DNA from: a virus
Length of the DNA: 64,000 nt
Virus record (IMG/VR): IMGVR_UViG_3300032897_000002
Span: 1 to 64,000 of that record
Direction: 5' to 3' (one strand)
The notes beneath the pieces were generated by a model. It ran no database searches. It saw only the letters and a program-made list of their open reading frames with translations, and was not told where the DNA came from. Made by a program: the position numbers and the translations under genes. Shown here one piece after another: positions 1 to 64,000 of this stretch; within the stretch, counting starts at the first letter, position 1, and each line of letters begins with the position of its first letter.

Positions 1-3000
1 TGATTCGCAAGCTGTTTAGCGGCGCTTCAACGATTCCTTCTGGCGGAGGCGCGGCCTTGGACACCGGAGTCGCTGAAAACATCTGCTTCTGGCCCTGGAC
101 TTCTTCATTTCCTGCGAATAGAGGACTGCTACGCTCCATTTCACCTGCGGCTTTTGAAATAGACATTTCCGGGGGATTCTTGAGAGTTTGCGTTAAATTC
201 TCCCCGATTTGACGCTGCGCCGCTGCCTTCTGTTCTTCAACTGCACTTTCCATGCCCGGCAGATTCTCCACCATCGGCCCCACCTTCGACTTGGGAGTGA
301 GACGAGCGGGGGGAGGGGCGGCTGTTTCCTTCCCCTTTCCTTCCACTGGTGCAGTCTCGGCTGGCTTTAGGTCGGGGTAGTCGGCTAGGACTTCGGGAGG
401 GACGGTGGCCTCGCGCTGATAAGGTTCTGAAATTCCCGTCGCACCCTCTCGCGGAATCGGGTTTCCTTGGGCGTCCCTTTTGATGCTTCCAATTTTGCCC
501 TGGAGCGCAGATTCCACTTGGCTGTGATGTAGCTGATTGTTCGCCTCGCGGTCCGTGAATCCGTTCGATGATCGCCACTGATGGTATTCGTCCTGAGTCA
601 TTTCATAGGGGGCCTTGGCAGCCTCAGTAGGCGCGGGCTTCTCTTCCAAGCTGCCCTTTTGGGGTTGGGGAGAGGGCTCGGATACCCCTGCGGCTTTACC
701 CGTGGGCTCTACATTGATGTCCTCCGGTAGATTTGGTGCTTTCTCGGTGGGCAGGTACAAACCTTGCTTTATCAGCACGGCCTCAGGAACGCCATACTGC
801 TTTGCAACCTTCGCTGCAACTTGGCGCATTTCATCGTAACTGAGAGGCTCGATTCCCGCCCCTCTTGCGCCTTGACCCTCGCCCTTTTCAGCGGCAAATT
901 CGTCCATTGCGCCCGGAAGGGCTTTGATGGCCTCATCGAGTTTCTTCGGTTCCCCAGAGGGAGCGGGGAGGGCCGCCCCCTCTTTAGGCTCAGTCACCTG
1001 TGTGGCTGCGGGGGAAGGCTTGGCATTGTACTTGTTGTCCCTTACGAGGTCTGCGATATGAACCTGTTGCTCGGGGATGCGGTCGTAATCTCCGCCTGTG
1101 CTGGTGAGTCCGGTGTCGGCCACTTGGCGGATCGTCGCCATCTTGGTTGCCGGGTCAACACTCACGACTTGGAAGCCGCGATTTGTCTGGTCGCCCGTAA
1201 CTTTCCATCCCACGCCGTCTCCCGGCTTCCACTTGGCGGGGTTGGCGGCGATACGGGCCTTTAGCTGGTCGATTCTGATTTCTTGGGGCCGGGTCTTGAA
1301 ACGTAATCCCTCAAGGCGTTTCAATTCGGCACGCTCACCAGATTCGGGAGTTGCGGGGACGGGTTCGGGCTTTGCTTTGGCTTCTGAGACTTCGATCTTG
1401 AACGGCTCGCCGGGATTGTCCGTATTCATGTACTCTTCAAAGTGCTTCATTGCATCTGCAAGCGATTCCCCGCGTTTATACTGCATCCGGTAAGATTGTG
1501 TGCCCTCTGGGGTATGAGCGACAACTGAATAGGCTCCCGTTGTCGAGGTATCAGGGCGCAGACTTATGGGAATGCGATTCTCGCCACGAATCAAGGTGCC
1601 GATTCTTCCACTACTATTTTTACCGAGACGCTCGCCAATGGTTTCGCCCTTGGCTTCTTCGGGGGGAGTTGCTTCTTGCGGAGTTATGGCCGATTCTTCA
1701 CTTTTTTTTTGAGCCTCTCCTGCGAGGTCGGGATAGTCCGGGTGAGAGGAGATTTTGCCCTGGTTTATGGCGTTCTTGACGGCTATACGATGGGCTTCCT
1801 CAGTGCCTCCGAATTTTTGATATTCTGCCTTGGTTACAGTTTCGGGCTTCTCCCATGCTTTCAGGGCATCATTGAAAGCAAGTGCAGCAGCTTGCGGCGT
1901 ATCGAACTTTTCTGGAACGTCCGTTTGCGTAATCCATACGTCTTTCGCTGGATGTTGAACCTTGGCCGCTTCAACTGAGAGCTTCCAGCCATCACGATCA
2001 CGCTTCACGGTGGCGCGGGTGCTTCCCTTGTCGGATTCAATCAAATCAAATCTGTCGGGCGATTGCTGCGCTACAAAGTAACGCTCATCTAATCCGGGGA
2101 GTTCTCGCGCTTGATAGCCTTGAGCATTCGGCTTAAATTCACCCCACGGTTCTTTCACCCCCGCCTCAGCCTCTCGGGGAGCGGGAACCTCCGGTGCCTT
2201 CCCATAAGGCTTGGCCGGTTGCGCTGCGGCGGCTGCCTGTTCGACATCTGCCGAACCGATGCGCGAGTTTAGCCCTTCAATCTGCCTTGCCAGAGTCTTC
2301 GCTCGTGCTGGGTCGGTAGTGCCCTGAAGTTCTGTGTTGAGGGCGTCCCGCTTGTCCATGAGGTCTGCGGCGGTTTCGGGGGGTGGGGTCTCGACAGCAG
2401 GGGCCTGACGGATTGCCGGGGCAGCAATAGCAGCCTTCGGAGTTGGTTCGGTAGATTTTACCGGCGCTGGAGCTTCTGTCGCCACGGGAAGGGGCGGTGC
2501 TCCCGCGACTGGCTTTCTCCCCCCTACTGGACCCCTCTTAGGCGGTTTGGGTGCCTCTACGGGCCGCTCTGTGACGGCAGGGGCCACTTTAAGCGCAGGT
2601 GCGGCGGCAAGCTCAGGCGCGACGGGCGGTGGCGGTGCGGCGCCTTCTGGGGCACGCGGCACTGTGGGGCCGGGGCCTTGAGGCTTCGGGACGAGCGGTG
2701 GGGCGGCGGTGGGCGGTGGGGGCTCTTCAGACGGACGCGGGGCCACTTCCGCGACTCCCTGGATTGGTCGCCTGTCGATCACCCGGAAAGGCTGTTGGGT
2801 TCTGGCCTGTTCTTCCAGATCGCGTGCTCTTTCGACATCTCCAAGGAGATTTGCGGCTTGGGCACGTAACGCTGCCTGCTGGCGCATCTCGTCGGTGAAC
2901 GGAATGGCGGTTCCCCTGCCCAGAATGAACGGCGCTGGCTCGGCTGGACGCTTTGGGGCCTCCCGGCCAAGATTGGCAAGTTCCTGTACGGTCGGGATAT

Positions 3001-4969
3001 GCTCTTCCGGTACCGGCATCTCAAAGGATGGCACTGTGGGACGCTTCAGAGGCTCAACGGCGGGCATTCCAGCCCGGATTGCGGCGGTGCGCTCGCGGGC
3101 TCCCTGCCGGCCTTCCTCATCGGCCCAACGCTCTCGGAAGTTGGGGCCTAGCAGGTCGGTGAGGGTCTGGCGCGGTGCGGGCTCAGGGGGAATAGGCGGA
3201 GTCAATTCCGGCGCTGGCGGCGGAGGTGGGGGCGGCGGGGCGGTTGGATAAGGTTCTGGCTTCAAACCTGCCCTGCCAAGTTTGGTCAATCCCGTCTTAA
3301 ATCTTCCGGCCTCGGTTCCCTCGAAAGCCTTGGCTATTTGGCTCGAAATTCCCATAGCCATTCCGCGTGGGCTTGTGAAGAGGTAGAGCCGCGCCCAAGG
3401 GGGAAGTTTTTCAAGGTCTCCCCTCGCATCCCTCAGTGCTTCCTGCGCCCCGCGCTCAAGAGTTCTATTTTTGAACTCTTCTAGGGCACCCCATTGGCGG
3501 TTCCATTCTTTTACGCCTTGTTCTCCTGCATCAACAAGAGTTTGGTCAACAACATCCCTGGCGGCTTTTACGAATGCCTGCCTGACTCGCACGCCAAGCG
3601 GTCCGTATGCTTCCATTGAACCCTGCGGGCCGCGTTTATTGAGATCGGCGTTTATCTCCCTAATTCGGTCATCCAAATCTTTCAGATTTTGTGGCCGCTT
3701 GGCTTGGTCAAGCCATTTTTGGGCTTCGGCTGCCTCACGCGGATTATTCTCAGCCGCCACTGTGGGGACTGGGTTGCCGTCTGCTCCCGGCCTCGTCAGA
3801 ATATCCTGCGCTTCTGTAGCAAGTCGTGTATGGTCAACGGGGTGATTGGGATTTCTCTCCATTACCCGTTCTATCGGCTGCTCATGTGCCCTATTCCATA
3901 TTTCCGATTGCCGCCTATCAACAGTATCCGCAAATTGGTTGAATACATCCGGTCCCTTCCCAGATGGAGGTGCTTGCCTCGCTAATTCAGAAAGCTGATT
4001 TGTTGCATCTGCAAGCGCACTATCCATCGAAGCAGCACGCACGCCAGCCTTGCCGGGGGGGACAGCGAGAGATTGCTTGATTAACTTCAACCCCGGCTCA
4101 GGGCCGTTATAGCCCATGTTGGTTCTAATTTTTTCAATTCCGACTTTGGGTGCTTCTGCGGCTCCTTTGAACCCGTAATACTCCAACCCAAACTCCGGGG
4201 CCGCGCCAATGTGCCCCTTCTCGGCTTCGCTGACGGCCCCACCAACCCACGGGCCGACAACCGGAACGACTTCTCCGGCACGGTGAACAAGCCCCGCCCC
4301 CAATTCCGCCAGCCTCGTCCCCACGCTCAATCGAGGGTCAAGCGATTTTTCAAACGATTCGCGTGCGGCTTCGTGTTCCTTCACGGCAGGGTCCCACAAC
4401 ATGCGCTTGGCAGCGAGTAATCCCTCGCTTCCGACTCCGGCGGTTGCGGCAAGATTTGCTTCTTCGGGAGTTTGGGGAGGAGTAAAAGCGGTCTTGGCCA
4501 TCGAAACCGGCATGGTCACGATGTTCTTTGCCGCCCTGCCGGGAGCCGCAATCATCTCCCGCCCAACGGCGTGTCCAAGCGATTCTCCGGGCGCTACGGC
4601 ACCTGTCGGGCCTTCATAGAAGCCCGAGAAGAGGCCGGGGACTTCCTGCTTTCCTGCGGAGCCGGGAACTTCGACGGTGGGTTGCTTCGTGAGACCGCGT
4701 ACCTGAAAACCGTTCTTCTGGGCCTCTCCCATCTGATGGAATGGCGTATAGCCTTTTTCGCCATCGGGCGAAACCACCGGAACGGCGGGCTGAAACCTTC
4801 CATGCTGTTGCTGGAACTCCGGCTTTTGCATCTGCTCCCAGTCGGAGCGCGAAACGACACCTTTTTGACCGTCAGGGCTGTAGACGTGAACCGTGTCACC
4901 AGCAATCCACGGACCTTCGGTTGGAAACGTCTGTTCGGGTGCTTCGAGTTGTGCGGTGCCGTTGGCCAT
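1..4969 (-). CDS. Very large Pro/Ala/Glu-rich virion (ejection/internal core-type) protein, truncated by the window edge (>1650 aa)
   Basis: Absent from the ORF track because no stop lies in the window. ATG at 4969 (MANGTAQLEAPEQTFPT...) follows the upstream stop directly. The frame was spot-checked open, including at the left edge (...EGIVEAPLNSLRI). It lies after two ejection-type genes. Confidence 0.75.
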   Translation of the reverse strand, partial: MANGTAQLEAPEQTFPTEGPWIAGDTVHVYSPDGQKGVVSRSDWEQMQKPEFQQQHGRFQPAVPVVSPDGEKGYTPFHQMGEAQKNGFQVRGLTKQPTVEVPGSAGKQEVPGLFSGFYEGPTGAVAPGESLGHAVGREMIAAPGRAAKNIVTMPVSMAKTAFTPPQTPEEANLAATAGVGSEGLLAAKRMLWDPAVKEHEAARESFEKSLDPRLSVGTRLAELGAGLVHRAGEVVPVVGPWVGGAVSEAEKGHIGAAPEFGLEYYGFKGAAEAPKVGIEKIRTNMGYNGPEPGLKLIKQSLAVPPGKAGVRAASMDSALADATNQLSELARQAPPSGKGPDVFNQFADTVDRRQSEIWNRAHEQPIERVMERNPNHPVDHTRLATEAQDILTRPGADGNPVPTVAAENNPREAAEAQKWLDQAKRPQNLKDLDDRIREINADLNKRGPQGSMEAYGPLGVRVRQAFVKAARDVVDQTLVDAGEQGVKEWNRQWGALEEFKNRTLERGAQEALRDARGDLEKLPPWARLYLFTSPRGMAMGISSQIAKAFEGTEAGRFKTGLTKLGRAGLKPEPYPTAPPPPPPPPAPELTPPIPPEPAPRQTLTDLLGPNFRERWADEEGRQGARERTAAIRAGMPAVEPLKRPTVPSFEMPVPEEHIPTVQELANLGREAPKRPAEPAPFILGRGTAIPFTDEMRQQAALRAQAANLLGDVERARDLEEQARTQQPFRVIDRRPIQGVAEVAPRPSEEPPPPTAAPPLVPKPQGPGPTVPRAPEGAAPPPPVAPELAAAPALKVAPAVTERPVEAPKPPKRGPVGGRKPVAGAPPLPVATEAPAPVKSTEPTPKAAIAAPAIRQAPAVETPPPETAADLMDKRDALNTELQGTTDPARAKTLARQIEGLNSRIGSADVEQAAAAAQPAKPYGKAPEVPAPREAEAGVKEPWGEFKPNAQGYQARELPGLDERYFVAQQSPDRFDLIESDKGSTRATVKRDRDGWKLSVEAAKVQHPAKDVWITQTDVPEKFDTPQAAALAFNDALKAWEKPETVTKAEYQKFGGTEEAHRIAVKNAINQGKISSHPDYPDLAGEAQKKSEESAITPQEATPPEEAKGETIGERLGKNSSGRIGTLIRGENRIPISLRPDTSTTGAYSVVAHTPEGTQSYRMQYKRGESLADAMKHFEEYMNTDNPGEPFKIEVSEAKAKPEPVPATPESGERAELKRLEGLRFKTRPQEIRIDQLKARIAANPAKWKPGDGVGWKVTGDQTNRGFQVVSVDPATKMATIRQVADTGLTSTGGDYDRIPEQQVHIADLVRDNKYNAKPSPAATQVTEPKEGAALPAPSGEPKKLDEAIKALPGAMDEFAAEKGEGQGARGAGIEPLSYDEMRQVAAKVAKQYGVPEAVLIKQGLYLPTEKAPNLPEDINVEPTGKAAGVSEPSPQPQKGSLEEKPAPTEAAKAPYEMTQDEYHQWRSSNGFTDREANNQLHHSQVESALQGKIGSIKRDAQGNPIPREGATGISEPYQREATVPPEVLADYPDLKPAETAPVEGKGKETAAPPPARLTPKSKVGPMVENLPGMESAVEEQKAAAQRQIGENLTQTLKNPPEMSISKAAGEMERSSPLFAGNEEVQGQKQMFSATPVSKAAPPPEGIVEAPLNSLRI

Positions 4970-4970
4970 G

Positions 4971-6752
4971 TCACTCGCCGGGGGTGAAAGTCACGTTGCC
5001 ATACTTTTTCGGTGCGGCGGGGGTTTTGGGACCAGCACTTCCTGCGGTGCCTTCCGCCTTTGCAATTCCCTCGCGCACATCCTGCGGAATCTCGCCTGAG
5101 ATATCGAGTCCGTTCTGGGCCGCTGTGTGGGCAGCCTGCTGCCATTCACGCACTCTCCGGTCCTGGCCCAGGTCAACCATCTGCTTGATCTGGTCGGGCG
5201 TGAGGGTGATTCCCGAGAGCGGCCCCGTAATGACACGCTCGCCCGTCTGCGGGTCAACCTTCGTGAACCTCGACAGCACGCGGTCAATCCAGGGCGCAGA
5301 AGCCGTTGCCTCATCCCACATGGCCTGATTGATGCGCGAACCTTTCTGGAGTCCTTGCGTCATGCCCATATGGTTCGCAAGAATGTTAATCATGGCCTGC
5401 TGATTTCCGGCAAGTGCGGGCTTCTCGTTGTCGATCATCACGCCATAGCGCGTATCGGCTCCCCGTGCCGTGTCCATGATTTTGTTGATTTCTCCCTCGA
5501 CCGCGTGCGGGATGGCGACGGGGCCTCCGCCCGCGACGTTGGCCACAGTGATATTTCCGGTGCGCCGATCAAACTTCCCCGGCTGGAGCTTTCCGCCGAC
5601 ATTGACCTCAGTCGGTTCATAGAGTCCCGTCTCAGCGAATGACGGAGGCGGCTGGAAGCCCGGAATTGGCTGTCCTGTATTCGGGTCAAGCCATCCCTTT
5701 CCTTGAACGTATTGGCCCCAAGCTGGCTTCCCACCTACCATGCCCGCAGTTGGCTTGGGCTCATTCGGTTCTTTCTGATACGGCTTTGCGCCAGCGATTT
5801 CATTTCCGTTCAGATCAAAGTATTTCCCTTTAGCGCGATCATAATTGGCCAGCATCGGCTTGCCGTCCGGCCCGACAATCTCGCTGCGCTCAAATGCCTC
5901 GGGGGTAGTGCCGGGAACTGTGGTAAATTTTCCGGTTGTCGGGTCGTAAATCGACTCTCCCGGTTTCACCGTCATTGGCTTCTCAACGGAGGTAGGGCTG
6001 AGCGCGGATTCAACCGCCTTTTCCGCATCCAGTTGGCTTGCGTTAGGATGCGCGGCCATGTAATCGGCTATATCCTTCGCCCGCCGTCCAAGGGCATCCG
6101 ATTCAAGCCCTCTTTGACGGGTAACCGCCTGTTCCTCGCCGGTCTGCGCCCCAATCTGTCCAATACGCGCTTCCCCTTCCCGCTTTGCGATGTCGGCTTC
6201 ATCCCGGCGTTTCTGTGCGTTTTCCTCCATCCGTTGATGCTGTGGGGTGCCGGGTATCCAAGGCATCACAGCGGGCAGCAACATGCTCCCGGCCGCTACT
6301 CCAACGTCCTTGCCAACTTCCCCGACGATGTGGCCGAAACGGTCAAGGCGTGAACGGGGAGCCGCTACGGGGCCTCCGGCTGCTTGGCCTTCCGAACGGT
6401 CTTGCGGCGACATCATGCCCATTGAGGGGGTAAGGGGCGCTGGCCCGGACTTGGGCAACTCGACACTCGGAAGCACGCTTGAGACGGGCCGTCTGCCAAC
6501 CTGTTGCTGGACTGTTGGGAAAACCGCATTCGTGAGGCTGGCTCCGGGGGCCATGAAGGGCGTTGACCTGTCGGGCACTCCAACTCGCGGGGCAGTGGAA
6601 ACGGACGGGATTCCGATGGGAGCGGGCATCCTCAGGCTTGAAATCTCCGGGGCCGCAGTAGATGGCGGTGGCTGTTGCTCCTCCTCGGGATTGCTGATGC
6701 CGAGAAGATCGTAGAGCGTCATTTCTTTCGTGGGTCCCCGCGTTTCTGCCAT
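4971..6752 (-). CDS. Putative DNA ejection/internal virion protein (593 aa)
   Basis: Low-complexity N-terminus, coiled coil and short G-K-P/D-P-x-T-G beta-hairpin repeats; located downstream of the tail nozzle as in podoviruses. Confidence 0.6.
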   Translation of the reverse strand: MAETRGPTKEMTLYDLLGISNPEEEQQPPPSTAAPEISSLRMPAPIGIPSVSTAPRVGVPDRSTPFMAPGASLTNAVFPTVQQQVGRRPVSSVLPSVELPKSGPAPLTPSMGMMSPQDRSEGQAAGGPVAAPRSRLDRFGHIVGEVGKDVGVAAGSMLLPAVMPWIPGTPQHQRMEENAQKRRDEADIAKREGEARIGQIGAQTGEEQAVTRQRGLESDALGRRAKDIADYMAAHPNASQLDAEKAVESALSPTSVEKPMTVKPGESIYDPTTGKFTTVPGTTPEAFERSEIVGPDGKPMLANYDRAKGKYFDLNGNEIAGAKPYQKEPNEPKPTAGMVGGKPAWGQYVQGKGWLDPNTGQPIPGFQPPPSFAETGLYEPTEVNVGGKLQPGKFDRRTGNITVANVAGGGPVAIPHAVEGEINKIMDTARGADTRYGVMIDNEKPALAGNQQAMINILANHMGMTQGLQKGSRINQAMWDEATASAPWIDRVLSRFTKVDPQTGERVITGPLSGITLTPDQIKQMVDLGQDRRVREWQQAAHTAAQNGLDISGEIPQDVREGIAKAEGTAGSAGPKTPAAPKKYGNVTFTPGE

Positions 6753-6762
6753 CGTATCACCC

Positions 6763-7353
6763 TCAGAGCGCCGCTGCCTTGGCTACGTCGCCAAGTGCCT
6801 GCCCGCCCAGATTGAACCAGTTGCTCAGGCCGCTCATCCACGGGGCCGGGGCCGACTGCGCTTTCAGCATGGCTTCGAGTGCGCCGGGGGCCTCGCTCAT
6901 AGCTTTCAGGCCCGCGTTGATGTCGCTCGTCCCAATTTCGCCGGTCTGACGGAGCGCGGCTTCCTGCTGTTTGGCCTTGAGCATTTCGTTCTGCGCGAGG
7001 ATGTCCTGAAGCGTTCCACCGGCTGCCCGCGCACCTTCGCCCGCAATCGCTACGCCGGTTGCGTTGAGAGAGGCAGGATTATTGCTGCGCAGCGCCCGCA
7101 GTCGGGCTTCTTCAGCGCTCGCCCCGGTCTTGGCAGCCACGCCCGAAAGCGCTTGATTCTGCATGGTGGCGAGTCCGGTCGGCCCGAAGCCGGGAGCACC
7201 GCCGGTCGCTTGGCGCTGCAAGGTGGGCAAAATACCAGACAGAATTCCTTGCCCTGCCGGGGTGAGGCCCTCCGCTCCCATAACGGCGTTCAGATTGCCC
7301 TGCGCTGACTGCACAGCAGCGGGATTACCAAGAATGCTCGTTAGCCATGACAT
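6763..7353 (-). CDS. Putative small ejection protein (Gly/Ala/Gln-rich, 196 aa)
   Basis: Composition and synteny typical of the first podovirus ejection protein. Confidence 0.55.
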   Translation of the reverse strand: MSWLTSILGNPAAVQSAQGNLNAVMGAEGLTPAGQGILSGILPTLQRQATGGAPGFGPTGLATMQNQALSGVAAKTGASAEEARLRALRSNNPASLNATGVAIAGEGARAAGGTLQDILAQNEMLKAKQQEAALRQTGEIGTSDINAGLKAMSEAPGALEAMLKAQSAPAPWMSGLSNWFNLGGQALGDVAKAAAL

Positions 7354-7413
7354 AAAAATCTCCTACTAACCCGCGATTATCGCACAAACTGACTGGCATG
7401 AAGAAAATATGTT

Positions 7414-7962
7414 TTAGCGCGTTATGACTGGTCTCTCCATCAAGGCCCGCTTTCTGACAAGCTCCTTTTTAATTTGATGGTTCCAACAAAGTGTCTGGAA
7501 TCCCTTCGGGAAACCCTCTTTGACTAGTAGCCGATAAATATCTCCTCCGCCCTTTCCCTTTGTCTTTTTTCGATGCTCATGGCCATCATTATTGATATGG
7601 TCCAAGCTCAACATATCCAAATCGTCGATGGGGCATCCTGGCCAAGAACATTTCAGGATTCCAAAAGGGCCATAGTGCGTAAGCACTTCAGTCTTTAATC
7701 CGACCGTTCTTTTGTTATTTACCCTCCGGTGCTGTTCTCTGTGGGCATCCTGATAATCCTTTGTCCTTTTCAATTCCCTTTCTCTATTTTCCCAATATCG
7801 TTTTTGCTGTTGGGCTTTAACTCTGTCAGGATGACGCATTCTATACAATTGAGTGTTTCGACGAGCGTATTCTTTGGTTTCGCTGTACGCTTGTCTTCTT
7901 TGCTCTTCTCCTTTGGGCATAAAGTTCGCTGCATCAGGGAACAGAAATCCGGTCATTATCAC
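7414..7962 (-). CDS. Free-standing HNH-type homing endonuclease
   Basis: C-x4-C...LSLDHINNDG...FQTLCWNHQ motif, basic helical N-terminus, more AT-rich than its neighbours. Confidence 0.8.
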   Translation of the reverse strand: MIMTGFLFPDAANFMPKGEEQRRQAYSETKEYARRNTQLYRMRHPDRVKAQQQKRYWENRERELKRTKDYQDAHREQHRRVNNKRTVGLKTEVLTHYGPFGILKCSWPGCPIDDLDMLSLDHINNDGHEHRKKTKGKGGGDIYRLLVKEGFPKGFQTLCWNHQIKKELVRKRALMERPVITR

Positions 7963-10900
7963 ACTCCGCTAATTGGCAACCAAGGATCACGACAGACAAA
8001 AATGACGAGTCTTTCCAACTGGAACCAGCTACCCACGTTTCCGTCCACCGTGAACTCGATGAACATCGCGTTGCCGTTCTGGGCAATAGGGAAATTAGTA
8101 TCATCAAGCGCCGGGTTGTAGAGGTTGAAGGCCGCTTGGGTCGCCATGTACGGCGTTGCCAAAGTCTCCGGGTAGAAGTTCACATTCCACTGCCCCGAGC
8201 CTTCAATCTTCGCGAGGCCGTACTGATAGAGTTTCCGCACATCGCCTAATTGCAAAGTTTCATTGGTGATCTTATCCGAAAATCCATTGGTACAGTACGT
8301 CTCGGGAATTGCCGCGCCGTTGTCGGTAGTGTTGGTGGGATCGAGTTCGTATATCTCGCCGTTGAAGTTGCCGCCGAACCAGAATTGGGTGCTGCCGTCC
8401 GGTCGCGGAATGAAGTTCCCCAACGGTGAGGGAATCGTCCACAACGTCCATTTGCGATGGCCCTCTTTGAAGATGAGGTGGCCCGCAAATGCCGACACGA
8501 CAATGCTTGGCCCCTCCGCAATCTGGAGACCCGTGTCGAGTCCCAGGTAGGAGCACATCAGGATGACGTTGGGGCTGGTCGGGGTGGCGTTGACAGGCGC
8601 ATTCGGGAGCCACTGATTCGGGGTGGGCAGCGGGATTCCCACCATGATGCGCTTGTTGGTGATGTCGTTGCGGAGCCAGATCGTGTTGAGCGCGGGCTTG
8701 TAGATGGCGTTCCAGATGGACTGCACTTCCTGGCTGATCTTGATGTGATTGCCGCCGTCGAACAGGAACACTCCCAATCCGCACGCATCGAGGCTGTATT
8801 CTTCACCGAGATCGCTCGCCAGCGGTCCGCACTCCCCGATGGTATTGGAAACCTCTCTGATCTCCCAGCTTGACGGCTCGCCGCTCTGGTTTGCGGCGGC
8901 GATGGCGAAAGTCTTGGTGGCCGTCTTGATGTAGAGCGTTTCGAGAAACACAAAGATGTCGGTCTGTGGTTCCGCAGTGAAGTTGGAGGTGTCGATGACC
9001 CCCGTAATCGAGTCCACCGCCTCATAGGACTCCGCGTAGCTGACCGCGCATTGCTGCGCGTAAACGGGTTGCGTAGTGGGATAGATTTCGATGCGGTCCA
9101 CAAGCACGTCGGTTACAACGGCCATGTTGAGCGGATACACGCGGAGTTGGAGGTCAGATGGGACGGGTAACCATTGCGGATTGGAGAAGGTGGCCGTAAA
9201 CTCCTTCACCGACGTGCTCATGGACGCGAACGGAATTGTGAAAGGCCAGTTGGCATCGAGCGAGGGAGAATAGAGTTCCACCACCAGACTGCCGCTCGTC
9301 TTCCCCGATGGGATTGAGGCCGTGACCCTGACGCTGTAGGCCGTATTGCTCTGGATGATGGCCTCTGAGTAGGCATCCAGCGCCGCGCCCTGCGAGAGCA
9401 CCAGCATATTAGGGAGAGTGGTTCCGGTGGGGTTGATGGTGACCCCGGTCGGGCCGTAAGAGCACAGAATCGTTGTCCAGACGGGGTTGAGAACGGGAGT
9501 CCAGGGCGTTGCGGTAAGGGTGATGGCGGAGGTGGGAAGGCTCGCCCCGGAGCCCGTTACCGTATAGACATTCGCGTTGAAAGAGTAAGTGCTTTCAATC
9601 TGGTCCACGTAATAAATTGTCGGACTCAGTTTAACCGTTTCGGCATAGGTGCCGTTGTCGATGATAAAATTCGCCAGAACGATGCTGGTTCCGGTGGGGG
9701 TAATGACGTTGGTCGTGATGCTCCCCGAAGTGATTTCACCGCTGGCCGCAGTGACGACTGGCGTACCGGGCAATTCGTACATCGCCAGCGTTGAAAACCC
9801 GGTTTGCGTGCCACCGAGGCTCAGTGTCCAGCTTGCGGAGTCGCCTGCCTGCACGGTGCGGGTGTAGATGGCGCTGTTCCAGTAGGCGCCCGTCTTATTG
9901 GTCTGGGTGATGAGCCCGGTCTGGGAAGGATACCCTCCTACCTGATTATGACCCGTCAAAAGAAATACGATGGTGTTCCCAGGCGTCGGAGATACCCCGA
10001 AGGCAGCGGTGATGGTGGATGCGGCTGTGGCCGAATACGAAACCGCCTGGACGATTTTGGGAGTCGCGATGTTCTTGATGTAGAGCGAAGTATTCACAAT
10101 GGGCGACGGCACTACCGAAATGTCGTAGGCGAGTTTGGGACTGACGGTCCATCCGGCAGGGAGACCCGACACCGTTCCGCCGTCGAACGTGACGTTGACG
10201 AAGTTATCCGTCTTGACCCGCTCTCCGATGTAGAAGCCGCGCCCGAAATAATTCACACACTTGGCGAACTCCCCGATTTCACGCTGCTGTTGCGTATTAT
10301 TGCCGGCCTCGGTGACGTTTATCGAGTCCAGCAGTACCGGATCGGAGATGTTGATGGGACCGAGGAAGGTCGAGACGTTATCGTTGATGATGGTGGCGTC
10401 GTAGGTGATCGCGGCTCCGAGGGTCGCTTGCGTCCCTGGCACCGTTACGGGTGTGGGCACCCAGAAGTAGGGGCCGGCGATTCCAGCATTAGCTGCATTG
10501 ATCGCGATGATGCGTGCGATGACGTTAGGCGGCCCGATAGGAATATTTTGGAACGTCAGTTGGGTTGACTGGCCTGTCGTATAGAAGCTCACCGGAGGAG
10601 ACGCGGGGGTGATGTTGCCGCTGCGGCTCAGGAACATGCAGATCGCATATCGCTGTCCTGCGGCCACGTTTCCGGTGGCGGGGGGCACTACTAAGCCTCC
10701 TGCGGAAGCGTTTCCATAGATGGGATCGGTTCCGGGGGAGCCGGTATTAAGGGTTTTCTGTGCGGGGTCGATGACGATGACGTTGGCAGAGCCCGATATG
10801 GCGTTTCCGGCTTCTCCTGCCGCCGCAAAGTTTGGGGAGGGGATGGTAGTCGTGAACGTGGTCGATGTTGCCGAAGTAATGGTGGCGTTGGCGACATTAA

Positions 10901-12197
10901 AAATTCCGTTTCCGTTGGAAGTACCGTACACCGTTACGGTCACCACGGCCCCAGCCTGATAAGTCCAGGTGACTTGGGTGGGCGAGGTGCCGTCCAAGAT
11001 CGTAGCGCCGGGTGCGGGACTGGCCGGAAATGCCGGGATGCTGCCGCCGCTGGTGCCAGGCACAGTGACCTGCCAGACGTGGCCGTACTGATCCACAATG
11101 GTGCAGCCGAGCACGTAGGCGTTATCGGCCTGCCAGCCGGGGGCCTCGCCGGACGCAATGGCGTAGGTGTAGGTGGCGACGTTGGACAGCAACGCGGTGG
11201 CCTGCACAAGCAACTGCCCGAGGGTGGGCGTAAACTGGATTTCCCAGACGCCATTCCACTGATTCGGACTGGCCCCCGAGATCGTCAGGTTGCCGCCGAT
11301 GGTGGCACTGAGCGCCGGGATGGGATTGGTAATGGTGAGGATGGCTGATGTTTTGCGGTATGTCCCGCCCGCCGTTCCCCGCGCAAAGTCGCTTACGGCA
11401 ATGCTGGTTGTGACCAGGATGTAGGGCTTCGTGCCGGTGGCGTCCGTAAAAAACCCGGTTCCCGCAACGGTATAAGTGCCGTTGGGATTCTGGCCTTCCA
11501 GCGTTCCCATGCCGGAGATGTAGATGTTGTCCCCGATTTTAACATCCCCCAGCCAGATTGCCCCGACGCCGGGTCCGCCCATGATCCAGAGCGAATTGGC
11601 GGAGGGCGGCGCGTTGTACTCGTCAATGTACGCTCCCCAAACCGCACTGTCGATGACGTGCGTGCTGTAGGGCTGGATGATGGACTGCACGCCGTAGGTG
11701 GCCGGTGGCGCCTGCGGCGGTACAGATGGCCCCGCACCCGGCCCGCACTGCGAAATGCGGTCAAGGTTGGTCCCGTTCCACTGCCGGGGCTGGTCTACTC
11801 CCGAAACAAGGTTCGAGAGTCCGATGAACTCAGCGTTGGGGAACGTAGCCGACAACGCACGGGCGCTATTGAGGATGCCGCTGTAGAACTTGGTCAGGAT
11901 GCCCGGAATGGCGAGGTTCTCGTAGAAGAGATTTCCGGTGCTGTCCTGAAAGAGCGTCTGTTGCAGGCCACCCGGCAGGCTCATGCCCTTGATCCACTGA
12001 TAGGCTGCGGTGCCGGACGGAAGGGTGACCGGGACGGTCAGTCCGGGTCTTATGGTGAGGCCCTGAATGGTAAAATCTACGTCATAGCATAGTGGACTAG
12101 CCCCGGCTGGGAGCACGCGGGGGTCAGCGATAGTGTATAACCCGCCAAATGACTGAAGGGTAAACTCTCGGGCTGGGGGCTGCGGTTTTCTAGCCAC
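7959..12197 (-). CDS. Tail nozzle / packaged-DNA stabilisation protein with inserted beta-rich modules (1412 aa)
   Basis: N-terminal F.SFGGL...LPAGASP.C.DVDF and C-terminal propeller-like segments (GVFLFDGG..IKISQEVQSIW) typical of podovirus nozzles; Thr/Gly-rich inserts. Confidence 0.7.
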   Translation of the reverse strand: MARKPQPPAREFTLQSFGGLYTIADPRVLPAGASPLCYDVDFTIQGLTIRPGLTVPVTLPSGTAAYQWIKGMSLPGGLQQTLFQDSTGNLFYENLAIPGILTKFYSGILNSARALSATFPNAEFIGLSNLVSGVDQPRQWNGTNLDRISQCGPGAGPSVPPQAPPATYGVQSIIQPYSTHVIDSAVWGAYIDEYNAPPSANSLWIMGGPGVGAIWLGDVKIGDNIYISGMGTLEGQNPNGTYTVAGTGFFTDATGTKPYILVTTSIAVSDFARGTAGGTYRKTSAILTITNPIPALSATIGGNLTISGASPNQWNGVWEIQFTPTLGQLLVQATALLSNVATYTYAIASGEAPGWQADNAYVLGCTIVDQYGHVWQVTVPGTSGGSIPAFPASPAPGATILDGTSPTQVTWTYQAGAVVTVTVYGTSNGNGIFNVANATITSATSTTFTTTIPSPNFAAAGEAGNAISGSANVIVIDPAQKTLNTGSPGTDPIYGNASAGGLVVPPATGNVAAGQRYAICMFLSRSGNITPASPPVSFYTTGQSTQLTFQNIPIGPPNVIARIIAINAANAGIAGPYFWVPTPVTVPGTQATLGAAITYDATIINDNVSTFLGPINISDPVLLDSINVTEAGNNTQQQREIGEFAKCVNYFGRGFYIGERVKTDNFVNVTFDGGTVSGLPAGWTVSPKLAYDISVVPSPIVNTSLYIKNIATPKIVQAVSYSATAASTITAAFGVSPTPGNTIVFLLTGHNQVGGYPSQTGLITQTNKTGAYWNSAIYTRTVQAGDSASWTLSLGGTQTGFSTLAMYELPGTPVVTAASGEITSGSITTNVITPTGTSIVLANFIIDNGTYAETVKLSPTIYYVDQIESTYSFNANVYTVTGSGASLPTSAITLTATPWTPVLNPVWTTILCSYGPTGVTINPTGTTLPNMLVLSQGAALDAYSEAIIQSNTAYSVRVTASIPSGKTSGSLVVELYSPSLDANWPFTIPFASMSTSVKEFTATFSNPQWLPVPSDLQLRVYPLNMAVVTDVLVDRIEIYPTTQPVYAQQCAVSYAESYEAVDSITGVIDTSNFTAEPQTDIFVFLETLYIKTATKTFAIAAANQSGEPSSWEIREVSNTIGECGPLASDLGEEYSLDACGLGVFLFDGGNHIKISQEVQSIWNAIYKPALNTIWLRNDITNKRIMVGIPLPTPNQWLPNAPVNATPTSPNVILMCSYLGLDTGLQIAEGPSIVVSAFAGHLIFKEGHRKWTLWTIPSPLGNFIPRPDGSTQFWFGGNFNGEIYELDPTNTTDNGAAIPETYCTNGFSDKITNETLQLGDVRKLYQYGLAKIEGSGQWNVNFYPETLATPYMATQAAFNLYNPALDDTNFPIAQNGNAMFIEFTVDGNVGSWFQLERLVIFVCRDPWLPISGV

Positions 12198-12200
12198 TTT

Positions 12201-12473
12201 TTACGGTTCCCAATCAGGAATATCAACCGTCTTTCCTCGAAGCTCATGAAACGAGTCATCCAGAAATTGAATCTTGCCTTGGCTGACGAAACTGTGGCAG
12301 CGAAGCTGGGGTTGCGAGGCTTGCACCACAATGCTCGGGTAGAACGTCGGCACGCTCATGGATTCGTTCCATTCCCAAACTGGCCCTTCACCCCCTACCC
12401 TTACCGCGTGCCCGTAATTGCAGCCGGGACAATGGAAGATGAGCAGGTTCTCGGCGCAACGGTGCAGCTTCAC
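12201..12473 (-). CDS. DUF6527-like small metal-binding protein
   Basis: FHCPGC..GH...WEWN.....PTFYPSI...CHSFV..GKIQFL.DS.HEL.G.TV pattern. Confidence 0.75.
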   Translation of the reverse strand: MKLHRCAENLLIFHCPGCNYGHAVRVGGEGPVWEWNESMSVPTFYPSIVVQASQPQLRCHSFVSQGKIQFLDDSFHELRGKTVDIPDWEP

Positions 12474-12826
12474 GCCGAGGCGGGCTCGTTTTTTGGCGCC
12501 TCCGCCGCTGGCTCCTCGGGTGGATGGACTTCCGGCTTCGGACCGCGCATCACACCGGCCGCGTCCGGCTGCGGCGGTGGAGGTGGCAACGGTTCCGCTG
12601 GCGCTGGCACTTCCGGTTTCTCGGGCTCCGGGGGAGCTTTCTCAGGTGGCTTCGCTTCCGCCTTCACGGCCAACTCAGGATAGAGCGGCTCAAGAGGCCC
12701 CGATGCCGGGGGAAAGCATACCGGGCAGCAGCCTTTGATGGCGGGTGGAGAAGTGTGTTCCGCCTTCCGCACTCCCATGTGCTTTCCGCAACCCGCACAG
12801 AATACATCAACGTCGATTAGCGCCAT
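12470..12826 (-). CDS. Hypothetical protein: CxxC...CxxC zinc ribbon plus Pro/Glu-rich tail
   Basis: GAGGAGG RBS; coupled to its neighbours. Confidence 0.6.
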   Translation of the reverse strand: MALIDVDVFCAGCGKHMGVRKAEHTSPPAIKGCCPVCFPPASGPLEPLYPELAVKAEAKPPEKAPPEPEKPEVPAPAEPLPPPPPQPDAAGVMRGPKPEVHPPEEPAAEAPKNEPASA

Positions 12827-12836
12827 TGCGCCCTCC

Positions 12837-13157
12837 TCAACTGAAACTCATGGGCGGCGTGCTGCGGCCCATGGCTGAAAAACGCCTCTTGCTGGGAGGA
12901 GGCATGGGTTCCTCGGACTCTTCCGGCTCCGCGCCGCGTCCCATCAGCCGCCCAATCTCGCCGGGGATTTCAGGCGTCTGCCGGTCGCGCTCCTCTGCCG
13001 GCAGCGGTTGATCGCTGGAACGGGTCATGCTGGCCAGCAGTCCTTCATCGGCCGCACCTTCACGGGCCTGGCTGGCGCGTGAGGCAAAGCCCGATGAATT
13101 CCCTCGCGGCTTGCGGGCCGTTGACATTCTCTTTGGGTCACTCTTTATCCATGCCAT
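12837..13157 (-). CDS. Hypothetical disordered protein
   Basis: AAGGAGG RBS; tiles the operon. Confidence 0.55.
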   Translation of the reverse strand: MAWIKSDPKRMSTARKPRGNSSGFASRASQAREGAADEGLLASMTRSSDQPLPAEERDRQTPEIPGEIGRLMGRGAEPEESEEPMPPPSKRRFSAMGRSTPPMSFS

Positions 13158-13176
13158 GTTGCCTCCTTAGACTTTA

Positions 13177-13983
13177 CTAAACTCCCCATTCCATGATCCC
13201 GGCCTCATCCCCGTAAGACTCTCTCACAACGGGAGCGGCCTGCTTCGCCCGCACGATGCGGTTGGCCATGCCGAGCATCGCCTGCTGGTAGTCCTCTTTG
13301 AAGGAATCGACATCAAGCATTCCGGGCTTGCCCTTGGTGTACTTGTACGCCGCCCACGCCGCAAGCGGCTGCACGTCCTCCAGAAACGGAAGCGCCGTCA
13401 GCGGAAAGGTCGAAGGCTGCCATATCGCGCTTGTGTAGACGATGGACGTGCAGGAATAGCGCAAGCGGATGTCGCACAGTTGTGTCGAGCCGTTCCAGTA
13501 GATCGTGTTGTTGCGCCACTCCCATTCGCCAAGGAATTGACTCTGGTAATCGCTGCGGATGCCGGTGGTGGTTTCTTTAAAGTGTCCGAACGGGAGATTG
13601 CTGTTACTGTTGCGCTGCCACATATAGAGCGGCGTGATGAGGTTCGTCGGAAGCGTAGGGGTGACGGTTGTGTTGGTGCCGTCAAAGAAGCCGCTGAAGC
13701 TGAGCGCCTGCTGCGCGGCAGGATCGGGATTGCCGGGACCGTTGGCTCCGCTGATGACCGGGATGTTGTAGATGACAACTTCCTGACGGTTCGCCATGAA
13801 GCCGGTATTTTCGAGGTCGCGCTGAAGCTGCCAGATGCTTTCGTTCAAAAGGGGTAGGATCGACGGGTGCGAATCCGTCAGAACGCGGCCCTCGCCGGGG
13901 GTTCCAGTTGTCCCGGCGAAGGTGTCGCCCACGTAAGTCCGTAGCCTAATGCAATAGTCCTCGATGGTGGGGAACGCGCCCAT
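13177..13983 (-). CDS. Putative head-tail adaptor (tail tubular protein A-like)
   Basis: Size, helical N-terminus, LP..L..PL.MW.R and ..LAAWAAY motifs; located between capsid and nozzle genes. Confidence 0.6.
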   Translation of the reverse strand: MGAFPTIEDYCIRLRTYVGDTFAGTTGTPGEGRVLTDSHPSILPLLNESIWQLQRDLENTGFMANRQEVVIYNIPVISGANGPGNPDPAAQQALSFSGFFDGTNTTVTPTLPTNLITPLYMWQRNSNSNLPFGHFKETTTGIRSDYQSQFLGEWEWRNNTIYWNGSTQLCDIRLRYSCTSIVYTSAIWQPSTFPLTALPFLEDVQPLAAWAAYKYTKGKPGMLDVDSFKEDYQQAMLGMANRIVRAKQAAPVVRESYGDEAGIMEWGV

Positions 13984-14003
13984 ATTTGGTCCTCAGACGG
14001 TTC

Positions 14004-14906
14004 TTACTGCTGCTTCGCCTTGCTCGGCCGCGTCTTGGCTTCCAGTTCTCCCATTTCTTCAACTTCGCGAGCGGCTCTCCACCAATCTCCTCGATGAGAG
14101 GCCGGAACGTCCTCCAGCTTTTTCACGCCAGCGTTGACGGCTTTTTCCCACGAGCGAATGCAGAGCATTCCGATGGACTGGTTCATGTGGAAGGCCACAC
14201 CGGGTCGGATTTGCTCGCCGCAGTTCTCGCAAAACTCCGGCGTAGCCAGATGACTGTGCCAGCCAGGGGAGATTTGGAAGTAATCCGCTGCTTTGTGCAT
14301 TTCAGGAGAAATCTCGTTTTTGGGTGCCTGCGGGTCTTGTGAAATTTGGTTTGCGCGTTCAATCAACGCATGATAGTGCTGTTCCATGCGCTGTTTTGCC
14401 TTGGTGAGTTCCTCGCGGGTCGGCGGATTGTTGATGGTCCAGAACACTCCGCGCCGGCTGAGGTCGTCGCTGCCACCGTCGAGCCACGCCTGATCGGCAG
14501 GCGGCTGCGCCCACATATCCACGCCCAGGTTGGACGGGTTGATGATGTCCATTGCCATTCTCTCGCCGTACTGCGGGATGAGGTCCGTCTCCCCGCTCTC
14601 CGCACGGATGTCTTTGAGGTGCGTGATGTTGGGGAACTTGATCGCGAGGATGTACGGCTCATCGTCCGGGCAGGCCGGAATGCGGATGTTGGGGCAGTGC
14701 GGTGGCCGCGTCACATGGAATTCGCGGTGCGAGATGTTGTAGACATGCACCCAATAGTCCGGCTTGCGGTTGGCGTAGGGATGCTGGCTGAGGTCGGTGA
14801 ACTGGATGCCGGTGAGGTTCTTGTCGCGGGTGAAAACTCTTTCCTGCTGCTGAACGCTTGCGCTAGGCGGTACAATCTTGGCGTCGTATGCTTGTCCTTC
14901 GGGCAT
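14004..14906 (-). CDS. Hypothetical phage protein with C-terminal CxxC...H/C zinc site; paralog of 33507..34388
   Basis: GAGGAG RBS; shares IPAC, AMD, G(V/L)FW..NPPT.EE motifs with 33507..34388. Confidence 0.7.
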   Translation of the reverse strand: MPEGQAYDAKIVPPSASVQQQERVFTRDKNLTGIQFTDLSQHPYANRKPDYWVHVYNISHREFHVTRPPHCPNIRIPACPDDEPYILAIKFPNITHLKDIRAESGETDLIPQYGERMAMDIINPSNLGVDMWAQPPADQAWLDGGSDDLSRRGVFWTINNPPTREELTKAKQRMEQHYHALIERANQISQDPQAPKNEISPEMHKAADYFQISPGWHSHLATPEFCENCGEQIRPGVAFHMNQSIGMLCIRSWEKAVNAGVKKLEDVPASHRGDWWRAAREVEEMGELEAKTRPSKAKQQ

Positions 14907-14993
14907 TGCTGCTCCTCTCTGGGAGTTTAGATTGGCCGGTGGTCCCGGCTCTTTGATAGTTATACGCTTACAATCGAATCAAAGCAAATAAGT

Positions 14994-15644
14994 TTACTGC
15001 AACACTCCCCCGCCAACCGGCTGGATGAGGCCGCTCGGCACGATGCTGCGGCCATGCGGAATGCGCTTGCGGAAGTCCCGCACGAACTTCATGCGCTTCT
15101 CGATGAGTTCCATCTTCTGCTTGAGGGCGCTGTTGACGTTGGCTTGGCCCGAGAACGAGCAGGCGTCTCCGAACTGCGGGAAGGCGTCTTGCAGGCGGTC
15201 GGCAATGACTCGGACCTTCTCTTCTTCCTTCGCCAGTTCCGCTTCCTTGTACACGCTGAGGCGCTGCTTCATCGTGTCGTGCTCATGGCGCAGGTGAAGG
15301 AACATGATGCGGCCCAGAACTTCCTTGTTGAGCCATTCGCTGTCGAGCATGTCCGGCTCCTTGCGGCCCTTGATCTCATGGCGAAAACACTCCAGCGGCA
15401 CGTAACCCCCTCCACTTGGAAATTCGCCAAATTGAGCGCCGTCCCAATCGCACTTCGGGCCGAAGTCCTGCGGCGGTCGAAATTCCGCGAGCACCCAAGC
15501 ATCCTTGTAGGGGAAGAAGAAGCAATCGGGGATGGCGAACTGGCCATCGGGCGTGCTGCCCCAAATCAGCTTGAATCGCGGCTTGCCGTAGGTCGTGCCA
15601 CCAAAGTTTTCTACGAAGTCCTTGTAGTGCTTAGGAAGGTGCAT
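14994..15644 (-). CDS. Hypothetical phage protein (start MHLPKHY)
   Basis: ATG overlaps the methylase stop (TAATG), preceded by AAGGAG. Confidence 0.65.
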   Translation of the reverse strand: MHLPKHYKDFVENFGGTTYGKPRFKLIWGSTPDGQFAIPDCFFFPYKDAWVLAEFRPPQDFGPKCDWDGAQFGEFPSGGGYVPLECFRHEIKGRKEPDMLDSEWLNKEVLGRIMFLHLRHEHDTMKQRLSVYKEAELAKEEEKVRVIADRLQDAFPQFGDACSFSGQANVNSALKQKMELIEKRMKFVRDFRKRIPHGRSIVPSGLIQPVGGGVLQ

Positions 15645-16756
15645 TACTGCGTCTTCTCCTTGAGCATTTCCAATTCTACCATTGCGTCCAATTCGCCGGT
15701 CAGTGCTCCAATTTTGTCCGGCCCGTCGTATTCGATGCAAGATTGCCGCATCGCCTCAGTTCTGGCAAAGAGAGTTGTTGTCAGGCAGTGCGGACTAAAC
15801 CAAATTCTTTCCCTGCCGCAATTAAGTCGGCCAACCCCGTCATCATCGCCTTGGGAGCCGTAACCGCCGCGTGCTTTCCAATGAACACATTCCCAAGTTT
15901 CTGGAAAAACGTGCTCACCCTCATAGCCACAAAGGGCGATTCTCATGCGCGGGTCTTCTCCCCATTCCAAGGCCCACTCGCGAACTTCCTTAGCCACGCT
16001 CAGGTCTTCGGCAGAATAAAGTCCTTCGGTTCTTTCCGCATCATCGGAATATGGAGGATCGAGGAAAACACCCGTAATGCCATGCTTGACGGTTGGCGAA
16101 GGTCCGCAGATACGGCTCCAGTCGCCGCAGCATACCCGCACGCAGCGCAGTCGGTTGGCAAGCTCCGTCATGTAAGCAATCAGATGCGCCCGAGAAAGCG
16201 TCCCCGAGGTGAGGTCGCTTGCGATGCCGCCCATACCCGCGTCCCCGAGGTGAGGTCGCTGGCGATGCACGCCCTTACCCGCGTCCCCGAGGTGAGGTCG
16301 CTGGCGATGCACGCCCATACCCGCATCCCCGAGGTGAGGTAGCTGGCGAAGTCCCGAGCACCAGCCCGAACCAATCCAAACGCATTGCCCCCATACCCAC
16401 CACCCCGCAATCTTCACATCAAAATAATCAGGGTCGGTCTTCATGCGCTCAGCCCAATCAGTCTGCTGAATCAGCCACAGATGTCGGGCGTGTTGATCGG
16501 CCTCGTTGACCGGATTATCTGCATATCGAGCCACTTCCTCTGGTTGAGCTTGCAAGGCACGCCAGAAGTTTGCTATGAAGCAGTCCCGGTCATTTACTGT
16601 TTCGGTGTGTGGAAACGTAGGGCGACCAAGAAGAACAGCCCCGCTTCCGAAGAATGGCTCGACATAATTGGGGACGTTTCCAAACCGTTCCCAAACCAAT
16701 TGTGCAACTTTTGATTTTCCGCCGAACCATGGGAATGGAGCTTGGAGTTGAGTCAC
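15644..16756 (-). CDS. DNA adenine methyltransferase (D12/Dam class)
   Basis: PFPWFGGKS, YVEPFFGSGAV (SAM binding), VFLDPPY (catalytic). Confidence 0.9.
   Translation of the reverse strand: MTQLQAPFPWFGGKSKVAQLVWERFGNVPNYVEPFFGSGAVLLGRPTFPHTETVNDRDCFIANFWRALQAQPEEVARYADNPVNEADQHARHLWLIQQTDWAERMKTDPDYFDVKIAGWWVWGQCVWIGSGWCSGLRQLPHLGDAGMGVHRQRPHLGDAGKGVHRQRPHLGDAGMGGIASDLTSGTLSRAHLIAYMTELANRLRCVRVCCGDWSRICGPSPTVKHGITGVFLDPPYSDDAERTEGLYSAEDLSVAKEVREWALEWGEDPRMRIALCGYEGEHVFPETWECVHWKARGGYGSQGDDDGVGRLNCGRERIWFSPHCLTTTLFARTEAMRQSCIEYDGPDKIGALTGELDAMVELEMLKEKTQ
16200..16345. repeat. Intragenic 42-bp tandem repeat (about 3.5 copies; spacing 41/42/42)
   Basis: (g/a)tccccgaggtgaggt recurs at 16200, 16241, 16283 and 16325; encodes RQRPHLGDAG(M/K)GVH. 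Confidence 0.9.
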
Positions 16757-16897
16757 TTACGGCTCTCCTTCTCCATCAGGATGCCAATAGGCAGATAGGT
16801 TTTCACGCGCATAGGGTAGCACATGGCAGGAGCGTTGCAAAGCAGTTTTGAGGGGTGGCTCGCACCACCCCTCGGACGCATCAGAATCCCCGCAGCC

Positions 16898-17431
16898 TTA
16901 CGTGCCCAGCGCCATGATGATGGTGGTGAGCGCCATGTTGGGATTCGGAGCAGGAGACCCGCCGGCTGCCGTCAGCACGGTCGCGATGGTGATGGCGGAG
17001 CCCGCCTTGCAGCGCACAATGGCGAAACCGGGGCCGGTGGTGTACGGGCAGTTCCCCAGGACGCCGTTGTAGTTGGAGCCGGTCCCCAGCGTAATCACGC
17101 CAATCTGGAACGTCTGCGCCGACCCGACCGGATCGGTGAAGCCCGCCGTGACGGTGTGGTATCCCAGGCTGGACGAGGCGCCGCTGCCCAGGACGGTCGT
17201 GGTGCCCTGGCACGCAATCAGGTAGGTGCCGTTGGCCGGAGCGGTCATGAGCGTGGTGGTGCTGATGGTGGCAGTGACGGCCGCCATGGTCTGGTTATAG
17301 AGAATCGCCGGAAGCGCCGAAATCCCGGCCGGAAGGGGCGGGGCCGTCGAGAACCCGGCGCCGCAGATTTCCCGTGGGCCTTGGTACTCCCATCGGTGGT
17401 TGAGTACGTCAAGCAGATTCAGTTTCTTCAT
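16898..17431 (-). CDS. Putative capsid decoration/minor virion protein
   Basis: Thr/Ala/Gly-rich beta protein just downstream of the capsid gene; GGAGG RBS. Confidence 0.5.
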   Translation of the reverse strand: MKKLNLLDVLNHRWEYQGPREICGAGFSTAPPLPAGISALPAILYNQTMAAVTATISTTTLMTAPANGTYLIACQGTTTVLGSGASSSLGYHTVTAGFTDPVGSAQTFQIGVITLGTGSNYNGVLGNCPYTTGPGFAIVRCKAGSAITIATVLTAAGGSPAPNPNMALTTIIMALGT

Positions 17432-17476
17432 GTGTTTCCTCCAAAAGGTTTAGGTGCGAAGCTCAGATCGAACCAG

Positions 17477-18073
17477 TTAGTCAAAGAGCGTCGGCTCGGC
17501 TGATACGGGCTTGGGAGCTTCCTGCGGAGGATTGAAAAGGGGAGCCACTTCGCCAGGAGTCCTTTCACGCTTTGGATACTTGGCGAGATAGGCGAGGGCC
17601 TTTTCAAGCCAGCCGTGAACCTCAATGGCCTCCAACCTTCGATTGCATTTCCCGCAGAGCAATCCGCGCACACACTTCCCGCAGCAGTGATATTGCTTTT
17701 GGCAACATCCGTGGTCGTGGTCAATCGAGAGGCTTGAAATTGGGCCATATTGGTTTCTTGCGTTCGTCTCGGCATCGCCGCAGATAGCGCAAGCACCACC
17801 TTGTTCTTCAAACTTACTGCGATACCACTGGACGGTGACGCCTTTGTGGCTGAGATTAGAAATTCTCTGATAAGCCCGGAGTTTCTCAGGCTCGTGCGTC
17901 TTGAGCTTTCGATATCGTCTCCGTGCGTAATCGGCAATCTTTGCATTGTTGCGTCGAGACCAGCCTCGGTGATATTCATTCCAGCACGCCTTGCAGAATG
18001 TTCCGTGGTTGACATTAGGCGGAAAATCGTTATGAACTTTCCCGCATTTGCTACACGCCTTCGTCTTGTTCAT
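17477..18073 (-). CDS. Endonuclease VII-like (His-Me) free-standing homing endonuclease
   Basis: QGGACAIC...LSIDHDH...VRGLLCGKCN motif; N-terminal CxxC..CxxC; start MNKTKAC after GAGGTG. Confidence 0.85.
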   Translation of the reverse strand: MNKTKACSKCGKVHNDFPPNVNHGTFCKACWNEYHRGWSRRNNAKIADYARRRYRKLKTHEPEKLRAYQRISNLSHKGVTVQWYRSKFEEQGGACAICGDAETNARNQYGPISSLSIDHDHGCCQKQYHCCGKCVRGLLCGKCNRRLEAIEVHGWLEKALAYLAKYPKRERTPGEVAPLFNPPQEAPKPVSAEPTLFD

Positions 18074-18153
18074 GGTCACCTCTATATGGAACATAACATA
18101 AAGGCGACCATGATACAAGAAGATTCTGCAATAGCTAAGTGCGTTAGAATCAC

Positions 18154-19440
18154 TCAGATAGACGGCTGCGCTGCCGAACTTACATACACGCCAGCGCGAA
18201 CATTTGAGTTGGCCGTATTGAGACTCGCAACGTACGCAAACATCGAACTGGTGAGGTAGGAACCTCCCGCGCTGATGTCAGGTACCGGCGCGACCGTCAT
18301 GCCCCCGCCGAAGTCGTACAGTTCGAGCGGCAGCATCTCACCGATGTACCAGGTACTCGGCGCAAACAGGTCCAGCCGTCCCGGCAGTGCGTTCATGCCC
18401 ACCATCAGGTCGAATCCGCCCCAAGTGGCAGGCCAGTGGCGCTGGGTCATGTCGGGAGTCGTATCGCCCTTGGTATCCTCGCGGCGTGCCGACAGCACGT
18501 TGAGGTAGAGCGAAGCGATCTGCATGGCCTGGTCAGGCCCGCAGTACCACATCGCACTTTGCAGTGCGGCGTTGTCCTTGCCCAATGCACGCAAGAGCAA
18601 CGTCTGGGCGCGGAAGGGGGTCAATGTGCTGATGGAGGCGCCGTTGAGATTGATGGTGGGCGTGCTGAGACGGCCCGGATAGCTGGCGCGGCTGAGCCCG
18701 CCGATGCTGCCGGCGTTTGAGTTGAGTTGCCAAGCCCGGAGTCCTAGGATGGAACTGCCCGCTGCACCGCTGGTACCGGCCACCATGAGGTAGTCGCCGG
18801 TGGTTGTGCCGCTTGGCAATGCGCCAGCGCTGTAGATGGTTTGGGCAACAGGGTCCACGTAGGAGATCGTGAAGCTGCCCCGGCTGGAGCCGCCGACGCT
18901 CGGGAACACCTGAATGACTTGCTGGTCGGCAAACTGGAAGGCGTTGTTGAGGCCCACAATGGAGCTTGTTGACTGCCCCGACCCCGTGTTGTTGTTGATG
19001 GTGGCGGTGGTGGGGATAGTGTCGAGAGTTCCCGACCCATCGCCCTGCAACAGCGATTCGAGGCCCTGCGTGGCCTGCTGGAAAGTGTTCTTCAGTTCCT
19101 GCGCCTGCACGTTGAAGAGTCCGCGTTTGCGGCCCTCCGTCGCAATGCGGGCCAGGAAGGTGATTTCACAGACCGAGAAGTAAAACACCGGAGCCAGCGC
19201 GAAACCGGCCCACTGGCTGCCCGTCCCACGGCCCAGAGAATCGGCGTTGCCGGTCCCCTGCGCGATGGCGGCCCCTGCCTGAATCCTCAAGGGAACGCGG
19301 AAAGACGGACGGGTTACGCCACCCGCTGCGGTCGTGAAGGAGACCGGGATGGTTGTTGCCTTAGTCTTAAATACCGTGTAGAGTGTCTTGTCAAATTGGA
19401 TAAGATCAGGAATATCCTTAGCAAAGGCATCAAGTTCAAT
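18154..19440 (-). CDS. Major capsid protein, exon 2
   Basis: Frame open upstream of the track start to 19440 (IELDAFAKDIPDL...). Capsid-like L.GDGSG.L and GL..W...G..GGLSR..YP..LSTP motifs; downstream of scaffold. Confidence 0.8.
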   Translation of the reverse strand: MELDAFAKDIPDLIQFDKTLYTVFKTKATTIPVSFTTAAGGVTRPSFRVPLRIQAGAAIAQGTGNADSLGRGTGSQWAGFALAPVFYFSVCEITFLARIATEGRKRGLFNVQAQELKNTFQQATQGLESLLQGDGSGTLDTIPTTATINNNTGSGQSTSSIVGLNNAFQFADQQVIQVFPSVGGSSRGSFTISYVDPVAQTIYSAGALPSGTTTGDYLMVAGTSGAAGSSILGLRAWQLNSNAGSIGGLSRASYPGRLSTPTINLNGASISTLTPFRAQTLLLRALGKDNAALQSAMWYCGPDQAMQIASLYLNVLSARREDTKGDTTPDMTQRHWPATWGGFDLMVGMNALPGRLDLFAPSTWYIGEMLPLELYDFGGGMTVAPVPDISAGGSYLTSSMFAYVASLNTANSNVRAGVYVSSAAQPSI

Positions 19441-20095
19441 CAGTGTTGTTACTCAGTTGATTACTATATCATCTTTCTTCAACTGAGGTGCGGTCATTTC
19501 TGCCGCACTCTGTTCGTCACCGAACAGCTCAGACTGGATCTTCTGTGTTTCCACAGGCTCACGCACAGTCGTTACGGAACCCAAGCCACGCGAGTTAAGT
19601 TCCTTGACTCGCGCCATCAGAAGTTCGTCCTCGGCACGGTTCGGCCTCATATGCCGACCCCTCTGGGTATGTACCCGACCCTTCAAAAACATGCCGGCCA
19701 GACGTAGATGTTCTGCTTTGGCGACGGCCACGGGCTCGATCAATTGGATATATTTTTTCTGTGCAGCGATAACTCGAATCTGCACAGCCCATGAACCCCG
19801 AAATCCCTTTTCGATATTCGGCTTCGTATGAACCACGCCGAAATAGATGTTCGCCCTTCGCAGAATATCTTGAACCTTCTCGGAGATCAGCGCATTCGTG
19901 CTTGTGACCGGCTGGATGACGAGCCTAATCACGCCGTCACCGCTATTGCGGTAAAGCATGACGCTGCCCTCGCCATCTAGCATCCCAGCCAAATATCCGA
20001 TTTCTTTGTCGCTGATTTCCATTGGTTTCCTCGGAATTATCTCCCCCCGGAGACCTTTCCCGATACAGTGAGCTTTTAGGAGACCTGTTTTACCG
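19441..20095 (-). mobile_element. Group I self-splicing intron (655 nt) in the major capsid gene
   Basis: 5' exon ends in U and the intron ends in G. P1 GGAGGCU/GGUCUCC has the U.G pair at the splice site. P3 GCUCAC/GUGAGC, P7 GACUG/CAGUC, J8/7 AAGAUCCAGUC. Splicing restores the frame ...SAVEA|IELDAF... Confidence 0.88.
19453..20022 (-). CDS. Intron-encoded LAGLIDADG homing endonuclease (single motif)
   Basis: YLAGMLDGEGSV motif; lies inside the intron. Confidence 0.9.
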   Translation of the reverse strand: MEISDKEIGYLAGMLDGEGSVMLYRNSGDGVIRLVIQPVTSTNALISEKVQDILRRANIYFGVVHTKPNIEKGFRGSWAVQIRVIAAQKKYIQLIEPVAVAKAEHLRLAGMFLKGRVHTQRGRHMRPNRAEDELLMARVKELNSRGLGSVTTVREPVETQKIQSELFGDEQSAAEMTAPQLKKDDIVIN

Positions 20096-20131
20096 AGCCT
20101 CCACTGCGGACTCGTATACGGGTGATGGCAT
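20096..20131 (-). CDS. Major capsid protein, exon 1 (MPSPVYESAVEA)
   Basis: ATG after the RBS AAGAGGTG; 12 codons; without splicing a stop follows two codons later. Confidence 0.82.
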
Positions 20132-20246
20132 ATGTGTCACCTCTTTTTGGGATTAGGTGACCTTGGTGGGTCACCGACAATCACGTTCATTGCCGGTGGA
20201 TTAAAATCCCATGCGAGGGATTAGCCGATCTCGCCAGCTAGGACAA

Positions 20247-20275
20247 GTTCTAACTGAATTGGTTTTGGATGTCAA
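20247..20275 (-). promoter_or_regulatory. Sigma70-type promoter for the capsid operon
   Basis: TTGACA-17 nt-TAGAAC; the -35 overlaps the RHH stop codon. Confidence 0.6.
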
Positions 20276-20472
20276 GAGGATTTTGAAATAGTCAGCTTAT
20301 CGCGGAGGCTGGTGTAGGCCGGCTGGCCCTGCATTAAGCGTGCATGATCTTCCAGAACCAGCCGGGTATAATCCGTTTCCTTGCGGCCGTCCTGGTGGGC
20401 CAAGGCTCGGAGTTGATTGATGAGCTTCCGCGTGAGCCTTAGCCTCCAGGGGATTGTTTTGGGAACTTTCAC
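20272..20472 (-). CDS. Ribbon-helix-helix-like DNA-binding protein
   Basis: Alternating beta strand WRLRL followed by LRALAHQDGRKETDYTRLVLE (Arc/CopG-like pattern). Confidence 0.6.
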   Translation of the reverse strand: MKVPKTIPWRLRLTRKLINQLRALAHQDGRKETDYTRLVLEDHARLMQGQPAYTSLRDKLTISKSS

Positions 20473-20474
20473 CG

Positions 20475-20780
20475 TTATGCGACTCCCTTGAGCTTGTCTT
20501 CGATCTCCGCCTTCTGCTTGCGCAGAGCTTCGCGCCGCTCTTCAGGAGTGGCAAGCTGCGTCAACCGGGCGTTGATCTTCCGCAGTTCGGCTTCGAGCGC
20601 GTCGGCGTTGCGGACCGTGATCTCCCGGCGCAGGGCCTTCAACTGAATGTCAACAAATTCGGGCTCGGGGATGTTCAGCGCTTCGTATTCGGAACGAATC
20701 GAGCGTCCGAAGGCCGACAACTCCACAAGCTCGTCCAGCGTCAGCCGGTCTTTGTCAAACGACTGATATCTCTCCAGCAT
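20475..20780 (-). CDS. Small coiled-coil protein coupled to the Ro60-like gene
   Basis: AAGGAGG RBS inside the end of the Ro60-like ORF; heptad-rich. Confidence 0.7.
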   Translation of the reverse strand: MLERYQSFDKDRLTLDELVELSAFGRSIRSEYEALNIPEPEFVDIQLKALRREITVRNADALEAELRKINARLTQLATPEERREALRKQKAEIEDKLKGVA

Positions 20781-22353
20781 AGACTGCCTCCTTTCTCTCA
20801 GATTTGAAAACTTCTTTCAGTGTCACAAGCGGCACCGCCATGATCTCGTCCAGAATTGAATAGCGATTAACCCGCATGGTCTGGACCAGATTCGGCAGTG
20901 CATAGTGGTCGATGCTGTCCCCCAGCACGAATTCCTGCAAGTCCAGTTCCGCCAGCTTCATGCTGTCCTGCAAGTCCATGTCGCCCGAGAACCGGAACGA
21001 CGTGGCATTGAGCATCCGAAGTCGCGGAATGAGATGGCTTCGATATTCCGGCCCGCAGCGGTAGAGGTACACCGGAGGCTGCTTCCCGACAAACTCCGCA
21101 TAGCGTGCATAGACCGCCGTAAATGCCGGGTTCTGGTTCTCCTTCGCATCCGATACTACCGCGATGCCATCCACCTCCAGCTTCGCATCAAGCAGATATT
21201 GCAGTGCCACCCCAATTGAGGTGCCCCCATCAGCGCGAACCTTGCTGGTTTCCTTGAGCAGTTCATCGTAGGTCTTTCCGGTTGCGTTGATGAAGCGCGG
21301 AGAGGTGTCGAAGAACACCAAATAGACGTTCCCCTTCACCATTCTGGCCAACGTCGCCGCAACTTGGCGGGAGGCTTCGATGGTGCTGCTCATGCTCCCG
21401 CTTTTGTCGCCCAACACGGCCCAGTTGCCTTCGACCCCTCCGAGCGTCTTGATCTGCTTCTCCTGAAGGGCTTGCAACTTCGCCTTGAGGCCCTCATCCT
21501 CGACCGCATCGGCCGCCACGGTGGTTTTGAAGGTGGCCTTCTTGCTGGTTCCCGCCTTCGCGATTGCGGCTTCGTAGGCGCCACGCAACGCCGGATTCGT
21601 CTTGATGCCGAGTTTTTCCAGCATCTTCGTATTCGTGACCAACTCAGTCGGTGTCATGCCGTTGATGAGCGCCAAAACAAGGTCCGTTTCCTTGGCCATC
21701 TTCCCGAGCGCTCCGACGGCCACCAGAAAAGGAATTTTGCGGCCGATGATCTCCCCGGCTGCCTCTATCGGGGTCATGTCCTTCAAGTGCGTGATGATGT
21801 CGAAGATACTGCCCTTCGGGACCGGCATCTTGTCGGGGTGCTTCTTCGACGTTCCGAACAAGATCGCATCTGCCAGCGGGCACGGCTTTACATGCGCGAG
21901 AGCGTAGAGTGCCTTGAGGGTCTGCCGGTGCTGAACCGCAGCCCGCTCCCAGCGGTGCCAGTTGGCTTCCCGGTTGTGCAGGTAATCACCGATGAGCCCT
22001 TGCAGACTGCGAATCGTCTTGCTGCGCCCCGGCCACGGATGAGTTTTGCGAAGCTCCAGGGCAAACCGGAAAGCCCGCTCCAGTTCACGCGGTCCTTGTA
22101 GCGCCACATGCGCGAGCGAGTTCTCGATGAAATCGCTGTCGGTAAATTCGGGCGAGCAGAGCGAGATGACCGGCAGCGCCACCTTGGAGTCACGGATTTG
22201 GCCTTTCAGTTGATTCCACGCAATGAGGTGGCTCAAAAATTCAGGCTCCCGCCGGGCGGCCTCCTGGGTCACCGGAATGTACTCTTCCAACTTGCCGTGA
22301 GGAGACTTGCTCAGGTCACTCAAAATTTGATTCTTGGTGATGCCGGTTTCCAT
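20755..22353 (-). CDS. Divergent Ro60/Rsr-like TROVE + vWA RNA-binding protein (532 aa)
   Basis: Helical TROVE-like region (EPEFLSHLIAW..GQIRD; LYALAHVKP; GMTPTELVTN). C-terminal vWA MIDAS (LGDKSGSM, GGTSIG, VVSDAKEN). Ro60-like length; Y-RNA-like elements adjacent. Confidence 0.8.
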   Translation of the reverse strand: METGITKNQILSDLSKSPHGKLEEYIPVTQEAARREPEFLSHLIAWNQLKGQIRDSKVALPVISLCSPEFTDSDFIENSLAHVALQGPRELERAFRFALELRKTHPWPGRSKTIRSLQGLIGDYLHNREANWHRWERAAVQHRQTLKALYALAHVKPCPLADAILFGTSKKHPDKMPVPKGSIFDIITHLKDMTPIEAAGEIIGRKIPFLVAVGALGKMAKETDLVLALINGMTPTELVTNTKMLEKLGIKTNPALRGAYEAAIAKAGTSKKATFKTTVAADAVEDEGLKAKLQALQEKQIKTLGGVEGNWAVLGDKSGSMSSTIEASRQVAATLARMVKGNVYLVFFDTSPRFINATGKTYDELLKETSKVRADGGTSIGVALQYLLDAKLEVDGIAVVSDAKENQNPAFTAVYARYAEFVGKQPPVYLYRCGPEYRSHLIPRLRMLNATSFRFSGDMDLQDSMKLAELDLQEFVLGDSIDHYALPNLVQTMRVNRYSILDEIMAVPLVTLKEVFKSERKEAVYAGEISVV

Positions 22354-22370
22354 GGATTACCTCTTTCTAA

Positions 22371-22488
22371 TTGCGGAAAGTTAGGCAGTGTCTACCCTCA
22401 CCAATGGGTGGCACCAGGCAAGCCCGATGGCGGGATTCGAACCAGCATTGCACCTTGCAAGCGCATGTAAACTGCCAGGTATCCGCAA
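22371..22488 (-). ncRNA. Y-RNA-like tRNA mimic Y1 (permuted: T arm, closed acceptor stem, D-like arm)
   Basis: Terminal stem UUGCGGA/UCCGCAA, GGCAGU/ACUGCC, T loop GGUUCGAAUCC, acceptor CAUCGGGC/GCCUGGUG. Confidence 0.8.
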
Positions 22489-22494
22489 ATCTTA

Positions 22495-22610
22495 TGGCCT
22501 CAAGTCGAAGGTGGTATCTTTGCTAAGGCTCAAAAGCCTCCCCCCCGCAAGGATGGTGGAGGGGGGCCGGTACGACCGGCATGGCATGTAACCCTCTTCA
22601 GTAGAGGCCA
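22495..22610 (-). ncRNA. Y-RNA-like element Y2 (degenerate permuted tRNA module)
   Basis: UGGCCUC/GAGGCCA, GAAG/CUUC, shared UACAUG and GACUU; hairpins GCCGG/CCGGC, C-rich/G-rich acceptor stem with ACCA in the loop, AGGCU/AGCCU. Confidence 0.72.
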
Positions 22611-22613
22611 ATC

Positions 22614-23144
22614 TCACAAACTTCTTAGTTCCAAATACCGCTTGGTTGCGTTGAAATCGTAGCCCCGGCGTGCGCACCATGTCTCGGGGTCTTCCGAGCC
22701 TTTGTCTTTATTGCACGGCTTGCAGGCTGTAAGATAATTACTCGCGTTATTTTTTCCGCCCAGTTCCAACGGAACAAAATGGTCGATGGTCATGAGAGAT
22801 TTTCCCATCTTCGCGCCGCAGTATGCGCACTTGAAGCCGTCAGCCGCCCAGATTCGCTGTTGCACGGAACCGGAAATCTCATAGCGCACCTTGCGCTGGA
22901 AAATCTTCGCTGGGCCGATCAGAATCTCTGGATTATCGCTCCGCTGGATGAAGTCAGACCATTCTTCCACCGTCAACTCATACTCGCTTGTTTTGCGGCA
23001 TTCGAATCCCGGCAACATGAGGATGGCCTTTGCTCCTCCGCCTCCAACCACAAGGCCCTCAATCTTCAGGAGTGATCCGATATCGCCGTACTTCACGGGC
23101 CGATTGCGAAATTCCAAGAGATAAAATCTGTCGTCGCTCGCCAT
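22614..23144 (-). CDS. HNH (McrA-type) nuclease with an uncharacterised N-terminal domain
   Basis: CAYCG...TIDHFVPLELGG.N..SNYLTACKPCNKDK; sandwiched between Y-RNA-like units. Confidence 0.88.
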   Translation of the reverse strand: MASDDRFYLLEFRNRPVKYGDIGSLLKIEGLVVGGGGAKAILMLPGFECRKTSEYELTVEEWSDFIQRSDNPEILIGPAKIFQRKVRYEISGSVQQRIWAADGFKCAYCGAKMGKSLMTIDHFVPLELGGKNNASNYLTACKPCNKDKGSEDPETWCARRGYDFNATKRYLELRSL

Positions 23145-23156
23145 GGTCAATCCTAA

Positions 23157-23290
23157 TTGGGTGCAAGTCGCTGCGGGTTCATTAAGCGCTCTACCACTGA
23201 GCTAATCCCCCGTATGGCTGGGGGATGTTGGATTCGAACCAACGACCTCTTCCTTAGAAGGAAGCATGTAACCGCCTCAGTAGCACCCAA
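23157..23290 (-). ncRNA. Y-RNA-like (YrlA-type) tRNA mimic Y3
   Basis: UUGGGUGC/GCACCCAA; T arm GUUGG-UUCGAAU-CCAAC; acceptor AUCCCCC/GGGGGAU closed by loop AGCCAUAC; D arm UA-GCUC-AGUGGUA-GAGC. The order T, acceptor, D is circularly permuted. Confidence 0.87.
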
Positions 23291-23295
23291 ACTTT

Positions 23296-23407
23296 ATCCC
23301 GGTAAGTCGGCCAGCTTTTACTTCATGGTTGGAATTGAACCAACTCCCACTGAGCCAAGTCAGTTGCTCACCAAAGAGCTTCATGTACGCTGTCCCATAA
23401 CCGGGAA
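23296..23407 (-). ncRNA. Y-RNA-like element Y4 with a non-permuted tRNA module
   Basis: UCCCGGU/ACCGGGA; D arm GCUC/GAGC; anticodon-like arm ACUGA-CUUGGC-UCAGU; T arm GUUGG-UUCAAUU-CCAAC; CAUG/CAUG stem. Confidence 0.78.
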
Positions 23408-23424
23408 TCTCATATCGAAGGTAC

Positions 23425-23453
23425 AGCCTACGATTGTTCCAAGCGGTTGTCAA
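23425..23453 (-). promoter_or_regulatory. Sigma70 promoter of the Y-RNA/HNH/Ro60 cassette
   Basis: TTGACA-17 nt-TAGGCT; predicted start about 10 nt upstream of Y4. Confidence 0.7.
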
Positions 23454-23480
23454 CAACTTTTTTCAATTATTTTTTCAACT

Positions 23481-23505
23481 AAAAACCCCGGCTGCGGAGC
23501 CGGGG
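23481..23505 (-). terminator. Intrinsic terminator insulating the cassette from scaffold read-through
   Basis: CCCCGGCU-CCGC-AGCCGGGG followed by UUUUU. Confidence 0.75.
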
Positions 23506-23664
23506 CGGAAGGGAAAAATGGACGGCTAAAGAGTAGCGCGGGAAGCTCGATTTTGCAAGATATTTCGCTTCTTGTTCGCCCTGCCGTGTTAGAATAGTTC
23601 GAGCGGCTGAAGTGCATCAACACTCACAGCCGCCCTTGACTCAACGACCTGGAAGGAGGCCGTC

Positions 23665-24198
23665 ATGCCCGAAGAAAATCTTACCACAACTCCAGAGATT
23701 TGGAAGCCCGTTGTTGGCTATGAGGGATATTACGAAGTTTCAAACAAGGGAAGGGTGAAGCGCGTTGGGCACCGAAAACATACGCGAATAGGTAGAATTA
23801 TAAAACCGTGGTTAAGCCGTGGATACTGCCAAGTACGATTATCAAGGGACGGAAATTTAATTGCGCGTCTTGCCCATCAACTTGTCATGGAGGCTTTTGT
23901 TGGCCCCCGCCCAGAGAAACATGAAGTAAATCATATCAATGGCATTAAGACAGATAATATATGGCCTGAGAATCTTGAATATGTTACAAAAAGTCAAAAT
24001 CAATTACACGCCTCAGACCTCGGTTTGATGCACCGGGGAGAAGATCACCACAAGGCAAAACTTACAGAGGAGCAGGTTAAAGAAATTATTGTCGCCGAAG
24101 GATCGCATTCGCAAATCGCGATAAAGTATGGCATCAGCCGAGCCATGATTTCATACATTAAACGAGGCAAATCATGGCGTCATATTCCGCGTCCATAG
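23665..24198 (+). CDS. NUMOD4-HNH homing endonuclease
   Basis: EIWKPVVGYEGYYEVSNKGRVK (NUMOD4), AHQLVMEAFVG...VNHINGIKTDN...NLEY (HNH), C-terminal HTH. Confidence 0.92.
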   Translation: MPEENLTTTPEIWKPVVGYEGYYEVSNKGRVKRVGHRKHTRIGRIIKPWLSRGYCQVRLSRDGNLIARLAHQLVMEAFVGPRPEKHEVNHINGIKTDNIWPENLEYVTKSQNQLHASDLGLMHRGEDHHKAKLTEEQVKEIIVAEGSHSQIAIKYGISRAMISYIKRGKSWRHIPRP

Positions 24199-24263
24199 AT
24201 GGTCAAGAGACGGCCTCGGGGCGGAGCAAGCCATTCATCGTTTGTCCGATTGCTACCCCAATC

Positions 24264-25664
24264 TTAGGCCCTCGGTGCTCCTGGTCCGATGCGGCCTGGA
24301 CGCCACGAGACGAGCTTCCCGTTAGCTTTGAGATATCCCCTTCCAGTTATGTACATTAATTGATTGGGATCTTTACTCATATCTAACTCTTCGATTCTGG
24401 GCTTCACCGCAATCGGAATGGGTTTGTTGGGATTCAACCCCCCCCCAACTCGCGGAGCCTGCTGTTGAGGCTGTTGCGGCTGATAGATGGGCTCCTGCGG
24501 GGCCACACGGCGTACCGGAGGCTTCTCTGGGCCGTAGCGAAGCTCAACCACAGCTTTGATGGCGTCTTTCCGCACCTTGTCGATCTGCGGCTTGGCAAAC
24601 CGCGTGATGGTGTCGATGGTGGCCTGACCGCTGTTGGTCTGGCGAAGAAGGTTTTTCAGGCTCGTATCGAAGAATGTCCCCGGCCCCAACCGGCGGGCGA
24701 TCTCAACAATGCTGGCGTTTTCGAGGTCCTCGATGGCCTTGGCCGTGAGGTTGCGCCCCTTCGACCATGTTTGCAGCACCGGCCGCACGGTACTGCGCAT
24801 GTAGCTGTCCAGGTCGCGGCCAACGTGTTGTTCGAGCATCTGGCGCTTCTCGGTGCGGACCTGTTCCTGCTGCTTCTGGAGTTCATTCACGCGGGGGTCT
24901 TTGTAGCGGTTCTTGATCTCGTCATCCATGCCGCGAAGTTTCTTGATCCACTCCTCGACGGCCTGAATCTTCGCGCCCGCCCGCGCTACTCCATCTGCGG
25001 TGCCGGTCTTGAGTTCCTGAAGGGCTTCCGACAACGCTCCCGTAGCGCCCTGGCCGTCCAGCGTGTCCAAGATCGGCCGCATGACGGCGAGGAAGTAGGC
25101 TTGCTGGTCCATTTTCTGGAGGATGCTGAGGGCTTCCGGTACGAGCTTCTTGAACCCCTCGGGGCTGGCTTGGCTCATCTCCTCGATCAGCCGCCCGTCG
25201 CCGTGGTCGAGCATGTCGTCAATGTCGGCCACCCGGTCGCCCAACTTCTGCATCTCCATAAGGCCGTCAAAGCCTCCGAAGGCGTCGATGGTGGCCTGCG
25301 CCCCCCGCGCTTCTTCGACGGTCGGATAGACTTCCGTGAAGCCCTTCCAACGCCCGTAGGCGGCCTGGAGTTCGCGGAGGGCCGATGCGTGCTGAGGCGC
25401 CGTCGTGCGCAGTTCCCTGATGGCCTTATACACATTCGCCGGTAACGGAGGCGTCTCCTCCTGCAAGGGCGATGGCGCTGGCTCGGCCGGTTGCGCACCC
25501 TCCCCTTCTACGGGGGGCATTTCCCCGCCTTCTCCCGGCTGTGGTTCCAGCGGGGCTTCCGTCCCCAGTCCCGTTTCGACCGGAAGTTGCTCTGTGCCGC
25601 CCTCCGGCGCTGCGCCCGTTCCTGAATCTACCAAGCCTTGCAAAGTGTCGATATCGGCTCCCAT
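24264..25664 (-). CDS. Putative capsid scaffolding protein
   Basis: Acidic/Pro-rich N-terminus and helical body; located between portal and capsid. Confidence 0.65.
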   Translation of the reverse strand: MGADIDTLQGLVDSGTGAAPEGGTEQLPVETGLGTEAPLEPQPGEGGEMPPVEGEGAQPAEPAPSPLQEETPPLPANVYKAIRELRTTAPQHASALRELQAAYGRWKGFTEVYPTVEEARGAQATIDAFGGFDGLMEMQKLGDRVADIDDMLDHGDGRLIEEMSQASPEGFKKLVPEALSILQKMDQQAYFLAVMRPILDTLDGQGATGALSEALQELKTGTADGVARAGAKIQAVEEWIKKLRGMDDEIKNRYKDPRVNELQKQQEQVRTEKRQMLEQHVGRDLDSYMRSTVRPVLQTWSKGRNLTAKAIEDLENASIVEIARRLGPGTFFDTSLKNLLRQTNSGQATIDTITRFAKPQIDKVRKDAIKAVVELRYGPEKPPVRRVAPQEPIYQPQQPQQQAPRVGGGLNPNKPIPIAVKPRIEELDMSKDPNQLMYITGRGYLKANGKLVSWRPGRIGPGAPRA

Positions 25665-25690
25665 TTATTAAGCTCCTTTTTATTTTCGGT

Positions 25691-28600
25691 TCAAACTTGT
25701 GGTCCTGGTGCAACAATCGGCATCGGAACGGCGGGTCCGGTCGGATGCTTCGATTTCTCAAGCTCGGCCTGAAATTCGCGGGTCGTTGAAACGTCCGAAC
25801 CCGTCACCGTGGTATCTCCCCGGCGCTGCAACTCCTTCGCCACCGATTCGGCCGGCAGGTCGCTCAGCTTGCCACTGATGTTCATGGGCTTTACAACGGG
25901 CTCGGGCGGAGGCACCTTTGCTTTATGCTCAGAAAAGTGCAGATTAAGGTTGAGGAAAGCTGCCTGTTCCTCGGGACTCCCGTTGGCGAGTTTGCGTCCA
26001 CGCGGGTCGTTGATCACATCGAGACACGCTTCCGCCTCCGACGCATGATCGTCTGTGTCGCGCACTGGGACCGTGGAAACAAGGTCTGGCAGCGCGTTGA
26101 TGGCCGCTTCCATCTGCATAAGGGCCTGTGTCTCCTCGGGGGTTATCACGACGCCCTGCAACATCTTCGCGGCTGCCTGCGCCTTGGCCTGCTCGAAGGC
26201 CATCTGGGCCTGCTGCTTGGCGGGATTGGGAACGGGGCCGCTGGCTAGCAGTACATCCAACTCGCCCATTTGTTTGTCGTAGGCGTCGGCCTCGGAGCAC
26301 TTGAAGTGTCCGATGCGGAACGACTCCATCGCGGCCCGGATATTGGCGACCTTGCTGAGCAGTTTCATGACGAGCGGGTTGGTGACCTGCATCAGCACGC
26401 GGTTCCATGCGGCCTGACGCTGCGCGGGACTCTCGGAGTACCCGGCATCATCCTGCGGGAAGCACAGCACATTACCCTTGAGGTCGTCAATTTCGATATC
26501 GACCGCCTCGCCATTCTTGTCGGTTTGGTGGATGGAGGCATTCCGGCAGCGGGCCGCGAGTTGCACGGCCTGGCGATGGTAATTGCAGGTGGCCATCTTC
26601 ATGGCGTGCCACGGCGTTCCCTGGGTCGCGAGGGCCTGATCGCGCTGGATTTCGAGAGCGACACCGGATGGATTCGCAACGTCTGTATTGGCCGTGGACC
26701 CGAAGAGAGTCGGTAAGGCGTGCACAATCAACTGCGGCAACTGCTCGATGAAGTACATGATTAACTGGATCATGAACGGCTGGCCGGTGGGGGTCGGAAA
26801 CACAAACATGGAGTCGGCTATGGGCTTTCCCGCCGCTGCGCCTTGAAGCTGCCGCGAGTCCACTGGGATGAACGCCCCCGGATTCGAGCCGGTCTTGTTG
26901 AGCGCGTCCACGTCGAACAGCACCGTGTCCACTGCGGTGTGCGGGACGCACTTGGTCATGTAGGCATCGGCCAAATCGAGCCAGTTGTTGAGGCGCCGCT
27001 GGATGGACGTGAGGCTGGACATGAGGGACTTGCGGTTCTGGCCTGTACCCGGAAGGGCCTGGATGAGCGTGAGGTGATCATCCATGCACTCATTGCGGGC
27101 CTCGATGAACGTGTCCCCGGCCATATAGCACTTCACGCCGTCGGGGAACGCATCGAACAGTTCACGCCGCACATCGAGGTCTTCCACTTCCATAAACATC
27201 GCGGGCCGCATCCAGATGCGATGCAGCGTGACATCCTTTACGAGCGAGTCCCCGGTGACGTAGCTCGCTTCGAGCGACAACGACACGTTGATGCGGGCAA
27301 TGCGGTCCAGTTCGATTTCGGCCACGCCGGAACCACCCGGCTTGATCTTGTCGGCTTTCTTGGGGAACATGGCCTTCAGCCGCGCCACATCGAACTCGCG
27401 GGAGACCTTCACGAAATCCATTTCGTCAAGCGATTGCGCGACGATGGGGACCTTCGCCTCTAACTTGCCGCAGACCTCCACGACTTCCTGCCCACGCGGG
27501 ATGCCACGCTTGATGCCGGCCGGTTGAGTGCCGGTGGATTTGGGGAAGATGGGCCGCATGTCGTAGTTGGCGTCCTCTTTCTGCTCCACCACCGCTACGC
27601 CACCCGGAGGCACGTTGGTAATGCCGTAGGGAATCTCAGGGTTCAGAAATTGGCCCACAGAACTAATAACCGAATCATGACAGACGATGGCAAACGGTAG
27701 CCCCGGAGTTCGCAGCAGGTCCAGAATTGCAGAAGCAACGCGCTGATTGAACTCCTCGACATTCTCTCCGCCGGGAGCTTCCTCTTCGCCGGTAAAGATT
27801 TCGCGTATTTCCTCGGCATTTTTTTGCGCATCCTCTCCCGTAAGCGTTCCCAGGTCGAAGGCGGCTAGACGGTCATCAACATCGTAAGGCACCCCAAGGG
27901 CCTGCGAAACGTATTCGGCCGTCTCCACGCTCCGCTGTACGGGGCTGCACACAATGCGGCTGATGTTCTTGCCCTTCAGGAATGCCGCTACCTTCTCGGC
28001 CTCGCGCCGTCCGAGCTTGTTGAGCGGGTCCTGCGACTCGCCGCGCAGCTTGCCCTCAGCGTTCTTTTCGGTCTCGCCGTGGCGCACGATGTAGAGCAGG
28101 GGATTGTTGACGTGCTCTTCGGTTTCGGGCACAACGGGCTCGGCAGGCTCGTTGAGGGGCTCCCGCCCAAAGCGCTGCGCGTCGATAACGTGGTCTGTTA
28201 TCAACACGACCCGGCCATCGGTACAGAGGTAGTTGGCGATCTGCATGTGGGTGCCCAGCAGGTCGTTCTGGCTCTCGAACACGCGGGCATAATTGGACGC
28301 GGCTTCCTTCGCGGTGATGTCGGCATCGTCCTCGGGGTCACGCGCCTGGAACTGCACGCCGGGAATGTCACGCGATAGCGCTGCCGTGATGATCTGCTCG
28401 TAGCAGCCGTAGATGTTGGTCTCGTTGCCCCAGAACTTCTTGTTGCGGGTTGTGCCGCCGATGGTGCCGCTGAAACCGAGGGCTACCCAGCCGCCACCAC
28501 GTCTCGGTAAAAGATATTGATAACCACGGGAATAGAGTCTTTGGGACCAAGCGTCTTCAAACTTCCCATCTGCGCGCGGCCAAGTCGCGCCTTGCGGTTG

Positions 28601-28772
28601 CACCGCACAGGTCTACTAACGTGTTTTCTGCCTTCTCGCTGAGCTTACTTGGCTGATATGGTGACGACCAAGCAGGACTAATTTCGCCCGGTTCAAATTC
28701 TAGGCTAGGATCGCCTTGCGGCCTTTTCTTGGTTTCTTCATCAGTCGAATTGAAGGTAGGGTATGTTGCCAT
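25691..28772 (-). CDS. Portal protein (P22-like) with inserted histidine-phosphatase domain and a +1 frameshift near 28558
   Basis: The 71-aa ORF 28557..28772 (RBS GGAGG) joins ORF 25691..28603 as RRWEV|EDAWSQRLY. Portal-like N.Y..Y...I.AALS...P.VQF.ARDPEDDAD..A.EAA motif. RHG phosphatase insert at about 27545..28100. Confidence 0.75.
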
Positions 28773-28805
28773 CAGATGGTATCCCTCCGATCTCCTGAAA
28801 CTCGC

Positions 28806-29234
28806 TCATTGGATCACTATTGAATCCCTTTGACGCGATTCAAGCAATTTTTCGTGCAACGCTTGGCGGTATGCCAATTTCTCCTTTGGGCAACTCTCTC
28901 GCCGTTGCGTATGGACAACCAAGGTTTCTATGAAATCCAACGCTAGGCCGATCTGTTCTCGTTTTCGAATTGAATGCGGATATATGTCGGCAAGAAATCT
29001 TTTTGCCGAAGTTCCGACAGCTTTTAACTGCCAGCAAGCCGCAGATTTTCTGGGTTGGCGAAGTCTAAATTCTGGGTAGAGTAGCTGAATTGCGGAGAGA
29101 AGCCCTTTGTCGTTTTGGGCTATTTCAACATTCAGTTGGCCGAACGGGGTCGAGGGCTTGATGGTATAGATGCTTACACAGCCTTCGCCATCAAAGAAGC
29201 CTGCGAGCCATTGAGGAGTTATTCTTTCAATCAT
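28806..29234 (-). CDS. Free-standing LAGLIDADG homing endonuclease
   Basis: WLAGFFDGEGCVSI motif; ...PHSIRKREQ. Confidence 0.9.
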   Translation of the reverse strand: MIERITPQWLAGFFDGEGCVSIYTIKPSTPFGQLNVEIAQNDKGLLSAIQLLYPEFRLRQPRKSAACWQLKAVGTSAKRFLADIYPHSIRKREQIGLALDFIETLVVHTQRRESCPKEKLAYRQALHEKLLESRQRDSIVIQ

Positions 29235-29348
29235 TTTGTTGGCTGGCCCCGCCCGGTTAGTGTCTGTGCGGGGCTCCTGCCTCTTTGGCAGTCAGATGTC
29301 CTGCCAAACCGGATACTACTTAAAAATCATTGCAAATGCAAATGCTCC

Positions 29349-29531
29349 TTACTTACCTGCCTTAACTTTCCTGCTGGTGAGACTTTCTTTCGGAAAGTCG
29401 CACCCTCCTATTCCGCCCGGTATTTCTTTGGCGAACCACCTGACGGTAATAGTTCCGAAAGGCTCTTGAATTCTTGTTATCGTCAGAGCCGGACTTCCGC
29501 TCTTCAGGTAAACAACGTCACCGACTTTCAT
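29349..29531 (-). CDS. DUF2158/YodC-like protein
   Basis: MKVGDVVYLKSGSPALTI...VRWF...FP.ESL. Confidence 0.8.
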   Translation of the reverse strand: MKVGDVVYLKSGSPALTITRIQEPFGTITVRWFAKEIPGGIGGCDFPKESLTSRKVKAGK

Positions 29532-29538
29532 TCTCACC

Positions 29539-29727
29539 TCACTTTGAAACATTCCTTGCGAAATTTGCCTGCTTAACCGTGGCCGGGTATTCATGCTCCT
29601 TGTTCGCCATGACGTGGGCCGCGTACTCTTTCGTGCTCATGCCGTGGCGCTTGGCCTTGCGGCCGAACAAACCAACTGTGCCTTTTTCTTCCTGCCGTTT
29701 TACAGCATCTTGTATCCATTTCGCCAT
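29539..29727 (-). CDS. Small basic phage protein (MAKWIQDAVK...)
   Basis: AGGAGG RBS; Lys/Arg-rich. Confidence 0.6.
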   Translation of the reverse strand: MAKWIQDAVKRQEEKGTVGLFGRKAKRHGMSTKEYAAHVMANKEHEYPATVKQANFARNVSK

Positions 29728-29737
29728 GGCGGACCTC

Positions 29738-30594
29738 CTAATTGATACTCCCCTCACTTGTGACCGCCGCTGATTGGGCGCACCCGTCACTCTCGGGCCT
29801 ATCGCAGTCAGAATGAAACACATCTTTCTCTGAACGAAACCAAAGCGGGCCAGACCCGTTCCAGTTATACGTCACTGGCGCGTATCCCCAGGAGAACCTT
29901 TTCCGCACTTGCAGCACTTCGAGAAGGCCCAGCGCTTGAAATTGTCAATGAAATGAATCCGCAAACGCCAGTGCAGAATATGCCATTTCGGATGGCGATA
30001 CCAGGGACGCCGCTCGCGCAAAATCTTGCTCATGATGGCGCAGAAAAAACTCTCCGCGTCCTGCTGACGAAACCACTTGTCCTCTTCGACGGTATTCGGC
30101 TGCGGTGGGTGATACCAGTTGGAATGGTATCCGCTTTTGAAGGCGAGTCTGTGGCGGAAGTTGTCGATGGAATTATGAACCATCTCGGAGGCCCACTTGG
30201 TCGCCTCATCCAGCGTCACAGGTCGCTTTCGCAATCGCCATCTTCGCCAACCCAAGCGGTTCTCCAAGCACATTGAGACGATCAGAAAGGCGCCTCGTAC
30301 CAGCGCTTCACATTGAACTGCGTCCGCATTCTCCTTCGCGTCCAGCGCTGCGAACCAAGGAGTTCTCGCTTCATCTTGCGCGAGGGTTTCTATGATTTCT
30401 CTTTGAATCTGGTTCAACGGGGGATGGAACCAGCCGCAGGAATCATCTGATCGTTGGCCGGGAATATGCCGCTCCGGGTCAATGTGCCAGATCGTGATGA
30501 ATGGAACCCAATAGCGCCAGCGCTTCTCCTTGCCAAAACTGTGCCACTTCCAACGCCACGGAATCACAAAAGCCTGTGTTGATGGGTCGTGCAT
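29738..30594 (-). CDS. Trp/Arg-rich hypothetical protein, frameshifted (-1) near 29900
   Basis: The 0 frame stops at 29872. The -1 frame continues CGK|RFSWGYAPV...FHSDC to TAG at 29738 and completes a CxxC...HxxC site. Confidence 0.55.
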
Positions 30595-30854
30595 CAAACC
30601 TCCGGTGAAACAGCTTTCCAAGATTTTTCAAATACGGCGCGAGCCGCGAGCGACACGACGCCCTGCTCATTAACTACATAGTAATCGTTTTGGTTTGCAC
30701 TAACAGGACATCGCGATAGCACGCTCTGCGGCACCGTCACCTTGCGGTCGTCCTCCAGCAGCAGGGTGACGCCGTTCATTTCATCGTGCGAAACAACGGA
30801 CTTGATACGGAACGCATGAACCCTTGGAAGCCTCTGTTCGAAAACCACGTTCAC
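30594..30854 (-). CDS. Hypothetical protein
   Basis: Tiles the operon; DYYVV...G...S....VFE pattern. Confidence 0.55.
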   Translation of the reverse strand: MNVVFEQRLPRVHAFRIKSVVSHDEMNGVTLLLEDDRKVTVPQSVLSRCPVSANQNDYYVVNEQGVVSLAARAVFEKSWKAVSPEV

Positions 30855-31602
30855 CTCAGTTCTTCAGAATGCCGTGCGGGACTTCGATCACGGCCTTGTT
30901 CAATTCCTGTTCTTTTTTGGCGTTCTCAGCCATCACTGCTTGCATCGTGCCGGCCACAATCGCCTGCGTAACGCATTGCAGCAGAAATTCTCCCGCTTTT
31001 GCGGAGAGAACCTTGGCTTTTATTGCCTCGCGGATATCCTTTTCGTTCTCGCCTATTTCGCGGCACGTCAGGACCATCATCTTGACGGGCTGCATCATCT
31101 GCGGCGGTGCCTCGGAGGGCGGGGCGGGGATTTCGGGGTCGCTCATTATTTCCTCACTTTGGTTTTTGGTATTCGCATGTGCCACACGAAAACTTGGTTG
31201 TGTAGTGGGATTCAGGCTCAAATCTATTGCAACACCCGCGCTCCAGACTGATGCCGCCATTCACACGCACCTTGGAGCACTCGCCATCCTTATGGGCTCC
31301 GACGAGTTCCATATATCCGGCTTCGGAGGCATTCAATCGGGTGTCAGCCATGTCTCTCCGCATCCTTCACTAGAAATTGGCGAACTTCCTTCGGCTCAAG
31401 ATAGTTGGACGGCCTGAAGCCTTCAGCCTTTTCGTTTCGAACTACGATGAGCACGAATGCTCGGCTCACTCCGCCATTGGGTTCTATCAACGGGAAGGCC
31501 GATATGCCGTTGGGGTCTTCATACAGCTTGAAGCCGTGAACCAGCGCCGTGTAGCTTAGAGCCAGCATCAACTCCGACAATTCTTGAAATCGGTTTGGAG
31601 TG

Positions 31603-31842
31603 TCAGCCATTCTGCCTCGCAAAAGATTTTTTCTTGCTTCCGGCTATCCACTTCCCGCGCCCGGCCTTGTGGTCGGACAGTTCGTCCCGGTGCTCAACCT
31701 CTTCGGACCTTATATGGGAAAAAAGCCCAGCCGACCCGGAATCACCCCGCTTGCGGGCCTGCCTGATGCCACGGCTGTAATGGTCGATGGCCTCGCGTTC
31801 GTCGCTGATGAGAGATTCGAGACAACCTTTTTGGCCCATCAT
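31603..31842 (-). CDS. Small half-ferritin/rubrerythrin-like protein
   Basis: DEREAIDHY...LFSHIRSEEVEHRDEL (E...EExxH). Confidence 0.6.
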   Translation of the reverse strand: MMGQKGCLESLISDEREAIDHYSRGIRQARKRGDSGSAGLFSHIRSEEVEHRDELSDHKAGRGKWIAGSKKKSFARQNG

Positions 31843-32092
31843 TCCACCTCCGGCTCGATTTCAAAACTGAAAGGCGTCAGGGGTTCCTTACCCGCCTCGC
31901 ACCAGCGCACGAACTTTCTTGCGATTTCGGGGAGAAGATAGCGCGTTGAAGCAGGGCCGGCCACGATGCAATCCTCTCGCACCATCGGGTTCGGTCCAAG
32001 CACGCGGGAAGCCGCCAGTCCGATAGGGTCGAACATCGAACAGCGCCGATTCTCCCGGCCCCGGCTTATGTCTTCGGCTGTGACGTGGATCG

Positions 32093-32323
32093 TCAATCGC
32101 TCATGCCTCCCCGGACGAAGCCCTTCTTGGGCCTTGGCTTTGCGTGGTACACGAAACTCCCTTTATGCTGCTTAGCGACGACTGAATTAGCCGCCTTGAC
32201 CGCCCGCGCATCATCGCCAGTGGACTCAAGTTCGCTGTTGGCGACGGTCGCCCAGAGCTTCTTCAGCTTTGGAGTGTCGGCCTTATGTGTTTTTTCGGAG
32301 GCGTCACTTGCAATCCACGGCAT
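32093..32323 (-). CDS. ChaB-like small basic protein
   Basis: KKLWATVANS.L...GDDARAVKAANSVV pattern. Confidence 0.5.
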   Translation of the reverse strand: MPWIASDASEKTHKADTPKLKKLWATVANSELESTGDDARAVKAANSVVAKQHKGSFVYHAKPRPKKGFVRGGMSD

Positions 32324-33506
32324 GACTCACCTCACCTTCTTGCCTTTCGTGAGTTGGGATTCGCTGATGGCTTTTTGAAGCAAACCCGGCTCTCGCGGCG
32401 CCTCGTCCTTGGAGAGTTTGCCGATGAACTTCTTTGCCTCGGCTCCGCACATCTTGACCTTCAACTTGACTTCGATGGCGACACCTCCTTCTCAGTCTCC
32501 GGCGTCGGAACCGAAGGCTGCGGAGTTCCCCTGCCCTCTACCCACGGCTTGCGGCTATTGACGGCCTTGATGATGATGCCACCGCGCCGCGTGATGAGGC
32601 AGCCATCGGGGTAGCGCTCCGCAAGTTTCAGAGAGCCGTCCGGGTCGGGCCACACCCCAAGAGCCTGCGGCGGAATCCATGTCGTGGTGACGGTGACGAG
32701 CTTCTCTTTGCGCTTGCGGATGTAACGCATTTTATTCTTGTGCCACTTCCTCTTCGATCTCTGGTTCGATCCTGCGCTTGTCCTCTCTCGCCAGTCTTTC
32801 AGATTCCTTCGGGCCAGTCGGATGCGCTCGACTTCGTGCGTGAGTTTGGATTGCTGGTGGCGGAGTATCAATGCCATGTACCTGTTCAAGCACTTGATGC
32901 GCCCGGAAATATTCAGGATGGACCTGAGTATATTTGAATCCATCGGCGTGTTTTATAACAAGCTGATGCTGCCCGTTTCCCAAAAACCTATAATGATGTT
33001 CAACAACATTTCCATGAAGCCTCATACCTTCTTCATGTGGACTGCCGCCTGGGGCTTTTGCGAAGTCATCCTCTCCCCGCTCCGACAGGCTCTTGTCCTG
33101 CTCCTGCTCGTCCAACCATTGCTGATACTTTCTGCCTTGAATGGCGGTCGGAAATCTTTTCCCATCCTTCGCTACAAATCCCGTAAGGCACCCCCAGCAG
33201 AATATTTCCGAAAGAGGTAGCTTTCAAAATGCCACGACCGCCGCATCTCGCGCTTCTCGGAGGCCGGCAGGAAGCTCAGCAGCGTGCGCCAACTGCGATG
33301 GGTCTTGAAGAAGTGATGGTGATTACGGAAACTCTTTGTCACTCCGGGTCAGCCTCCTGCTCGCTGGTCTGGTACTCCTCGAAGCGTCCCGGCGGATGGC
33401 GCTGCTGGTACGCATCGGCCTTTTCCTTGGTGGTGAATATGCCATCCACGACCCAATGCTCGCTTACCGTCCAACGGCTTAGGATATAGACCTTCATGGT
33501 GGAATC

Positions 33507-34388
33507 CTATTCTTGCTTGGTTTTTGAATCAAGCAATTTTTTGAGCGACTCGACGGCGCACAGGCTGCACAGTGAGAACACGGTGATTTCGCCCGCTGCA
33601 CGCGGCTCCGCTTCGATCTTGAAACCACCCTCGGTCAGCCGCTTCGCGAACTCGTCAATTTCGGATGCGGAGGGCTTCAGCGAGATGGTCAGGCATGGCC
33701 TGCCATGCTCGCAGACGGATTCTCCCAGCCGCGCCTCGCAACTAAACGGCAGAACCAGACGTGCTTCCGCCGCCGCGATCTCTTCCTCGGTGGGGGGATT
33801 TTGCGTACTCCAGAAGAGTCCCTGGTGCGTGTAATTGGCACCGGGGGAGAGCACAAATCCCGCCAGTTGCAACTCTTCCTCCGTCATGTCAAGGTCAAGC
33901 GTAAGATTGTCGGGCCAGCAAAAGTCCATAGCCGCTCGCTTGGCGTCGTAGATGACCAACTCTTTCCCGCTGTCCGTTATCGGACTGAATTCCAGCCGCA
34001 TGATGGGATCGGGGAGGCAGGTTATAAGGTGAAAACGCTCGGACGGTAGGCAGGCCGGAATCTTTGTTTCCGGCAGGAGTCCGCTCTTCTCACGAATGAA
34101 TGCGTGTCGGCCCACGGTGAAGATATAAACATGATTCTGCGACTGGGGAACCTCTGGAGGAGGACTGAGTGAAGGCCAGCATCTACGATTGGCGTCTGCT
34201 TGGAAGCTTTGCTCTTGCTTTTTGATCGCCTCGCTTTTAGGCGCGACGATGCGGGCGTCGATGGAAGCCTGACGCTCTTTTATGATCTCAGGACTGGGCT
34301 TTTTTATTCTAGGGGCGGGGACTATTTTCTTGCCAAAAAACTTACTAAGCCACTGCCTAATCTTTTCGAGCATCTTCGGTCCTTTCAC
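33507..34388 (-). CDS. Hypothetical protein, paralog of 14004..14906
   Basis: Shared motifs with 14004..14906 (see findings). Confidence 0.65.
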   Translation of the reverse strand: MKGPKMLEKIRQWLSKFFGKKIVPAPRIKKPSPEIIKERQASIDARIVAPKSEAIKKQEQSFQADANRRCWPSLSPPPEVPQSQNHVYIFTVGRHAFIREKSGLLPETKIPACLPSERFHLITCLPDPIMRLEFSPITDSGKELVIYDAKRAAMDFCWPDNLTLDLDMTEEELQLAGFVLSPGANYTHQGLFWSTQNPPTEEEIAAAEARLVLPFSCEARLGESVCEHGRPCLTISLKPSASEIDEFAKRLTEGGFKIEAEPRAAGEITVFSLCSLCAVESLKKLLDSKTKQE

Positions 34389-34602
34389 GGTTGTGGGGCA
34401 AGCGGAATTTCGTCCATCTTCGGCCCTTGTCGCACTATCTCTGCTATTTTTGCCAGCATGGCTCCAAGGGCCATCGACTCGACGCTCCCTGGCATCACGT
34501 TGACCACCGTTATGCAGCCATATTGATTCAGTCTGTCCAAAATCATTTGTAGGCCATTCAGTGACATTCGGCAGCCATTAAAATCTACTCTTGTGGGCTC
34601 GT

Positions 34603-35031
34603 TCACCGCTTCACCTCCATGCCCGGAGGAGCAGGAATTCCAGCGCGTTCCCAGTCGATCTGCTTGACGATCTCGGGCGGTAACTCCGTGATGTCCCCCC
34701 AAAGCATTTTATTGGCAGCCGCCAGTGCGCCACGGACACGCTTATTGTCGTCCACCAGGGTCTTGCCCGCTTCCCTGAGCGTGTCCACCTCCGTCTGCAA
34801 CCGCGCCTTATCGGCCTGGAGGCCCTCAATCTGCTTCGTGAGCATTTCGGCCGTCTGCTGTGCCGCCACGATCATGTTGGACTGCGAAGCATTCAGGGCC
34901 TTCAGCGATAATACTTCGGGCCGTAGGCGTTCAACCTCATCGTGATCTTGCTGGTGGTCTTTGAGGAGTTTCAGGTACTCATCGCGGTCCAGCTTGACGT
35001 GCGGGCGGAATAGGCGTTCAAGGAAGGTCAT
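34603..35031 (-). CDS. Coiled-coil hypothetical protein
   Basis: Heptad pattern; RBS GAGGTG. Confidence 0.55.
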   Translation of the reverse strand: MTFLERLFRPHVKLDRDEYLKLLKDHQQDHDEVERLRPEVLSLKALNASQSNMIVAAQQTAEMLTKQIEGLQADKARLQTEVDTLREAGKTLVDDNKRVRGALAAANKMLWGDITELPPEIVKQIDWERAGIPAPPGMEVKR

Positions 35032-35818
35032 AGCGTTTCACCTCGGAATATCAATCTCAGTCCCGGTCCCCCAGACGTTATCCATCTGCGTGATGACGGA
35101 CTCCGGGCAGTCCGTCGTGACGATGCGTCCCACTACTCCGGTTTCGCGGTCATGCACGATGAAGCCGACGATCTCCAGATGGAGACGGGCGAGGCGGTTG
35201 GAGAGTTCTTCCACGGTGATCTTCGGCATCAGTCTTCCATTCTTGCGATTGCTTCTCGGTAAGCGATTTCAAACCGCACCGCGTCGGCCGTAGCTGAGTC
35301 CTCTTCTTTGCGGGAGTATCCTGGTGATTCATACATTTCGAGCGCATCATAAAGGAAAACGGTGTGTGCTTCCTTTATGGCCTTGTAATCAGGCATTTTT
35401 GGTATCACGCCGTCCATCACTTAGCCTCCGGGGGCCGCTGTAGTGCGGCATTAACGCGCAGCGCACAGGAATGGCAGAGGTCTACCGGCACGGGGCTTAC
35501 CGCTACTGATGGAGTAATCCCAATTGAAAAGCTAATTTGGAGCCTTGCCCCAACTTCTCTTGGGTCTCCGATTACTCGGTCACAGCGATCACAATGAGTC
35601 TTCGTCATCAAGCATCTCCATAAGAGTAGTCGTCCGCATTGTACCGCTTTCGGGCGTCCGGGTCACTGAGATAGCGGACGGCGCGGCCACCCGGATAGAC
35701 CTTGTAGAGCCCGCGCCCGCTGATACGCGCCCAGAGGGCCTCGTTGATTCTTGCGGAGGCGGCTAGGGCTTCTTCGAGTGAGTCAAACCAGATTGGGTGC
35801 TTTGGATATTGCATTGTG

Positions 35819-36436
35819 TCACCGAACCGGCGTGATGCTGATTGCTCCACTATAAGGACGCACTAGATTATCGGTACTGGCTGGTGTAATCCATGCACCG
35901 CCGCACGGATTCGCAGGCGCAGGCTCGGGCTTGGCAGGCACGATGAACTTGAAGTCGTGGGTGAAGTCGAAGCGGGGCGGGTTATTCATGTTCTCGATGC
36001 CTTCTTCGTTCCAACCTTTTCGGATGCGGCGTTCCTTGCCGATCTGTTCATCGGCCTCTTTCTTTTTAATTCGATATTTGGCAAGGTCTTGTTCGGAAAA
36101 ACAAAATCCGTCAGTTGGGGCTCTTCCGTCAGCGCACTGAACTGCCTTTTCCCCTGTCATCCCATTAAAAGTAGTAGCACTACTGGGGTTGCTGATTAAC
36201 GACCATTCGGTAGCAGGGGTGTAATGCTGCTGGCTCGCCTCCGGGTCCTTGGGCTCAACGGTCAGGTACTTCTCGCTGATTTGCTTCTGGACGGCCGCCC
36301 AATCCTTCTGGGCCGCAATCATGCGCTCGTAAACCTGCTTGGCATGGCTTGCGTCCTCGGGTGATAGCTGGACCACGTATGCCTCCTGGCCGTAGGCGCA
36401 GAAGCAGAAGGCGAAGAGAAATATCAGGTGTTTCAT
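35819..36436 (-). CDS. Exported hypothetical protein
   Basis: Sec-type signal peptide MKHLIFLFAFCFCAYG-Q. Confidence 0.6.
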   Translation of the reverse strand: MKHLIFLFAFCFCAYGQEAYVVQLSPEDASHAKQVYERMIAAQKDWAAVQKQISEKYLTVEPKDPEASQQHYTPATEWSLISNPSSATTFNGMTGEKAVQCADGRAPTDGFCFSEQDLAKYRIKKKEADEQIGKERRIRKGWNEEGIENMNNPPRFDFTHDFKFIVPAKPEPAPANPCGGAWITPASTDNLVRPYSGAISITPVR

Positions 36437-36462
36437 GACGGGCTCCTTTCAAGATATTCGAT

Positions 36463-37386
36463 CTATTCCCAGCACGTTATTACATGACGGGCTTGCTTGT
36501 GGAGTACAGGGTATTTTTCTCTTTCGTCCGGGCTCACAAATTCTCTCTCCTCGATGTCGTCTTCCTTGGCGCTCCACGTTGAGAGTTTGACATGAGGGCC
36601 AGAGAAGCATTTTCTCCCGAACAATCTCGCCGTTTTAGAACTACCGACATCGCAAGCTCCGCAGGTTCTCGAAAATCCCCACTGACGGTAACAAATCTTG
36701 ATGCCGCATGACATACAGATAAACGGTGCCGTAAATCTCCAGCCTCGATATTCAAACCCTGTATCTTCGGGAAGTCGGGAATGGACAAATCCCGGCCCGC
36801 AGTAGAAGCAACTTGGATGTTCCGCTGTCGGTTTATGATATCCTTTGCAGTCCGCGCAATAAGATTCCATGTCTCGTGCCAGGAATTCCCGCCATGATTT
36901 TGCTAGTGGAGATTTCCTGTCTGCCACAAGTTCTTTATGAAGTTGATCTGGGCTTATATTGTTTTGCACGCAGAATTCTTGCCTTATTTTTTCAAACTGA
37001 TCTTGGCCTCGCCTTTCATGGGCACCGTTCCGTTCGCGCATGGCCTCGAACTGTTCTTTTCGAATCCTGGCCTCATCCTGCCAAAGCCTGTACTCGGCTG
37101 CGTCAGATAGCTGTTCAATGCTGATTTTCCTTCCGTTGTTTGGGCAGCCAAAGGACATGCACCGATAACCAGAGATTTTTATCAGGCCAATTTCTTTAAT
37201 CATGTTTCTGCCACAGGAAGGACAGGAAACTTCAGGGGCCGTACCACAATCTTTAATTCCTGCTTCGAGAAGCCGCGAGAATTCAGAGAAATCCGATGCC
37301 ATAGTCATCCCCTTTCGATACCCCCGCCATTCAGCAGGGAGTACCGGTACCCGCCAAAGGTGGCATTTGACAAGGACTGGCCACAA
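36463..37386 (-). CDS. Multi-zinc-finger hypothetical protein (start uncertain)
   Basis: At least five CxxC pairs. Confidence 0.55.
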   Translation of the reverse strand: MWPVLVKCHLWRVPVLPAEWRGYRKGMTMASDFSEFSRLLEAGIKDCGTAPEVSCPSCGRNMIKEIGLIKISGYRCMSFGCPNNGRKISIEQLSDAAEYRLWQDEARIRKEQFEAMRERNGAHERRGQDQFEKIRQEFCVQNNISPDQLHKELVADRKSPLAKSWREFLARDMESYCADCKGYHKPTAEHPSCFYCGPGFVHSRLPEDTGFEYRGWRFTAPFICMSCGIKICYRQWGFSRTCGACDVGSSKTARLFGRKCFSGPHVKLSTWSAKEDDIEEREFVSPDEREKYPVLHKQARHVITCWE

Positions 37387-37941
37387 GATGTGTAATAGTG
37401 GTGAGGACAGAGATGAACGGTATTAACCATCGTCCAGCTAAAGAGCCTTTATCAAATATTGCTTTCCAAGCAGAAGTCAAAAAGTGGCTTCGCGGTAACG
37501 AGATTGTTTATAATTTTCTTCAGAAGGGAATTCCTCCACCTAAGCGTGGAATTCCTCTGAGAGTCCAAAAAGCGCTGCGACACAGGCGGCACTTCTTTAG
37601 ATTGCTTGATTCCATAAAGGAATGAAACCCACCTTTCAAAATACTCTCTCGCAGGCCCCCTGCACGAAAGATGGACGCCCCTCGACGTGGCTTCGGCCAC
37701 TGCGGAATTGTCGATGTGGATTGGTTGATGTCGGCATGAACCCAAAGCACCTTGGGAGGAGAGGCAAAGGGTGCTCTTCGCCTCTCCTGAATCCCTGGAC
37801 TCGCGTCCCCTGTTCGATGCAGGAGACACCCCAAGATAAAATCTGCGCGATGGAATTGTCAAGCTCATTCTTTCGTCGGTAGTGTCTCAGTTTGAATTTT
37901 CTTGTCCTTGACTGAGGCAGCGAGCCTGCGATAATGGGAGC

Positions 37942-38163
37942 ATGTCACAGAGACCCCGCGACCAGAACCAGCTTGCCAAGCTGATTGTGGATATTGCCAC
38001 CGGACAGGCAGAGGATGCGGATAGTGAGGCCAAGCGACACCCAGAGAGCGTCAGAGGTAGGGCCGGAGGAATTGCAGGCGGAGTGGCAAGAGCGAAAACA
38101 ATTTCAGCCAAGAAACGCTCCGCAATTGCGATGAAAGCAGCTAAATCTCGCTGGAAATCTTAG
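37942..38163 (+). CDS. Small basic protein of the type accompanying IS1-like transposases
   Basis: RPRD.NQLAKLIVDIATG...GRAGGIAGG.ARA..IS..KRS.IA.KAA..RW. Confidence 0.75.
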   Translation: MSQRPRDQNQLAKLIVDIATGQAEDADSEAKRHPESVRGRAGGIAGGVARAKTISAKKRSAIAMKAAKSRWKS

Positions 38164-38166
38164 CGT

Positions 38167-38910
38167 TCATTGAACAATATCACGGATACGATCTGTGAAC
38201 CGTTTTAGGGCTGCCTCCCTTTGCTGCTCACTCGCATTTGAATTCATCACATCGAAAAAGAACTGTTTCAGGAAAAACTCTGCCATGAGCACATCTTGCT
38301 CCATGGTTGGGGTCATGGTGGAGCACTCGCGCAGGCTGCCGCCCGGTAACAGTTCAATCAGGTTAGTATCTCCTCCGCAGCCATCCACAAAGGCTTTTGC
38401 CTTAGCCACAAAATATGTCGCAATAACTGCCGCAGTCTTTATGGTTAGATGGAAAGGGCCGGATAAGAAAAGTGATTCTAGGTACCGGACTATTGAGCTA
38501 TCCCCTACACCGACGTAATCATACAGAGGAACCTCATTAACCGTTATTTTCGATGTTTTGATTAACTGCAAATCGCTGCCGATGGACAAACCGAATAGAG
38601 TAAAGAGTCCGTAAGGGTTGGGCATGATGACGTTCTTCATTCTTGCCAAAGTGGTTTCGATTAGCTTCCTGGTGTTGTGCCCGGTGGGAATATAGTCTGC
38701 CTTGCCCATAGAATCGACCAGCCTGTCCTTGAACATCATCATTAAGTCAGGATCACCAGCAAAGGTGAAGCAAGCCCAGCCACCCGCACTCGGAAGTTCA
38801 ATTTCACAAATCTTATTTTGGTGGAATTTGTGAGAGCCTTGGAAGGTTATTTGAGTGTCCGAACACAGAACGATCCCGTCTACGCACTTAAATCCGACCC
38901 CTATAGTCAC
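38167..38910 (-). CDS. Proteasome beta/HslV-like Ntn (Thr) hydrolase
   Basis: GTG start after the RBS AAGGAGG gives M-TIGVGFKC.DGIVLCSDTQIT; K in HQNKI; VGVGDS and GCGG motifs. Confidence 0.75.
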   Translation of the reverse strand: MTIGVGFKCVDGIVLCSDTQITFQGSHKFHQNKICEIELPSAGGWACFTFAGDPDLMMMFKDRLVDSMGKADYIPTGHNTRKLIETTLARMKNVIMPNPYGLFTLFGLSIGSDLQLIKTSKITVNEVPLYDYVGVGDSSIVRYLESLFLSGPFHLTIKTAAVIATYFVAKAKAFVDGCGGDTNLIELLPGGSLRECSTMTPTMEQDVLMAEFFLKQFFFDVMNSNASEQQREAALKRFTDRIRDIVQ

Positions 38911-39151
38911 AAGTTTCCTCCTTGCGAATTGCAGCGGATTGGGCCGGAAATGAGTCAGCGGGTTCTTCGGCAATTCAACTTTGACTATAGACACAGCTAC
39001 CCTCACTGGTATAGATTAGAAACCAGCTAGGGCAGCGCTCCGGTTGATTGCCTTCAACCCCTTGCGCGACCACTCCGAGGATTTCCAGTCAAGTGAATCG
39101 TAACAGCTTTCGGGTCACACCGAAAGCTTTTACATTTCAAACTGAACTTTG

Positions 39152-39183
39152 TGCTTGACAAGCAATTATTCGTCAAGCATAAT
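39152..39183 (+). promoter_or_regulatory. Transposase promoter with overlapping palindromic operator
   Basis: TTGACA-17 nt-CATAAT; inverted repeat TGCTTGAC...GTCAAGCA; ATG 7 nt after the -10. Confidence 0.65.
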
Positions 39184-39190
39184 ATTCAGT

Positions 39191-40057
39191 ATGAACCGAC
39201 TACCCATTGAAGACCGCGCACGAATAATTGGAATGTTAATTGAGGGAATGAGCCTCCGCGCCACCAGTCGGCTGGCCGATGTTTCGATTAATACTGTCAC
39301 AAAACTTCTAGTAGAAGTTGGCATCGCATCTGCCGAATATCAGGACCGGACCCTGCGCAAACTCAAGTGCAAAAGGATTCAATGCGACGAGATTTGGGCG
39401 TTTGTCTACGCCAAAGAGAAGAACGTCCCCAGTAAATTGAAAGGCAAGTTTGGCTTCGGAGATGTCTGGACCTGGACAGCGATTGACGCTGACACCAAAC
39501 TGGTTCCCTCCTTCATGGTAGGCAACCGCGACGCGCAGACCGCGAACATCTTCATTGACGATCTCAAAAGCCGACTAGCGAACCGCGTGCAACTCACCAC
39601 CGATGGCCTCAAGGTTTACTTGGAAGCGGTTGAGGGCGCATTCGGAGCTGACATCGACTACGCCCAACTGGTAAAGATTTATGGTGCCACGCAGGAGGAA
39701 GTACGGTACTCGCCTGCCGAATGCTTGGGCTGCGAAACCAAACGAGTCCAGGGCCATCCTGATCCCAAACACATTTCGACAAGTTATGTTGAACGCCAGA
39801 ATCTCACGATGCGAATGGGGATGCGCCGCTTCACTCGCCTGACTAACGCCTTCTCAAAGAAAGTCGAGAACCACGCCTACCAGGTGGCCCTTCACTTCAT
39901 GTACTACAATTTCGCCAGAATCCACCAGACCTTGCGATGCACTCCGGCAATGGAAGCTGGAGTATCCGACCATGTTTGGAGTATCAAGGAAATCGCGGCG
40001 CTCCTGCCAGAGCCGACATTCGGACCGCGCGGACCGTATAGGAAGAGGGATAAATGA
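39191..40057 (+). CDS. IS1-family-like DDE transposase
   Basis: N-terminal HTH (EGMSLRATSRLADVSINTV); IQCDEIWAFV, QLTTDG, STSYVERQNLTMRMGMRRFTRLTNAFSKK. Confidence 0.9.
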   Translation: MNRLPIEDRARIIGMLIEGMSLRATSRLADVSINTVTKLLVEVGIASAEYQDRTLRKLKCKRIQCDEIWAFVYAKEKNVPSKLKGKFGFGDVWTWTAIDADTKLVPSFMVGNRDAQTANIFIDDLKSRLANRVQLTTDGLKVYLEAVEGAFGADIDYAQLVKIYGATQEEVRYSPAECLGCETKRVQGHPDPKHISTSYVERQNLTMRMGMRRFTRLTNAFSKKVENHAYQVALHFMYYNFARIHQTLRCTPAMEAGVSDHVWSIKEIAALLPEPTFGPRGPYRKRDK

Positions 40058-40341
40058 CAGACAAACTGACACTCAAAGAGATGGTTCTTCAGCTTCTCCA
40101 AGCTCTCGAATATGACCAATGCCGAACCGCAGCCATGGCGAAGATTCTGACTGATTGCCCCGACAGAATAACTAGGGCAACATGGCCAGCGAAGGTCAAG
40201 AAACTCATAAACGACCCCGCATTGAGGGAGGCCGTTCATTCCTCATTTGAGCCAATCTACGCCCACATACGCGAAGCACCTGACGGGATGGGCCTTGCCG
40301 AATTGCTTGCGAAATTGCCAACAAAAGGGAGAATAAATTAG
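40054..40341 (+). CDS. Hypothetical protein downstream of the transposase
   Basis: Overlaps the transposase stop (ATGA). Confidence 0.5.
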   Translation: MTDKLTLKEMVLQLLQALEYDQCRTAAMAKILTDCPDRITRATWPAKVKKLINDPALREAVHSSFEPIYAHIREAPDGMGLAELLAKLPTKGRIN

Positions 40342-40413
40342 TTGGTTTCTTAATCTTTGGCATTGGACGCAACTCCGTGATACTCTGAGTTTGCCCGACC
40401 CAAAGTCCGAAAG

Positions 40414-40445
40414 GCCCCGACTGCGAATCGGGGCTTTTTCTTTTT
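40414..40445 (+). terminator. Intrinsic terminator
   Basis: GCCCCGA-CTGCGAA-TCGGGGC followed by a T tract. Confidence 0.7.
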
Positions 40446-41727
40446 ATACCACGCCTGTCAAATTACAAGCGTATAATCCCGGCCCATGAGTCCTTCTGAT
40501 CTCCCCTGGTGGGCATGGCTGTTCGGCGGATTAGCAGGCTTTATTGCGGGGCTCGCGATAAAAGCGGAGTGCGACGGTCTCTTATTGAAACTCCTTGGGA
40601 TGCTGCTTGCCGTTGCTAGTTTCCTGTCTATAATCATCGGTATTGTGCGGCTTATCAAGTGGGCTTGGGTTGGGTGAATAACCCGCTCAAATGGAGATAC
40701 AACGCTATGTTAGAATTTGCCTTTCTTTTCGCCGTTCTCTTGCTCGCGGTAATTGTAAGGTGCATCTCCTTGATGCGGCGCCAGTGCTTGGCGTGCAGGC
40801 GCGAGAAGAGAAGCGGCGAGCGGGCGGCCGGCGTCTCGATGTCGGGGGCGCGACCAAAGATTCACCAGGTCTTGGGGATGTCGCGGGTGTCAGGCATATT
40901 TTCTCCTCAATCTTTCTCAGTCGCAAAATGAACCAATTGAACCAGAAAAAGACACGCTATGGCGGTGGAGAATCCTGGGTCCCAACCCTTCCATACCCCC
41001 ACGGAAACGCCCACCAAAAGAGCAGCGCATATTGCGAGGAATTGGGATTTTATTCGGTTCGTCATGCTCGCTTGGACTCCTTCTCCTTCCAAAGTTCCTT
41101 CATGGTCGCCAGTTCGCGTTGCAGCTTCGAGCACTCCAAGAACTTGGAGATGAACAGCCGATGTAAACGCTCCCAGGCTTCTGTGGCGCGGTCACGCTGC
41201 CAGGCGACCTCGGCTAGTTCGGCGCGGAGGCGCGTGATCTCGGGAGTGATGAGGAGCTTGCGGAGCCAGGTCATCAGTAAATCCTCCGGTGTCCGGGGAA
41301 CTCAGACTCCTCCACTTCAAAGTGTGGCGGGGCCTCCAGTGGTAAGCCGCGCCCGTAGTGCTTCATGAAAATATCGTGCTCGGTTCCCTTGCGGTAACTC
41401 ATCCTCAGACCGCACCACTTGCACCACTTTTGATAATCGCCATCAGGAGCAATCGGGCCGATCTCCGGGGCGTAGTGCCAGTCAAAGCGATGGGCAAGGC
41501 GCATAAAGGGGCGGTAGAGGCCAAACCATTTCATCAGTAAATCCTCCGCATCAGGTCACGCACGAAACGCCACTGGGACGCGAGAACTTGGGTGAGCGTC
41601 CGGGGTTGCTCCCAGGTAGAATCGACCCAAGCGAGAATGGTCATTGCAAAGTAGAGGACGACTAATACAGTGGCAAGCGCAATGGAAAATCCGGCAAATT
41701 CCGCGAAAAATGACAGGTTTTGCATCG

Positions 41728-42555
41728 TCACTCCTTCCGCTCCTTGAGCATCTGCATCTCAACGAGGCAGTCCAGTTCACCGCGCAGGGCTCCGTCTTGG
41801 TCGGGGCCGGAGTAGCTGAGACATTCTTGGCGCATCTTCTCGGTGCGGTCGAACAGGGACGGCTGTGCTTCCACCAGCGCGATCCGCTCGCGGGCGATGC
41901 GGCAGTATTCCTCGCTGATTTCAAAGCCCAGGAAGTGGCGGGAAGAATGTTTAGCAGCTTGCAGCGTGGTGCCTGACCCCACAAAGCAGTCGAGAACAAC
42001 ACCATCACCGGGAACGCAGACATCGACCAACTCCTGCATCAACTCCGTGGGCTTCTGCACTGGATGCTCCCTTTCCGAAGATTCGGTTGCTGAATAGCGC
42101 AAGATGTCCGAATGTAAATCGCCGTTTCCCTTGGAAAAGGCCCCGGAGTTAGACGCCCAAAGAATCAGTTCAAACTGGTGGCGGAAGATGCGCCCAAGAC
42201 CAACGCGCATTTTGTCCCAAACGAGTGCAACCGAGAAGTCCCACCATCCATAGGCAACTGGATAGAACACTGGATAGGATTCATCGTTACAGAAACAAAG
42301 GAGGTTGCCCTTTGTTTTAAGAACCCGCTTCCACTCTTGGCACCAATCGAAGAAGCACTGACCAAGAATGCTCAAATCTCCCCAGCATCGGCCCCAAGAA
42401 ATACGAGACTGATAATGAGATGCCGGGGCAAAAAACGGCGGGTCAGTTATCACCGCATCTATGCACCGATCCGGCAGCGCCTTCATGAGTTCCAGGCAAT
42501 CCCCGCAGACCACCGAGCAGCAGTCATACGGCCCGAGTTTGCGCCCACAACTCAT
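41728..42555 (-). CDS. N6/N4 DNA methyltransferase (beta class)
   Basis: GDCLELM, VITDPPF, HPVQKP, VLDCFVGSGTT, GFEI; start MSCGRKL after AGGTG. Confidence 0.9.
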   Translation of the reverse strand: MSCGRKLGPYDCCSVVCGDCLELMKALPDRCIDAVITDPPFFAPASHYQSRISWGRCWGDLSILGQCFFDWCQEWKRVLKTKGNLLCFCNDESYPVFYPVAYGWWDFSVALVWDKMRVGLGRIFRHQFELILWASNSGAFSKGNGDLHSDILRYSATESSEREHPVQKPTELMQELVDVCVPGDGVVLDCFVGSGTTLQAAKHSSRHFLGFEISEEYCRIARERIALVEAQPSLFDRTEKMRQECLSYSGPDQDGALRGELDCLVEMQMLKERKE

Positions 42556-43481
42556 CGCTTCACCTGCGGACCGCGCCACAACTCCCGCTGCGAGTCCCAT
42601 CGGTAGCCGAGACGCTCGATACGCTTCTGGGCTTGGACCGCACGCTTGAGCAGGTCTGGCATCGCCAGGGGACCGGCCCCGTTGTGCGGCTGCGCCTTGA
42701 TGTACCGCTCGATCTCGCGCCGGAGGTGCATGAGGGTGGGTTGGCGGGGCATTAAATGTCCTTCCCATCCAGCAGCTTTATCTTGCGCAGTTTCCCGAGG
42801 TAATGCTCCTGACCCACCGTGCAGAATCCCAGTTGAGCCAGAACTGTGCGCAGGCTCTTTGCGGCTATGGTGACCCGACCCCGGATGAACTCAGCGCTTC
42901 CACTCTTTTGATCTCGGCTGAGAACATCTAGGGCATCTCTAGTGGCAGCTTCGACTATAAGCAGTTCACGTTCAATCTCGCCGCGCAGGAAGAACAGGGC
43001 TCTTTCGGACTTCTTGATTCTGGGCATTACTCCATCCCCTCTCGTGCGTGCTCAACGTGAATCGTGCGGACAGCCGGGCACTTGCAGCAGCGCTGAAAGA
43101 CGTGGTGGGCCGGCATGGGCTCATCGGGCGGCGGCTCGTGGTAGTGCCAGCAGTGCGAGCAGGGGTCACGGTGCGTGTCTTTCATGGATCACCTCACTTC
43201 CCCATCCTGACGTAGAGCCGCGCCACAAAGAAGGCGGGCCACATTGGAATACCCAGCAGAGCCGCAAGCAATCGGACTGCAAGGCGCCCCTTGCGGTTGT
43301 CTCGTTCAGCCACGATGATGACGCCTGTCCAGAGGTAGAGGAAGAGCAGGAAGTATCTCACTTCGGCCCCCTTCCGAGCTTGCGCAACTGGCGCTCGACG
43401 TACCAGACGAATAGGGCGGCTTCGAGGCAGATGACCGCAGCGGAGATTAGAAAGGCTTCGATCACGGTTAGGTCCATCGCT

Positions 43482-44030
43482 TCAAATCCCCCTTGCCGGG
43501 TTGCGGTGGCCCATCGCCTTGCACTGAAAGCAGCCGTACAGACGGCAGGTCAGCGGGTCGTGTTTGGCTGGCTTCGGCTCGTCGTAGGCTTCAATGATGT
43601 CTGCCGGGTCGGGCTCCCAGGCGGCATTGTGCGGCACTCCAGCGGGGCGCGTAGGGTCGGGTGGCTCGTCATCCTCTCGCAGCATCGGGGCTCCGATGTC
43701 CTGCGGGTCAATGACAGCCGGCTTGCGCTTCTTGAGACGCTCAAGGAATGGCTCTCTCGTGGGTTTTGGTTGCCCGCCTTCGGGGCGTGTTTGTGCGGAT
43801 GCGTCCCCCGCTACAGCATTCGCGTCCCGCATTGTTGGCAGACTCCCATCACGAAGTTGTGATTCAAGCATGGCGCGATCATGGCTATCACCCCCCTTTA
43901 TCGGACTGTTCCAATCGGTGCGCTTGCAGCGTGGGCAGACCTTCGGCAGCGTCCCGTAACGCGGTTTCCATGTGTATTTGCAGCGTTCGCAGACCAGAGA
44001 GTCTACCGTCTCGCGGGTTATCACTGCCAT
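43482..44030 (-). CDS. Zinc-ribbon protein (CERC...CPRC), probably leaderless
   Basis: TTGACA-17 nt-TATACG just upstream. Confidence 0.6.
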   Translation of the reverse strand: MAVITRETVDSLVCERCKYTWKPRYGTLPKVCPRCKRTDWNSPIKGGDSHDRAMLESQLRDGSLPTMRDANAVAGDASAQTRPEGGQPKPTREPFLERLKKRKPAVIDPQDIGAPMLREDDEPPDPTRPAGVPHNAAWEPDPADIIEAYDEPKPAKHDPLTCRLYGCFQCKAMGHRNPARGI

Positions 44031-44069
44031 ACCTATACGTATAAAGGCGGGCTGAGTCGATGTCAAGCC

Positions 44070-45668
44070 CTATCTGTTCCCCTCTCGAAACCACTCCGGG
44101 GCGTAATCGACCTCGACCACGTACTTCTTTTCCTTGGCCATGTGCTGCATCAGATACAGGTCTCGCTGGACTGGATCACCGATCAGGGCCGCGTGGGCTT
44201 GGGTCTGAATGTCCTCCGGCATCTCGGCAAAACGCACCGGGCCGGCAAAGGTCAGCGCGAGGGCGTCTCCTTCGTCGGGGGATTTCAGGCCGCGTTTCTT
44301 CATGCTCTCTTTGGACTCCAGAATCAACTTGCCGTTGGCCTTGGAAGCTCCGTAGCCAACCTGGGTCAAGTCCTGCTCCAGGTCGGGGCTGTGCGGGATA
44401 GCGCCTTGTGGCAGCCAGGCCCGCATACGCCACCACATAGCCGCCCGCATGTTCTCGCAGTGTGCCTCTGCGGATGAGCCGCTGAACTGCACTCCCACAA
44501 TCCGCACGCCATGGCCTTTATCGGGCCAACTCTCCACCACCGCCCGCAGGCGGTCCCCGATAGGTCCGCCGATGGAGCCGCCCGTTTCATCAATAAAAAC
44601 CATGTCTGGCCAGCGCTCGCGGATCACGTCAGCTAGGAGCGACACCATAATGCCGGTGTCCCGCGTCTTCTCGCCCGGTACCATCAGCCAGGGAATCGAC
44701 CGCGCATCCTGCCCGCGCCGGAAGGCAATCACGTTGCGGTCGTCGCCGCCCCGCGCCAGGTCCACGCCCATCAACAGCGGGTCAAGGGATTCATCAACGT
44801 GCCGCGTCATGGCGCCATAAACCCGGTCTGAGTCGATAAAGGACGCATCGCCGGCCCGTGGGAACTCACCGCGCACCCGGACGCGCACAAAGTCGCTATC
44901 CTCGCCCCAGTCCTCAACCCATTGTTGGAATTGCTCTTTATTGGTACCGTCAACTGTACGGCTGTCAATCTGATAGGTCTTCCAGCGGTGCGAATGGCGG
45001 CCGAAACACTCACGGAAGCGGCCGGTTGATCTTGAAGGGTTCCCGAAGGCCAGCCAGATTATCTCTGTGCCGGTGTCGGTCTGCGCACCTTCGGCAGCAG
45101 CCCAGATACTATCCGCTATCGCGCTTGCCTCATCGAATACTAGCACGATCCGGCTGCCCTGGTTGTGCATTCCCTGAAAGGCTTCTGAATTGTGCTCCGT
45201 CCACGGCACCAAGTCTGCCCGCCAGTCGGCCGGCGACTCTTTAACGGCTAAAGTGGTGCCGGTCAACGCCATCCAGTGGCTATTGATGGCGCGATTGAGC
45301 CAGATGTTAAGCTCTGGCCGGGTCTTTGTGCGTAGCTGTACCTCAGTGTTGGCGGTGACCGTAGCGCGGGCGCGGGGGCACGTTGACAGGCCCCACAGCA
45401 GCACCATAGAGACTAGGGCAGACTTCCCGATGCCATGACCAGAGCTTACGGCAATGCGGCAGGGCTCGCCGCGCCGGTTCTGGAGATGCCAGGCGATATA
45501 CTGGAGGATTTCACGCTGCCAAGGGCGTGGACCGGGAGCACTTAGCAATTCACCTTGACCCCAGCCAAACGCTAGATGGACATATCGAAGCGGGTCGTAA
45601 GTGCAATAGCCGACTGCCTTTATAAGCTCAAGATCGGCTTCAGTTGCCTGCGGTGAGGGCGCGGACAT
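44070..45668 (-). CDS. terL: Terminase large subunit
   Basis: Walker A SGHGIGKS, Walker B VLVFDEAS, GNP coupling motif, RNase H-like GVDLARGGDD and SPDEGDALALTF. Confidence 0.95.
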   Translation of the reverse strand: MSAPSPQATEADLELIKAVGYCTYDPLRYVHLAFGWGQGELLSAPGPRPWQREILQYIAWHLQNRRGEPCRIAVSSGHGIGKSALVSMVLLWGLSTCPRARATVTANTEVQLRTKTRPELNIWLNRAINSHWMALTGTTLAVKESPADWRADLVPWTEHNSEAFQGMHNQGSRIVLVFDEASAIADSIWAAAEGAQTDTGTEIIWLAFGNPSRSTGRFRECFGRHSHRWKTYQIDSRTVDGTNKEQFQQWVEDWGEDSDFVRVRVRGEFPRAGDASFIDSDRVYGAMTRHVDESLDPLLMGVDLARGGDDRNVIAFRRGQDARSIPWLMVPGEKTRDTGIMVSLLADVIRERWPDMVFIDETGGSIGGPIGDRLRAVVESWPDKGHGVRIVGVQFSGSSAEAHCENMRAAMWWRMRAWLPQGAIPHSPDLEQDLTQVGYGASKANGKLILESKESMKKRGLKSPDEGDALALTFAGPVRFAEMPEDIQTQAHAALIGDPVQRDLYLMQHMAKEKKYVVEVDYAPEWFREGNR

Positions 45669-46347
45669 TGTTCTCTTCGGGGGTTTCCTGCTTAGGCATG
45701 GTTGATAATCGCTGCCGAATGACCGCTAATTGCTCAGCGATAAGAATAGGCCCACCATTAGGCCCGGAGACCTCAACCTTGGTCGGGAACAGCGCCAAAT
45801 GCTTCCCGAGCATCTCAAGCGCTCGCAACCTGTCTGTCAGCTTGAACTTGCGCAACTGACCGAAGCAATGCTTACCGCTGCCGTCCGCCGCGTCTTCGTA
45901 CAGGTTCACAAACTCAAAACCGGCCACTGCATGGGCGCTCAGGTCATCCAGGTCTTTAATGTCCTTCGCGGTGCCTTTTTCGTCAAAGAAATCTCGAACG
46001 TCGTAAGTCGCTGATTTGGCAAGAGCTTGCAGAACGTCGTCGGCCTTCATTTCGATCTTCTTAGCCTGAATCGCCAAAAGTTCATCAATTCTTGCCCGTA
46101 TTTTAGGGGTTTTTAGCAGTTTGGCAGCCGATACCGCCGCAGACCTTGGACTGTACCCGGCCCGAACCGCTGCGAGCATCTTCTTGCGGTCAACGATGTA
46201 CTCACGGCAGAAGCGCTCTTGATTATCAGGGAGTTTCCCGCCCTTCGTCTGGGATGGCCTGCCCTTGGGTACAGTGGCCCCAGGCTGCACTTTCTCGGGT
46301 TGGTGCCCCGCTAATTGTGCGTTGCTGCTTTTCTGATCTTCGAGCAT
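45640..46347 (-). CDS. terS: Terminase small subunit
   Basis: QERFCREYIVD...AAVRAGYS...A.KLLK.P.I...I; DRLRALEMLGKHL.LF...VEVSGPNGGPI. Confidence 0.92.
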   Translation of the reverse strand: MLEDQKSSNAQLAGHQPEKVQPGATVPKGRPSQTKGGKLPDNQERFCREYIVDRKKMLAAVRAGYSPRSAAVSAAKLLKTPKIRARIDELLAIQAKKIEMKADDVLQALAKSATYDVRDFFDEKGTAKDIKDLDDLSAHAVAGFEFVNLYEDAADGSGKHCFGQLRKFKLTDRLRALEMLGKHLALFPTKVEVSGPNGGPILIAEQLAVIRQRLSTMPKQETPEENNVRALTAGN

Positions 46348-46597
46348 ATAATCTAAGCCGACCTCTCAGTATGAGAGGCTCGCTCCCGGCTTGGAACAGA
46401 AAGACTCATCTGCGGAAATATATAACCCTTATCCCGTTTGCGCTTGAAAGATCGCAGCGACGCAGAAAGTTGCTTTATCCTGTCTTTCTCCTGCCGAATC
46501 TGTTCCTCGGTGTCCGCTATCAGAACATCCCAAGAAATGTCTCCTGACCTTTCATTTTTTTCTTGACAAACGTCTCTAGACATTATAAGCTCCTTGC

Positions 46598-47035
46598 ATG
46601 ACAAAGCCTGAATATAAGGAAATCGTTGATCGGCTTAGAATTAGGCTTACCGAAATCGACACCGAAAGAGCAGAACTTGACGTGCGCCGCTCCGATTTCG
46701 ACCGGGAGGCCGCAAGCATTAAAGACACCCTTGCCGACCTGCTGCCGTTGTGCGGGGAAGTTGCCAATCTCGGTGATCTGAGCGGACTTGGATTCACGAA
46801 CGCGATTCGCGGGGTCATGACTCTCAGGGCCGGAGAATGGATGTCCGCATCCGCAATAAAAGAAGCACTGGTTCAAGGTGGATTTGAACTCTCGACCTAC
46901 ACAAACCCGATGGCGAGCATCTACAAAATTCTCTCCCGTCTCAAGGAAGCCAAAGAGATTGAAGTTAAAGATGAAGGAATGAAAACGCTGTACCGAGGTA
47001 AACCTAACCTTCCGGTCGTTTCCAAGGTTAGATGA
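46598..47035 (+). CDS. Coiled-coil + winged-HTH-like protein upstream of the second transposase
   Basis: TTGACA-17 nt-TAAGCT with ATG 6 nt later; NPMASIYKILSRL helix. Confidence 0.65.
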   Translation: MTKPEYKEIVDRLRIRLTEIDTERAELDVRRSDFDREAASIKDTLADLLPLCGEVANLGDLSGLGFTNAIRGVMTLRAGEWMSASAIKEALVQGGFELSTYTNPMASIYKILSRLKEAKEIEVKDEGMKTLYRGKPNLPVVSKVR

Positions 47036-47158
47036 AAGTAAGAAGCCCTGCCAGTAGTTACGAGCTGCTGACAGGGCCAAATCCAGCACGCGGGGTAAGC
47101 CGTATGCCGAATCTCTCAATCGCATTATCGGCTTGCTACCGCAGAAAGGCAAGCCGAA

Positions 47159-48097
47159 ATGACCTGTCACAACTGCAATTCCCGCTGCAAAGAATTTGGA
47201 CGCCACCGCAACGGCCTTCAGCGCTTCCGCTGTAAGCAATGCCGCAAAACCTTTACCGAAGATCACGCCACGCCGCTGGGTGGCATGTATACGCGCCTGG
47301 AGGATGCGGCCAGGGTCATAGAACTTTTGACTGAGGGTTGCTCCGTCAGTAGCACCGAGCGCCTGAGTGGCATTCACCACACCACAATTTTGTCTTTGCT
47401 GGCACTGATGGGAGATAAGTGTGAACGGCTCTTGGAGAACCGGATTACCCGTCTCCCGGTATCCGATGTGCAAGTTGACGAGATATGGGGTTTTGTCGGC
47501 TGCAAAGAGCGCCGGAACGTGAACGGCGATCCGCTGCGCGGGGATGCCTATTGCTTTATCGGCGTTGAGCGTAACACCAAGCTCGTTCTGGCTTGGCACC
47601 TCGGAAGGCGAAGCGCCCGCGATACCCTGGCCTTTACCGAAAAGCTGGAGGGCGCCACGGCGGGACACTTCCAGATTACCACCGATGGCTTTAAGCCCTA
47701 CTTTGACGCTATCCACACTTGCCTTGGCACCCGCGTTGACTACGGGCAGCTTATCAAGACCTTCGCCGGCACCACCGACGAAGAACACCGTTATTCGCCA
47801 CCACAGGTGGTGGACATAACGATTAAACCGATGTGGGGCCAGCCTGACCTTGGCCGTATTTGTACCTCGCATGTCGAGCGCAACAACTTGTCTATTCGCA
47901 TGGGGATGCGGCGAATGACCCGGCTCACCAATGCCTTCAGCAAGAAATGGGCAAACCGCAAGGCCGCTTATGCTGTGTGGTTCGCGTTCTATAACTTCTG
48001 CCGTGTTCATTGCACCCTTCGCGTTACGCCCGCCATGGCCGCTGGCATCACTGACCATATCTGGCCGGTCAGGGAACTTGTGGAGGCCGCCGCATGA
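47159..48097 (+). CDS. IS1-family-like transposase (Zn ribbon-HTH-DDE in one frame)
   Basis: CHNC...QRFRCKQCRKTF; VQVDEIWGFV, QITTDG, CTSHVERNNLSIRMGMRRMTRLTNAFSKK. Confidence 0.9.
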   Translation: MTCHNCNSRCKEFGRHRNGLQRFRCKQCRKTFTEDHATPLGGMYTRLEDAARVIELLTEGCSVSSTERLSGIHHTTILSLLALMGDKCERLLENRITRLPVSDVQVDEIWGFVGCKERRNVNGDPLRGDAYCFIGVERNTKLVLAWHLGRRSARDTLAFTEKLEGATAGHFQITTDGFKPYFDAIHTCLGTRVDYGQLIKTFAGTTDEEHRYSPPQVVDITIKPMWGQPDLGRICTSHVERNNLSIRMGMRRMTRLTNAFSKKWANRKAAYAVWFAFYNFCRVHCTLRVTPAMAAGITDHIWPVRELVEAAA

Positions 48098-48186
48098 TGA
48101 CCTTCGGATGTTGGCCGATCTGGCTCAGACCCCCACCATTTAAGCCAGCCCTCCCGGCTGGCTTTTGGTATTATTAGCACGTCTTT

Positions 48187-49074
48187 ATGCGCCCAGTACT
48201 GAAGTGTATTACCGTGGTCGTCGTCTTGGCATCGGTAGGGTTTGTCTGCGCTCAGGGCACGCCAGAAAAGGGGATCGTTAAAGACAACAGTGGTCTCCAT
48301 ACCGAGATATCCACAGACTCCGAGAAGGATAAAGACCGCACCCAGAATGTAACGGTGGTCGTAAACCCAGAACATCCCCAAAACCTGAAATCCAATGCAA
48401 AAGAGACCGACGAAGATATAGACACACAAAGGAATCTTGTCCGCTTCACAAAGTTGCTTGTTGTCGTCGGCGTTATTCAATCCGTTATTTTGGCTATTAC
48501 CGGCCTTATTCTCGGCCTCCAGATTTTCGCTATGATATCCAGCGAACGCGCTTGGCTCTCGGTCAAAAGGGTCGGCAATCCGCCAGAGGATTGGCTTAAT
48601 CGCGTTAAGTCGAGTTATGTGGTTGGCGTCATACTGGAATTTAGTGTATTCGGGAAAACTCCAGCTAGAATAACCGAGGCGCGTTTTGCGCTCCGGCTTA
48701 TTCCAACGAAGAATAACTCTCGACGCCGCGAGCCCGACCTTCCCGAAAATCCAAACTACGCAGGCATAACCGGACTCGAAATTACGGGTAAGAATACGAT
48801 TGTTATTGCTCCCGGCGGCGATTTCAGAATCCAAGAGTTTCTTTCCCCACCCCCCAAGCCGGAGGATTTGGAAGAAACGAGGGACGGCAAGAAAGTATTG
48901 TGTGTCTATGGGTTTATCAAGTACAAGGATGCATTCGGGAGAGGCAGAGAAACAAGGGCGTGCTTCGTTTATGACTTTTCGTTCGGGGGCATACTCAGAA
49001 GCCCCGATGGGATAGTGCTTAATCCGGCTGGCTTCCGCCCAGGGGGTTCGGCAGCCTACAATCAAGCAACCTAA
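48187..49074 (+). CDS. Membrane-anchored hypothetical protein (probable cargo)
   Basis: Signal peptide, one TM helix followed by ERAWL, then a beta-rich domain. Confidence 0.65.
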   Translation: MRPVLKCITVVVVLASVGFVCAQGTPEKGIVKDNSGLHTEISTDSEKDKDRTQNVTVVVNPEHPQNLKSNAKETDEDIDTQRNLVRFTKLLVVVGVIQSVILAITGLILGLQIFAMISSERAWLSVKRVGNPPEDWLNRVKSSYVVGVILEFSVFGKTPARITEARFALRLIPTKNNSRRREPDLPENPNYAGITGLEITGKNTIVIAPGGDFRIQEFLSPPPKPEDLEETRDGKKVLCVYGFIKYKDAFGRGRETRACFVYDFSFGGILRSPDGIVLNPAGFRPGGSAAYNQAT

Positions 49075-49719
49075 CAGCAAGCTCAACGAAATACGTCTCG
49101 GGCAGATTCCACCCAAACATCAACTCAATCGCCCTTTTAGCTAGGATGGGGCAGTGTATTTGGATGGCTTCAACCACAGTTCAAAGTTAAATGAACGCCA
49201 GAATTGTGCGGGGGTCCGGAAGTTGGCTCCCATCCCCAAATTACCTAGCAACGCACTCTTAGCCGAGCACCCTCGGGTTGGCTGATGTCATCCATGCCCC
49301 GAATCTAAAGCAGCCAGAATCCGTTGTCAAGCCCAAAGTGACAAACCACGTCCATGCCATCGACACGATTTGTCATCTTTTAACATTTCGATGGGTTTTA
49401 GAGCAATTCCAGTGCCAATGCAAACCAGCAAACCCCACACCCTCATTAGCTTACAAACCCATCGAATTTAACTCCTTTCTCGTCTTATGGAACCCAGCTT
49501 GCACTAGACTATGGCATGACCCAGCGAGACAAACTCGAAAGGCTTGATAAGCGGATAGCAACCCTACTCAAGCGTACTCAAGCTAAAGGACTTGCACCGC
49601 TGAAACAGTGCTACACTCTGCACGATGAGATTGCAGACCTGCGAGCCCGGAGAGTTGCGCTGGTGTCCGGTATGACAAAAAAGGTCAGCCGAATCTAATT
49701 CTCTTGGAGGGATGAGTCA

Positions 49720-50076
49720 ATGAGAGACACAGACAGAGCCGCAAAGGACGCGGCTAAACTTGAATCGCGCAGCTATCAGGAAATCGCCCACTTTGCGAAC
49801 GAGTTAAGCCACTACATCACCGACCTGGAATTTGCCGCCGAATATGAAGCCCGCGCCCAGGTGGCAACAGACGGCAATGTGAGCGGACTTGAGGCAATCG
49901 TCCACTGCCTCATGAACCGCCTTGAATACGCCGGGTTGGTTCCACATTCCGCCACGCCCGAACTCCTGGCAGCGTGCAAAGAGGCACACAAGTATTTTGT
50001 GAACATGCCTGGCAACCTCGAAAACGGATTGAGAGAAATGCTTGGCTCCGCCATTGCCAAGGCCGAAGCCCGCTAG
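49720..50076 (+). CDS. Early-region hypothetical protein
   Basis: GGAGG RBS; 'ATPELLAACK...AIAKAE' phage motif. Confidence 0.6.
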   Translation: MRDTDRAAKDAAKLESRSYQEIAHFANELSHYITDLEFAAEYEARAQVATDGNVSGLEAIVHCLMNRLEYAGLVPHSATPELLAACKEAHKYFVNMPGNLENGLREMLGSAIAKAEAR

Positions 50077-51022
50077 TCCGCCGGTCACGGGTCGGCGGTC
50101 CGACTCGTGAGCGATGGGCTAGAAAAGAGCCGCAAGGCGGCAGGAGGAACCCAAAATGACGGTCATTGTCCACGCTGAAAATACGACGCTGGCAGGTCAA
50201 CGGTGCTGGAAAGACATCGAAGACCTTACGCTGCTTGATGACGTAGCCATTTACGAGGGAACGCCCGAAGAACTGCGTCAGGTTGCCAACCACTTGCGCA
50301 AAACTGATGGAGCACTAGGACGGGCCAATGCGTACCGCGACCGCGTTGCTGCCACCATCGAAAGCGCGTTGTCTTACGAAAGCTAATCCCAAGGGGTGGG
50401 CAACCCCGCAGAGAGGAACGAACCATGACCACCCTACAGCAATTAGAAGCGCTCGAAGCAGCGGCCAACATCATACTGGATTGCCGTATCAAGTGCGCCT
50501 CCTCCGCTGGACCGCTGGCTTTTCTGCGCGATGCTTCAAAGTATCTCGAAGCCGAGTCACGCCGGCTCTTCGCCACCCTTGACCCGGAGGCGCCCGCCAA
50601 TGCCTGACGACTACACCATAACGCTCTCGCTCTGGGAGGATTTGAGAACGGGAGACTTCGGCTTCTCGGTCTGGGATGAGCGCCAGCCGCAGGAGTGCGA
50701 GGCGTACCAAACGGGTACTAAATCTGTGAAGATGGAGGACTGAGAAATGTTTGACCCAAATCCAGAGACACGCAACCCCTTGAAGTTCTCAGATGTTGCC
50801 TTCGCGTGCTCGCTTCACTGGTGCATAACCGAAAAAGCCGCACTGGCGTACTTACAGCGCAACTTTGCGACACCGCGAGAAGCGTTGCACCACCTCAAGG
50901 ATAATCTCAGTTCCGCACCCAACGCTTTTTGGGAACAACTGTAGCCCTTTCCGACCTCGGCGGGAGCCGTGCGGGGGCTCCCAGCGAGGCCAGAATAGAA
51001 CGGCTTCTAAAGGGATGAGAAA

Positions 51023-51964
51023 ATGAGATTCAAGCCAACGAGATGGGTACCGAAAGACTCCGAGACCTTCAACCACCCGGACGGCTTAGGGGTTTGCTAC
51101 CTCTACCCGCTGCGCGATGGGGCGGGGTTGGTCGGCTACGGTGGCAAGCGCAATAACCATGACTTTCACTTCTCGTACAAGAGCCGCGAGAAGGCCTTGG
51201 AGAAGATCAAGGAATACTTCGACAGCCTGTCCGCCTCCGCGAAGTACAAGGCCGACCGCCGCGAGGAGCTACGCAACCGGCAGCCCGACCCGAGCAACCC
51301 CAGCCTAGCCGAGACGGCACAACTGGTTCGTGAGTGCCTCGCGCAAGCCTTCCCGCGTACTAAGTTTTCGGTGCGGTCCGAGTCCTATTCAATGGGGTGC
51401 AGCATTGATGTCTGCTGGACGGACGGCCCGACCGCCAGCCAGGTTAACCCGATCTTGAACGCCTTCGAGCGTTGCGGCTTCGATGGAATGCAGGACCTCA
51501 AAACGTACAACGGCCCGTCCATCTACAAGGGCCGGGTGATGCACTTCGGGGCCGACTACGTACAAGGACAGCGAACCGAGTCCGCCGAACTGCTGCGCGA
51601 GGCCGCCTTGACGGTGGCTTTCGAGTGCGACCTGCCCTTGCTGGTCCTTGGCCCTAACGGTTGCTTCGAGGACGGACAGCACCGCGTTGACTGGGTGACG
51701 TACAAGAAAGATGACGGCTCGGTCGGCTTGTCGCATTGCAGCTGGCGCGGGGAGAACTACGCGCAGTTGATCTACCAAGTGGCGCGGGGCACCTCGAAGG
51801 AAGAAACACAGCCCGGCGTTGAACTGCCGCACCTTCAGGCGAAGGAAGAGAAACCGGCCAGCGATAACGCACGGCTGGCGGGCGCAATCTGGGGCGAGGA
51901 CTCCAAGCAGGCGCGGGAGTTTGAAGCCATCGCCTCGCAGGAGCCCAGCCGCATGGTGAATTGA
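51023..51964 (+). CDS. LPD29 domain-containing protein
   Basis: ETAQLVRECLAQAFPRTKFSVRS..YSMG.SIDV.WTDGP...FDGMQD. Confidence 0.8.
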   Translation: MRFKPTRWVPKDSETFNHPDGLGVCYLYPLRDGAGLVGYGGKRNNHDFHFSYKSREKALEKIKEYFDSLSASAKYKADRREELRNRQPDPSNPSLAETAQLVRECLAQAFPRTKFSVRSESYSMGCSIDVCWTDGPTASQVNPILNAFERCGFDGMQDLKTYNGPSIYKGRVMHFGADYVQGQRTESAELLREAALTVAFECDLPLLVLGPNGCFEDGQHRVDWVTYKKDDGSVGLSHCSWRGENYAQLIYQVARGTSKEETQPGVELPHLQAKEEKPASDNARLAGAIWGEDSKQAREFEAIASQEPSRMVN

Positions 51965-53130
51965 GGGTTTGCCGACCCCGTGACTCATCCCGCGAGGTTG
52001 GCCGGTGGGGGCATCGGGGACCAAGGCTCGATGTTCCCCCGAGCAACTTTGAGGGAGGCGAATAACATGAACACACCAGGACAGGAAGGAATCGAGGCAG
52101 CTAAGGCAGACGACGCGGTGCGCAAGATGCGAGACGCCTGCTTCCACGACATGCTTGAATTGGTCAAGCGGTGCGCCAATGACGACGCAGCCAAGATCAA
52201 CGGGAGAACCGCGCTTCTCGTTCTGCGCGATTGCATTCTGGAATCCGGCCCGCAGGGGTTTGGCTTGAACCTAGACGCCGAGCCAGACCCTCGCGAAGCG
52301 CTGATTAAGGAACTCACCGACGCACTTAAAGGGATTGCAAGCCTTTGGCCCGAACAGACCGCTGCGCCCATCAACCCGGAATGGGTTGGACCCAATGACG
52401 GCAAAATGCGGGCGATTCTGCTTGAGGCGGCGATTATAAGCGCCCGCGCTGCTCTCACCAAGGCCGCCGAATTCAAAGAGAAAGCGGGGACCGGAAAATG
52501 AGCACCTACTACCTAACCGAAGAAGGCGAGATTAACCTGGCCATCATCAACCGCGAGCAACGGCGCATCGAAACCCAGCGGGCTTGGTTGCGCGGCTACG
52601 GCTGGGGATTCGCGGCTGGCATCGCGTTGACGTGCCTGCTGTTCTTTTTGTGGTTGAACTAAGGAGCCGCCATGCCTGAAAAAGTTCAGCGCATCATCGA
52701 CGCCTTCCGAGCTACGCATCCCACCGCGACCGACATTCGTGTATCATGCGTGACGAGGAAGGCGGTCTTTCTAAAGTTTCACACCCCAGTCTTAGGACCC
52801 GCTGGGGTGTATGTTGGAAGGTTCGAGAAGAAGCAAAAAGGAGGTGAGGCTATCATGGCGCACCCCGACGAAAGCCGGGCAGCTAGGCGCTAGTCCCGCG
52901 CCCAGGCTCCCACAAAGGGACCGGGGGTCTGGGCGAGTGATTGGAGGACGTATGAAATCAAACAGGCCCGTTAAGCTGCGAGACAAGGACACCATCAAGC
53001 ACCGCGATGGGGAACGGATAAGCGTCTGGGTAAAAGAGTGGCCTTGCGGCTGCGTCTATTCCTGTTCGAGCCAGGACTTCCTTGCTTTGTGCGAGCAGCA
53101 CGAAGCCGTTTTGAAATCAGGGAGGCAGCC

Positions 53131-53925
53131 GTGAAACGGATCAAGGCGAGCTACCATGTCGAAGAATCCAACGAATACTTTTGCAAGAAATGCGCCAAGC
53201 GCTACAAGGCTACGGAAATCCAGATCGACGTTGACAAAGGGCGCATGTTGGCGTGGTGGTGCCCGAAAAATCACCCGGTAAAACTCATCGGCAAAACAGC
53301 CTTGCCCTGTCCGATGTGCGGAGCGACATACAAAAACTATGCGGGCGAAGCAAAGCCGTTTCGTGAGGAAGGAAGACCCTGCGACTCTTGTATGTCGGAA
53401 TATGAACGCATGAAAAAAGCCGTCGCGGCACTGGAGAAGGAAACGGCTGGCATGGAAATACGTGCAGTTCCAGCCTGGGTATCAATGCCGACGCCTGCGT
53501 TTTCTGAAATTGAATTGGGGCACCTCTTCCTTAAACTTGTCCTACTTGTTGGAGTGCCCTCTGCGTCCTCGAAAGAATATAACACGCCAAAGATTCCCAC
53601 TCCTTATCACGCCGATGGCGCTGGGCCAGTCTACGAGGTAAGAAAATATAGCCCTGAGCAAATCGACGCCATTCAAAAACTGTATGACGGGATTGTAGAG
53701 GTCATCCGGCTCACAAAAGAGGAAGGGCGTAGCGAAGGAGAGCAATTTATTACCCGTCTGGCCGCCGGGGAAATCAGCGTGGAATCTATGAACAAACACG
53801 CACTCAATAACTACCACGCCGATAAGGTGCAAGAGGTATTTGAACTGGCAACTTCAGGAAGGCAGCTAAAAAAGGATGAAGAGTGGAAGCTGAAACGAGA
53901 AATTAGTTCAGCGCTTCAGCGCTAG
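53131..53925 (+). CDS. Zinc-finger-containing hypothetical protein
   Basis: GTG after GGGAGG; several CxxC pairs. Confidence 0.55.
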   Translation: MKRIKASYHVEESNEYFCKKCAKRYKATEIQIDVDKGRMLAWWCPKNHPVKLIGKTALPCPMCGATYKNYAGEAKPFREEGRPCDSCMSEYERMKKAVAALEKETAGMEIRAVPAWVSMPTPAFSEIELGHLFLKLVLLVGVPSASSKEYNTPKIPTPYHADGAGPVYEVRKYSPEQIDAIQKLYDGIVEVIRLTKEEGRSEGEQFITRLAAGEISVESMNKHALNNYHADKVQEVFELATSGRQLKKDEEWKLKREISSALQR

Positions 53926-54129
53926 GGAGGCAACCATGCTCTATGATTCCTTGGACGACTACGAGGCCGAGAACCCCACCCCCGCCGAGTTTCACCGCAT
54001 GGAGGAACTCAGCATCAACGATTATTTGGAGATTTTCGCCATCATCCACGATTCACGCGACAACATGGGACTGGCGGGCTTCCGGCCGATCACGTTGCAG
54101 CCTTCCGCGACTGACCAACGGAGGAAATC

Positions 54130-54552
54130 ATGCGACCCGCAATCTTAATCCTTTTGCTGTCCTGTGCGCTGCACGGCCAAGTCCGGCCCGCCGCGTTCAG
54201 CACGACCCCGCCCGCGCATGTCACCACTGACAAAGCCTTCTGGCGCCTTGTGGCGGCCGATATTGCGCTGAATAGTGTGGACGTGGCGACGAGCCTGTAC
54301 GACTTCCACGCAATCCACGCCGGAGAATCTAACCCGCTATTCGGGCATCACCCCTCGACGGCGCGGTTCTCAGTGCAGTACGCCGCGATGTCGGTTGGCT
54401 ATATCTGGCTTGCGCACCGGCTCGACAAGCGGCGCCCGCGAGCGGCCCGCATGATGCTGCTTATTGATATCGGCATTGAAGTTGACTGTGTCCAGAACAA
54501 CATCCGCCTGATGCAATACGTTCCCACCCCCCCGCGTTTACCTCGCGGGTAA
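54130..54552 (+). CDS. Signal peptide/membrane protein
   Basis: Hydrophobic N-terminus; D..TS...GESNPLFG motif. Confidence 0.6.
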   Translation: MRPAILILLLSCALHGQVRPAAFSTTPPAHVTTDKAFWRLVAADIALNSVDVATSLYDFHAIHAGESNPLFGHHPSTARFSVQYAAMSVGYIWLAHRLDKRRPRAARMMLLIDIGIEVDCVQNNIRLMQYVPTPPRLPRG

Positions 54553-54564
54553 GCCCACCAACAC

Positions 54565-54594
54565 AAAAGGGGCAGGTTTTCCCCGCCTGCCCCT
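54565..54594 (-). terminator. Terminator at the convergence of plus and minus transcription
   Basis: AGGGGCAGG/CCTGCCCCT hairpin followed by UUU on the minus strand. Confidence 0.55.
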
Positions 54595-54843
54595 CCCACC
54601 TTGGCTATTGAGTTTCGATTGGAGTTTCCTCGACCTCGCGGTAGACCAGCCGGCCGCTGGGAAGTTCGTCAATCAACTGGAACATGAACACGGCGCCCTC
54701 GGGGGTATCGAGCCGATAGGCGTCTCCAACCGGCTTACCCCGTTCCATCGGAGCGACTAAAACGGCCCCGTTTTGAAATCTCAGCAGCGCGTCCATGATC
54801 GTCAACTTCCACGGGTTAAATGTGCATGATTAGAAATGGGTTG

Positions 54844-56151
54844 TCAAGGGATTTGTGTTGTCTCAATGGCCGCAAAACGCATGGTCGAGATGTTGAATAG
54901 GCAATCAATGTGCCCGATGCTGCCGTTACGATTTTTTAGGATGTATATCTTGGCCTGGGTCTGGTCCCCTTCGAGATCACGCACAAATGGACGGTCGATG
55001 AAAAGAATCGTGCTGGCATCATTGGCCTTTGCACTGCCACCGAACAGCCGGTGACGACTTGGCTTGTCGGCCCGTTCGCCTTGTTGCAACTTGCGGACCT
55101 GAGAGAGTAGAAATACCGGGATGTGGTTGCCCATCGCGACTGACTTACACGCCCTCGCGACGGTGTTCTGTTTCTCAAATTCCGTCTTTCCGGGTGCGTC
55201 CACCAATTCGTCATAATCGACCATCATAAATCCTAGGTTCTTCCGGCGACGGATTTCCATAGCGGCTGACGTTACCCTGGACACGCTCAGGTTGCCAGAC
55301 AGCACCGAGCACTTATCGCATTCTCCCGCAGCGAAATCCAGCACCAGATTGAAGTCTGTCTTTTCCATTTCCCACGGGTTTCTGAATTTTCGTAGCGGAA
55401 TCCCGGTTCGACTCGCGGCTTCGCGTGCCGATAGCTGCTCTCCGTCCATCTCTCCCGAGCAATATAGGCCGTGGATACCGCGCTTACACGCGGCCCGCCG
55501 AATCTGCCTGGCAAATACGGTTTTCCCTACGCCCGTTTCGGCTCCGATGATGACAAGTTCTCCCGACCTGAATCCTCCCAACTCCGCATCCAGCTTTTCG
55601 ATTCCGGTCACCACCACGGCGCGGCTCTGGGACTCCAAGGATGCCGCCATTTCGATGGCGTTATCCCGCTCCGCAGCCGTCGAATGGTCCGATAGAAGAT
55701 CGCTTTCCAACTCGCGCAGAAATTTTATCGTTCCCTCTGCGATGTCAGCCGGGTCATCGGTGGCAAGTGAAGCTCTGGCGATTATCGCCATTCCCGCCTT
55801 TATCATGCCCCTCAGCATCGCATAGCGCTTCAGGATGCAGCAGTCTCCGTGGTAGTCGGCCGAACAGTTCCCAAAATCCGTGAGGCTTTCCATAAAGACC
55901 GGACCGCCGCACTTTTCCATGAGTCCGCTTGCCGTGATCCTCTCGCAGAGCTTCGGCATGTCGATAACGGTTCCCTCTTCGACCATGCTTCGAATTGCCT
56001 CAAAAATCAACTTGTGCTTGTCGGAGTAAAAATGCTCGGGCTTTACCAGCGAGCAAATTTCCTGCACCGCTTCCTGGTTCGTTCCGACCGCGCACAGAGA
56101 GAGAATGGCTAATTCAATTTCTTTCGACCACGGCATGTTCTGGGGAATCAC
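54844..56151 (-). CDS. dnaB: Replicative DNA helicase
   Basis: N-terminal P.S.E.E..IL...PEHFY...H..IF; Walker A GAETGVGKT; VDY; LSQ; KNRNG. Confidence 0.92.
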   Translation of the reverse strand: MIPQNMPWSKEIELAILSLCAVGTNQEAVQEICSLVKPEHFYSDKHKLIFEAIRSMVEEGTVIDMPKLCERITASGLMEKCGGPVFMESLTDFGNCSADYHGDCCILKRYAMLRGMIKAGMAIIARASLATDDPADIAEGTIKFLRELESDLLSDHSTAAERDNAIEMAASLESQSRAVVVTGIEKLDAELGGFRSGELVIIGAETGVGKTVFARQIRRAACKRGIHGLYCSGEMDGEQLSAREAASRTGIPLRKFRNPWEMEKTDFNLVLDFAAGECDKCSVLSGNLSVSRVTSAAMEIRRRKNLGFMMVDYDELVDAPGKTEFEKQNTVARACKSVAMGNHIPVFLLSQVRKLQQGERADKPSRHRLFGGSAKANDASTILFIDRPFVRDLEGDQTQAKIYILKNRNGSIGHIDCLFNISTMRFAAIETTQIP

Positions 56152-56161
56152 GATTACTCTC

Positions 56162-56710
56162 CTAGCTAATTTTACGGAATATCCCAGTTGCTTTAGAGGA
56201 ATTCAAATCCGATTTACGATCCCCTCCCGAGCCTAAGCCTAAGCCTAAGCCTAAGCCTAAGCCTAGGCAACCATTGGTTTCCTTTTGGTTAGCCAATGGG
56301 TAGCCGTTAGAGATGTGGTGGCTGTCCATAAATTTCCTTAACTCATCGACTGGTGGGGCAGGCCCAAGTTTTTCATGCCTTTCTTTGTCGCTAATCCTGC
56401 TTGCTGGCGGAAGCCTGCCTGGTTTGTTGATATTCGTCCAAAATCCATAATGATGCTCATCCACTGTGTACCGAAACAGAAGACCAGAAGATTCGAAACA
56501 ATTAAGCATTTCAACAATAAATTCAACCGTTACTTCCGGCAAAAGTAGGCTGTACCTTGTGGACCAGATGATCTCGGGATCACACTCGAAGACCCCGTTA
56601 GCCAAGGCAAGCGTCAGTAGGTAGGGGTAATGAAGTCTGTATATTGGGGGGACTTTGCGGAGGGTTTTACTTGTGGCAATTGCCTCGCCATCAACGATTC
56701 TTTTGGGCAT
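56162..56710 (-). CDS. Putative phage replication initiator protein
   Basis: MPKRIVDG N-terminal wHTH-type pattern, immediately upstream of dnaB, internal repeats. Confidence 0.65.
   Translation of the reverse strand: MPKRIVDGEAIATSKTLRKVPPIYRLHYPYLLTLALANGVFECDPEIIWSTRYSLLLPEVTVEFIVEMLNCFESSGLLFRYTVDEHHYGFWTNINKPGRLPPASRISDKERHEKLGPAPPVDELRKFMDSHHISNGYPLANQKETNGCLGLGLGLGLGLGSGGDRKSDLNSSKATGIFRKIS
56231..56314. repeat. (GCCTAA)x5 plus 11-bp-period degenerate iteron-like repeats; candidate origin
   Basis: ccattggtttc / cttttggttag / ccaatgggtag / ccgttagagat inside the initiator gene. Confidence 0.55.
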
Positions 56711-56813
56711 CCGCTCCTCCTACAGAGCGTGGGGCGGGGTAGGAGGCCCGCCCCGTGATCTCTCAGTACGGGAAGCTAACCCGAACCGGCCAACGGTGGA
56801 CGCAGGCACGACC

Positions 56814-56843
56814 ATTTTAGGAAGCCGAAGTTGGAATTGTCAA
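56814..56843 (-). promoter_or_regulatory. Sigma70 promoter of the rep-dnaB operon
   Basis: TTGACA-18 nt-TAAAAT. Confidence 0.65.
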
Positions 56844-57929
56844 CCGGATTTTCAAACCTCCCCCTGCACGCACGAGCACAATACCGGGCCTCCTTCCGCG
56901 TCCCATCCGATGACTGCGAGGCAGCCAAGCCCGACCATGTGGTAGGCCAGAAACTCATGGGGGCAGTAGGGGCAATCTCGGGGAAGAACAGCAGCCGGCG
57001 GGGTTGGCGGAGCCTGGGGCACGGGTCGGCGGAAATCGAGGGGTAGTTGGCGCATCAGAGCCAGGATACCAGCCGCACTACCGCCATAGCGATTTTGTAG
57101 ATGCCGTACCACAGCAGCACACAGAGAGTGATGGCGACCACGAAAACGATCACGCAGGATAGGTCCTCAGTGCGGGGTTTCATGGGGCTCCTTCAGCGCG
57201 GCAATGTGATCTCGCATTGCAGTAGAGTTCCACGGGTTCATACCCGATTCTTCCGCCTCTTTCATAAACCACTCCGCTTCCTTCAGCCGTATCTCACGAT
57301 CATGGTCCTCCAAGCCAGCTATGGCGACTTCATAACCTACCCTGAAACTCTTGGTCTCGACCGCCAATGGACCATGGATTCGTTGAATAATTGAGAGTGC
57401 CATTTCTTGTGCCAATTCCTGATCCTTCGTCATTTTCCCCTCTTCAACTCGGCAAGCGTTTTCTCCAGACATCGCGGGTCCGACGAGAGCATGATGCGCT
57501 CCAGTAGGGCGATCTGCAAGGCGCGATCATGCTCCTCCAGGGCGTCGGTGGGCGGGAGGGATCGGATAGCCTGAATTGCATCCCCGAACGTGACGTAGCA
57601 ATCATCAACCGGAAGTCCTTCGCTACCCCTTTCAAGTTCCTTTATCGCTCCGCAGCATCTCTCCCTCTCCGTTGCGAGCATGGCGGGGAGGTCCGATAGG
57701 GCGGCTTCAACCGCTTTCCGCGCATAGTCTCGTGCTACATGGCCGACTGTAAACTGCGCGTTATCGGCGGCGCAATTCTCAGCGTCCCACTTATCAAACC
57801 ACTGCGTTTGCTCGGGTGTCATTTAATCCTCCGAATTCTTATAATCATCCACGCGGCCCATACCCAGCACGCCAGCATGGCCACGGAAGCTAGGATTATA
57901 GGGGTCATGGCTTCCTCCTCTCGCACTCT

Positions 57930-58059
57930 GGTCAAATCAACTTAGCTGCGCTGGCCGGACTCCGCGTGGCATTTGCCGCGCCTTAGAATCCGCTCGTTGG
58001 AAGGCGGCTCATAGAGCCGTTCCGTGAAGCGTTCACGCCGCAGCGCAGCTAGCTTGACT
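57930..58059. ncRNA. Intergenic multibranch structured element (unassigned)
   Basis: GGTCAA/TTGACT and a perfect TAGCTGCGCTG/CAGCGCAGCTA stem enclosing three hairpins. Confidence 0.45.
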
Positions 58060-59996
58060 TGCCCTCCTAATCCGGCCACTCAATTCTCCAGGTCTTGCCG
58101 CACACTTTGCATCTGTAATCATCGCAGCATCCATCGCGACACCCACCGATACATTCCACGGTATCTGGATAGGAAACAACTCCCTGCTGGCTGATTGTCA
58201 CCTTACCGCATTCATGTTCGTCGCTCACTTGCCCTCCTTGGCAGCTTTCCATGCTGCGAGTGCGGCTTCAAGGTCTGTCCATGCTCCCGTGTTAACGTTG
58301 CTTGCGATTACTCCCTCTACCGCATCCCCCAACCTCTCCGCCGCCTCCAGGCGTGCGATAAGCGTGGAGCCGGGGTTCGCCAACCGCTTCCGAGCCTTGA
58401 CGCAGTATTCAAGCCCGCACGTCTCGAATGGACCCGCTGGATGGTTTTCGTAGTGCCACGCCCGGTCGGGTTTTTCGGCTTCTACCCGGAGCTCCGCTGC
58501 TGATGCCTGCTCCCGCTGTCGGGCCTCCTCCGCGTTCTCGGAACGCTGTCGCAGAATTTTCTTTTCATCGATGACCACAGCACAAGTAGTGCGGAGATGA
58601 TCTCGCTCGCTTTCTACTTCCTGCCGGGCCTCGCGCTCGTGGGTGAGTTGGATTCTCAGTTCGTCCTCGCGTCGGCACCCGGCACAGTAGAACAGTAGTG
58701 ACTTCGCGGTAGGCCGTGGCTCTTGTGACCACTCCGCCTTGAGATGCCCGCACTCCATGCGCTCAAGTTGGGAGCGAAGATCAACTGTAGTTGCTTCCAA
58801 GAATACTTTAGGCTCGATCATTTTGCCCCTTTCGGCTTGCGGCCCTCTGGCAGTACCACGGCCTGTCCTGGGGATGGCCATGCAGCATCTTTATACTCAA
58901 TCGCCAGTTCACTTGCTGAAACCGCCATATTGCTGGGATTTTCGAAGATCGCTATTCGATACCAAGTTTTTTCCCAAGCTGTTTCGTTGGCGTTCCTGAA
59001 TCGAACCCACACGCACCATCGCTTACGCTTCATTTCCCATCCTCTATCGGCCTGCCCCGCCAATCCACGGGAGGAATGCCACGCCGCTTCGCCGCCCAGC
59101 ACAATAGGCCGTTATCTCCCTTATCTTTCCACGTCTGGTAGACTTCCTCGAATAGTTCGTCTGGAATTAACTCCGTGTCGCTACCGGGATAGAATACGTC
59201 GTTGACCAGAACGTAAGGTTGGCCATTAAACCCGTAGTAGACCGGCGCATCTTCGGACAGCATCTCGCGCATCTTCAGCAGGCGGTCAATCAGAGCCGCC
59301 GCGTATAGATACGGGTGATCCTCGGGATTGTCGTCGGATCGCATCGCTCGCAGGAGACCGACAATTTGAGCATCCATCTCGGGGTTTAATCTCATCGCAT
59401 CTCCCTCAACTGGTGAACCAGCCGATTCGCCAGCCTCCGAATGTCCCACCCGGCATACTGCGGGAATCGCTGCTCCCACTCCGCGCAACTCATCGGCCCG
59501 AACCAGTCACGGATGGCTTTCGCCGTCACTTCGCAGCGGCGCACGGCATCGGCCGGCGGGGTCTTGGCCAGCATTTGGCGTGATCTAATGACGGTCATTG
59601 TTCGCTCCGGTGGATATCGTACCACCTGTTTTCGCACTCCAGGGAGTGAAACAGGTAGATGCTTTCAGAGTCGGATTGCGAGGGCCGGTACAGTTGCCCG
59701 CAGCCAACGCAATTCGTTTCGCCGTCCTGATGGCGGTTGACCCAGACCACCAGTACGATCAGAAGAATTAGGACTGCCAACGTGATGCCGATTACGGATA
59801 GCATGGGGGCCTCCTAGTGCTTTCGCTTCCAAATGTACGCCGCCAGCAGCAGCGGCCACAGCATAATGGCGCCGATGCGCTCGATTCCCTCATCCGGTTC
59901 TGACGGCCAGTCCGGGGCGCGGTCAAGGAAATGCAGGACGATGATCCCCACCACAAGATAGTAGATGACCCCGAGACAGATGAGCACCATAACGCC

Positions 59997-60839
59997 TCAG
60001 ATTCGGTCGCGGAGGTTCTGCAACCAATCCAACATCGGCTTGAGGATTTTGAAATCGCCAATGGCGCCGTCGCTAATCACGTCATCAAGCTCCTGCTTGA
60101 CCTGCTTGGTGGTAAGTCGGGCCGGTTTGTCGGAGGCCACGCGAATATCCGCTGGCTTGAGTTCGCCCCTCTCCGCTTTCTTAAGGGCCTCCGATTGATG
60201 CTCCTTGTCCAGCTTGGCAAGGTGCTGGGCTTGGCTCTCCGTCACCGTCCCATCTGCCAGCGCCTTTTCCACCGCCGGTCCCACCGTCAAAAGCGCCTGC
60301 CACTTCTTGATCTGACGAATGGCCTTCTTCAGTTCAGGGTGCTTCTCGTTGCCGTTGACGCGATTCGCGAGGTTCGGAAAGAGCCCGGAGTTCAGCGCAA
60401 TCCATGCCTCATCCTTGCCGAAACGGATGAATTGTTTGCAGGAATAGGCTAGGTCAAGTGGCCCCATGTCGGCCCGGTTGAAGTTCTCGGAGAGTGCCAT
60501 CGCCAGCGCTTCGATGTCGTCCGCCTGGATGTAAATCACCCGGATTGCCATGGGCACAGGGGTCAGTTTGTTCTTGTTGATGTAACAGATGGCTTCCCAC
60601 CTGCGCCGTCCGCAGATGATCGTGAAAAATCCCTTGGCATTTTTCCGGCACGTAATCGGCACCACTTGCCCTTTGATCGTCTTGCCATCGGGCTTGCTGA
60701 GCATGTCGGCCACAAGGTCATCAACCGGCTTGTGCTCATGCCGCACGTCCAGCAGCGGGTCCACGTACACATCAAGGGGGTTCATAACGTATTCGGACCG
60801 CCGCGTCATGTCAAACGAATGCTTGATTTCAACCGCCAT
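59997..60839 (-). CDS. ParB/Srx-like protein
   Basis: GQVVPI...IICGRRRWEA, ALSENFNRADMGPLD, G.VTES.A.HLA.L. Confidence 0.85.
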   Translation of the reverse strand: MAVEIKHSFDMTRRSEYVMNPLDVYVDPLLDVRHEHKPVDDLVADMLSKPDGKTIKGQVVPITCRKNAKGFFTIICGRRRWEAICYINKNKLTPVPMAIRVIYIQADDIEALAMALSENFNRADMGPLDLAYSCKQFIRFGKDEAWIALNSGLFPNLANRVNGNEKHPELKKAIRQIKKWQALLTVGPAVEKALADGTVTESQAQHLAKLDKEHQSEALKKAERGELKPADIRVASDKPARLTTKQVKQELDDVISDGAIGDFKILKPMLDWLQNLRDRI

Positions 60840-61202
60840 TTTCTTTCTCCTTTCACCTCGCCCTGAATTTGAACTCGACTTCGAGATAGCGCAGGATAGC
60901 CATGAACCGCGCCTTGCCGTCCCGCAGGTCTGCGCCCCGCACTTCCCCAACCTTCAGAAATCCGTTTGGCCCGTCGCCATCTCGGGAGAGCAGCGCCCGC
61001 GATAACGCAATGCCGCGCCCTACTTGGCGGCTGAAGTGGTCCAGCGGCGAGCACCGCCCAATGCCGATGCGGAGATGCAGCTTGACAATCTCGACGCCCT
61101 GGTAGCACGCATGAGTCACCACCACCGCGAAAGTCCGGCGGTCGCGTATCGGCTGATTCAGCAGGTCTTTGTGGGCTTCGTGAAAGATGTAGACTTGGGG
61201 GG

Positions 61203-62477
61203 TCATCGGTTCACCTCGGGGAATTCTCGAATTCTTAAATCCTCTGGCCATTCTTCGGGGTTCCCACCCTTATGGTCCTTGATGCGGAGAGGTATCTGCC
61301 CGCCGTTAATGTGCGTCCATGGGTGCGCCCCGAGTTGCTTCATAAAATATTTCACGCCAGCCGCCTTACACTGATCTCGCAGGCTTCGATACCACGCGAG
61401 ATTCGAGGGCCGCGCATTCGGACCACTCTCGCCACCGGCGATAACCAAATTTAGATGAGGAACTTTTAGTTCGCCGCTGCCATCGCTAAAATCGTACCGG
61501 GAAAGTGCCGACCAAGTATGCTCGTTCTCAGGATATGGCACATCGAAACTGATCGGGCCAATGAGCGGTTCCAAGCTGGCGAAGAGCACATTGTAAGGCC
61601 CCACAATCCAGCGCATGGATTCAAATCGCGTCATCCGTTCATTGAAAGTCTTTTGATTTTCCGCGCTGAATCCGAACTGCACATTGGGAGGCAAGGCGTG
61701 CTTCGGGCGGCCACAAAGCCGCATCCAATCGGTGCTCTCTTCCGTCAGTCCCTTTTCGTCAAATTCATACTCTCTCTCGACACCTATTGCCTTCAGGCTC
61801 TCCCAGTCGTCAATGCTCTCAGCAATGGGGCAGCAGTAGTTGTGGCATTCGCCTTCCTCGTTATTTTTGGGATGAGAACATCGCCAATCGCCATGAGCGT
61901 AGCCGCATTGGTTGCGATAGAAAATATCATCCAAGTGAGCCTCGTAGCCCGGTCCCATCGGCACCCGCTCTTTTTCCGTCCATCCGAATGAACGTCTGGA
62001 AGCCCGTTTCTCGACGTATTTGCACATGCGCTCAACGCGCTTCGTGAGAATCTGAAAGGTGTGCTGGCAGCATTCCCACATGATGTCGAAAACTTTGTCG
62101 ATCATCTCATCCGGCACAAACTCCCCGAACAGGTCCGTCTGTGAGCACACAAACACTTTGCGCGGCTTCTTCCAATGGCGGGGCTGAAGGAGAATCTTTT
62201 CGTCAAGGAAGATTTCAACGAGGTCGCGGGCTTGGCGATTGAACGGGAGGCCGGTTCCGTTGAAGGGAAGGCACCGACCGTTATTGGTTTCACTGTAGCA
62301 GTGTACGCATCCCGGCGAGACACGCTCGCAATGCGGCCCCACTCTTCCGGGTTGGATGATGGGCAGGAGAGAGGTGTACCCTTTTTGCTTTGCGATCTCC
62401 CGCGCATCCTTGCGGACCTTGGCACGGAGGGGTGTCCATGAGGCATCCGTCCATTGGATTGAACTTTTTGCGCCCAT
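61203..62477 (-). CDS. DUF5131 (phage Gp37/Gp68) family protein
   Basis: SSIQWTDASWTP, CERVSPGCVHCY, VFVCSQTDLF, HTFQILTKR, SLEPLIG, IAGGESGPNARP, YFMKQLG. Confidence 0.9.
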   Translation of the reverse strand: MGAKSSIQWTDASWTPLRAKVRKDAREIAKQKGYTSLLPIIQPGRVGPHCERVSPGCVHCYSETNNGRCLPFNGTGLPFNRQARDLVEIFLDEKILLQPRHWKKPRKVFVCSQTDLFGEFVPDEMIDKVFDIMWECCQHTFQILTKRVERMCKYVEKRASRRSFGWTEKERVPMGPGYEAHLDDIFYRNQCGYAHGDWRCSHPKNNEEGECHNYCCPIAESIDDWESLKAIGVEREYEFDEKGLTEESTDWMRLCGRPKHALPPNVQFGFSAENQKTFNERMTRFESMRWIVGPYNVLFASLEPLIGPISFDVPYPENEHTWSALSRYDFSDGSGELKVPHLNLVIAGGESGPNARPSNLAWYRSLRDQCKAAGVKYFMKQLGAHPWTHINGGQIPLRIKDHKGGNPEEWPEDLRIREFPEVNR

Positions 62478-62525
62478 TAAGACCTCCGAGACGCATCCTA
62501 AGTGAGTTCGATAGGTTTTGTCAAG

Positions 62526-62756
62526 TTATTTCTTTCGCGGCCGTCCACCCAGCTTCCCATTGCGCCGGGACGCGGCTTGCTTGGCATCCGTGACGCAGGC
62601 CCCGATGCACGCGAAGCAGACGTGGTGGAGTTTGACCGTGGCAGCGTGTTGCGCATGGGACTTGGGATAAGGCGCTGGCACCCGGCACACCGGGCAGCGC
62701 TCGGTCTTGGCGACGTGATGCACCCGGCACGTTGGGGTGCGGTGGCGGTTCGACAT
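62526..62756 (-). CDS. Small zinc-finger protein with a basic tail; leaderless
   Basis: C..H...CP.C; KQAASRRNGKLGGRPRKK; TTGACA-17 nt-TACCGT, then 6 nt to ATG. Confidence 0.55.
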   Translation of the reverse strand: MSNRHRTPTCRVHHVAKTERCPVCRVPAPYPKSHAQHAATVKLHHVCFACIGACVTDAKQAASRRNGKLGGRPRKK

Positions 62757-62794
62757 GCCCTGACGGTAGCAGCCGTTCGATGGGATGTCAACCG

Positions 62795-62968
62795 TTACGG
62801 ATATTCCGCCTTGTTCGCCTGAAGGCCATACTTGGTCCGGTAGTGAACCACCGTAGAGGTCTCCGTCCCCAGTCGCGTGGCGATGACTTTATCGGTCAAG
62901 CCCTGCTTCCAGAGACGGAGAAATGCCTCACGGTCGAATCGGCTGCCTTTCAGGCGCGGGCGGTACAT
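62795..62968 (-). CDS. Small HTH protein (57 aa; not in the ORF track)
   Basis: FLRLWKQGLTDKVIATRLGTETSTVVHYR. Confidence 0.6.
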   Translation of the reverse strand: MYRPRLKGSRFDREAFLRLWKQGLTDKVIATRLGTETSTVVHYRTKYGLQANKAEYP

Positions 62969-63179
62969 CAGACTTCCTGCGGAACCACGGTATCGCCTGG
63001 CTTGCGTGTCTTGCGCGGCCGTGGCACTTCGGGTCCCCCTGGCTGGCGAGCTTTCAACTCGACGGCAGCTTGGGCCGCGATGTGCTTTAACTCGGCGTCC
63101 GGCGCGGTGCGCAGGTACGTGAGAATCTCTAAAAATGGGTCTTTCTTGGCTCTTGACATTGGTGGGTCTCCTTTCGATT

Positions 63180-63563
63180 TTACAACACTAGCTTTCCCCC
63201 GCCGCGAGCCAGTTCGATCTCGTAGCGGGACGATGGAACACGACCGGCAGGTGGTATCGGGCGGGCAGGCTTCTGCTTCTTCGCAATGGGCTCCCGATGA
63301 TCTCCCGGCAGATAGATGTCGGGTGGCAATTCGTTGGTCAGCTTGACGTGCGCCCCGAGAGCGAGCAATTCCTTGTCCTGAATCTGGCGGCGGTACATAT
63401 CGACCAGCAGCCATAGGTAGCGGGCTTGTCTCTCTGTGAGCTTGTAGTCGGGGTCCTTGTCAACGCGCCAAGCGATATCGCGGCGAAAACGCTTCCCGGC
63501 TGAGGCCATTCGCATGGTGGCAGAGTAGAGAGCGGATAAGGCGCGTTGTTCAAGGGCGGTCAT
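63180..63563 (-). CDS. Hypothetical protein
   Basis: Tiles the minus-strand operon; LTERQARYLW.LV..YRRQI pattern. Confidence 0.55.
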   Translation of the reverse strand: MTALEQRALSALYSATMRMASAGKRFRRDIAWRVDKDPDYKLTERQARYLWLLVDMYRRQIQDKELLALGAHVKLTNELPPDIYLPGDHREPIAKKQKPARPIPPAGRVPSSRYEIELARGGGKLVL

Positions 63564-64000
63564 TTCTTTCGGAGAATTGAGATGAATTCGTCCTTTATGT
63601 CTTTGTTAGCAATCGCCCGCAAAGTCTCTTCGTGTTCGGCGTGTGTCATGGGTTCGCCAGACATAGCCTTGCAGAATCCGACGATGAGGTTCCCAATGTT
63701 CGGCTTATCGGTGTATTGCGGAGTACGAGTCCCTTGGCAGAAAGCAGCACAGGCACGAATGAATCCCGGCCCGCTGCATGGTGCCCGCCGTGCGAATTCA
63801 TCCCATTCCTTCAAGTCAAGCGTCGTTAGATGCTCAACGAATAGGCGCATCCGCAGGAAATGAATGCCTCCGAAGGCACCACGTCCATCTTGGTAATAGT
63901 ACCCGCAGTCGGAAACCATGCCAGCAGAATGGATGATCTCTTCATGGAGCGCTAGAGACGGGCCAATGGGGTATCCTTCCCAAGCCTTATAGATGCAGAT

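What the first reader, a model, noticed from the sequence alone, without database searches (positions are those of the whole stretch)
23296..23407. Y4 carries a non-permuted tRNA (D, anticodon, T) with a Pro(UGG)-like loop on the Y stem
Seen: Y1-Y3 have the permuted order (T arm, closed acceptor, D arm). Y4 instead reads D arm, anticodon arm ACUGA-CUUGGC-UCAGU, GGGA, T arm, with a CAUG/CAUG pseudo-acceptor stem continuing into the Y stem. The 6-nt loop CU-UGG-C resembles a tRNA-Pro(UGG) loop one base short. Inference: two different tRNA-mimic topologies on the same scaffold, one exposing an anticodon-like loop that could bait anticodon nucleases.
Basis: partly seen in the sequence, partly recalled or inferred. 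Interest (0 to 1): 0.72.

Follow-up and report, generated by a model that had tools for sequence, protein, structure and literature searches.

The report
Phage Ro60 partner RNA holding tRNA look-alike
This 110-base stretch of an uncultured wetland phage encodes a small RNA whose conserved two-stem "handle" clamps a trimmed, normally ordered tRNA look-alike, one of four partner RNAs beside a Ro60-like ring protein; the design recurs in most related phages, but the "anticodon" changes freely, so it imitates tRNA shape and does not read codons.

Summary
On the minus strand at 23297-23406, a cloverleaf in normal order (D arm, anticodon arm with a 6-nt loop CUUGGC, GGGA, T arm) sits on a CAUG/CAUG pseudo-acceptor. 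That continues into the same two-stem handle that Y1-Y3 carry.

It is not chance. A covariance model of such units finds one in 52 of 63 related phage loci (43 of 52 distinct) upstream of a homologous gene. All six helices covary: 94.9% of cells pair and 33 of 34 pairs show compensatory changes. The gene folds as Ro60, although sequence searches see only the vWA part.

- Two topologies on one handle: yes.
- The permuted units, including Y3 and probably Y1, also carry an anticodon-like hairpin.
- "Pro(UGG)-like" is not supported. In relatives the triplet is hypervariable (22 anticodons, 10 of 43 unnatural) and 6-nt loops are sporadic.

Y4 is a reduced member: no U8, A14 or A21, a 4-bp acceptor and no CCA.

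Best reading: a Y-RNA-type tRNA-shape mimic docked on the Ro60-like protein. The nuclease-bait idea remains untested.

This scan has reported the same family on other phage DNA. I found no published description.

The parts
23297..23406 (-). Y4: complete handle RNA carrying a tRNA look-alike in normal order
   Evidence: R1 76.2 bits over model positions 1-128; RNAfold cloverleaf on the handle
23400..23406 (-). Y4 outer stem, 5' strand (UCCCGGU); pairs with 23297-23303
   Evidence: Sequence; helix 1 covaries in 8 of 8 pairs across 49 relatives
23304..23309 (-). CGACUU loop motif of the handle, opposite UAU(G) 23396-23399; proposed docking site for the Ro60-like protein
   Evidence: Present in Y4, Y3 and Y2; UAACUU in Y1. 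The triplet after CGA is locus-specific: modal share 0.738 against 0.50 in shuffles, 0 of 5000
23382..23387 (-). UACAUG handle motif; its CAUG pairs with CAUG 23324-23327 as a 4-bp pseudo-acceptor
   Evidence: Sequence; UACAYG or a one-base variant in 48 of the 49 distinct normal-order units
23366..23379 (-). D arm GCUC-UUUGGU-GAGC (keeps G18 G19; lacks A14 and A21; preceded by AA instead of UA)
   Evidence: Rfam tRNA alignment; family comparison
23349..23364 (-). Anticodon-like arm ACUGA-CUUGGC-UCAGU, loop 23354-23359 (6 nt)
   Evidence: ARAGORN; helix 5 is 98% paired and all 5 pairs covary in relatives
23328..23344 (-). T arm GUUGG-UUCAAUU-CCAAC
   Evidence: helix 6 is 99.2% paired
23158..23289 (-). 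Y3: same handle; permuted order (anticodon-like hairpin, variable region, T arm, acceptor closed by a loop holding GCCA, D arm)
   Evidence: YrlA 35 bits; member of alignment A6, whose helices covary
22614..23144 (-). HNH-domain protein gene (176 aa) between Y3 and Y2; a recurrent member of the cassette
   Evidence: Pfam HNH_5 3.1e-11; homologs at 48-72% identity over most or all of their length in 23 of 52 distinct loci (two of them incomplete), within the array or just before the Ro gene
22495..22610 (-). Y2: same handle, degenerate permuted cargo (closed G/C-rich stem with ACCA in its loop)
22371..22488 (-). Y1: same handle (UAACUU variant); hairpin, then T arm, closed acceptor, D-like arm
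   Evidence: YrlA 18.8 bits, E 2
20755..22353 (-). Ro60-like ring protein (532 aa; HEAT-like repeats plus vWA with DxSxS)
   Evidence: AF2 pLDDT 79; Foldseek ranks 1-13 are all Ro60/TROVE, prob 1.0, TM 0.46-0.62; D316, S318 and S320 invariant
23425..23453 (-). Promoter-like TTGACA-17-TAGGCT upstream of Y4
   Evidence: Read from the sequence. The consensus scan did not list it because the -10 hexamer matches only 3 of 6
23485..23506 (-). Terminator-like hairpin plus U run that closes the upstream unit

Best explanation
Y4 is a phage Y-RNA-type partner RNA.

Its two-stem handle consists of an outer stem, the loop UAU/CGACUU, a second stem and UACAUG. I infer that the handle docks on the Ro60-like ring protein encoded 950 bases downstream in the same minus-strand cassette.

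The handle clamps both ends of a tRNA-shaped domain written in the natural order. The elbow and the anticodon arm therefore point away from the protein, while the acceptor end is buried.

I infer that this domain acts by shape. It would engage a host protein that recognises tRNA, either as a tether or as a decoy. Known Ro60/Y-RNA particles tether PNPase in this way.

The anticodon letters are not what is selected. Y4 is a trimmed copy of the design.

Shown: the fold, its conservation, the linkage to the Ro60-like gene, and the free anticodon.
Inferred: binding to the protein, and the partner on the tRNA side.
For: - Cloverleaf on the handle.
- The same architecture is found in 52 of 63 loci (43 of 52 distinct) upstream of a homolog of the 532-aa protein. 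It also occurs twice (81.7 and 77.7 bits) beside a 30%-identical homolog in a 595-kb uncultured phage.
- Covariation across 49 distinct sequences: 94.9% of cells paired, 33 of 34 pairs with double changes, 0 of 500 shuffles as high, and slid partners pair at 33-43%.
- The tRNA tertiary pair 15-48 covaries: U-A 17, A-U 13, G-C 3 of 49; Fisher 5e-6, uncorrected for relatedness.
- The protein has the Ro60 fold.
- The handle loop triplet is uniform within a locus and differs between loci, as expected if each protein reads its own RNAs.
- The anticodon is hypervariable while U33 (38 of 43), A37 (35 of 43) and A38 (37 of 43) are kept. Among close pairs the triplet columns differ in 57-68%, against 14% for other unpaired core columns.
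- Precedents, from passages I read: YrlA is a Ro60-bound tRNA mimic, and D. radiodurans Yrn1 is modelled in the same orientation with a 6-nt 'anticodon loop' (PMC4201824). Phage phiLo Ro60 binds two phage Y-like RNAs and host PNPase (PMC12135203).
Against: - No expression or binding data exist; no RNA run holds the stretch.
- The protein is not recognisable as TROVE by sequence. Pfam, NCBIfam and PDB sequence searches see only the vWA domain or nothing.
- The bacterial Ro60-binding motif GNCGAAN0-1G lies on the 5' strand of YrlA. Here the conserved CGACUU lies on the 3' strand, so docking is by analogy only.
- Y4 scores lowest but two among units of its main class. It lacks the U8-A14-A21 set and has a 6-nt loop, a 4-nt variable region and a 4-bp acceptor. 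It could be a decaying copy.
- Alignment A5 was fitted to the model's structure, which favours pairing counts.
Confidence: 0.72

Rival explanations
1. Anticodon-nuclease bait: the exposed loop is cut or bound in place of a host tRNA by a defence nuclease. The fast-changing triplet would then record an arms race.
For: - The anticodon arm is the most exposed part of this wiring.
- The triplet changes 4-5 times faster than other unpaired core positions, while the stem, U33 and A37 are kept.
- Phages of this group often carry the cassette inside tRNA gene clusters.
Against: - 10 of 43 triplets are stop or A34 anticodons with no host counterpart. That is close to what random triplets would give (the set of natural anticodons is my own knowledge).
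- G34 is nearly absent (2 of 43).
- UUU(Lys) and GUA(Tyr), the anticodons of tRNAs that I recall as targets of anticodon nucleases, never occur.
- Loop length is not held: lengths of 5, 6, 8 and 13 nt occur in 6 of 49.
- Y4's own loop has 6 nt.
Confidence: 0.12
2. Y4 is a decaying, no longer functional copy of the normal-order unit, kept only as the first element of the transcript.
For: - 76.2 bits, against 85-122 for most units.
- Several tRNA features are lost together: U8 changed, A14, A21 and one variable-loop base missing, loop one base short, acceptor 4 bp, and no mini-hairpin or CCA.
Against: - All four stems and both handle stems are intact, with no mismatch in the outer stem, D, anticodon or T stems.
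- U8, A14 and A21 form one base triple in tRNA (my own knowledge). Their joint loss looks like a compact redesign, not random decay.
- A compact subclass with similar traits recurs in 6 other loci.
Confidence: 0.1
3. A working tRNA, or a tRNA precursor whose leader and trailer happen to pair.
For: - It passes the Rfam tRNA gathering score.
- About ten relatives keep a 7-bp acceptor followed by NCCA.
- M. smegmatis YrlA is cut by RNase P and receives CCA (PMC4201824).
Against: - For Y4: a 6-nt loop, a 4-bp acceptor, no discriminator or CCA, and no U8.
- For the family: one body carries 22 anticodons, including 'Ser' anticodons without a long variable arm, and stop and A34 anticodons.
- The handle is shared with permuted and non-tRNA cargos.
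Confidence: 0.02

Closest known systems
YrlA, the tRNA-like Y RNA bound by bacterial and mycobacteriophage Ro60/Rsr (Rfam RF02553; Chen et al. 2014, PMC4201824; Wang et al. 2018 preprint 10.1101/312249; passages read)
   Same: - Encoded next to a Ro60-fold gene.
- The ends pair into a stem with a conserved loop.
- The interior mimics tRNA with T and D arms.
- Several RNAs per locus.
   Different: - YrlA is permuted (T arm, closed acceptor, D arm) and 'lacks the anticodon loop'. Y4 has the natural order and a full anticodon arm.
- Y4 gives no YrlA hit; Y3 reaches only 35 of the 69 bits needed.
- The conserved loop motif is on the 3' strand (CGACUU), not the 5' strand (GNCGAA).
D. radiodurans Yrn1 (Chen et al. 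2014, PMC4201824, passages read)
   Same: Modelled with the T and D elements in the same orientation relative to the RNA ends, and with an 'anticodon arm' of 5 bp closed by a 6-nt loop, as in Y4. It tethers Ro60 to PNPase.
   Different: - Per the paper, Yrn1 has no clear D arm and no variable region. Y4 has all four arms and passes a tRNA model.
- I made no sequence comparison, because no Yrn1 sequence was at hand.
Thermus phage phiLo Ro60 with Yrl1/Yrl2 (PMC12135203, passages read; PDB 9kop, 9l5y)
   Same: A phage Ro60 with phage-encoded Y-like RNAs upstream of the gene. These structures are among the top fold matches of the window's protein (ranks 1, 4 and 5).
   Different: phiLo's RNAs are described as stem-bulge-stem with a CGAA motif. 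tRNA mimicry is not mentioned in the passages I read.
Canonical tRNA (Rfam RF00005)
   Same: Cloverleaf order, G18G19, a T loop of UUCAAUU type, and 15-48 covariation in the family.
   Different: A 6-nt loop, a 4-bp acceptor buried in the handle, no CCA, no U8/A14/A21, and an anticodon that is not conserved.
Circularly permuted tRNA genes of red algae and archaea (as discussed in 10.1101/312249)
   Same: tRNA parts written in rotated order with a closed acceptor. This matches the sibling units Y1-Y3, not Y4.
   Different: Those are matured into working tRNAs by the splicing endonuclease. Here several break points and a non-permuted form share one handle next to a Ro60-like gene.

Membership tests
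Ro60-associated Y RNA (functional class) | Encoded beside a Ro60/TROVE-vWA gene | tested here: met
   The 532-aa ORF 950 nt downstream folds as Ro60. The linkage holds in 52 of 63 loci.
Ro60-associated Y RNA (functional class) | 5' and 3' ends pair into a stem interrupted by a conserved loop or bulge | tested here: met
   The outer and second stems covary in 8 of 8 and 7 of 7 pairs. The UAY/CGACUU loop is conserved.
Ro60-associated Y RNA (functional class) | Physical binding to Ro60 | not testable with these tools
   The only indirect evidence is that variants of the loop motif are locus-specific.
YrlA (RF02553) | Reaches the Rfam gathering score (69 bits) | tested here: not met
   No YrlA hit on Y4. 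Y3 scores 35 bits and Y1 18.8 bits.
YrlA (RF02553) | Order T arm, closed acceptor, D arm; no anticodon loop | tested here: not met
   Y4 reads D arm, anticodon arm, T arm.
YrlA (RF02553) | GNCGAAN0-1G motif on the 5' strand of the stem | tested here: not met
   The 5' strand has UAU(G). The CGA-containing motif is on the 3' strand. The motif definition comes from PMC4201824.
tRNA (RF00005) | Cloverleaf scoring above gathering | tested here: met
   34.0 bits against 29 in E-value mode. It was not listed in gathering mode.
tRNA (RF00005) | 7-nt anticodon loop | tested here: not met
   The loop is CUUGGC, 6 nt.
tRNA (RF00005) | 7-bp acceptor with free discriminator and CCA | tested here: not met
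   4-bp CAUG/CAUG, no CCA, and the ends continue into the handle.
Normal-order handle-clamped tRNA mimic (family defined here by model R1) | Full-length match to R1 well above ordinary tRNAs | tested here: met
   76.2 bits over positions 1-128. With one exception, ordinary tRNAs of the same loci score 62 bits or less, mostly as local matches. The exception is L042:3742-3856, an ordinary-looking tRNA at 63.2 bits.

The most novel reading that the evidence does not exclude
Y4 and its siblings form a phage 'tRNA-shape display' particle. It would combine a very diverged Ro60 ring, a conserved HNH nuclease and a set of handle RNAs. The RNAs present whole tRNA look-alikes wired in at least three ways: ends at the acceptor, ends in the anticodon stem, or ends in the variable region. 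The particle would intercept or redirect host enzymes that act on tRNA during infection, for example defence nucleases or PNPase. The freely changing anticodon would then be the trace of an arms race.
Probability: 0.15. Interest if true: 0.85.

Novelty: new variant of a known kind. Interest (0 to 1): 0.6.

Why it matters
Y RNAs that mimic tRNA are known only in the permuted, anticodon-less YrlA form, and in the partial Yrn1 form. Here a whole tRNA shape, anticodon arm included, is mounted on a Ro60-type handle. The same handle carries differently rotated tRNA shapes in one operon.

The family is large: more than 1,100 homologs of the protein in metagenomes. It is absent from Rfam at gathering score and almost absent from deposited phage genomes, with 1 of 50,697 records.

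It offers three things:
- a natural set of 'rewired' tRNAs for asking which face of tRNA a partner reads;
- a testable case of protein-RNA co-variation, between the handle loop and its cognate Ro60;
- a warning for annotation, because tRNA finders call many of these units ordinary tRNAs with odd anticodons.

Tried and rejected
- **Sequence-level identification of the protein as TROVE.** This failed with Pfam, NCBIfam, PDB phmmer and a PDB profile search. Only the fold search worked.
- **Expression.** No RNA holder is listed for 22300-23520. I did not use read laying, since only DNA contigs were on offer.
- **Promoter.** TTGACA-17-TAGGCT is visible in the sequence, but the consensus scan does not list it. 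I treat it as weak.
- **Loop-loop pairing.** I considered pairing between Y4's loop UGGC and the GCCA in the loop that closes Y3's acceptor, by analogy with the T-box UGGN-NCCA contact (recalled).
  - A locus-level co-occurrence test was uninformative because the hairpin scan is too noisy: 43 both, 10 UGG only, 1 CCA only, Fisher p = 1.
  - By eye, the fourth base matched the neighbouring NCCA in only about 3 of 11 loci.
  - I do not consider this idea supported.
- **Assigning Y4 to the compact subclass.** This subclass has a 5-bp D stem, a short variable region and YUGG(A/C) loops. The assignment is ambiguous, because Y4's core is also 87-88% identical to main-class units of L014 and L030.
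- **The regex/stem scan for handles.** It produces false positives in coding DNA. I used it only for coordinates and for the loop-motif test, which still contains some of that noise.
- **N-terminal domain of the HNH protein.** The model is poor there (pLDDT below 50 for residues 1-25 and 70-90). The fold search recovered only the HNH part, of Cas9-HNH/Gme-HNH/McrA type.
- **The Dictyostelium Class I RNA lead** from earlier scan notes. The passages I read in PMC7919456 do not spell out the 11-nt motif, so I did not test it.
- **Reviews not held.** PMC10870794 and PMC6047535 are not held and may discuss Yrn1 or phage Y RNAs further. Supplements of Chen et al. 2014 (lists of phage YrlA RNAs) were not seen.
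- **Not-in-print claim.** It rests on searches only.
- **ARAGORN coverage.** It was run on 60 of the 63 loci.

Full report
**1. What is at the coordinates**

Read on the minus strand, 23406-23297 consists of the following elements, in order:
- a 7-bp outer stem, UCCCGGU with ACCGGGA;
- an asymmetric internal loop, UAU(G) opposite CGACUU;
- a second stem, GG-A-CAGC with GCUG-G-CC;
- the hexamer UACAUG, whose CAUG pairs with a downstream CAUG;
- inside that 4-bp pseudo-acceptor: AA, a D arm (GCUC-UUUGGU-GAGC), A, an anticodon-type arm (ACUGA-CUUGGC-UCAGU), GGGA and a T arm (GUUGG-UUCAAUU-CCAAC).

Four tools agree:
- ARAGORN makes its only call in the window here: 23320-23388, 'tRNA-???', a two-base anticodon.
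- The Rfam tRNA model scores 34.0 bits, above its gathering score of 29, in E-value mode. The default gathering run listed nothing in the window.
- RNAfold's minimum-energy structure is this cloverleaf on the handle, with z about -2.0 to -2.6.
- Model R1 scores it 76.2 bits.

**2. The surroundings**

The unit is first in a minus-strand cassette:
- a terminator-like hairpin at 23506-23485;
- a TTGACA-17-TAGGCT that is visible but too weak for the scan tool;
- Y4, then Y3 (23158-23289);
- an HNH-domain ORF (22614-23144);
- Y2 (22495-22610) and Y1 (22371-22488);
- a 532-aa ORF (20755-22353).

All four RNAs share the handle: outer stem, YAC-type loop, second stem, UACAUG ... second stem', (C/U)(G/A)ACUU, outer stem'.

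Sequence searches on the 532-aa protein see only a borderline vWA domain and phrog_850 'RNA-binding protein'. They find nothing in NCBIfam or among PDB sequences. An AlphaFold model built on 20 homologs (pLDDT 79) matches Ro60/TROVE structures over its whole length. Foldseek ranks 1-13 are all Ro60: phage phiLo, human, Xenopus and Deinococcus, with prob 1.0, TM 0.46-0.62 and about 16% identity. The MIDAS residues D316, S318 and S320 are invariant.

The genome is an 81.5-kb virus record, estimated 87% complete. It has no other match to my model, and ARAGORN calls no ordinary tRNA in the 64-kb window.

**3. Is the normal-order unit conserved?**

The protein has more than 1,100 metagenomic homologs. 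I fetched 63 viral loci. ARAGORN (60 of 63 loci) calls an isolated 'tRNA' with odd anticodons a few hundred bases upstream of the gene in many of them. The flanks of these calls carry the same handle.

I aligned 25 such units (A3), wrote the structure by hand and built model R1. The search results were as follows:
- Searching all loci gives 59 full-length hits at 63 bits or more. These are 49 distinct sequences, in 52 of 63 loci and in 43 of 52 distinct loci.
- Of the 11 loci without a hit, three have fewer than 460 bases upstream of the gene. Two have weaker hits (57.6 and 48.9 bits). Six have none at that level.
- Ordinary tRNAs of the same loci score 62 bits or less, mostly as local matches.
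- One hit at 63.2 bits (L042:3742-3856) lacks UACAYG and looks like an ordinary tRNA, so the cut-off is not perfectly clean.

On the 49 sequences, 94.9% of cells pair and 33 of 34 pairs show changes on both sides. No shuffle of 500 reaches any of the measures, and sliding the partners drops pairing to 33-43%. Every helix covaries: outer stem, second stem, acceptor, D, anticodon and T. A caveat is that this alignment is fitted to the model.

The tRNA tertiary pair 15-48 also covaries: U-A 17, A-U 13, G-C 3 of 49; Fisher 5e-6, uncorrected for relatedness.

A 595-kb uncultured phage is the only record among 50,697 deposited phage genomes with a homolog (30% identity). It has two such units upstream of that gene, at 81.7 and 77.7 bits.

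**4. How Y4 compares with its relatives**

Most units keep U8-A9, A14, A21, a 5-nt variable region and a 7-nt loop. At the acceptor end they take one of two forms:
- a 7-bp acceptor, followed in about ten units by NCCA;
- a 3-5-bp pseudo-acceptor made by UACAUG itself, plus a GNRA-capped mini-hairpin.

Y4 is of the short kind but lacks the mini-hairpin. It also has AA for U8-A9, lacks A14, A21 and one variable-loop base, and has a 6-nt loop. It scores 76 bits, against 85-122 for most units. Every stem is nevertheless intact.

Six other loci have a compact subclass with a short variable region, a D loop without A14/A21-type spacing, and loops of the form C-N-Y-U-G-G-(A/C). Y4's CUUGGC fits that loop class with one base missing. 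In those 7-nt loops UGG sits at positions 35-37, so the triplet is YUG, not UGG. Y4's core is also 87-88% identical to two main-class units, so I leave the subclass open.

**5. The anticodon**

- Among 43 units with 7-nt loops there are 22 different triplets.
- Ten of the 43 are stop anticodons or A34 anticodons other than ACG.
- G34 occurs twice.
- U33 (38 of 43), A37 (35 of 43) and A38 (37 of 43) are kept.
- Loop lengths of 5, 6, 8 or 13 nt occur in 6 of 49.
- Among 25 pairs at least 85% identical in the rest of the tRNA core, the three anticodon columns differ in 57-68%. Other unpaired core columns differ in 14% and paired columns in 11%. Only 3 of 25 pairs share the triplet.
- The same body carries 'Ser' anticodons without a long variable arm.

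The units therefore imitate tRNA shape, and I found no sign that they imitate any particular tRNA. This removes the basis for 'Pro-like'. It also weakens a sequence-specific bait model without excluding it.

**6. The sibling wirings**

The same handle carries other cargos.
- Eighteen units of the class that includes Y3 (A6, a MAFFT alignment not fitted to a model; the structure is mine) pair in 91.6% of cells. Double changes occur in 29 of 36 pairs, with 0 of 500 shuffles as high.
- Besides the T arm, closed acceptor and D arm, these units have two further elements. One is a local hairpin right after UACAUG (77% paired, 2 of 3 pairs with compensatory changes). The other is a 2-bp helix between the bases before the variable region and those after the D arm (CG 10, AU 4, GC 1, UA 1). 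Together these rebuild an anticodon stem-loop whose 5' strand is broken at about position 28/29.
- Their loops again look like anticodon loops, for example CUUGUAA, CUUCUAA and AUUCCAA.
- A third wiring (T arm, closed acceptor, D arm, anticodon arm, mini-hairpin) occurs in L026, L046, L052 and L060. Some units carry only small hairpins.

What differs is where the chain ends lie, and so which end of the L-shape is tied to the handle.

**7. The handle as docking site (inference)**

The three bases after CGA in the 3' loop are nearly uniform within a locus. They differ between loci: CUU, CUC, CUA, UCU, CAC, AUC. In 38 loci with three or more units, the modal share is 0.738, against 0.50 in shuffles (0 of 5000 as high). 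Some false-positive units were still in the set. The stems around the loop differ freely. This is what a protein-specific contact would produce, although recent duplication within loci could contribute.

**8. Mechanism**

I commit to a Y-RNA-type adaptor. The handle sits on the Ro60-like ring, and the tRNA-shaped cargo engages a tRNA-recognising partner by shape. Known precedents are:
- YrlA as a tRNA mimic on Ro60, and Yrn1 tethering PNPase (PMC4201824);
- phage phiLo Ro60 forming complexes with its Y-like RNAs and host PNPase (PMC12135203).

Which partner is engaged, and whether the outcome is recruitment or sequestration, is not shown. The rivals (nuclease bait, decayed copy, working tRNA) are weighed in their own sections.

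**9. Novelty**

In the passages I read, YrlA 'lacks the anticodon loop' and a free CCA end (10.1101/312249), and Yrn1's resemblance to tRNA is partial. My five literature searches found no description of a Ro60-linked RNA with a complete normal-order cloverleaf, or of several wirings on one handle. A 2026 preprint on bacterial tRNA mimics (abstract and outline read) concerns other families.

Earlier notes of this scan describe the same family on other phage genomes. They include a whole tRNA-Pro look-alike inside a handle and the free anticodon. My results agree with them and were obtained independently on this window and its relatives. I rate it a new variant of a known kind.

Noticed in passing
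window 22614-23144 (-); e.g. L012:2072-2602, L014:3415-3951: The HNH-domain ORF between Y3 and Y2 is not a stray homing endonuclease. Homologs at 48-72% identity over most or all of their length lie within the RNA array or directly before the Ro60-like gene in 23 of 52 distinct loci; in two of these the homolog is split or cut off (L029, L059). The zinc cysteines, D121-H122 and N145 are invariant, and there is a conserved N-terminal domain of about 100 aa with unknown fold. It may be a third component of the particle.
   Followed up: partly
L001-L063 arrays; window 23304-23309, 23166-23171, 22503-22508, 22379-22384: The handle's 3' loop motif (CGA + 3 bases) is uniform within a locus but differs between loci (CUU, CUC, CUA, UCU, CAC, AUC). 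This suggests co-variation with the cognate Ro60-like protein.
   Followed up: partly
e.g. window 23220-23240 (Y3), L028:2895, L030:2225, L008:3829, L024:3697: In many permuted units the T arm is followed by a 7-nt acceptor strand and then NCCA inside the loop that closes the acceptor. About ten normal-order units likewise keep a 7-bp acceptor plus NCCA. An encoded CCA therefore seems to be selected even where it is not a free end.
   Followed up: partly
L026:2863-3000, L060:3707-3844, L046:3692-3826, L052:3691-3844: A third wiring occurs on the same handle: T arm, closed acceptor, D arm, anticodon arm, mini-hairpin. The chain ends lie in the variable-region position.
   Followed up: no
L001-L060: ARAGORN calls many handle-clamped units ordinary tRNAs, for example Ile-AAU, Asp-AUC, Ser-UGA with a short variable arm, and 'SeC' or 'Stop'. 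Such calls in phage genomes may inflate tRNA and suppressor-tRNA counts.
   Followed up: partly
window 23665-24198 (+): A NUMOD4 + HNH_3 homing-endonuclease-type ORF lies on the opposite strand just upstream of the cassette. It is distinct from the cassette's own HNH protein.
   Followed up: no
window 39149-40057 (+): An ORF has weak IS1/IS240-type DDE transposase and HTH matches inside the phage genome.
   Followed up: no

Follow-up and report, generated by a model that had tools for sequence, protein, structure and literature searches.

A histidine phosphatase domain nested in the predicted portal protein of an uncultured phage and its relatives

A phosphatase inside the portal reading frame

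Portals are usually regarded as conduits for DNA, passive although dynamic, and as nucleators of assembly. The window analyzed here is a 64,000-nt stretch of an 81.5-kb record of an uncultured phage from a wetland metagenome. The main portal reading frame with its phosphatase insert (25691..28603, minus strand, stop codon included) encodes a product of 970 aa, named P0001. The GTG at 28603 is merely the first possible start of this frame and differs from the start used in the family. The initial annotation had described a histidine phosphatase of about 185 aa at 27545-28100, in frame and with portal sequence on both sides. This enzyme was recovered: aa 167-356 (27536..28105, minus strand) form a histidine phosphatase domain of branch 1, which encloses the annotated interval. 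The translated domain of 190 aa has the RHG motif close to its N-terminal end and, beyond the distal His, closes with a beta-hairpin that carries a PGG motif.

Pfam His_Phos_1 (PF00300) matched aa 170-316 with an E value of 1.4e-32 (113.4 bits, with a cut-off of 21.7), and the insert scored 117.2 bits in the PF00300 search of the whole record. PHROG 12933 matched P0001 at E 2.3e-22, and the sequence matches in the PDB included fructose-2,6-bisphosphatase, PhoE, and CobC, with E values down to 8e-11. These sequence matches to phosphatases are far past chance. The catalytic core of branch-1 enzymes consists of the His of the RHG motif, two Arg residues, an acid (Glu), and the distal His. The signature claimed in the initial annotation (RHG, SP..R, and the distal His) was found complete, as R174, H175, R224, and H309, and E280 could be added to it. 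The R174-H175-G176 codons, with the catalytic His, lie at 28076..28084 (minus strand); R and H were present in 80/80 domain rows and G in 78/80. The codon of R224, the second phosphate-binding Arg in the SP..R motif (27932..27934, minus strand), was kept in 79 of the 80 rows. E280, the putative proton donor in a GGE motif (27764..27766, minus strand), and H309 in a CHDS motif (27677..27679, minus strand) were both kept in all 80. The insert thus reads as a histidine phosphatase that is in frame, retains its whole catalytic core, and is apparently active. Two relatives deviate: in P0078, RHG has become RHD and R224 has become D in an insert of full length, and in P0065 the start of the insert reads without RHG. 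The retention of inserts with degenerate motifs in these two proteins fits a partly structural role.

The fold of the insert agreed with this assignment. In VIA comparisons, the phosphoserine phosphatase 4ij6_B matched it with a Z of 25.1 and an rmsd of 2.2 over 187 residues; 9mmh, 1h2e, and 4qih followed at Z 23-24.5, and more than 30 further phosphatase entries matched at Z 21-25. The phosphatase domain also had a TM of 0.87 in row 7 of the ESM Atlas search. The closest counterparts are small branch-1 histidine phosphatases, namely Hydrogenobacter PspA (4ij5/4ij6), the riboflavin-pathway HFP (9mmh), Geobacillus PhoE (1h2e/1ebb), mycobacterial GpgP (4qih/4pz9), CobC (6e4b, 6nru), and TTHB049. 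Across this group, Z was 21-25 and rmsd 2.2-3.0 over 166-191 residues at 19-28% identity, and the insert of about 190 aa is similar in size to the aligned phosphatase chains of 170-234 residues. These structural matches act on very different phosphoesters, and therefore the substrate cannot be read from them. The insert differs from the cellular-type sequences P0263 and P0264, which in the same alignment carry an N-A-S motif where its C-terminal hairpin has PGG. Moreover, the small branch-1 phosphatases are free enzymes, whereas the insert is nested in a ring-forming structural protein.

Portal flanks, insertion site, and frameshift

In predicted secondary structure and in the family alignment, the N-terminal flank (aa 1-146; 28166..28603, minus strand) belongs to the portal wing and ends with a beta-strand at 131-140. 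The N-side linker that follows (aa 147-166; 28106..28165, minus strand) has a pLDDT of about 50 in the block 151-160 and is a variable acidic loop in relatives. On the other side of the enzyme, a linker at aa 357-370 (27494..27535, minus strand; pLDDT about 70) connects in the alignments to the hairpin's return strand. The C-terminal flank, delimited by predicted secondary structure and portal alignments, covers aa 371-970 (25694..27493, minus strand). In the AlphaFold2 model (mean pLDDT 83.5, pTM 0.69), it comprises the remaining wing, a long helix at 529-551, an alpha/beta unit at 556-601, a helix at 609-627, a low-confidence loop at 638-642, and then a helical C-terminal part. The terms wing, stem, clip, and crown come from the canonical portal layout and presumably apply to the corresponding regions of P0001.

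The portal assignment of both flanks holds at the level of the fold and of distant homologues only. P0001 matched no portal family in Pfam (E up to 1) or PHROGs (E up to 0.1), and the PDB search with P0001 and its family profile detected no sequence similarity to any solved portal. The Pfam families used for comparison were PF16510 (P22_portal) and PF23899 (SU10_portal). Among 10 distant homologues, two exceeded the PF16510 cut-off of 26.1 bits (P0196 with 28.9 and P0248 with 26.6), one fell below it, and seven were without a match; phrog_156 'portal protein' was matched by two of the 10. At the sequence level, portal membership of P0001 would thus be transitive, via these distant homologues. 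The model matched solved portals directly in VIA: Pan3 (9vyf_H) at Z 23.0 and rmsd 4.3 over 366 residues, GP4 at Z 22.2, P22 (8eao_B) at Z 22.1, and PaP3, SU10, Pa223, and KHP30 at Z 21-22. These alignments cover model residues 7..764, with starts at residue 6-8 and ends at 718-771. Foldseek matched the N4 portal 9lc1_A (E 4e-11) and also those of SU10 and Pa223, the BFVD matches were portal proteins (E 8e-16 to 1e-9), and the structural neighbors in the ESM Atlas were annotated P22_portal or SU10_portal, with a TM of 0.58-0.65 to portal clusters. The flanks therefore fold in the model as a podovirus-type portal (Z 21-23), contrary to the outcome that would have refuted the initial annotation, and P0001 is, on the strength of that model, the portal protein of a podovirus-like phage. 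It has its fold in common with the podovirus-type portals of P22 (gp1; 8eao, 9jg6), Pan3 (9vyf), GP4 (8jov), PaP3 (7sz6, 7sya), SU10 (7z44), and N4 (9lc1), and differs from them by about 190 additional residues, the enzyme domain at the hairpin tip. Judging by the entry titles, none of the solved portals matched is described as carrying an enzyme.

A beta-hairpin in the wing domain bears the insert at its tip, which the alignments map to about position 130 in the P22_portal profile (594 positions). The loop at this place is hypervariable in relatives (0-64 aa), and insert-less homologues, the uninterrupted relatives that the initial annotation had wished to see aligned, join both flanks directly. 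At this site, the enzyme would be carried by the wing of the ring, inside the capsid. From the general nature of portals, each dodecamer would carry 12 copies of the phosphatase.

By alignment with the N-termini of the family, the true N-terminus of the portal is encoded by a 71-aa ORF with an ATG at 28772 (28557..28772, minus strand), which lies in a frame different from that of the main ORF and is 61% identical to the N-terminus of the homologue P0035 (E 2e-19). At the frameshift site (28557..28562, minus strand) the DNA reads GTT and then TGA, and homology resumes in the +1 frame. The T run at 28559-28561 has one T above what a continuous reading requires. Between the two motifs that flank the site, relatives have 51 nt in a single frame, compared with 52 nt and a change of frame in the window. 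Owing to this 1-nt frameshift after codon 71, the gene in the window may yield no full-length portal.

Spread of the fusion and of a free-standing homologue

In a second assembly of the source run, a Logan contig of run X1 (17,718 nt, depth 19.8) covered 25500-28900 with 0 differences and 0 gaps and spanned both insert junctions. The extra T was reproduced in this contig, which derives from the same reads and with which a real lesion remains compatible. An assembly chimera, the risk raised with the initial annotation, was ruled out by this agreement together with the presence of the architecture in many relatives. PF00300 was present in 76/120 homologue clusters among the matches listed, and the insert was found in 9 of 80 IMG/VR loci, which came from nine different data sets. 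When the insert columns were dropped and a tree was built from the portal core, the insert-bearing rows (49/88) lay on one side of a branch with a support of 99; with the loci and an outgroup included, the support of the insert-bearing clade was 100. The cores within this clade are just about 45% identical, yet the fusion was retained. Divergence from the nearest relative, P0003, was equal in the two parts of the protein (57% for the insert and 56% for the core), and core tree and insert tree agreed in grouping the window with P0003 and P0006. Sequence comparison indicates that the nested architecture is passed on vertically within one portal clade, with its catalytic residues kept.

A second arrangement was found with the insert HMM. 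In 42/80 loci, an insert-less portal is directly followed by a homologous free-standing phosphatase ORF of 205-245 aa, and the spacer from the portal stop to the phosphatase was 0-13 nt in 12 of the 15 non-redundant pairs measured. In this sister clade, the free phosphatase is typically about 206 aa long and the portal has a short loop at the insertion site. The three free-standing ORFs tested all passed Pfam His_Phos_1 (E about 1e-30), full-length free copies matched the insert HMM with E values of 1e-26 to 1e-39 (loci L014-L079), and the insert was 30% identical to the free copy of locus L047 over 191 aa (E 8e-18). Both forms have the catalytic residues, and in both the C-terminal hairpin carries PGG. 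In the phosphatase tree, with 12 non-portal-linked sequences as the comparison set, the insert and free forms fell into one clade excluding five outgroups (SH-aLRT 91, a non-starred branch). HMM and profile searches found no second phosphatase in any insert-bearing locus, nor in the whole record of the window. No phosphatase was present within the flank searched in 19 of the 80 loci; in the whole records of five phosphatase-less loci, PF00300 was absent from four and lay about 70 kb away in one, a 109-kb relative. Portal and phosphatase thus appear to be linked partners that became fused in one clade. Since other relatives are entirely without the enzyme, it is an accessory outside the basic portal machine. 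The clade-wide insert, the free enzyme downstream of the portal in sister phages, and the 5' frameshift are points beyond the initial annotation.

The free phosphatase shares its partner protein with the insert and differs in being a separate polypeptide, which, unlike the insert, could be stoichiometrically uncoupled from the portal or ejected. The initial annotation had called the fusion unfamiliar, and this stands in part. Fusions of enzymes of other families to portal or MuF head proteins are already in print, and include 2H phosphoesterase, PBECR RNase, Nudix, InPase, and ADP-ribosyltransferases in the available text of these reports (Iyer et al., 2017, PMC5512222; 2022, PMC9503650). Neither paper names His_Phos_1 in its main text. 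The fused domains are read there, as far as that text extends, as head-packaged effectors (PMC5512222; PMC9503650), and the portal-nested phosphatase resembles them as an accessory enzyme physically coupled to the portal apparatus of the head. Being nested within the wing, however, the domain is not injectable unless cleaved. MuF polymorphic toxins and SPP1 gp7 are treated by Jamet et al. (2017), and in the accessible part of that article muf genes lie immediately downstream of the portal gene (PMC5576092). The free phosphatase gene of the sister phages occupies the same slot, a likeness absent from the window, whose enzyme forms part of the portal itself. By Pfam, no MuF domain (PF04233, PF06152, or relatives) was found in P0001, in three free phosphatases, or in the portals of L047 and L001; MuF membership was therefore rejected, and the analogy is functional only. 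What is newly seen is the insert-less portal directly followed by a homologous free phosphatase gene.

Possible roles of the nested enzyme and its gene setting

We consider it probable that the insert is a portal-tethered accessory enzyme, present in 12 copies per head within the wing hairpin. The enzyme is a small and complete histidine phosphatase, set in frame at the hairpin tip between two flexible linkers. Portal and phosphatase would be produced jointly and cooperate at the head, and in the insert clade the relocation of the enzyme into the portal would have made this partnership permanent, giving 12 copies per virion on the wing. The enzyme most likely acts tethered, because a nested domain stays in the ring unless it is cut out. 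Its site of action could be the assembly and packaging vertex in the infected cell or the head interior, its predicted reaction is that of a phosphomonoesterase with a phospho-histidine intermediate on H175, and its target may be a small phosphorylated molecule or a phosphoprotein.

A bolder version, which we regard as unlikely, makes the enzyme a working part of the ring, with 12 active sites fixed around the packaging vertex within the head and acting on a phosphorylated target there; the free gene of the sister phages would then be an unfused, portal-docking form. Such targets might be proteins of the head or of packaging that a host defense kinase has phosphorylated, or phosphate-bearing groups on, or traveling with, the phage DNA. 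If true, this would be the first portal known to be both enzyme and channel. An outside but appreciable chance goes to the opposite view, in which the enzyme is a passenger whose function has nothing to do with the portal, for instance that of an auxiliary metabolic or a nucleotide or cofactor phosphatase, and tethering has no functional meaning. Its location would then be explained by strong late expression and an insertion-tolerant hairpin tip. The hypervariable loop at the insertion site agrees with this, as do the dispensability of the enzyme for the portal family (absent from 4/5 whole records) and the copy of the 109-kb relative far from its portal. However, the enzyme is tightly tied to the portal in two distinct ways, by nesting in one clade and as a separate gene 0-13 nt past the portal in another (42/80 loci), and this argues against a mere passenger, as do the retention of the fusion in a clade with cores about 45% identical and the lack of a second, free copy in the insert-bearing records. 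It is improbable that the domain was recruited for its bulk, as a wing decoration or spacer contacting for example scaffold, capsid, or packaged DNA, with catalysis irrelevant. P0078, with RHD and D for R224, keeps a full-length insert, P0065 lacks RHG at the insert start, and the wing of the P22 portal makes scaffold and coat contacts in the part of the source available (PMC9320234). Nevertheless, the five catalytic residues were kept in 79-80 of the 80 domain rows, and in the free forms as well, a retention that is unexpected for a purely structural module.

The remaining explanations concern the gene rather than the enzyme. The frameshift at 28557-28562 could mark a pseudogene in a defective genome, or the extra T could be a consensus error, in which case the find would have no particular meaning for this genome. 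The 1-nt shift was seen in the window alone among the approximately 55 relatives' loci examined, and the DNA ahead of the GTG at 28603 shows no obvious ribosome-binding site. Against this, the second assembler gave identical letters at a depth of 19.8 (from the same reads), the downstream frame is open for 970 codons and conserved, and the architecture does not depend on the copy in the window; we consider a dead gene or an artefact very improbable as the explanation. A selfish origin, with a mobile, intein-like, or homing element spreading among portal genes, is scarcely credible. Inteins with LAGLIDADG matches are indeed frequent in portals of this family (P0002, P0023, P0037, P0128, and P0191), and the phage has many homing endonuclease genes. 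But Pfam found no Hint, LAGLIDADG, or endonuclease domain in P0001, and the insert sits at a single site, is monophyletic, and co-diverges with the core, the window being placed with P0003 and P0006 in both trees. An intein identity was rejected on the same grounds, the missing Hint/LAGLIDADG match and the single-site, monophyletic insert.

The favored portal-tethered enzyme bears on how portals are viewed. Sequence conservation suggests that an environmental phage clade carries an apparently active enzyme in each of its 12 portal subunits, and in the sister clade this enzyme is encoded by the next gene, which is translationally coupled. This link points to a phosphate-removing step at head assembly, at packaging, or in the first moments of infection. 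To our knowledge, nobody has described such a step tied to any of these stages. In addition, the tip of the wing hairpin can accommodate a folded domain of roughly 21 kDa, which is useful for cargo display on or in phage heads. Even a mere passenger would still illustrate clearly how nature nests a domain within an essential ring protein.

The portal lies in the head-morphogenesis setting of a terminase-bearing tailed phage, with genes for the small and large terminase subunits and a scaffold-like gene. The next gene downstream (24264..25664, minus strand; 466 aa) has no family match, and its C-terminal 42 aa match a 482-aa gene that follows the free phosphatase in locus L033 (E 4e-8). It is probably the scaffold-like gene that relatives have after the portal, or after portal and phosphatase. 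The terminase small subunit (45640..46347, minus strand) and large subunit (44070..45668, minus strand) together span 44070..46347 (Terminase_2, E 6.1e-31; phrog_2, E 6e-39), and the large subunit gene is 16 kb from the portal and not adjacent to it. Just upstream of the portal start lies a free-standing LAGLIDADG homing-endonuclease-like gene (28806..29234, minus strand).

A histidine phosphatase domain nested in the portal protein

The minus-strand ORF 25691..28603 encodes 970 aa (P0001), and the sole Pfam domain of this product was His_Phos_1 (PF00300) at aa 170-316, with an E-value of 1.4e-32 and a score of 113.4 bits (cut-off 21.7). PHROG 12933, a family of unknown function, matched the same stretch. 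Translation of 27536-28105 (-) gave a domain of 190 aa, which carries the catalytic residues R174-H175-G176, R224, E280, and H309. The phosphatase stretch matched fructose-2,6-bisphosphatase, PhoE, and CobC by sequence in the PDB (E down to 8e-11), and residues 167..355 aligned with phosphoserine phosphatase in VIA-align (Z 25.1, rmsd 2.2 over 187). Moreover, an ESM Atlas cluster of 207-aa histidine phosphatases with viral members only matched residues 165-357 with a TM of 0.87. The initial annotation had described an in-frame histidine phosphatase at 27545-28100; this was borne out by the Pfam match and the full catalytic set, and the interval lies within the domain delimited here. Structurally, the insert is closest to small phosphomonoesterases, which differ widely in their substrates, and for this reason no substrate can be named for it.

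P0001 itself had no match to a portal family in Pfam or PHROGs, and a PDB search with an HMM built from 49 insert-less homologues gave no match at E up to 10. The portal assignment therefore rests on the fold and on distant homologues, together with gene context. Among 50,697 deposited phage records, tblastn matched the phosphatase part only (aa 169-322, in 12 records) and found no relatives of the remaining parts. Metagenomic homologues numbered 188 at E <= 0.001 in an indexed search, and an exhaustive search returned 224 cluster representatives at E <= 1e-30. When 10 distant homologues were scanned with Pfam, PF16510 (P22_portal) matched two above the curated cut-off and one below it, while seven had no match; phrog_156 ("portal protein") was matched by two of 10 distant homologues scanned with PHROGs. 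The AlphaFold2 model of P0001, built with 88 homologues as input, had a mean pLDDT of 83.5 and a pTM of 0.69. The portal of phage N4 was its top Foldseek match (E 4e-11), and further matches there included the portals of SU10 and Pa223. Its BFVD matches were annotated portal proteins (E 8e-16 to 1e-9). In VIA-align, the Pan3 portal gave Z 23.0 (rmsd 4.3 over 366 residues), followed by GP4 (22.2), P22 gp1 (22.1), and PaP3, KHP30, Pa223, and SU10 (21-22). All of them begin at model residue 6-8 and end at 718-771, and thus span both flanks of the insert. In addition, structural neighbours of the ESM Atlas model bear P22_portal, SU10_portal, and Head-tail_con. The window also encodes the small and large terminase subunits (44070..46347, ~16 kb from the portal), and the gene after the portal ORF has a C-terminal motif in common with the same-position gene of a relative. 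These results indicated that the flanks are portal, as had been proposed for both sides of the insert.

The two flanks are joined directly in insert-less homologues. Of 88 aligned homologues, 49 carried an insert of 180-219 aa at the site and the other 39 had 0-79 aa there; the loop in the IMG/VR loci measured ~15-64 aa, and in the most distant P22_portal-positive homologues the site is a tight turn between two strands. In the P0001 model, strands 131-140 and 371-378 border the insert, with linkers of low to middling model confidence at 147-166 and 357-370. Residues 114-264 of the homologue P0248 aligned to PF16510 profile positions 49-191, and through this alignment and that of P0248 with P0001 the site falls at about position 130 of 594. 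The P22 gp1 wing domain includes residues 41-59, 64, 191-217, and 303, according to an excerpt of PMC9320234. Taken together, this position and these residues would place the insert in the portal wing, where it would lie inside the capsid.

An assembly chimera, which the initial annotation had itself raised as an objection, is excluded. A second assembler, applied to the wetland metagenome that is the probable source run, produced a contig (17,718 nt, depth 19.8) that covers 25500-28900 with no differences and no gaps. The same insert was present in nine of the 80 IMG/VR loci, each from a different data set, and PF00300 was found in 76 of 120 homologue clusters among the matches listed, with assemblies from JGI, ENA, NCBI, and Logan. 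Two further wetland studies contained ~190-nt pieces of the phosphatase part with 1-3 differences.

Descent of the insert and its free-standing counterpart

In a tree of the portal core, from which the insert columns had been removed, the 49 insert-bearing rows formed one side of a branch with a FastTree support of 99, which corresponds to one change of state. The insert clade had a support of 100 in a tree with the loci and six distant outgroup portals; the locus rows of this tree were the window and 40 of the 80 loci, the others having been dropped as duplicates or truncated. Divergence from the nearest relative, P0003, was equal in the insert (57%) and the core (56%), and P0003 and P0006 grouped with the window in both the core and the insert trees. 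Across 80 domain rows taken from 79 long proteins, R174, H175, E280, and H309 were invariant, while R224 was kept in 79 and G176 in 78. By this measure the catalytic core is both intact and conserved, and the whole pattern fits one old insertion followed by vertical descent, with selection on catalysis. The exceptions to the motif were P0071 (RHA) and P0078 (RHD, with D replacing R224), and RHG is absent from the printed sequence of P0065. The inserts of P0078 and P0065 are full-length with a degenerate catalytic motif and may be inactive or repurposed.

An HMM of the insert was then run over the six-frame ORFs of all loci. In 42 of the 80 loci, a free ORF of 205-245 aa encoding a histidine phosphatase was found just downstream of the portal, and one locus had a copy ~3 kb upstream. 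No phosphatase was found in 19 loci within the available downstream sequence of at least 900 nt, and in nine the contig ends too soon to judge. The same search found no second copy in the window or in any insert-bearing locus. The spacer between portal stop and phosphatase start was 0-13 nt in 12 of 15 non-redundant pairs; the remaining three had 61, 140, and 687 nt. Spacers of 515-783 nt occurred in loci L023/L024, L039-L041, L049, L050, L055-L057, and L064, compared with 0-13 nt elsewhere, and an inserted small gene possibly fills them.

Three free ORFs tested with Pfam gave His_Phos_1 at E ~1e-30 and no other domain. The free forms keep the catalytic residues and have, like the inserts, a PGG motif in a C-terminal hairpin. 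A tree of the phosphatases, with 86 rows, placed the 51 inserts in one clade (97) and 22 of the 23 free forms in another (96), and both clades lay within one 76-row clade excluding five outgroup sequences from phage-collection records (SH-aLRT 91, not starred). Free relatives of the insert were also sought in a word-indexed search, which gave seven proteins, a number that would not suffice for a dense tree. PF00300 was absent from four of five whole records of relatives without a nearby phosphatase, two of these having terminal repeats. The whole record of locus L069 (G005, 109,250 bp, with terminal repeats) had none beside the portal and a His_Phos_1 ORF of 299 aa ~70 kb away, at 78704-79216. 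Given the two-way tie to the portal and the whole records that lack PF00300, the phosphatase is an accessory that has been kept linked to the portal in two ways within this phage group. The fused form was most likely derived from the neighbouring gene.

A possible role at the phage head

The genetic coupling of portal and phosphatase is tight. We propose that the two would act together at the head, and that virions of the fused clade would carry 12 phosphatase copies on the wing. The nested enzyme would act while tethered, because a nested domain could not be ejected unless it were cut out. The main alternative is that the enzyme is a passenger, benefiting from strong late expression and from a loop that tolerates insertion; what speaks against this is that two independent kinds of linkage lead to the same partner. 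A kinase counterpart of the type Pkinase (PF00069) or AAA_33 (PF13671) was not found in the 81.5-kb record that contains the window; since this record is 87% complete, the negative result carries little weight.

Head proteins of the muf/gp7 type are encoded directly downstream of the portal gene, and according to an excerpt of PMC5576092 they attach to the portal and can bear effector enzymes. The gene of the free phosphatase occupies this same position in the relatives. Pfam found no MuF domain in the proteins scanned, P0001 among them, and the likeness is therefore one of analogy and not of membership. In sections of PMC5512222 and PMC9503650, fusions that join a 2H, Nudix, PBECR, InPase, or ART domain to a portal or MuF protein are interpreted as head-packaged effectors; the main text of both papers mentions no histidine phosphatase, phosphoglycerate mutase, or PGAM. 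An excerpt of PMC5431838 likewise describes no histidine phosphatase-portal fusion, nor did one emerge from the literature as represented mostly by titles and the openings of abstracts; the supplementary architecture tables of PMC5512222, PMC9503650, and PMC5576092 could list one. An enzyme fused to the portal is already in print as a general kind, and the histidine phosphatase version was not found there.

Frameshift, inteins, and genome surroundings

The N-terminus of the family is encoded in the window by a separate ORF of 71 aa, 28557..28772 (-), with 61% identity to the N-terminus of the homologue P0035 (E 2e-19). This ORF ends at GTT TGA (28557-28562) and the homology goes on in the +1 frame, so that the portal gene is interrupted after codon 71 by a frameshift of 1 nt. 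The flanking motifs are 51 nt apart in one frame in relatives, compared with 52 nt and a shift in the window. The second assembly, made from the same reads, reproduced the shift, which may be an error, a genuine lesion, or a split that is tolerated. The site resembles the prfB shift site. A programmed +1 frameshift at GTT TGA was rejected as the main reading since the shift was absent from all ~55 relatives' loci examined. An alternative genetic code was also rejected: reading TGA as a residue would only extend the non-homologous frame. P0044, a 960-aa homologue with an odd N-terminus, might share the shift.

The shift site lies four codons upstream of the intein site of P0002 and P0037. Inteins with LAGLIDADG or Hom_end matches occur at two or more sites in portals of the P0001 family (P0002, P0037, P0023, P0128, and P0191), near the N-terminus in P0002 and P0037 and, in P0023, in a conserved loop that precedes the crown. 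In and around the head module of the window, there are four homing-endonuclease-like genes, two LAGLIDADG and two HNH, at 28806..29234 (-), 23665..24198 (+), 22614..23150 (-), and 19453..20022 (-); one such gene lies 33 nt upstream of the portal start.

Among the genomes of 185,579 species, the only portal-family match was locus L087 (JBEKVC010000180.1, 2010 bp, from a Terriglobia MAG), which aligned to the query over residues 174-968 at 32%. The contig is probably of phage origin and offers a weak hint of the host. Two homologue clusters among the matches listed bore Terriglobales or Terriglobia MAG names, and one ESM Atlas cluster was labelled mostly Acidobacteriota. These matches may be mis-binned phage contigs, and no host is named for this reason.

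The gap between portal and terminase regions (28604-44069) is unusual for a packaging module; it contains a DNA methylase (41728..42768) and an IS-like ORF, besides many ORFs that are unassigned. The IS-like ORF, 39149..40057 (+), has IS1-type DDE transposase and HTH matches. Furthermore, the protein encoded at 51023..51964 (+) contains LPD29 (large polyvalent protein associated domain 29), matched at E 1.2e-17.
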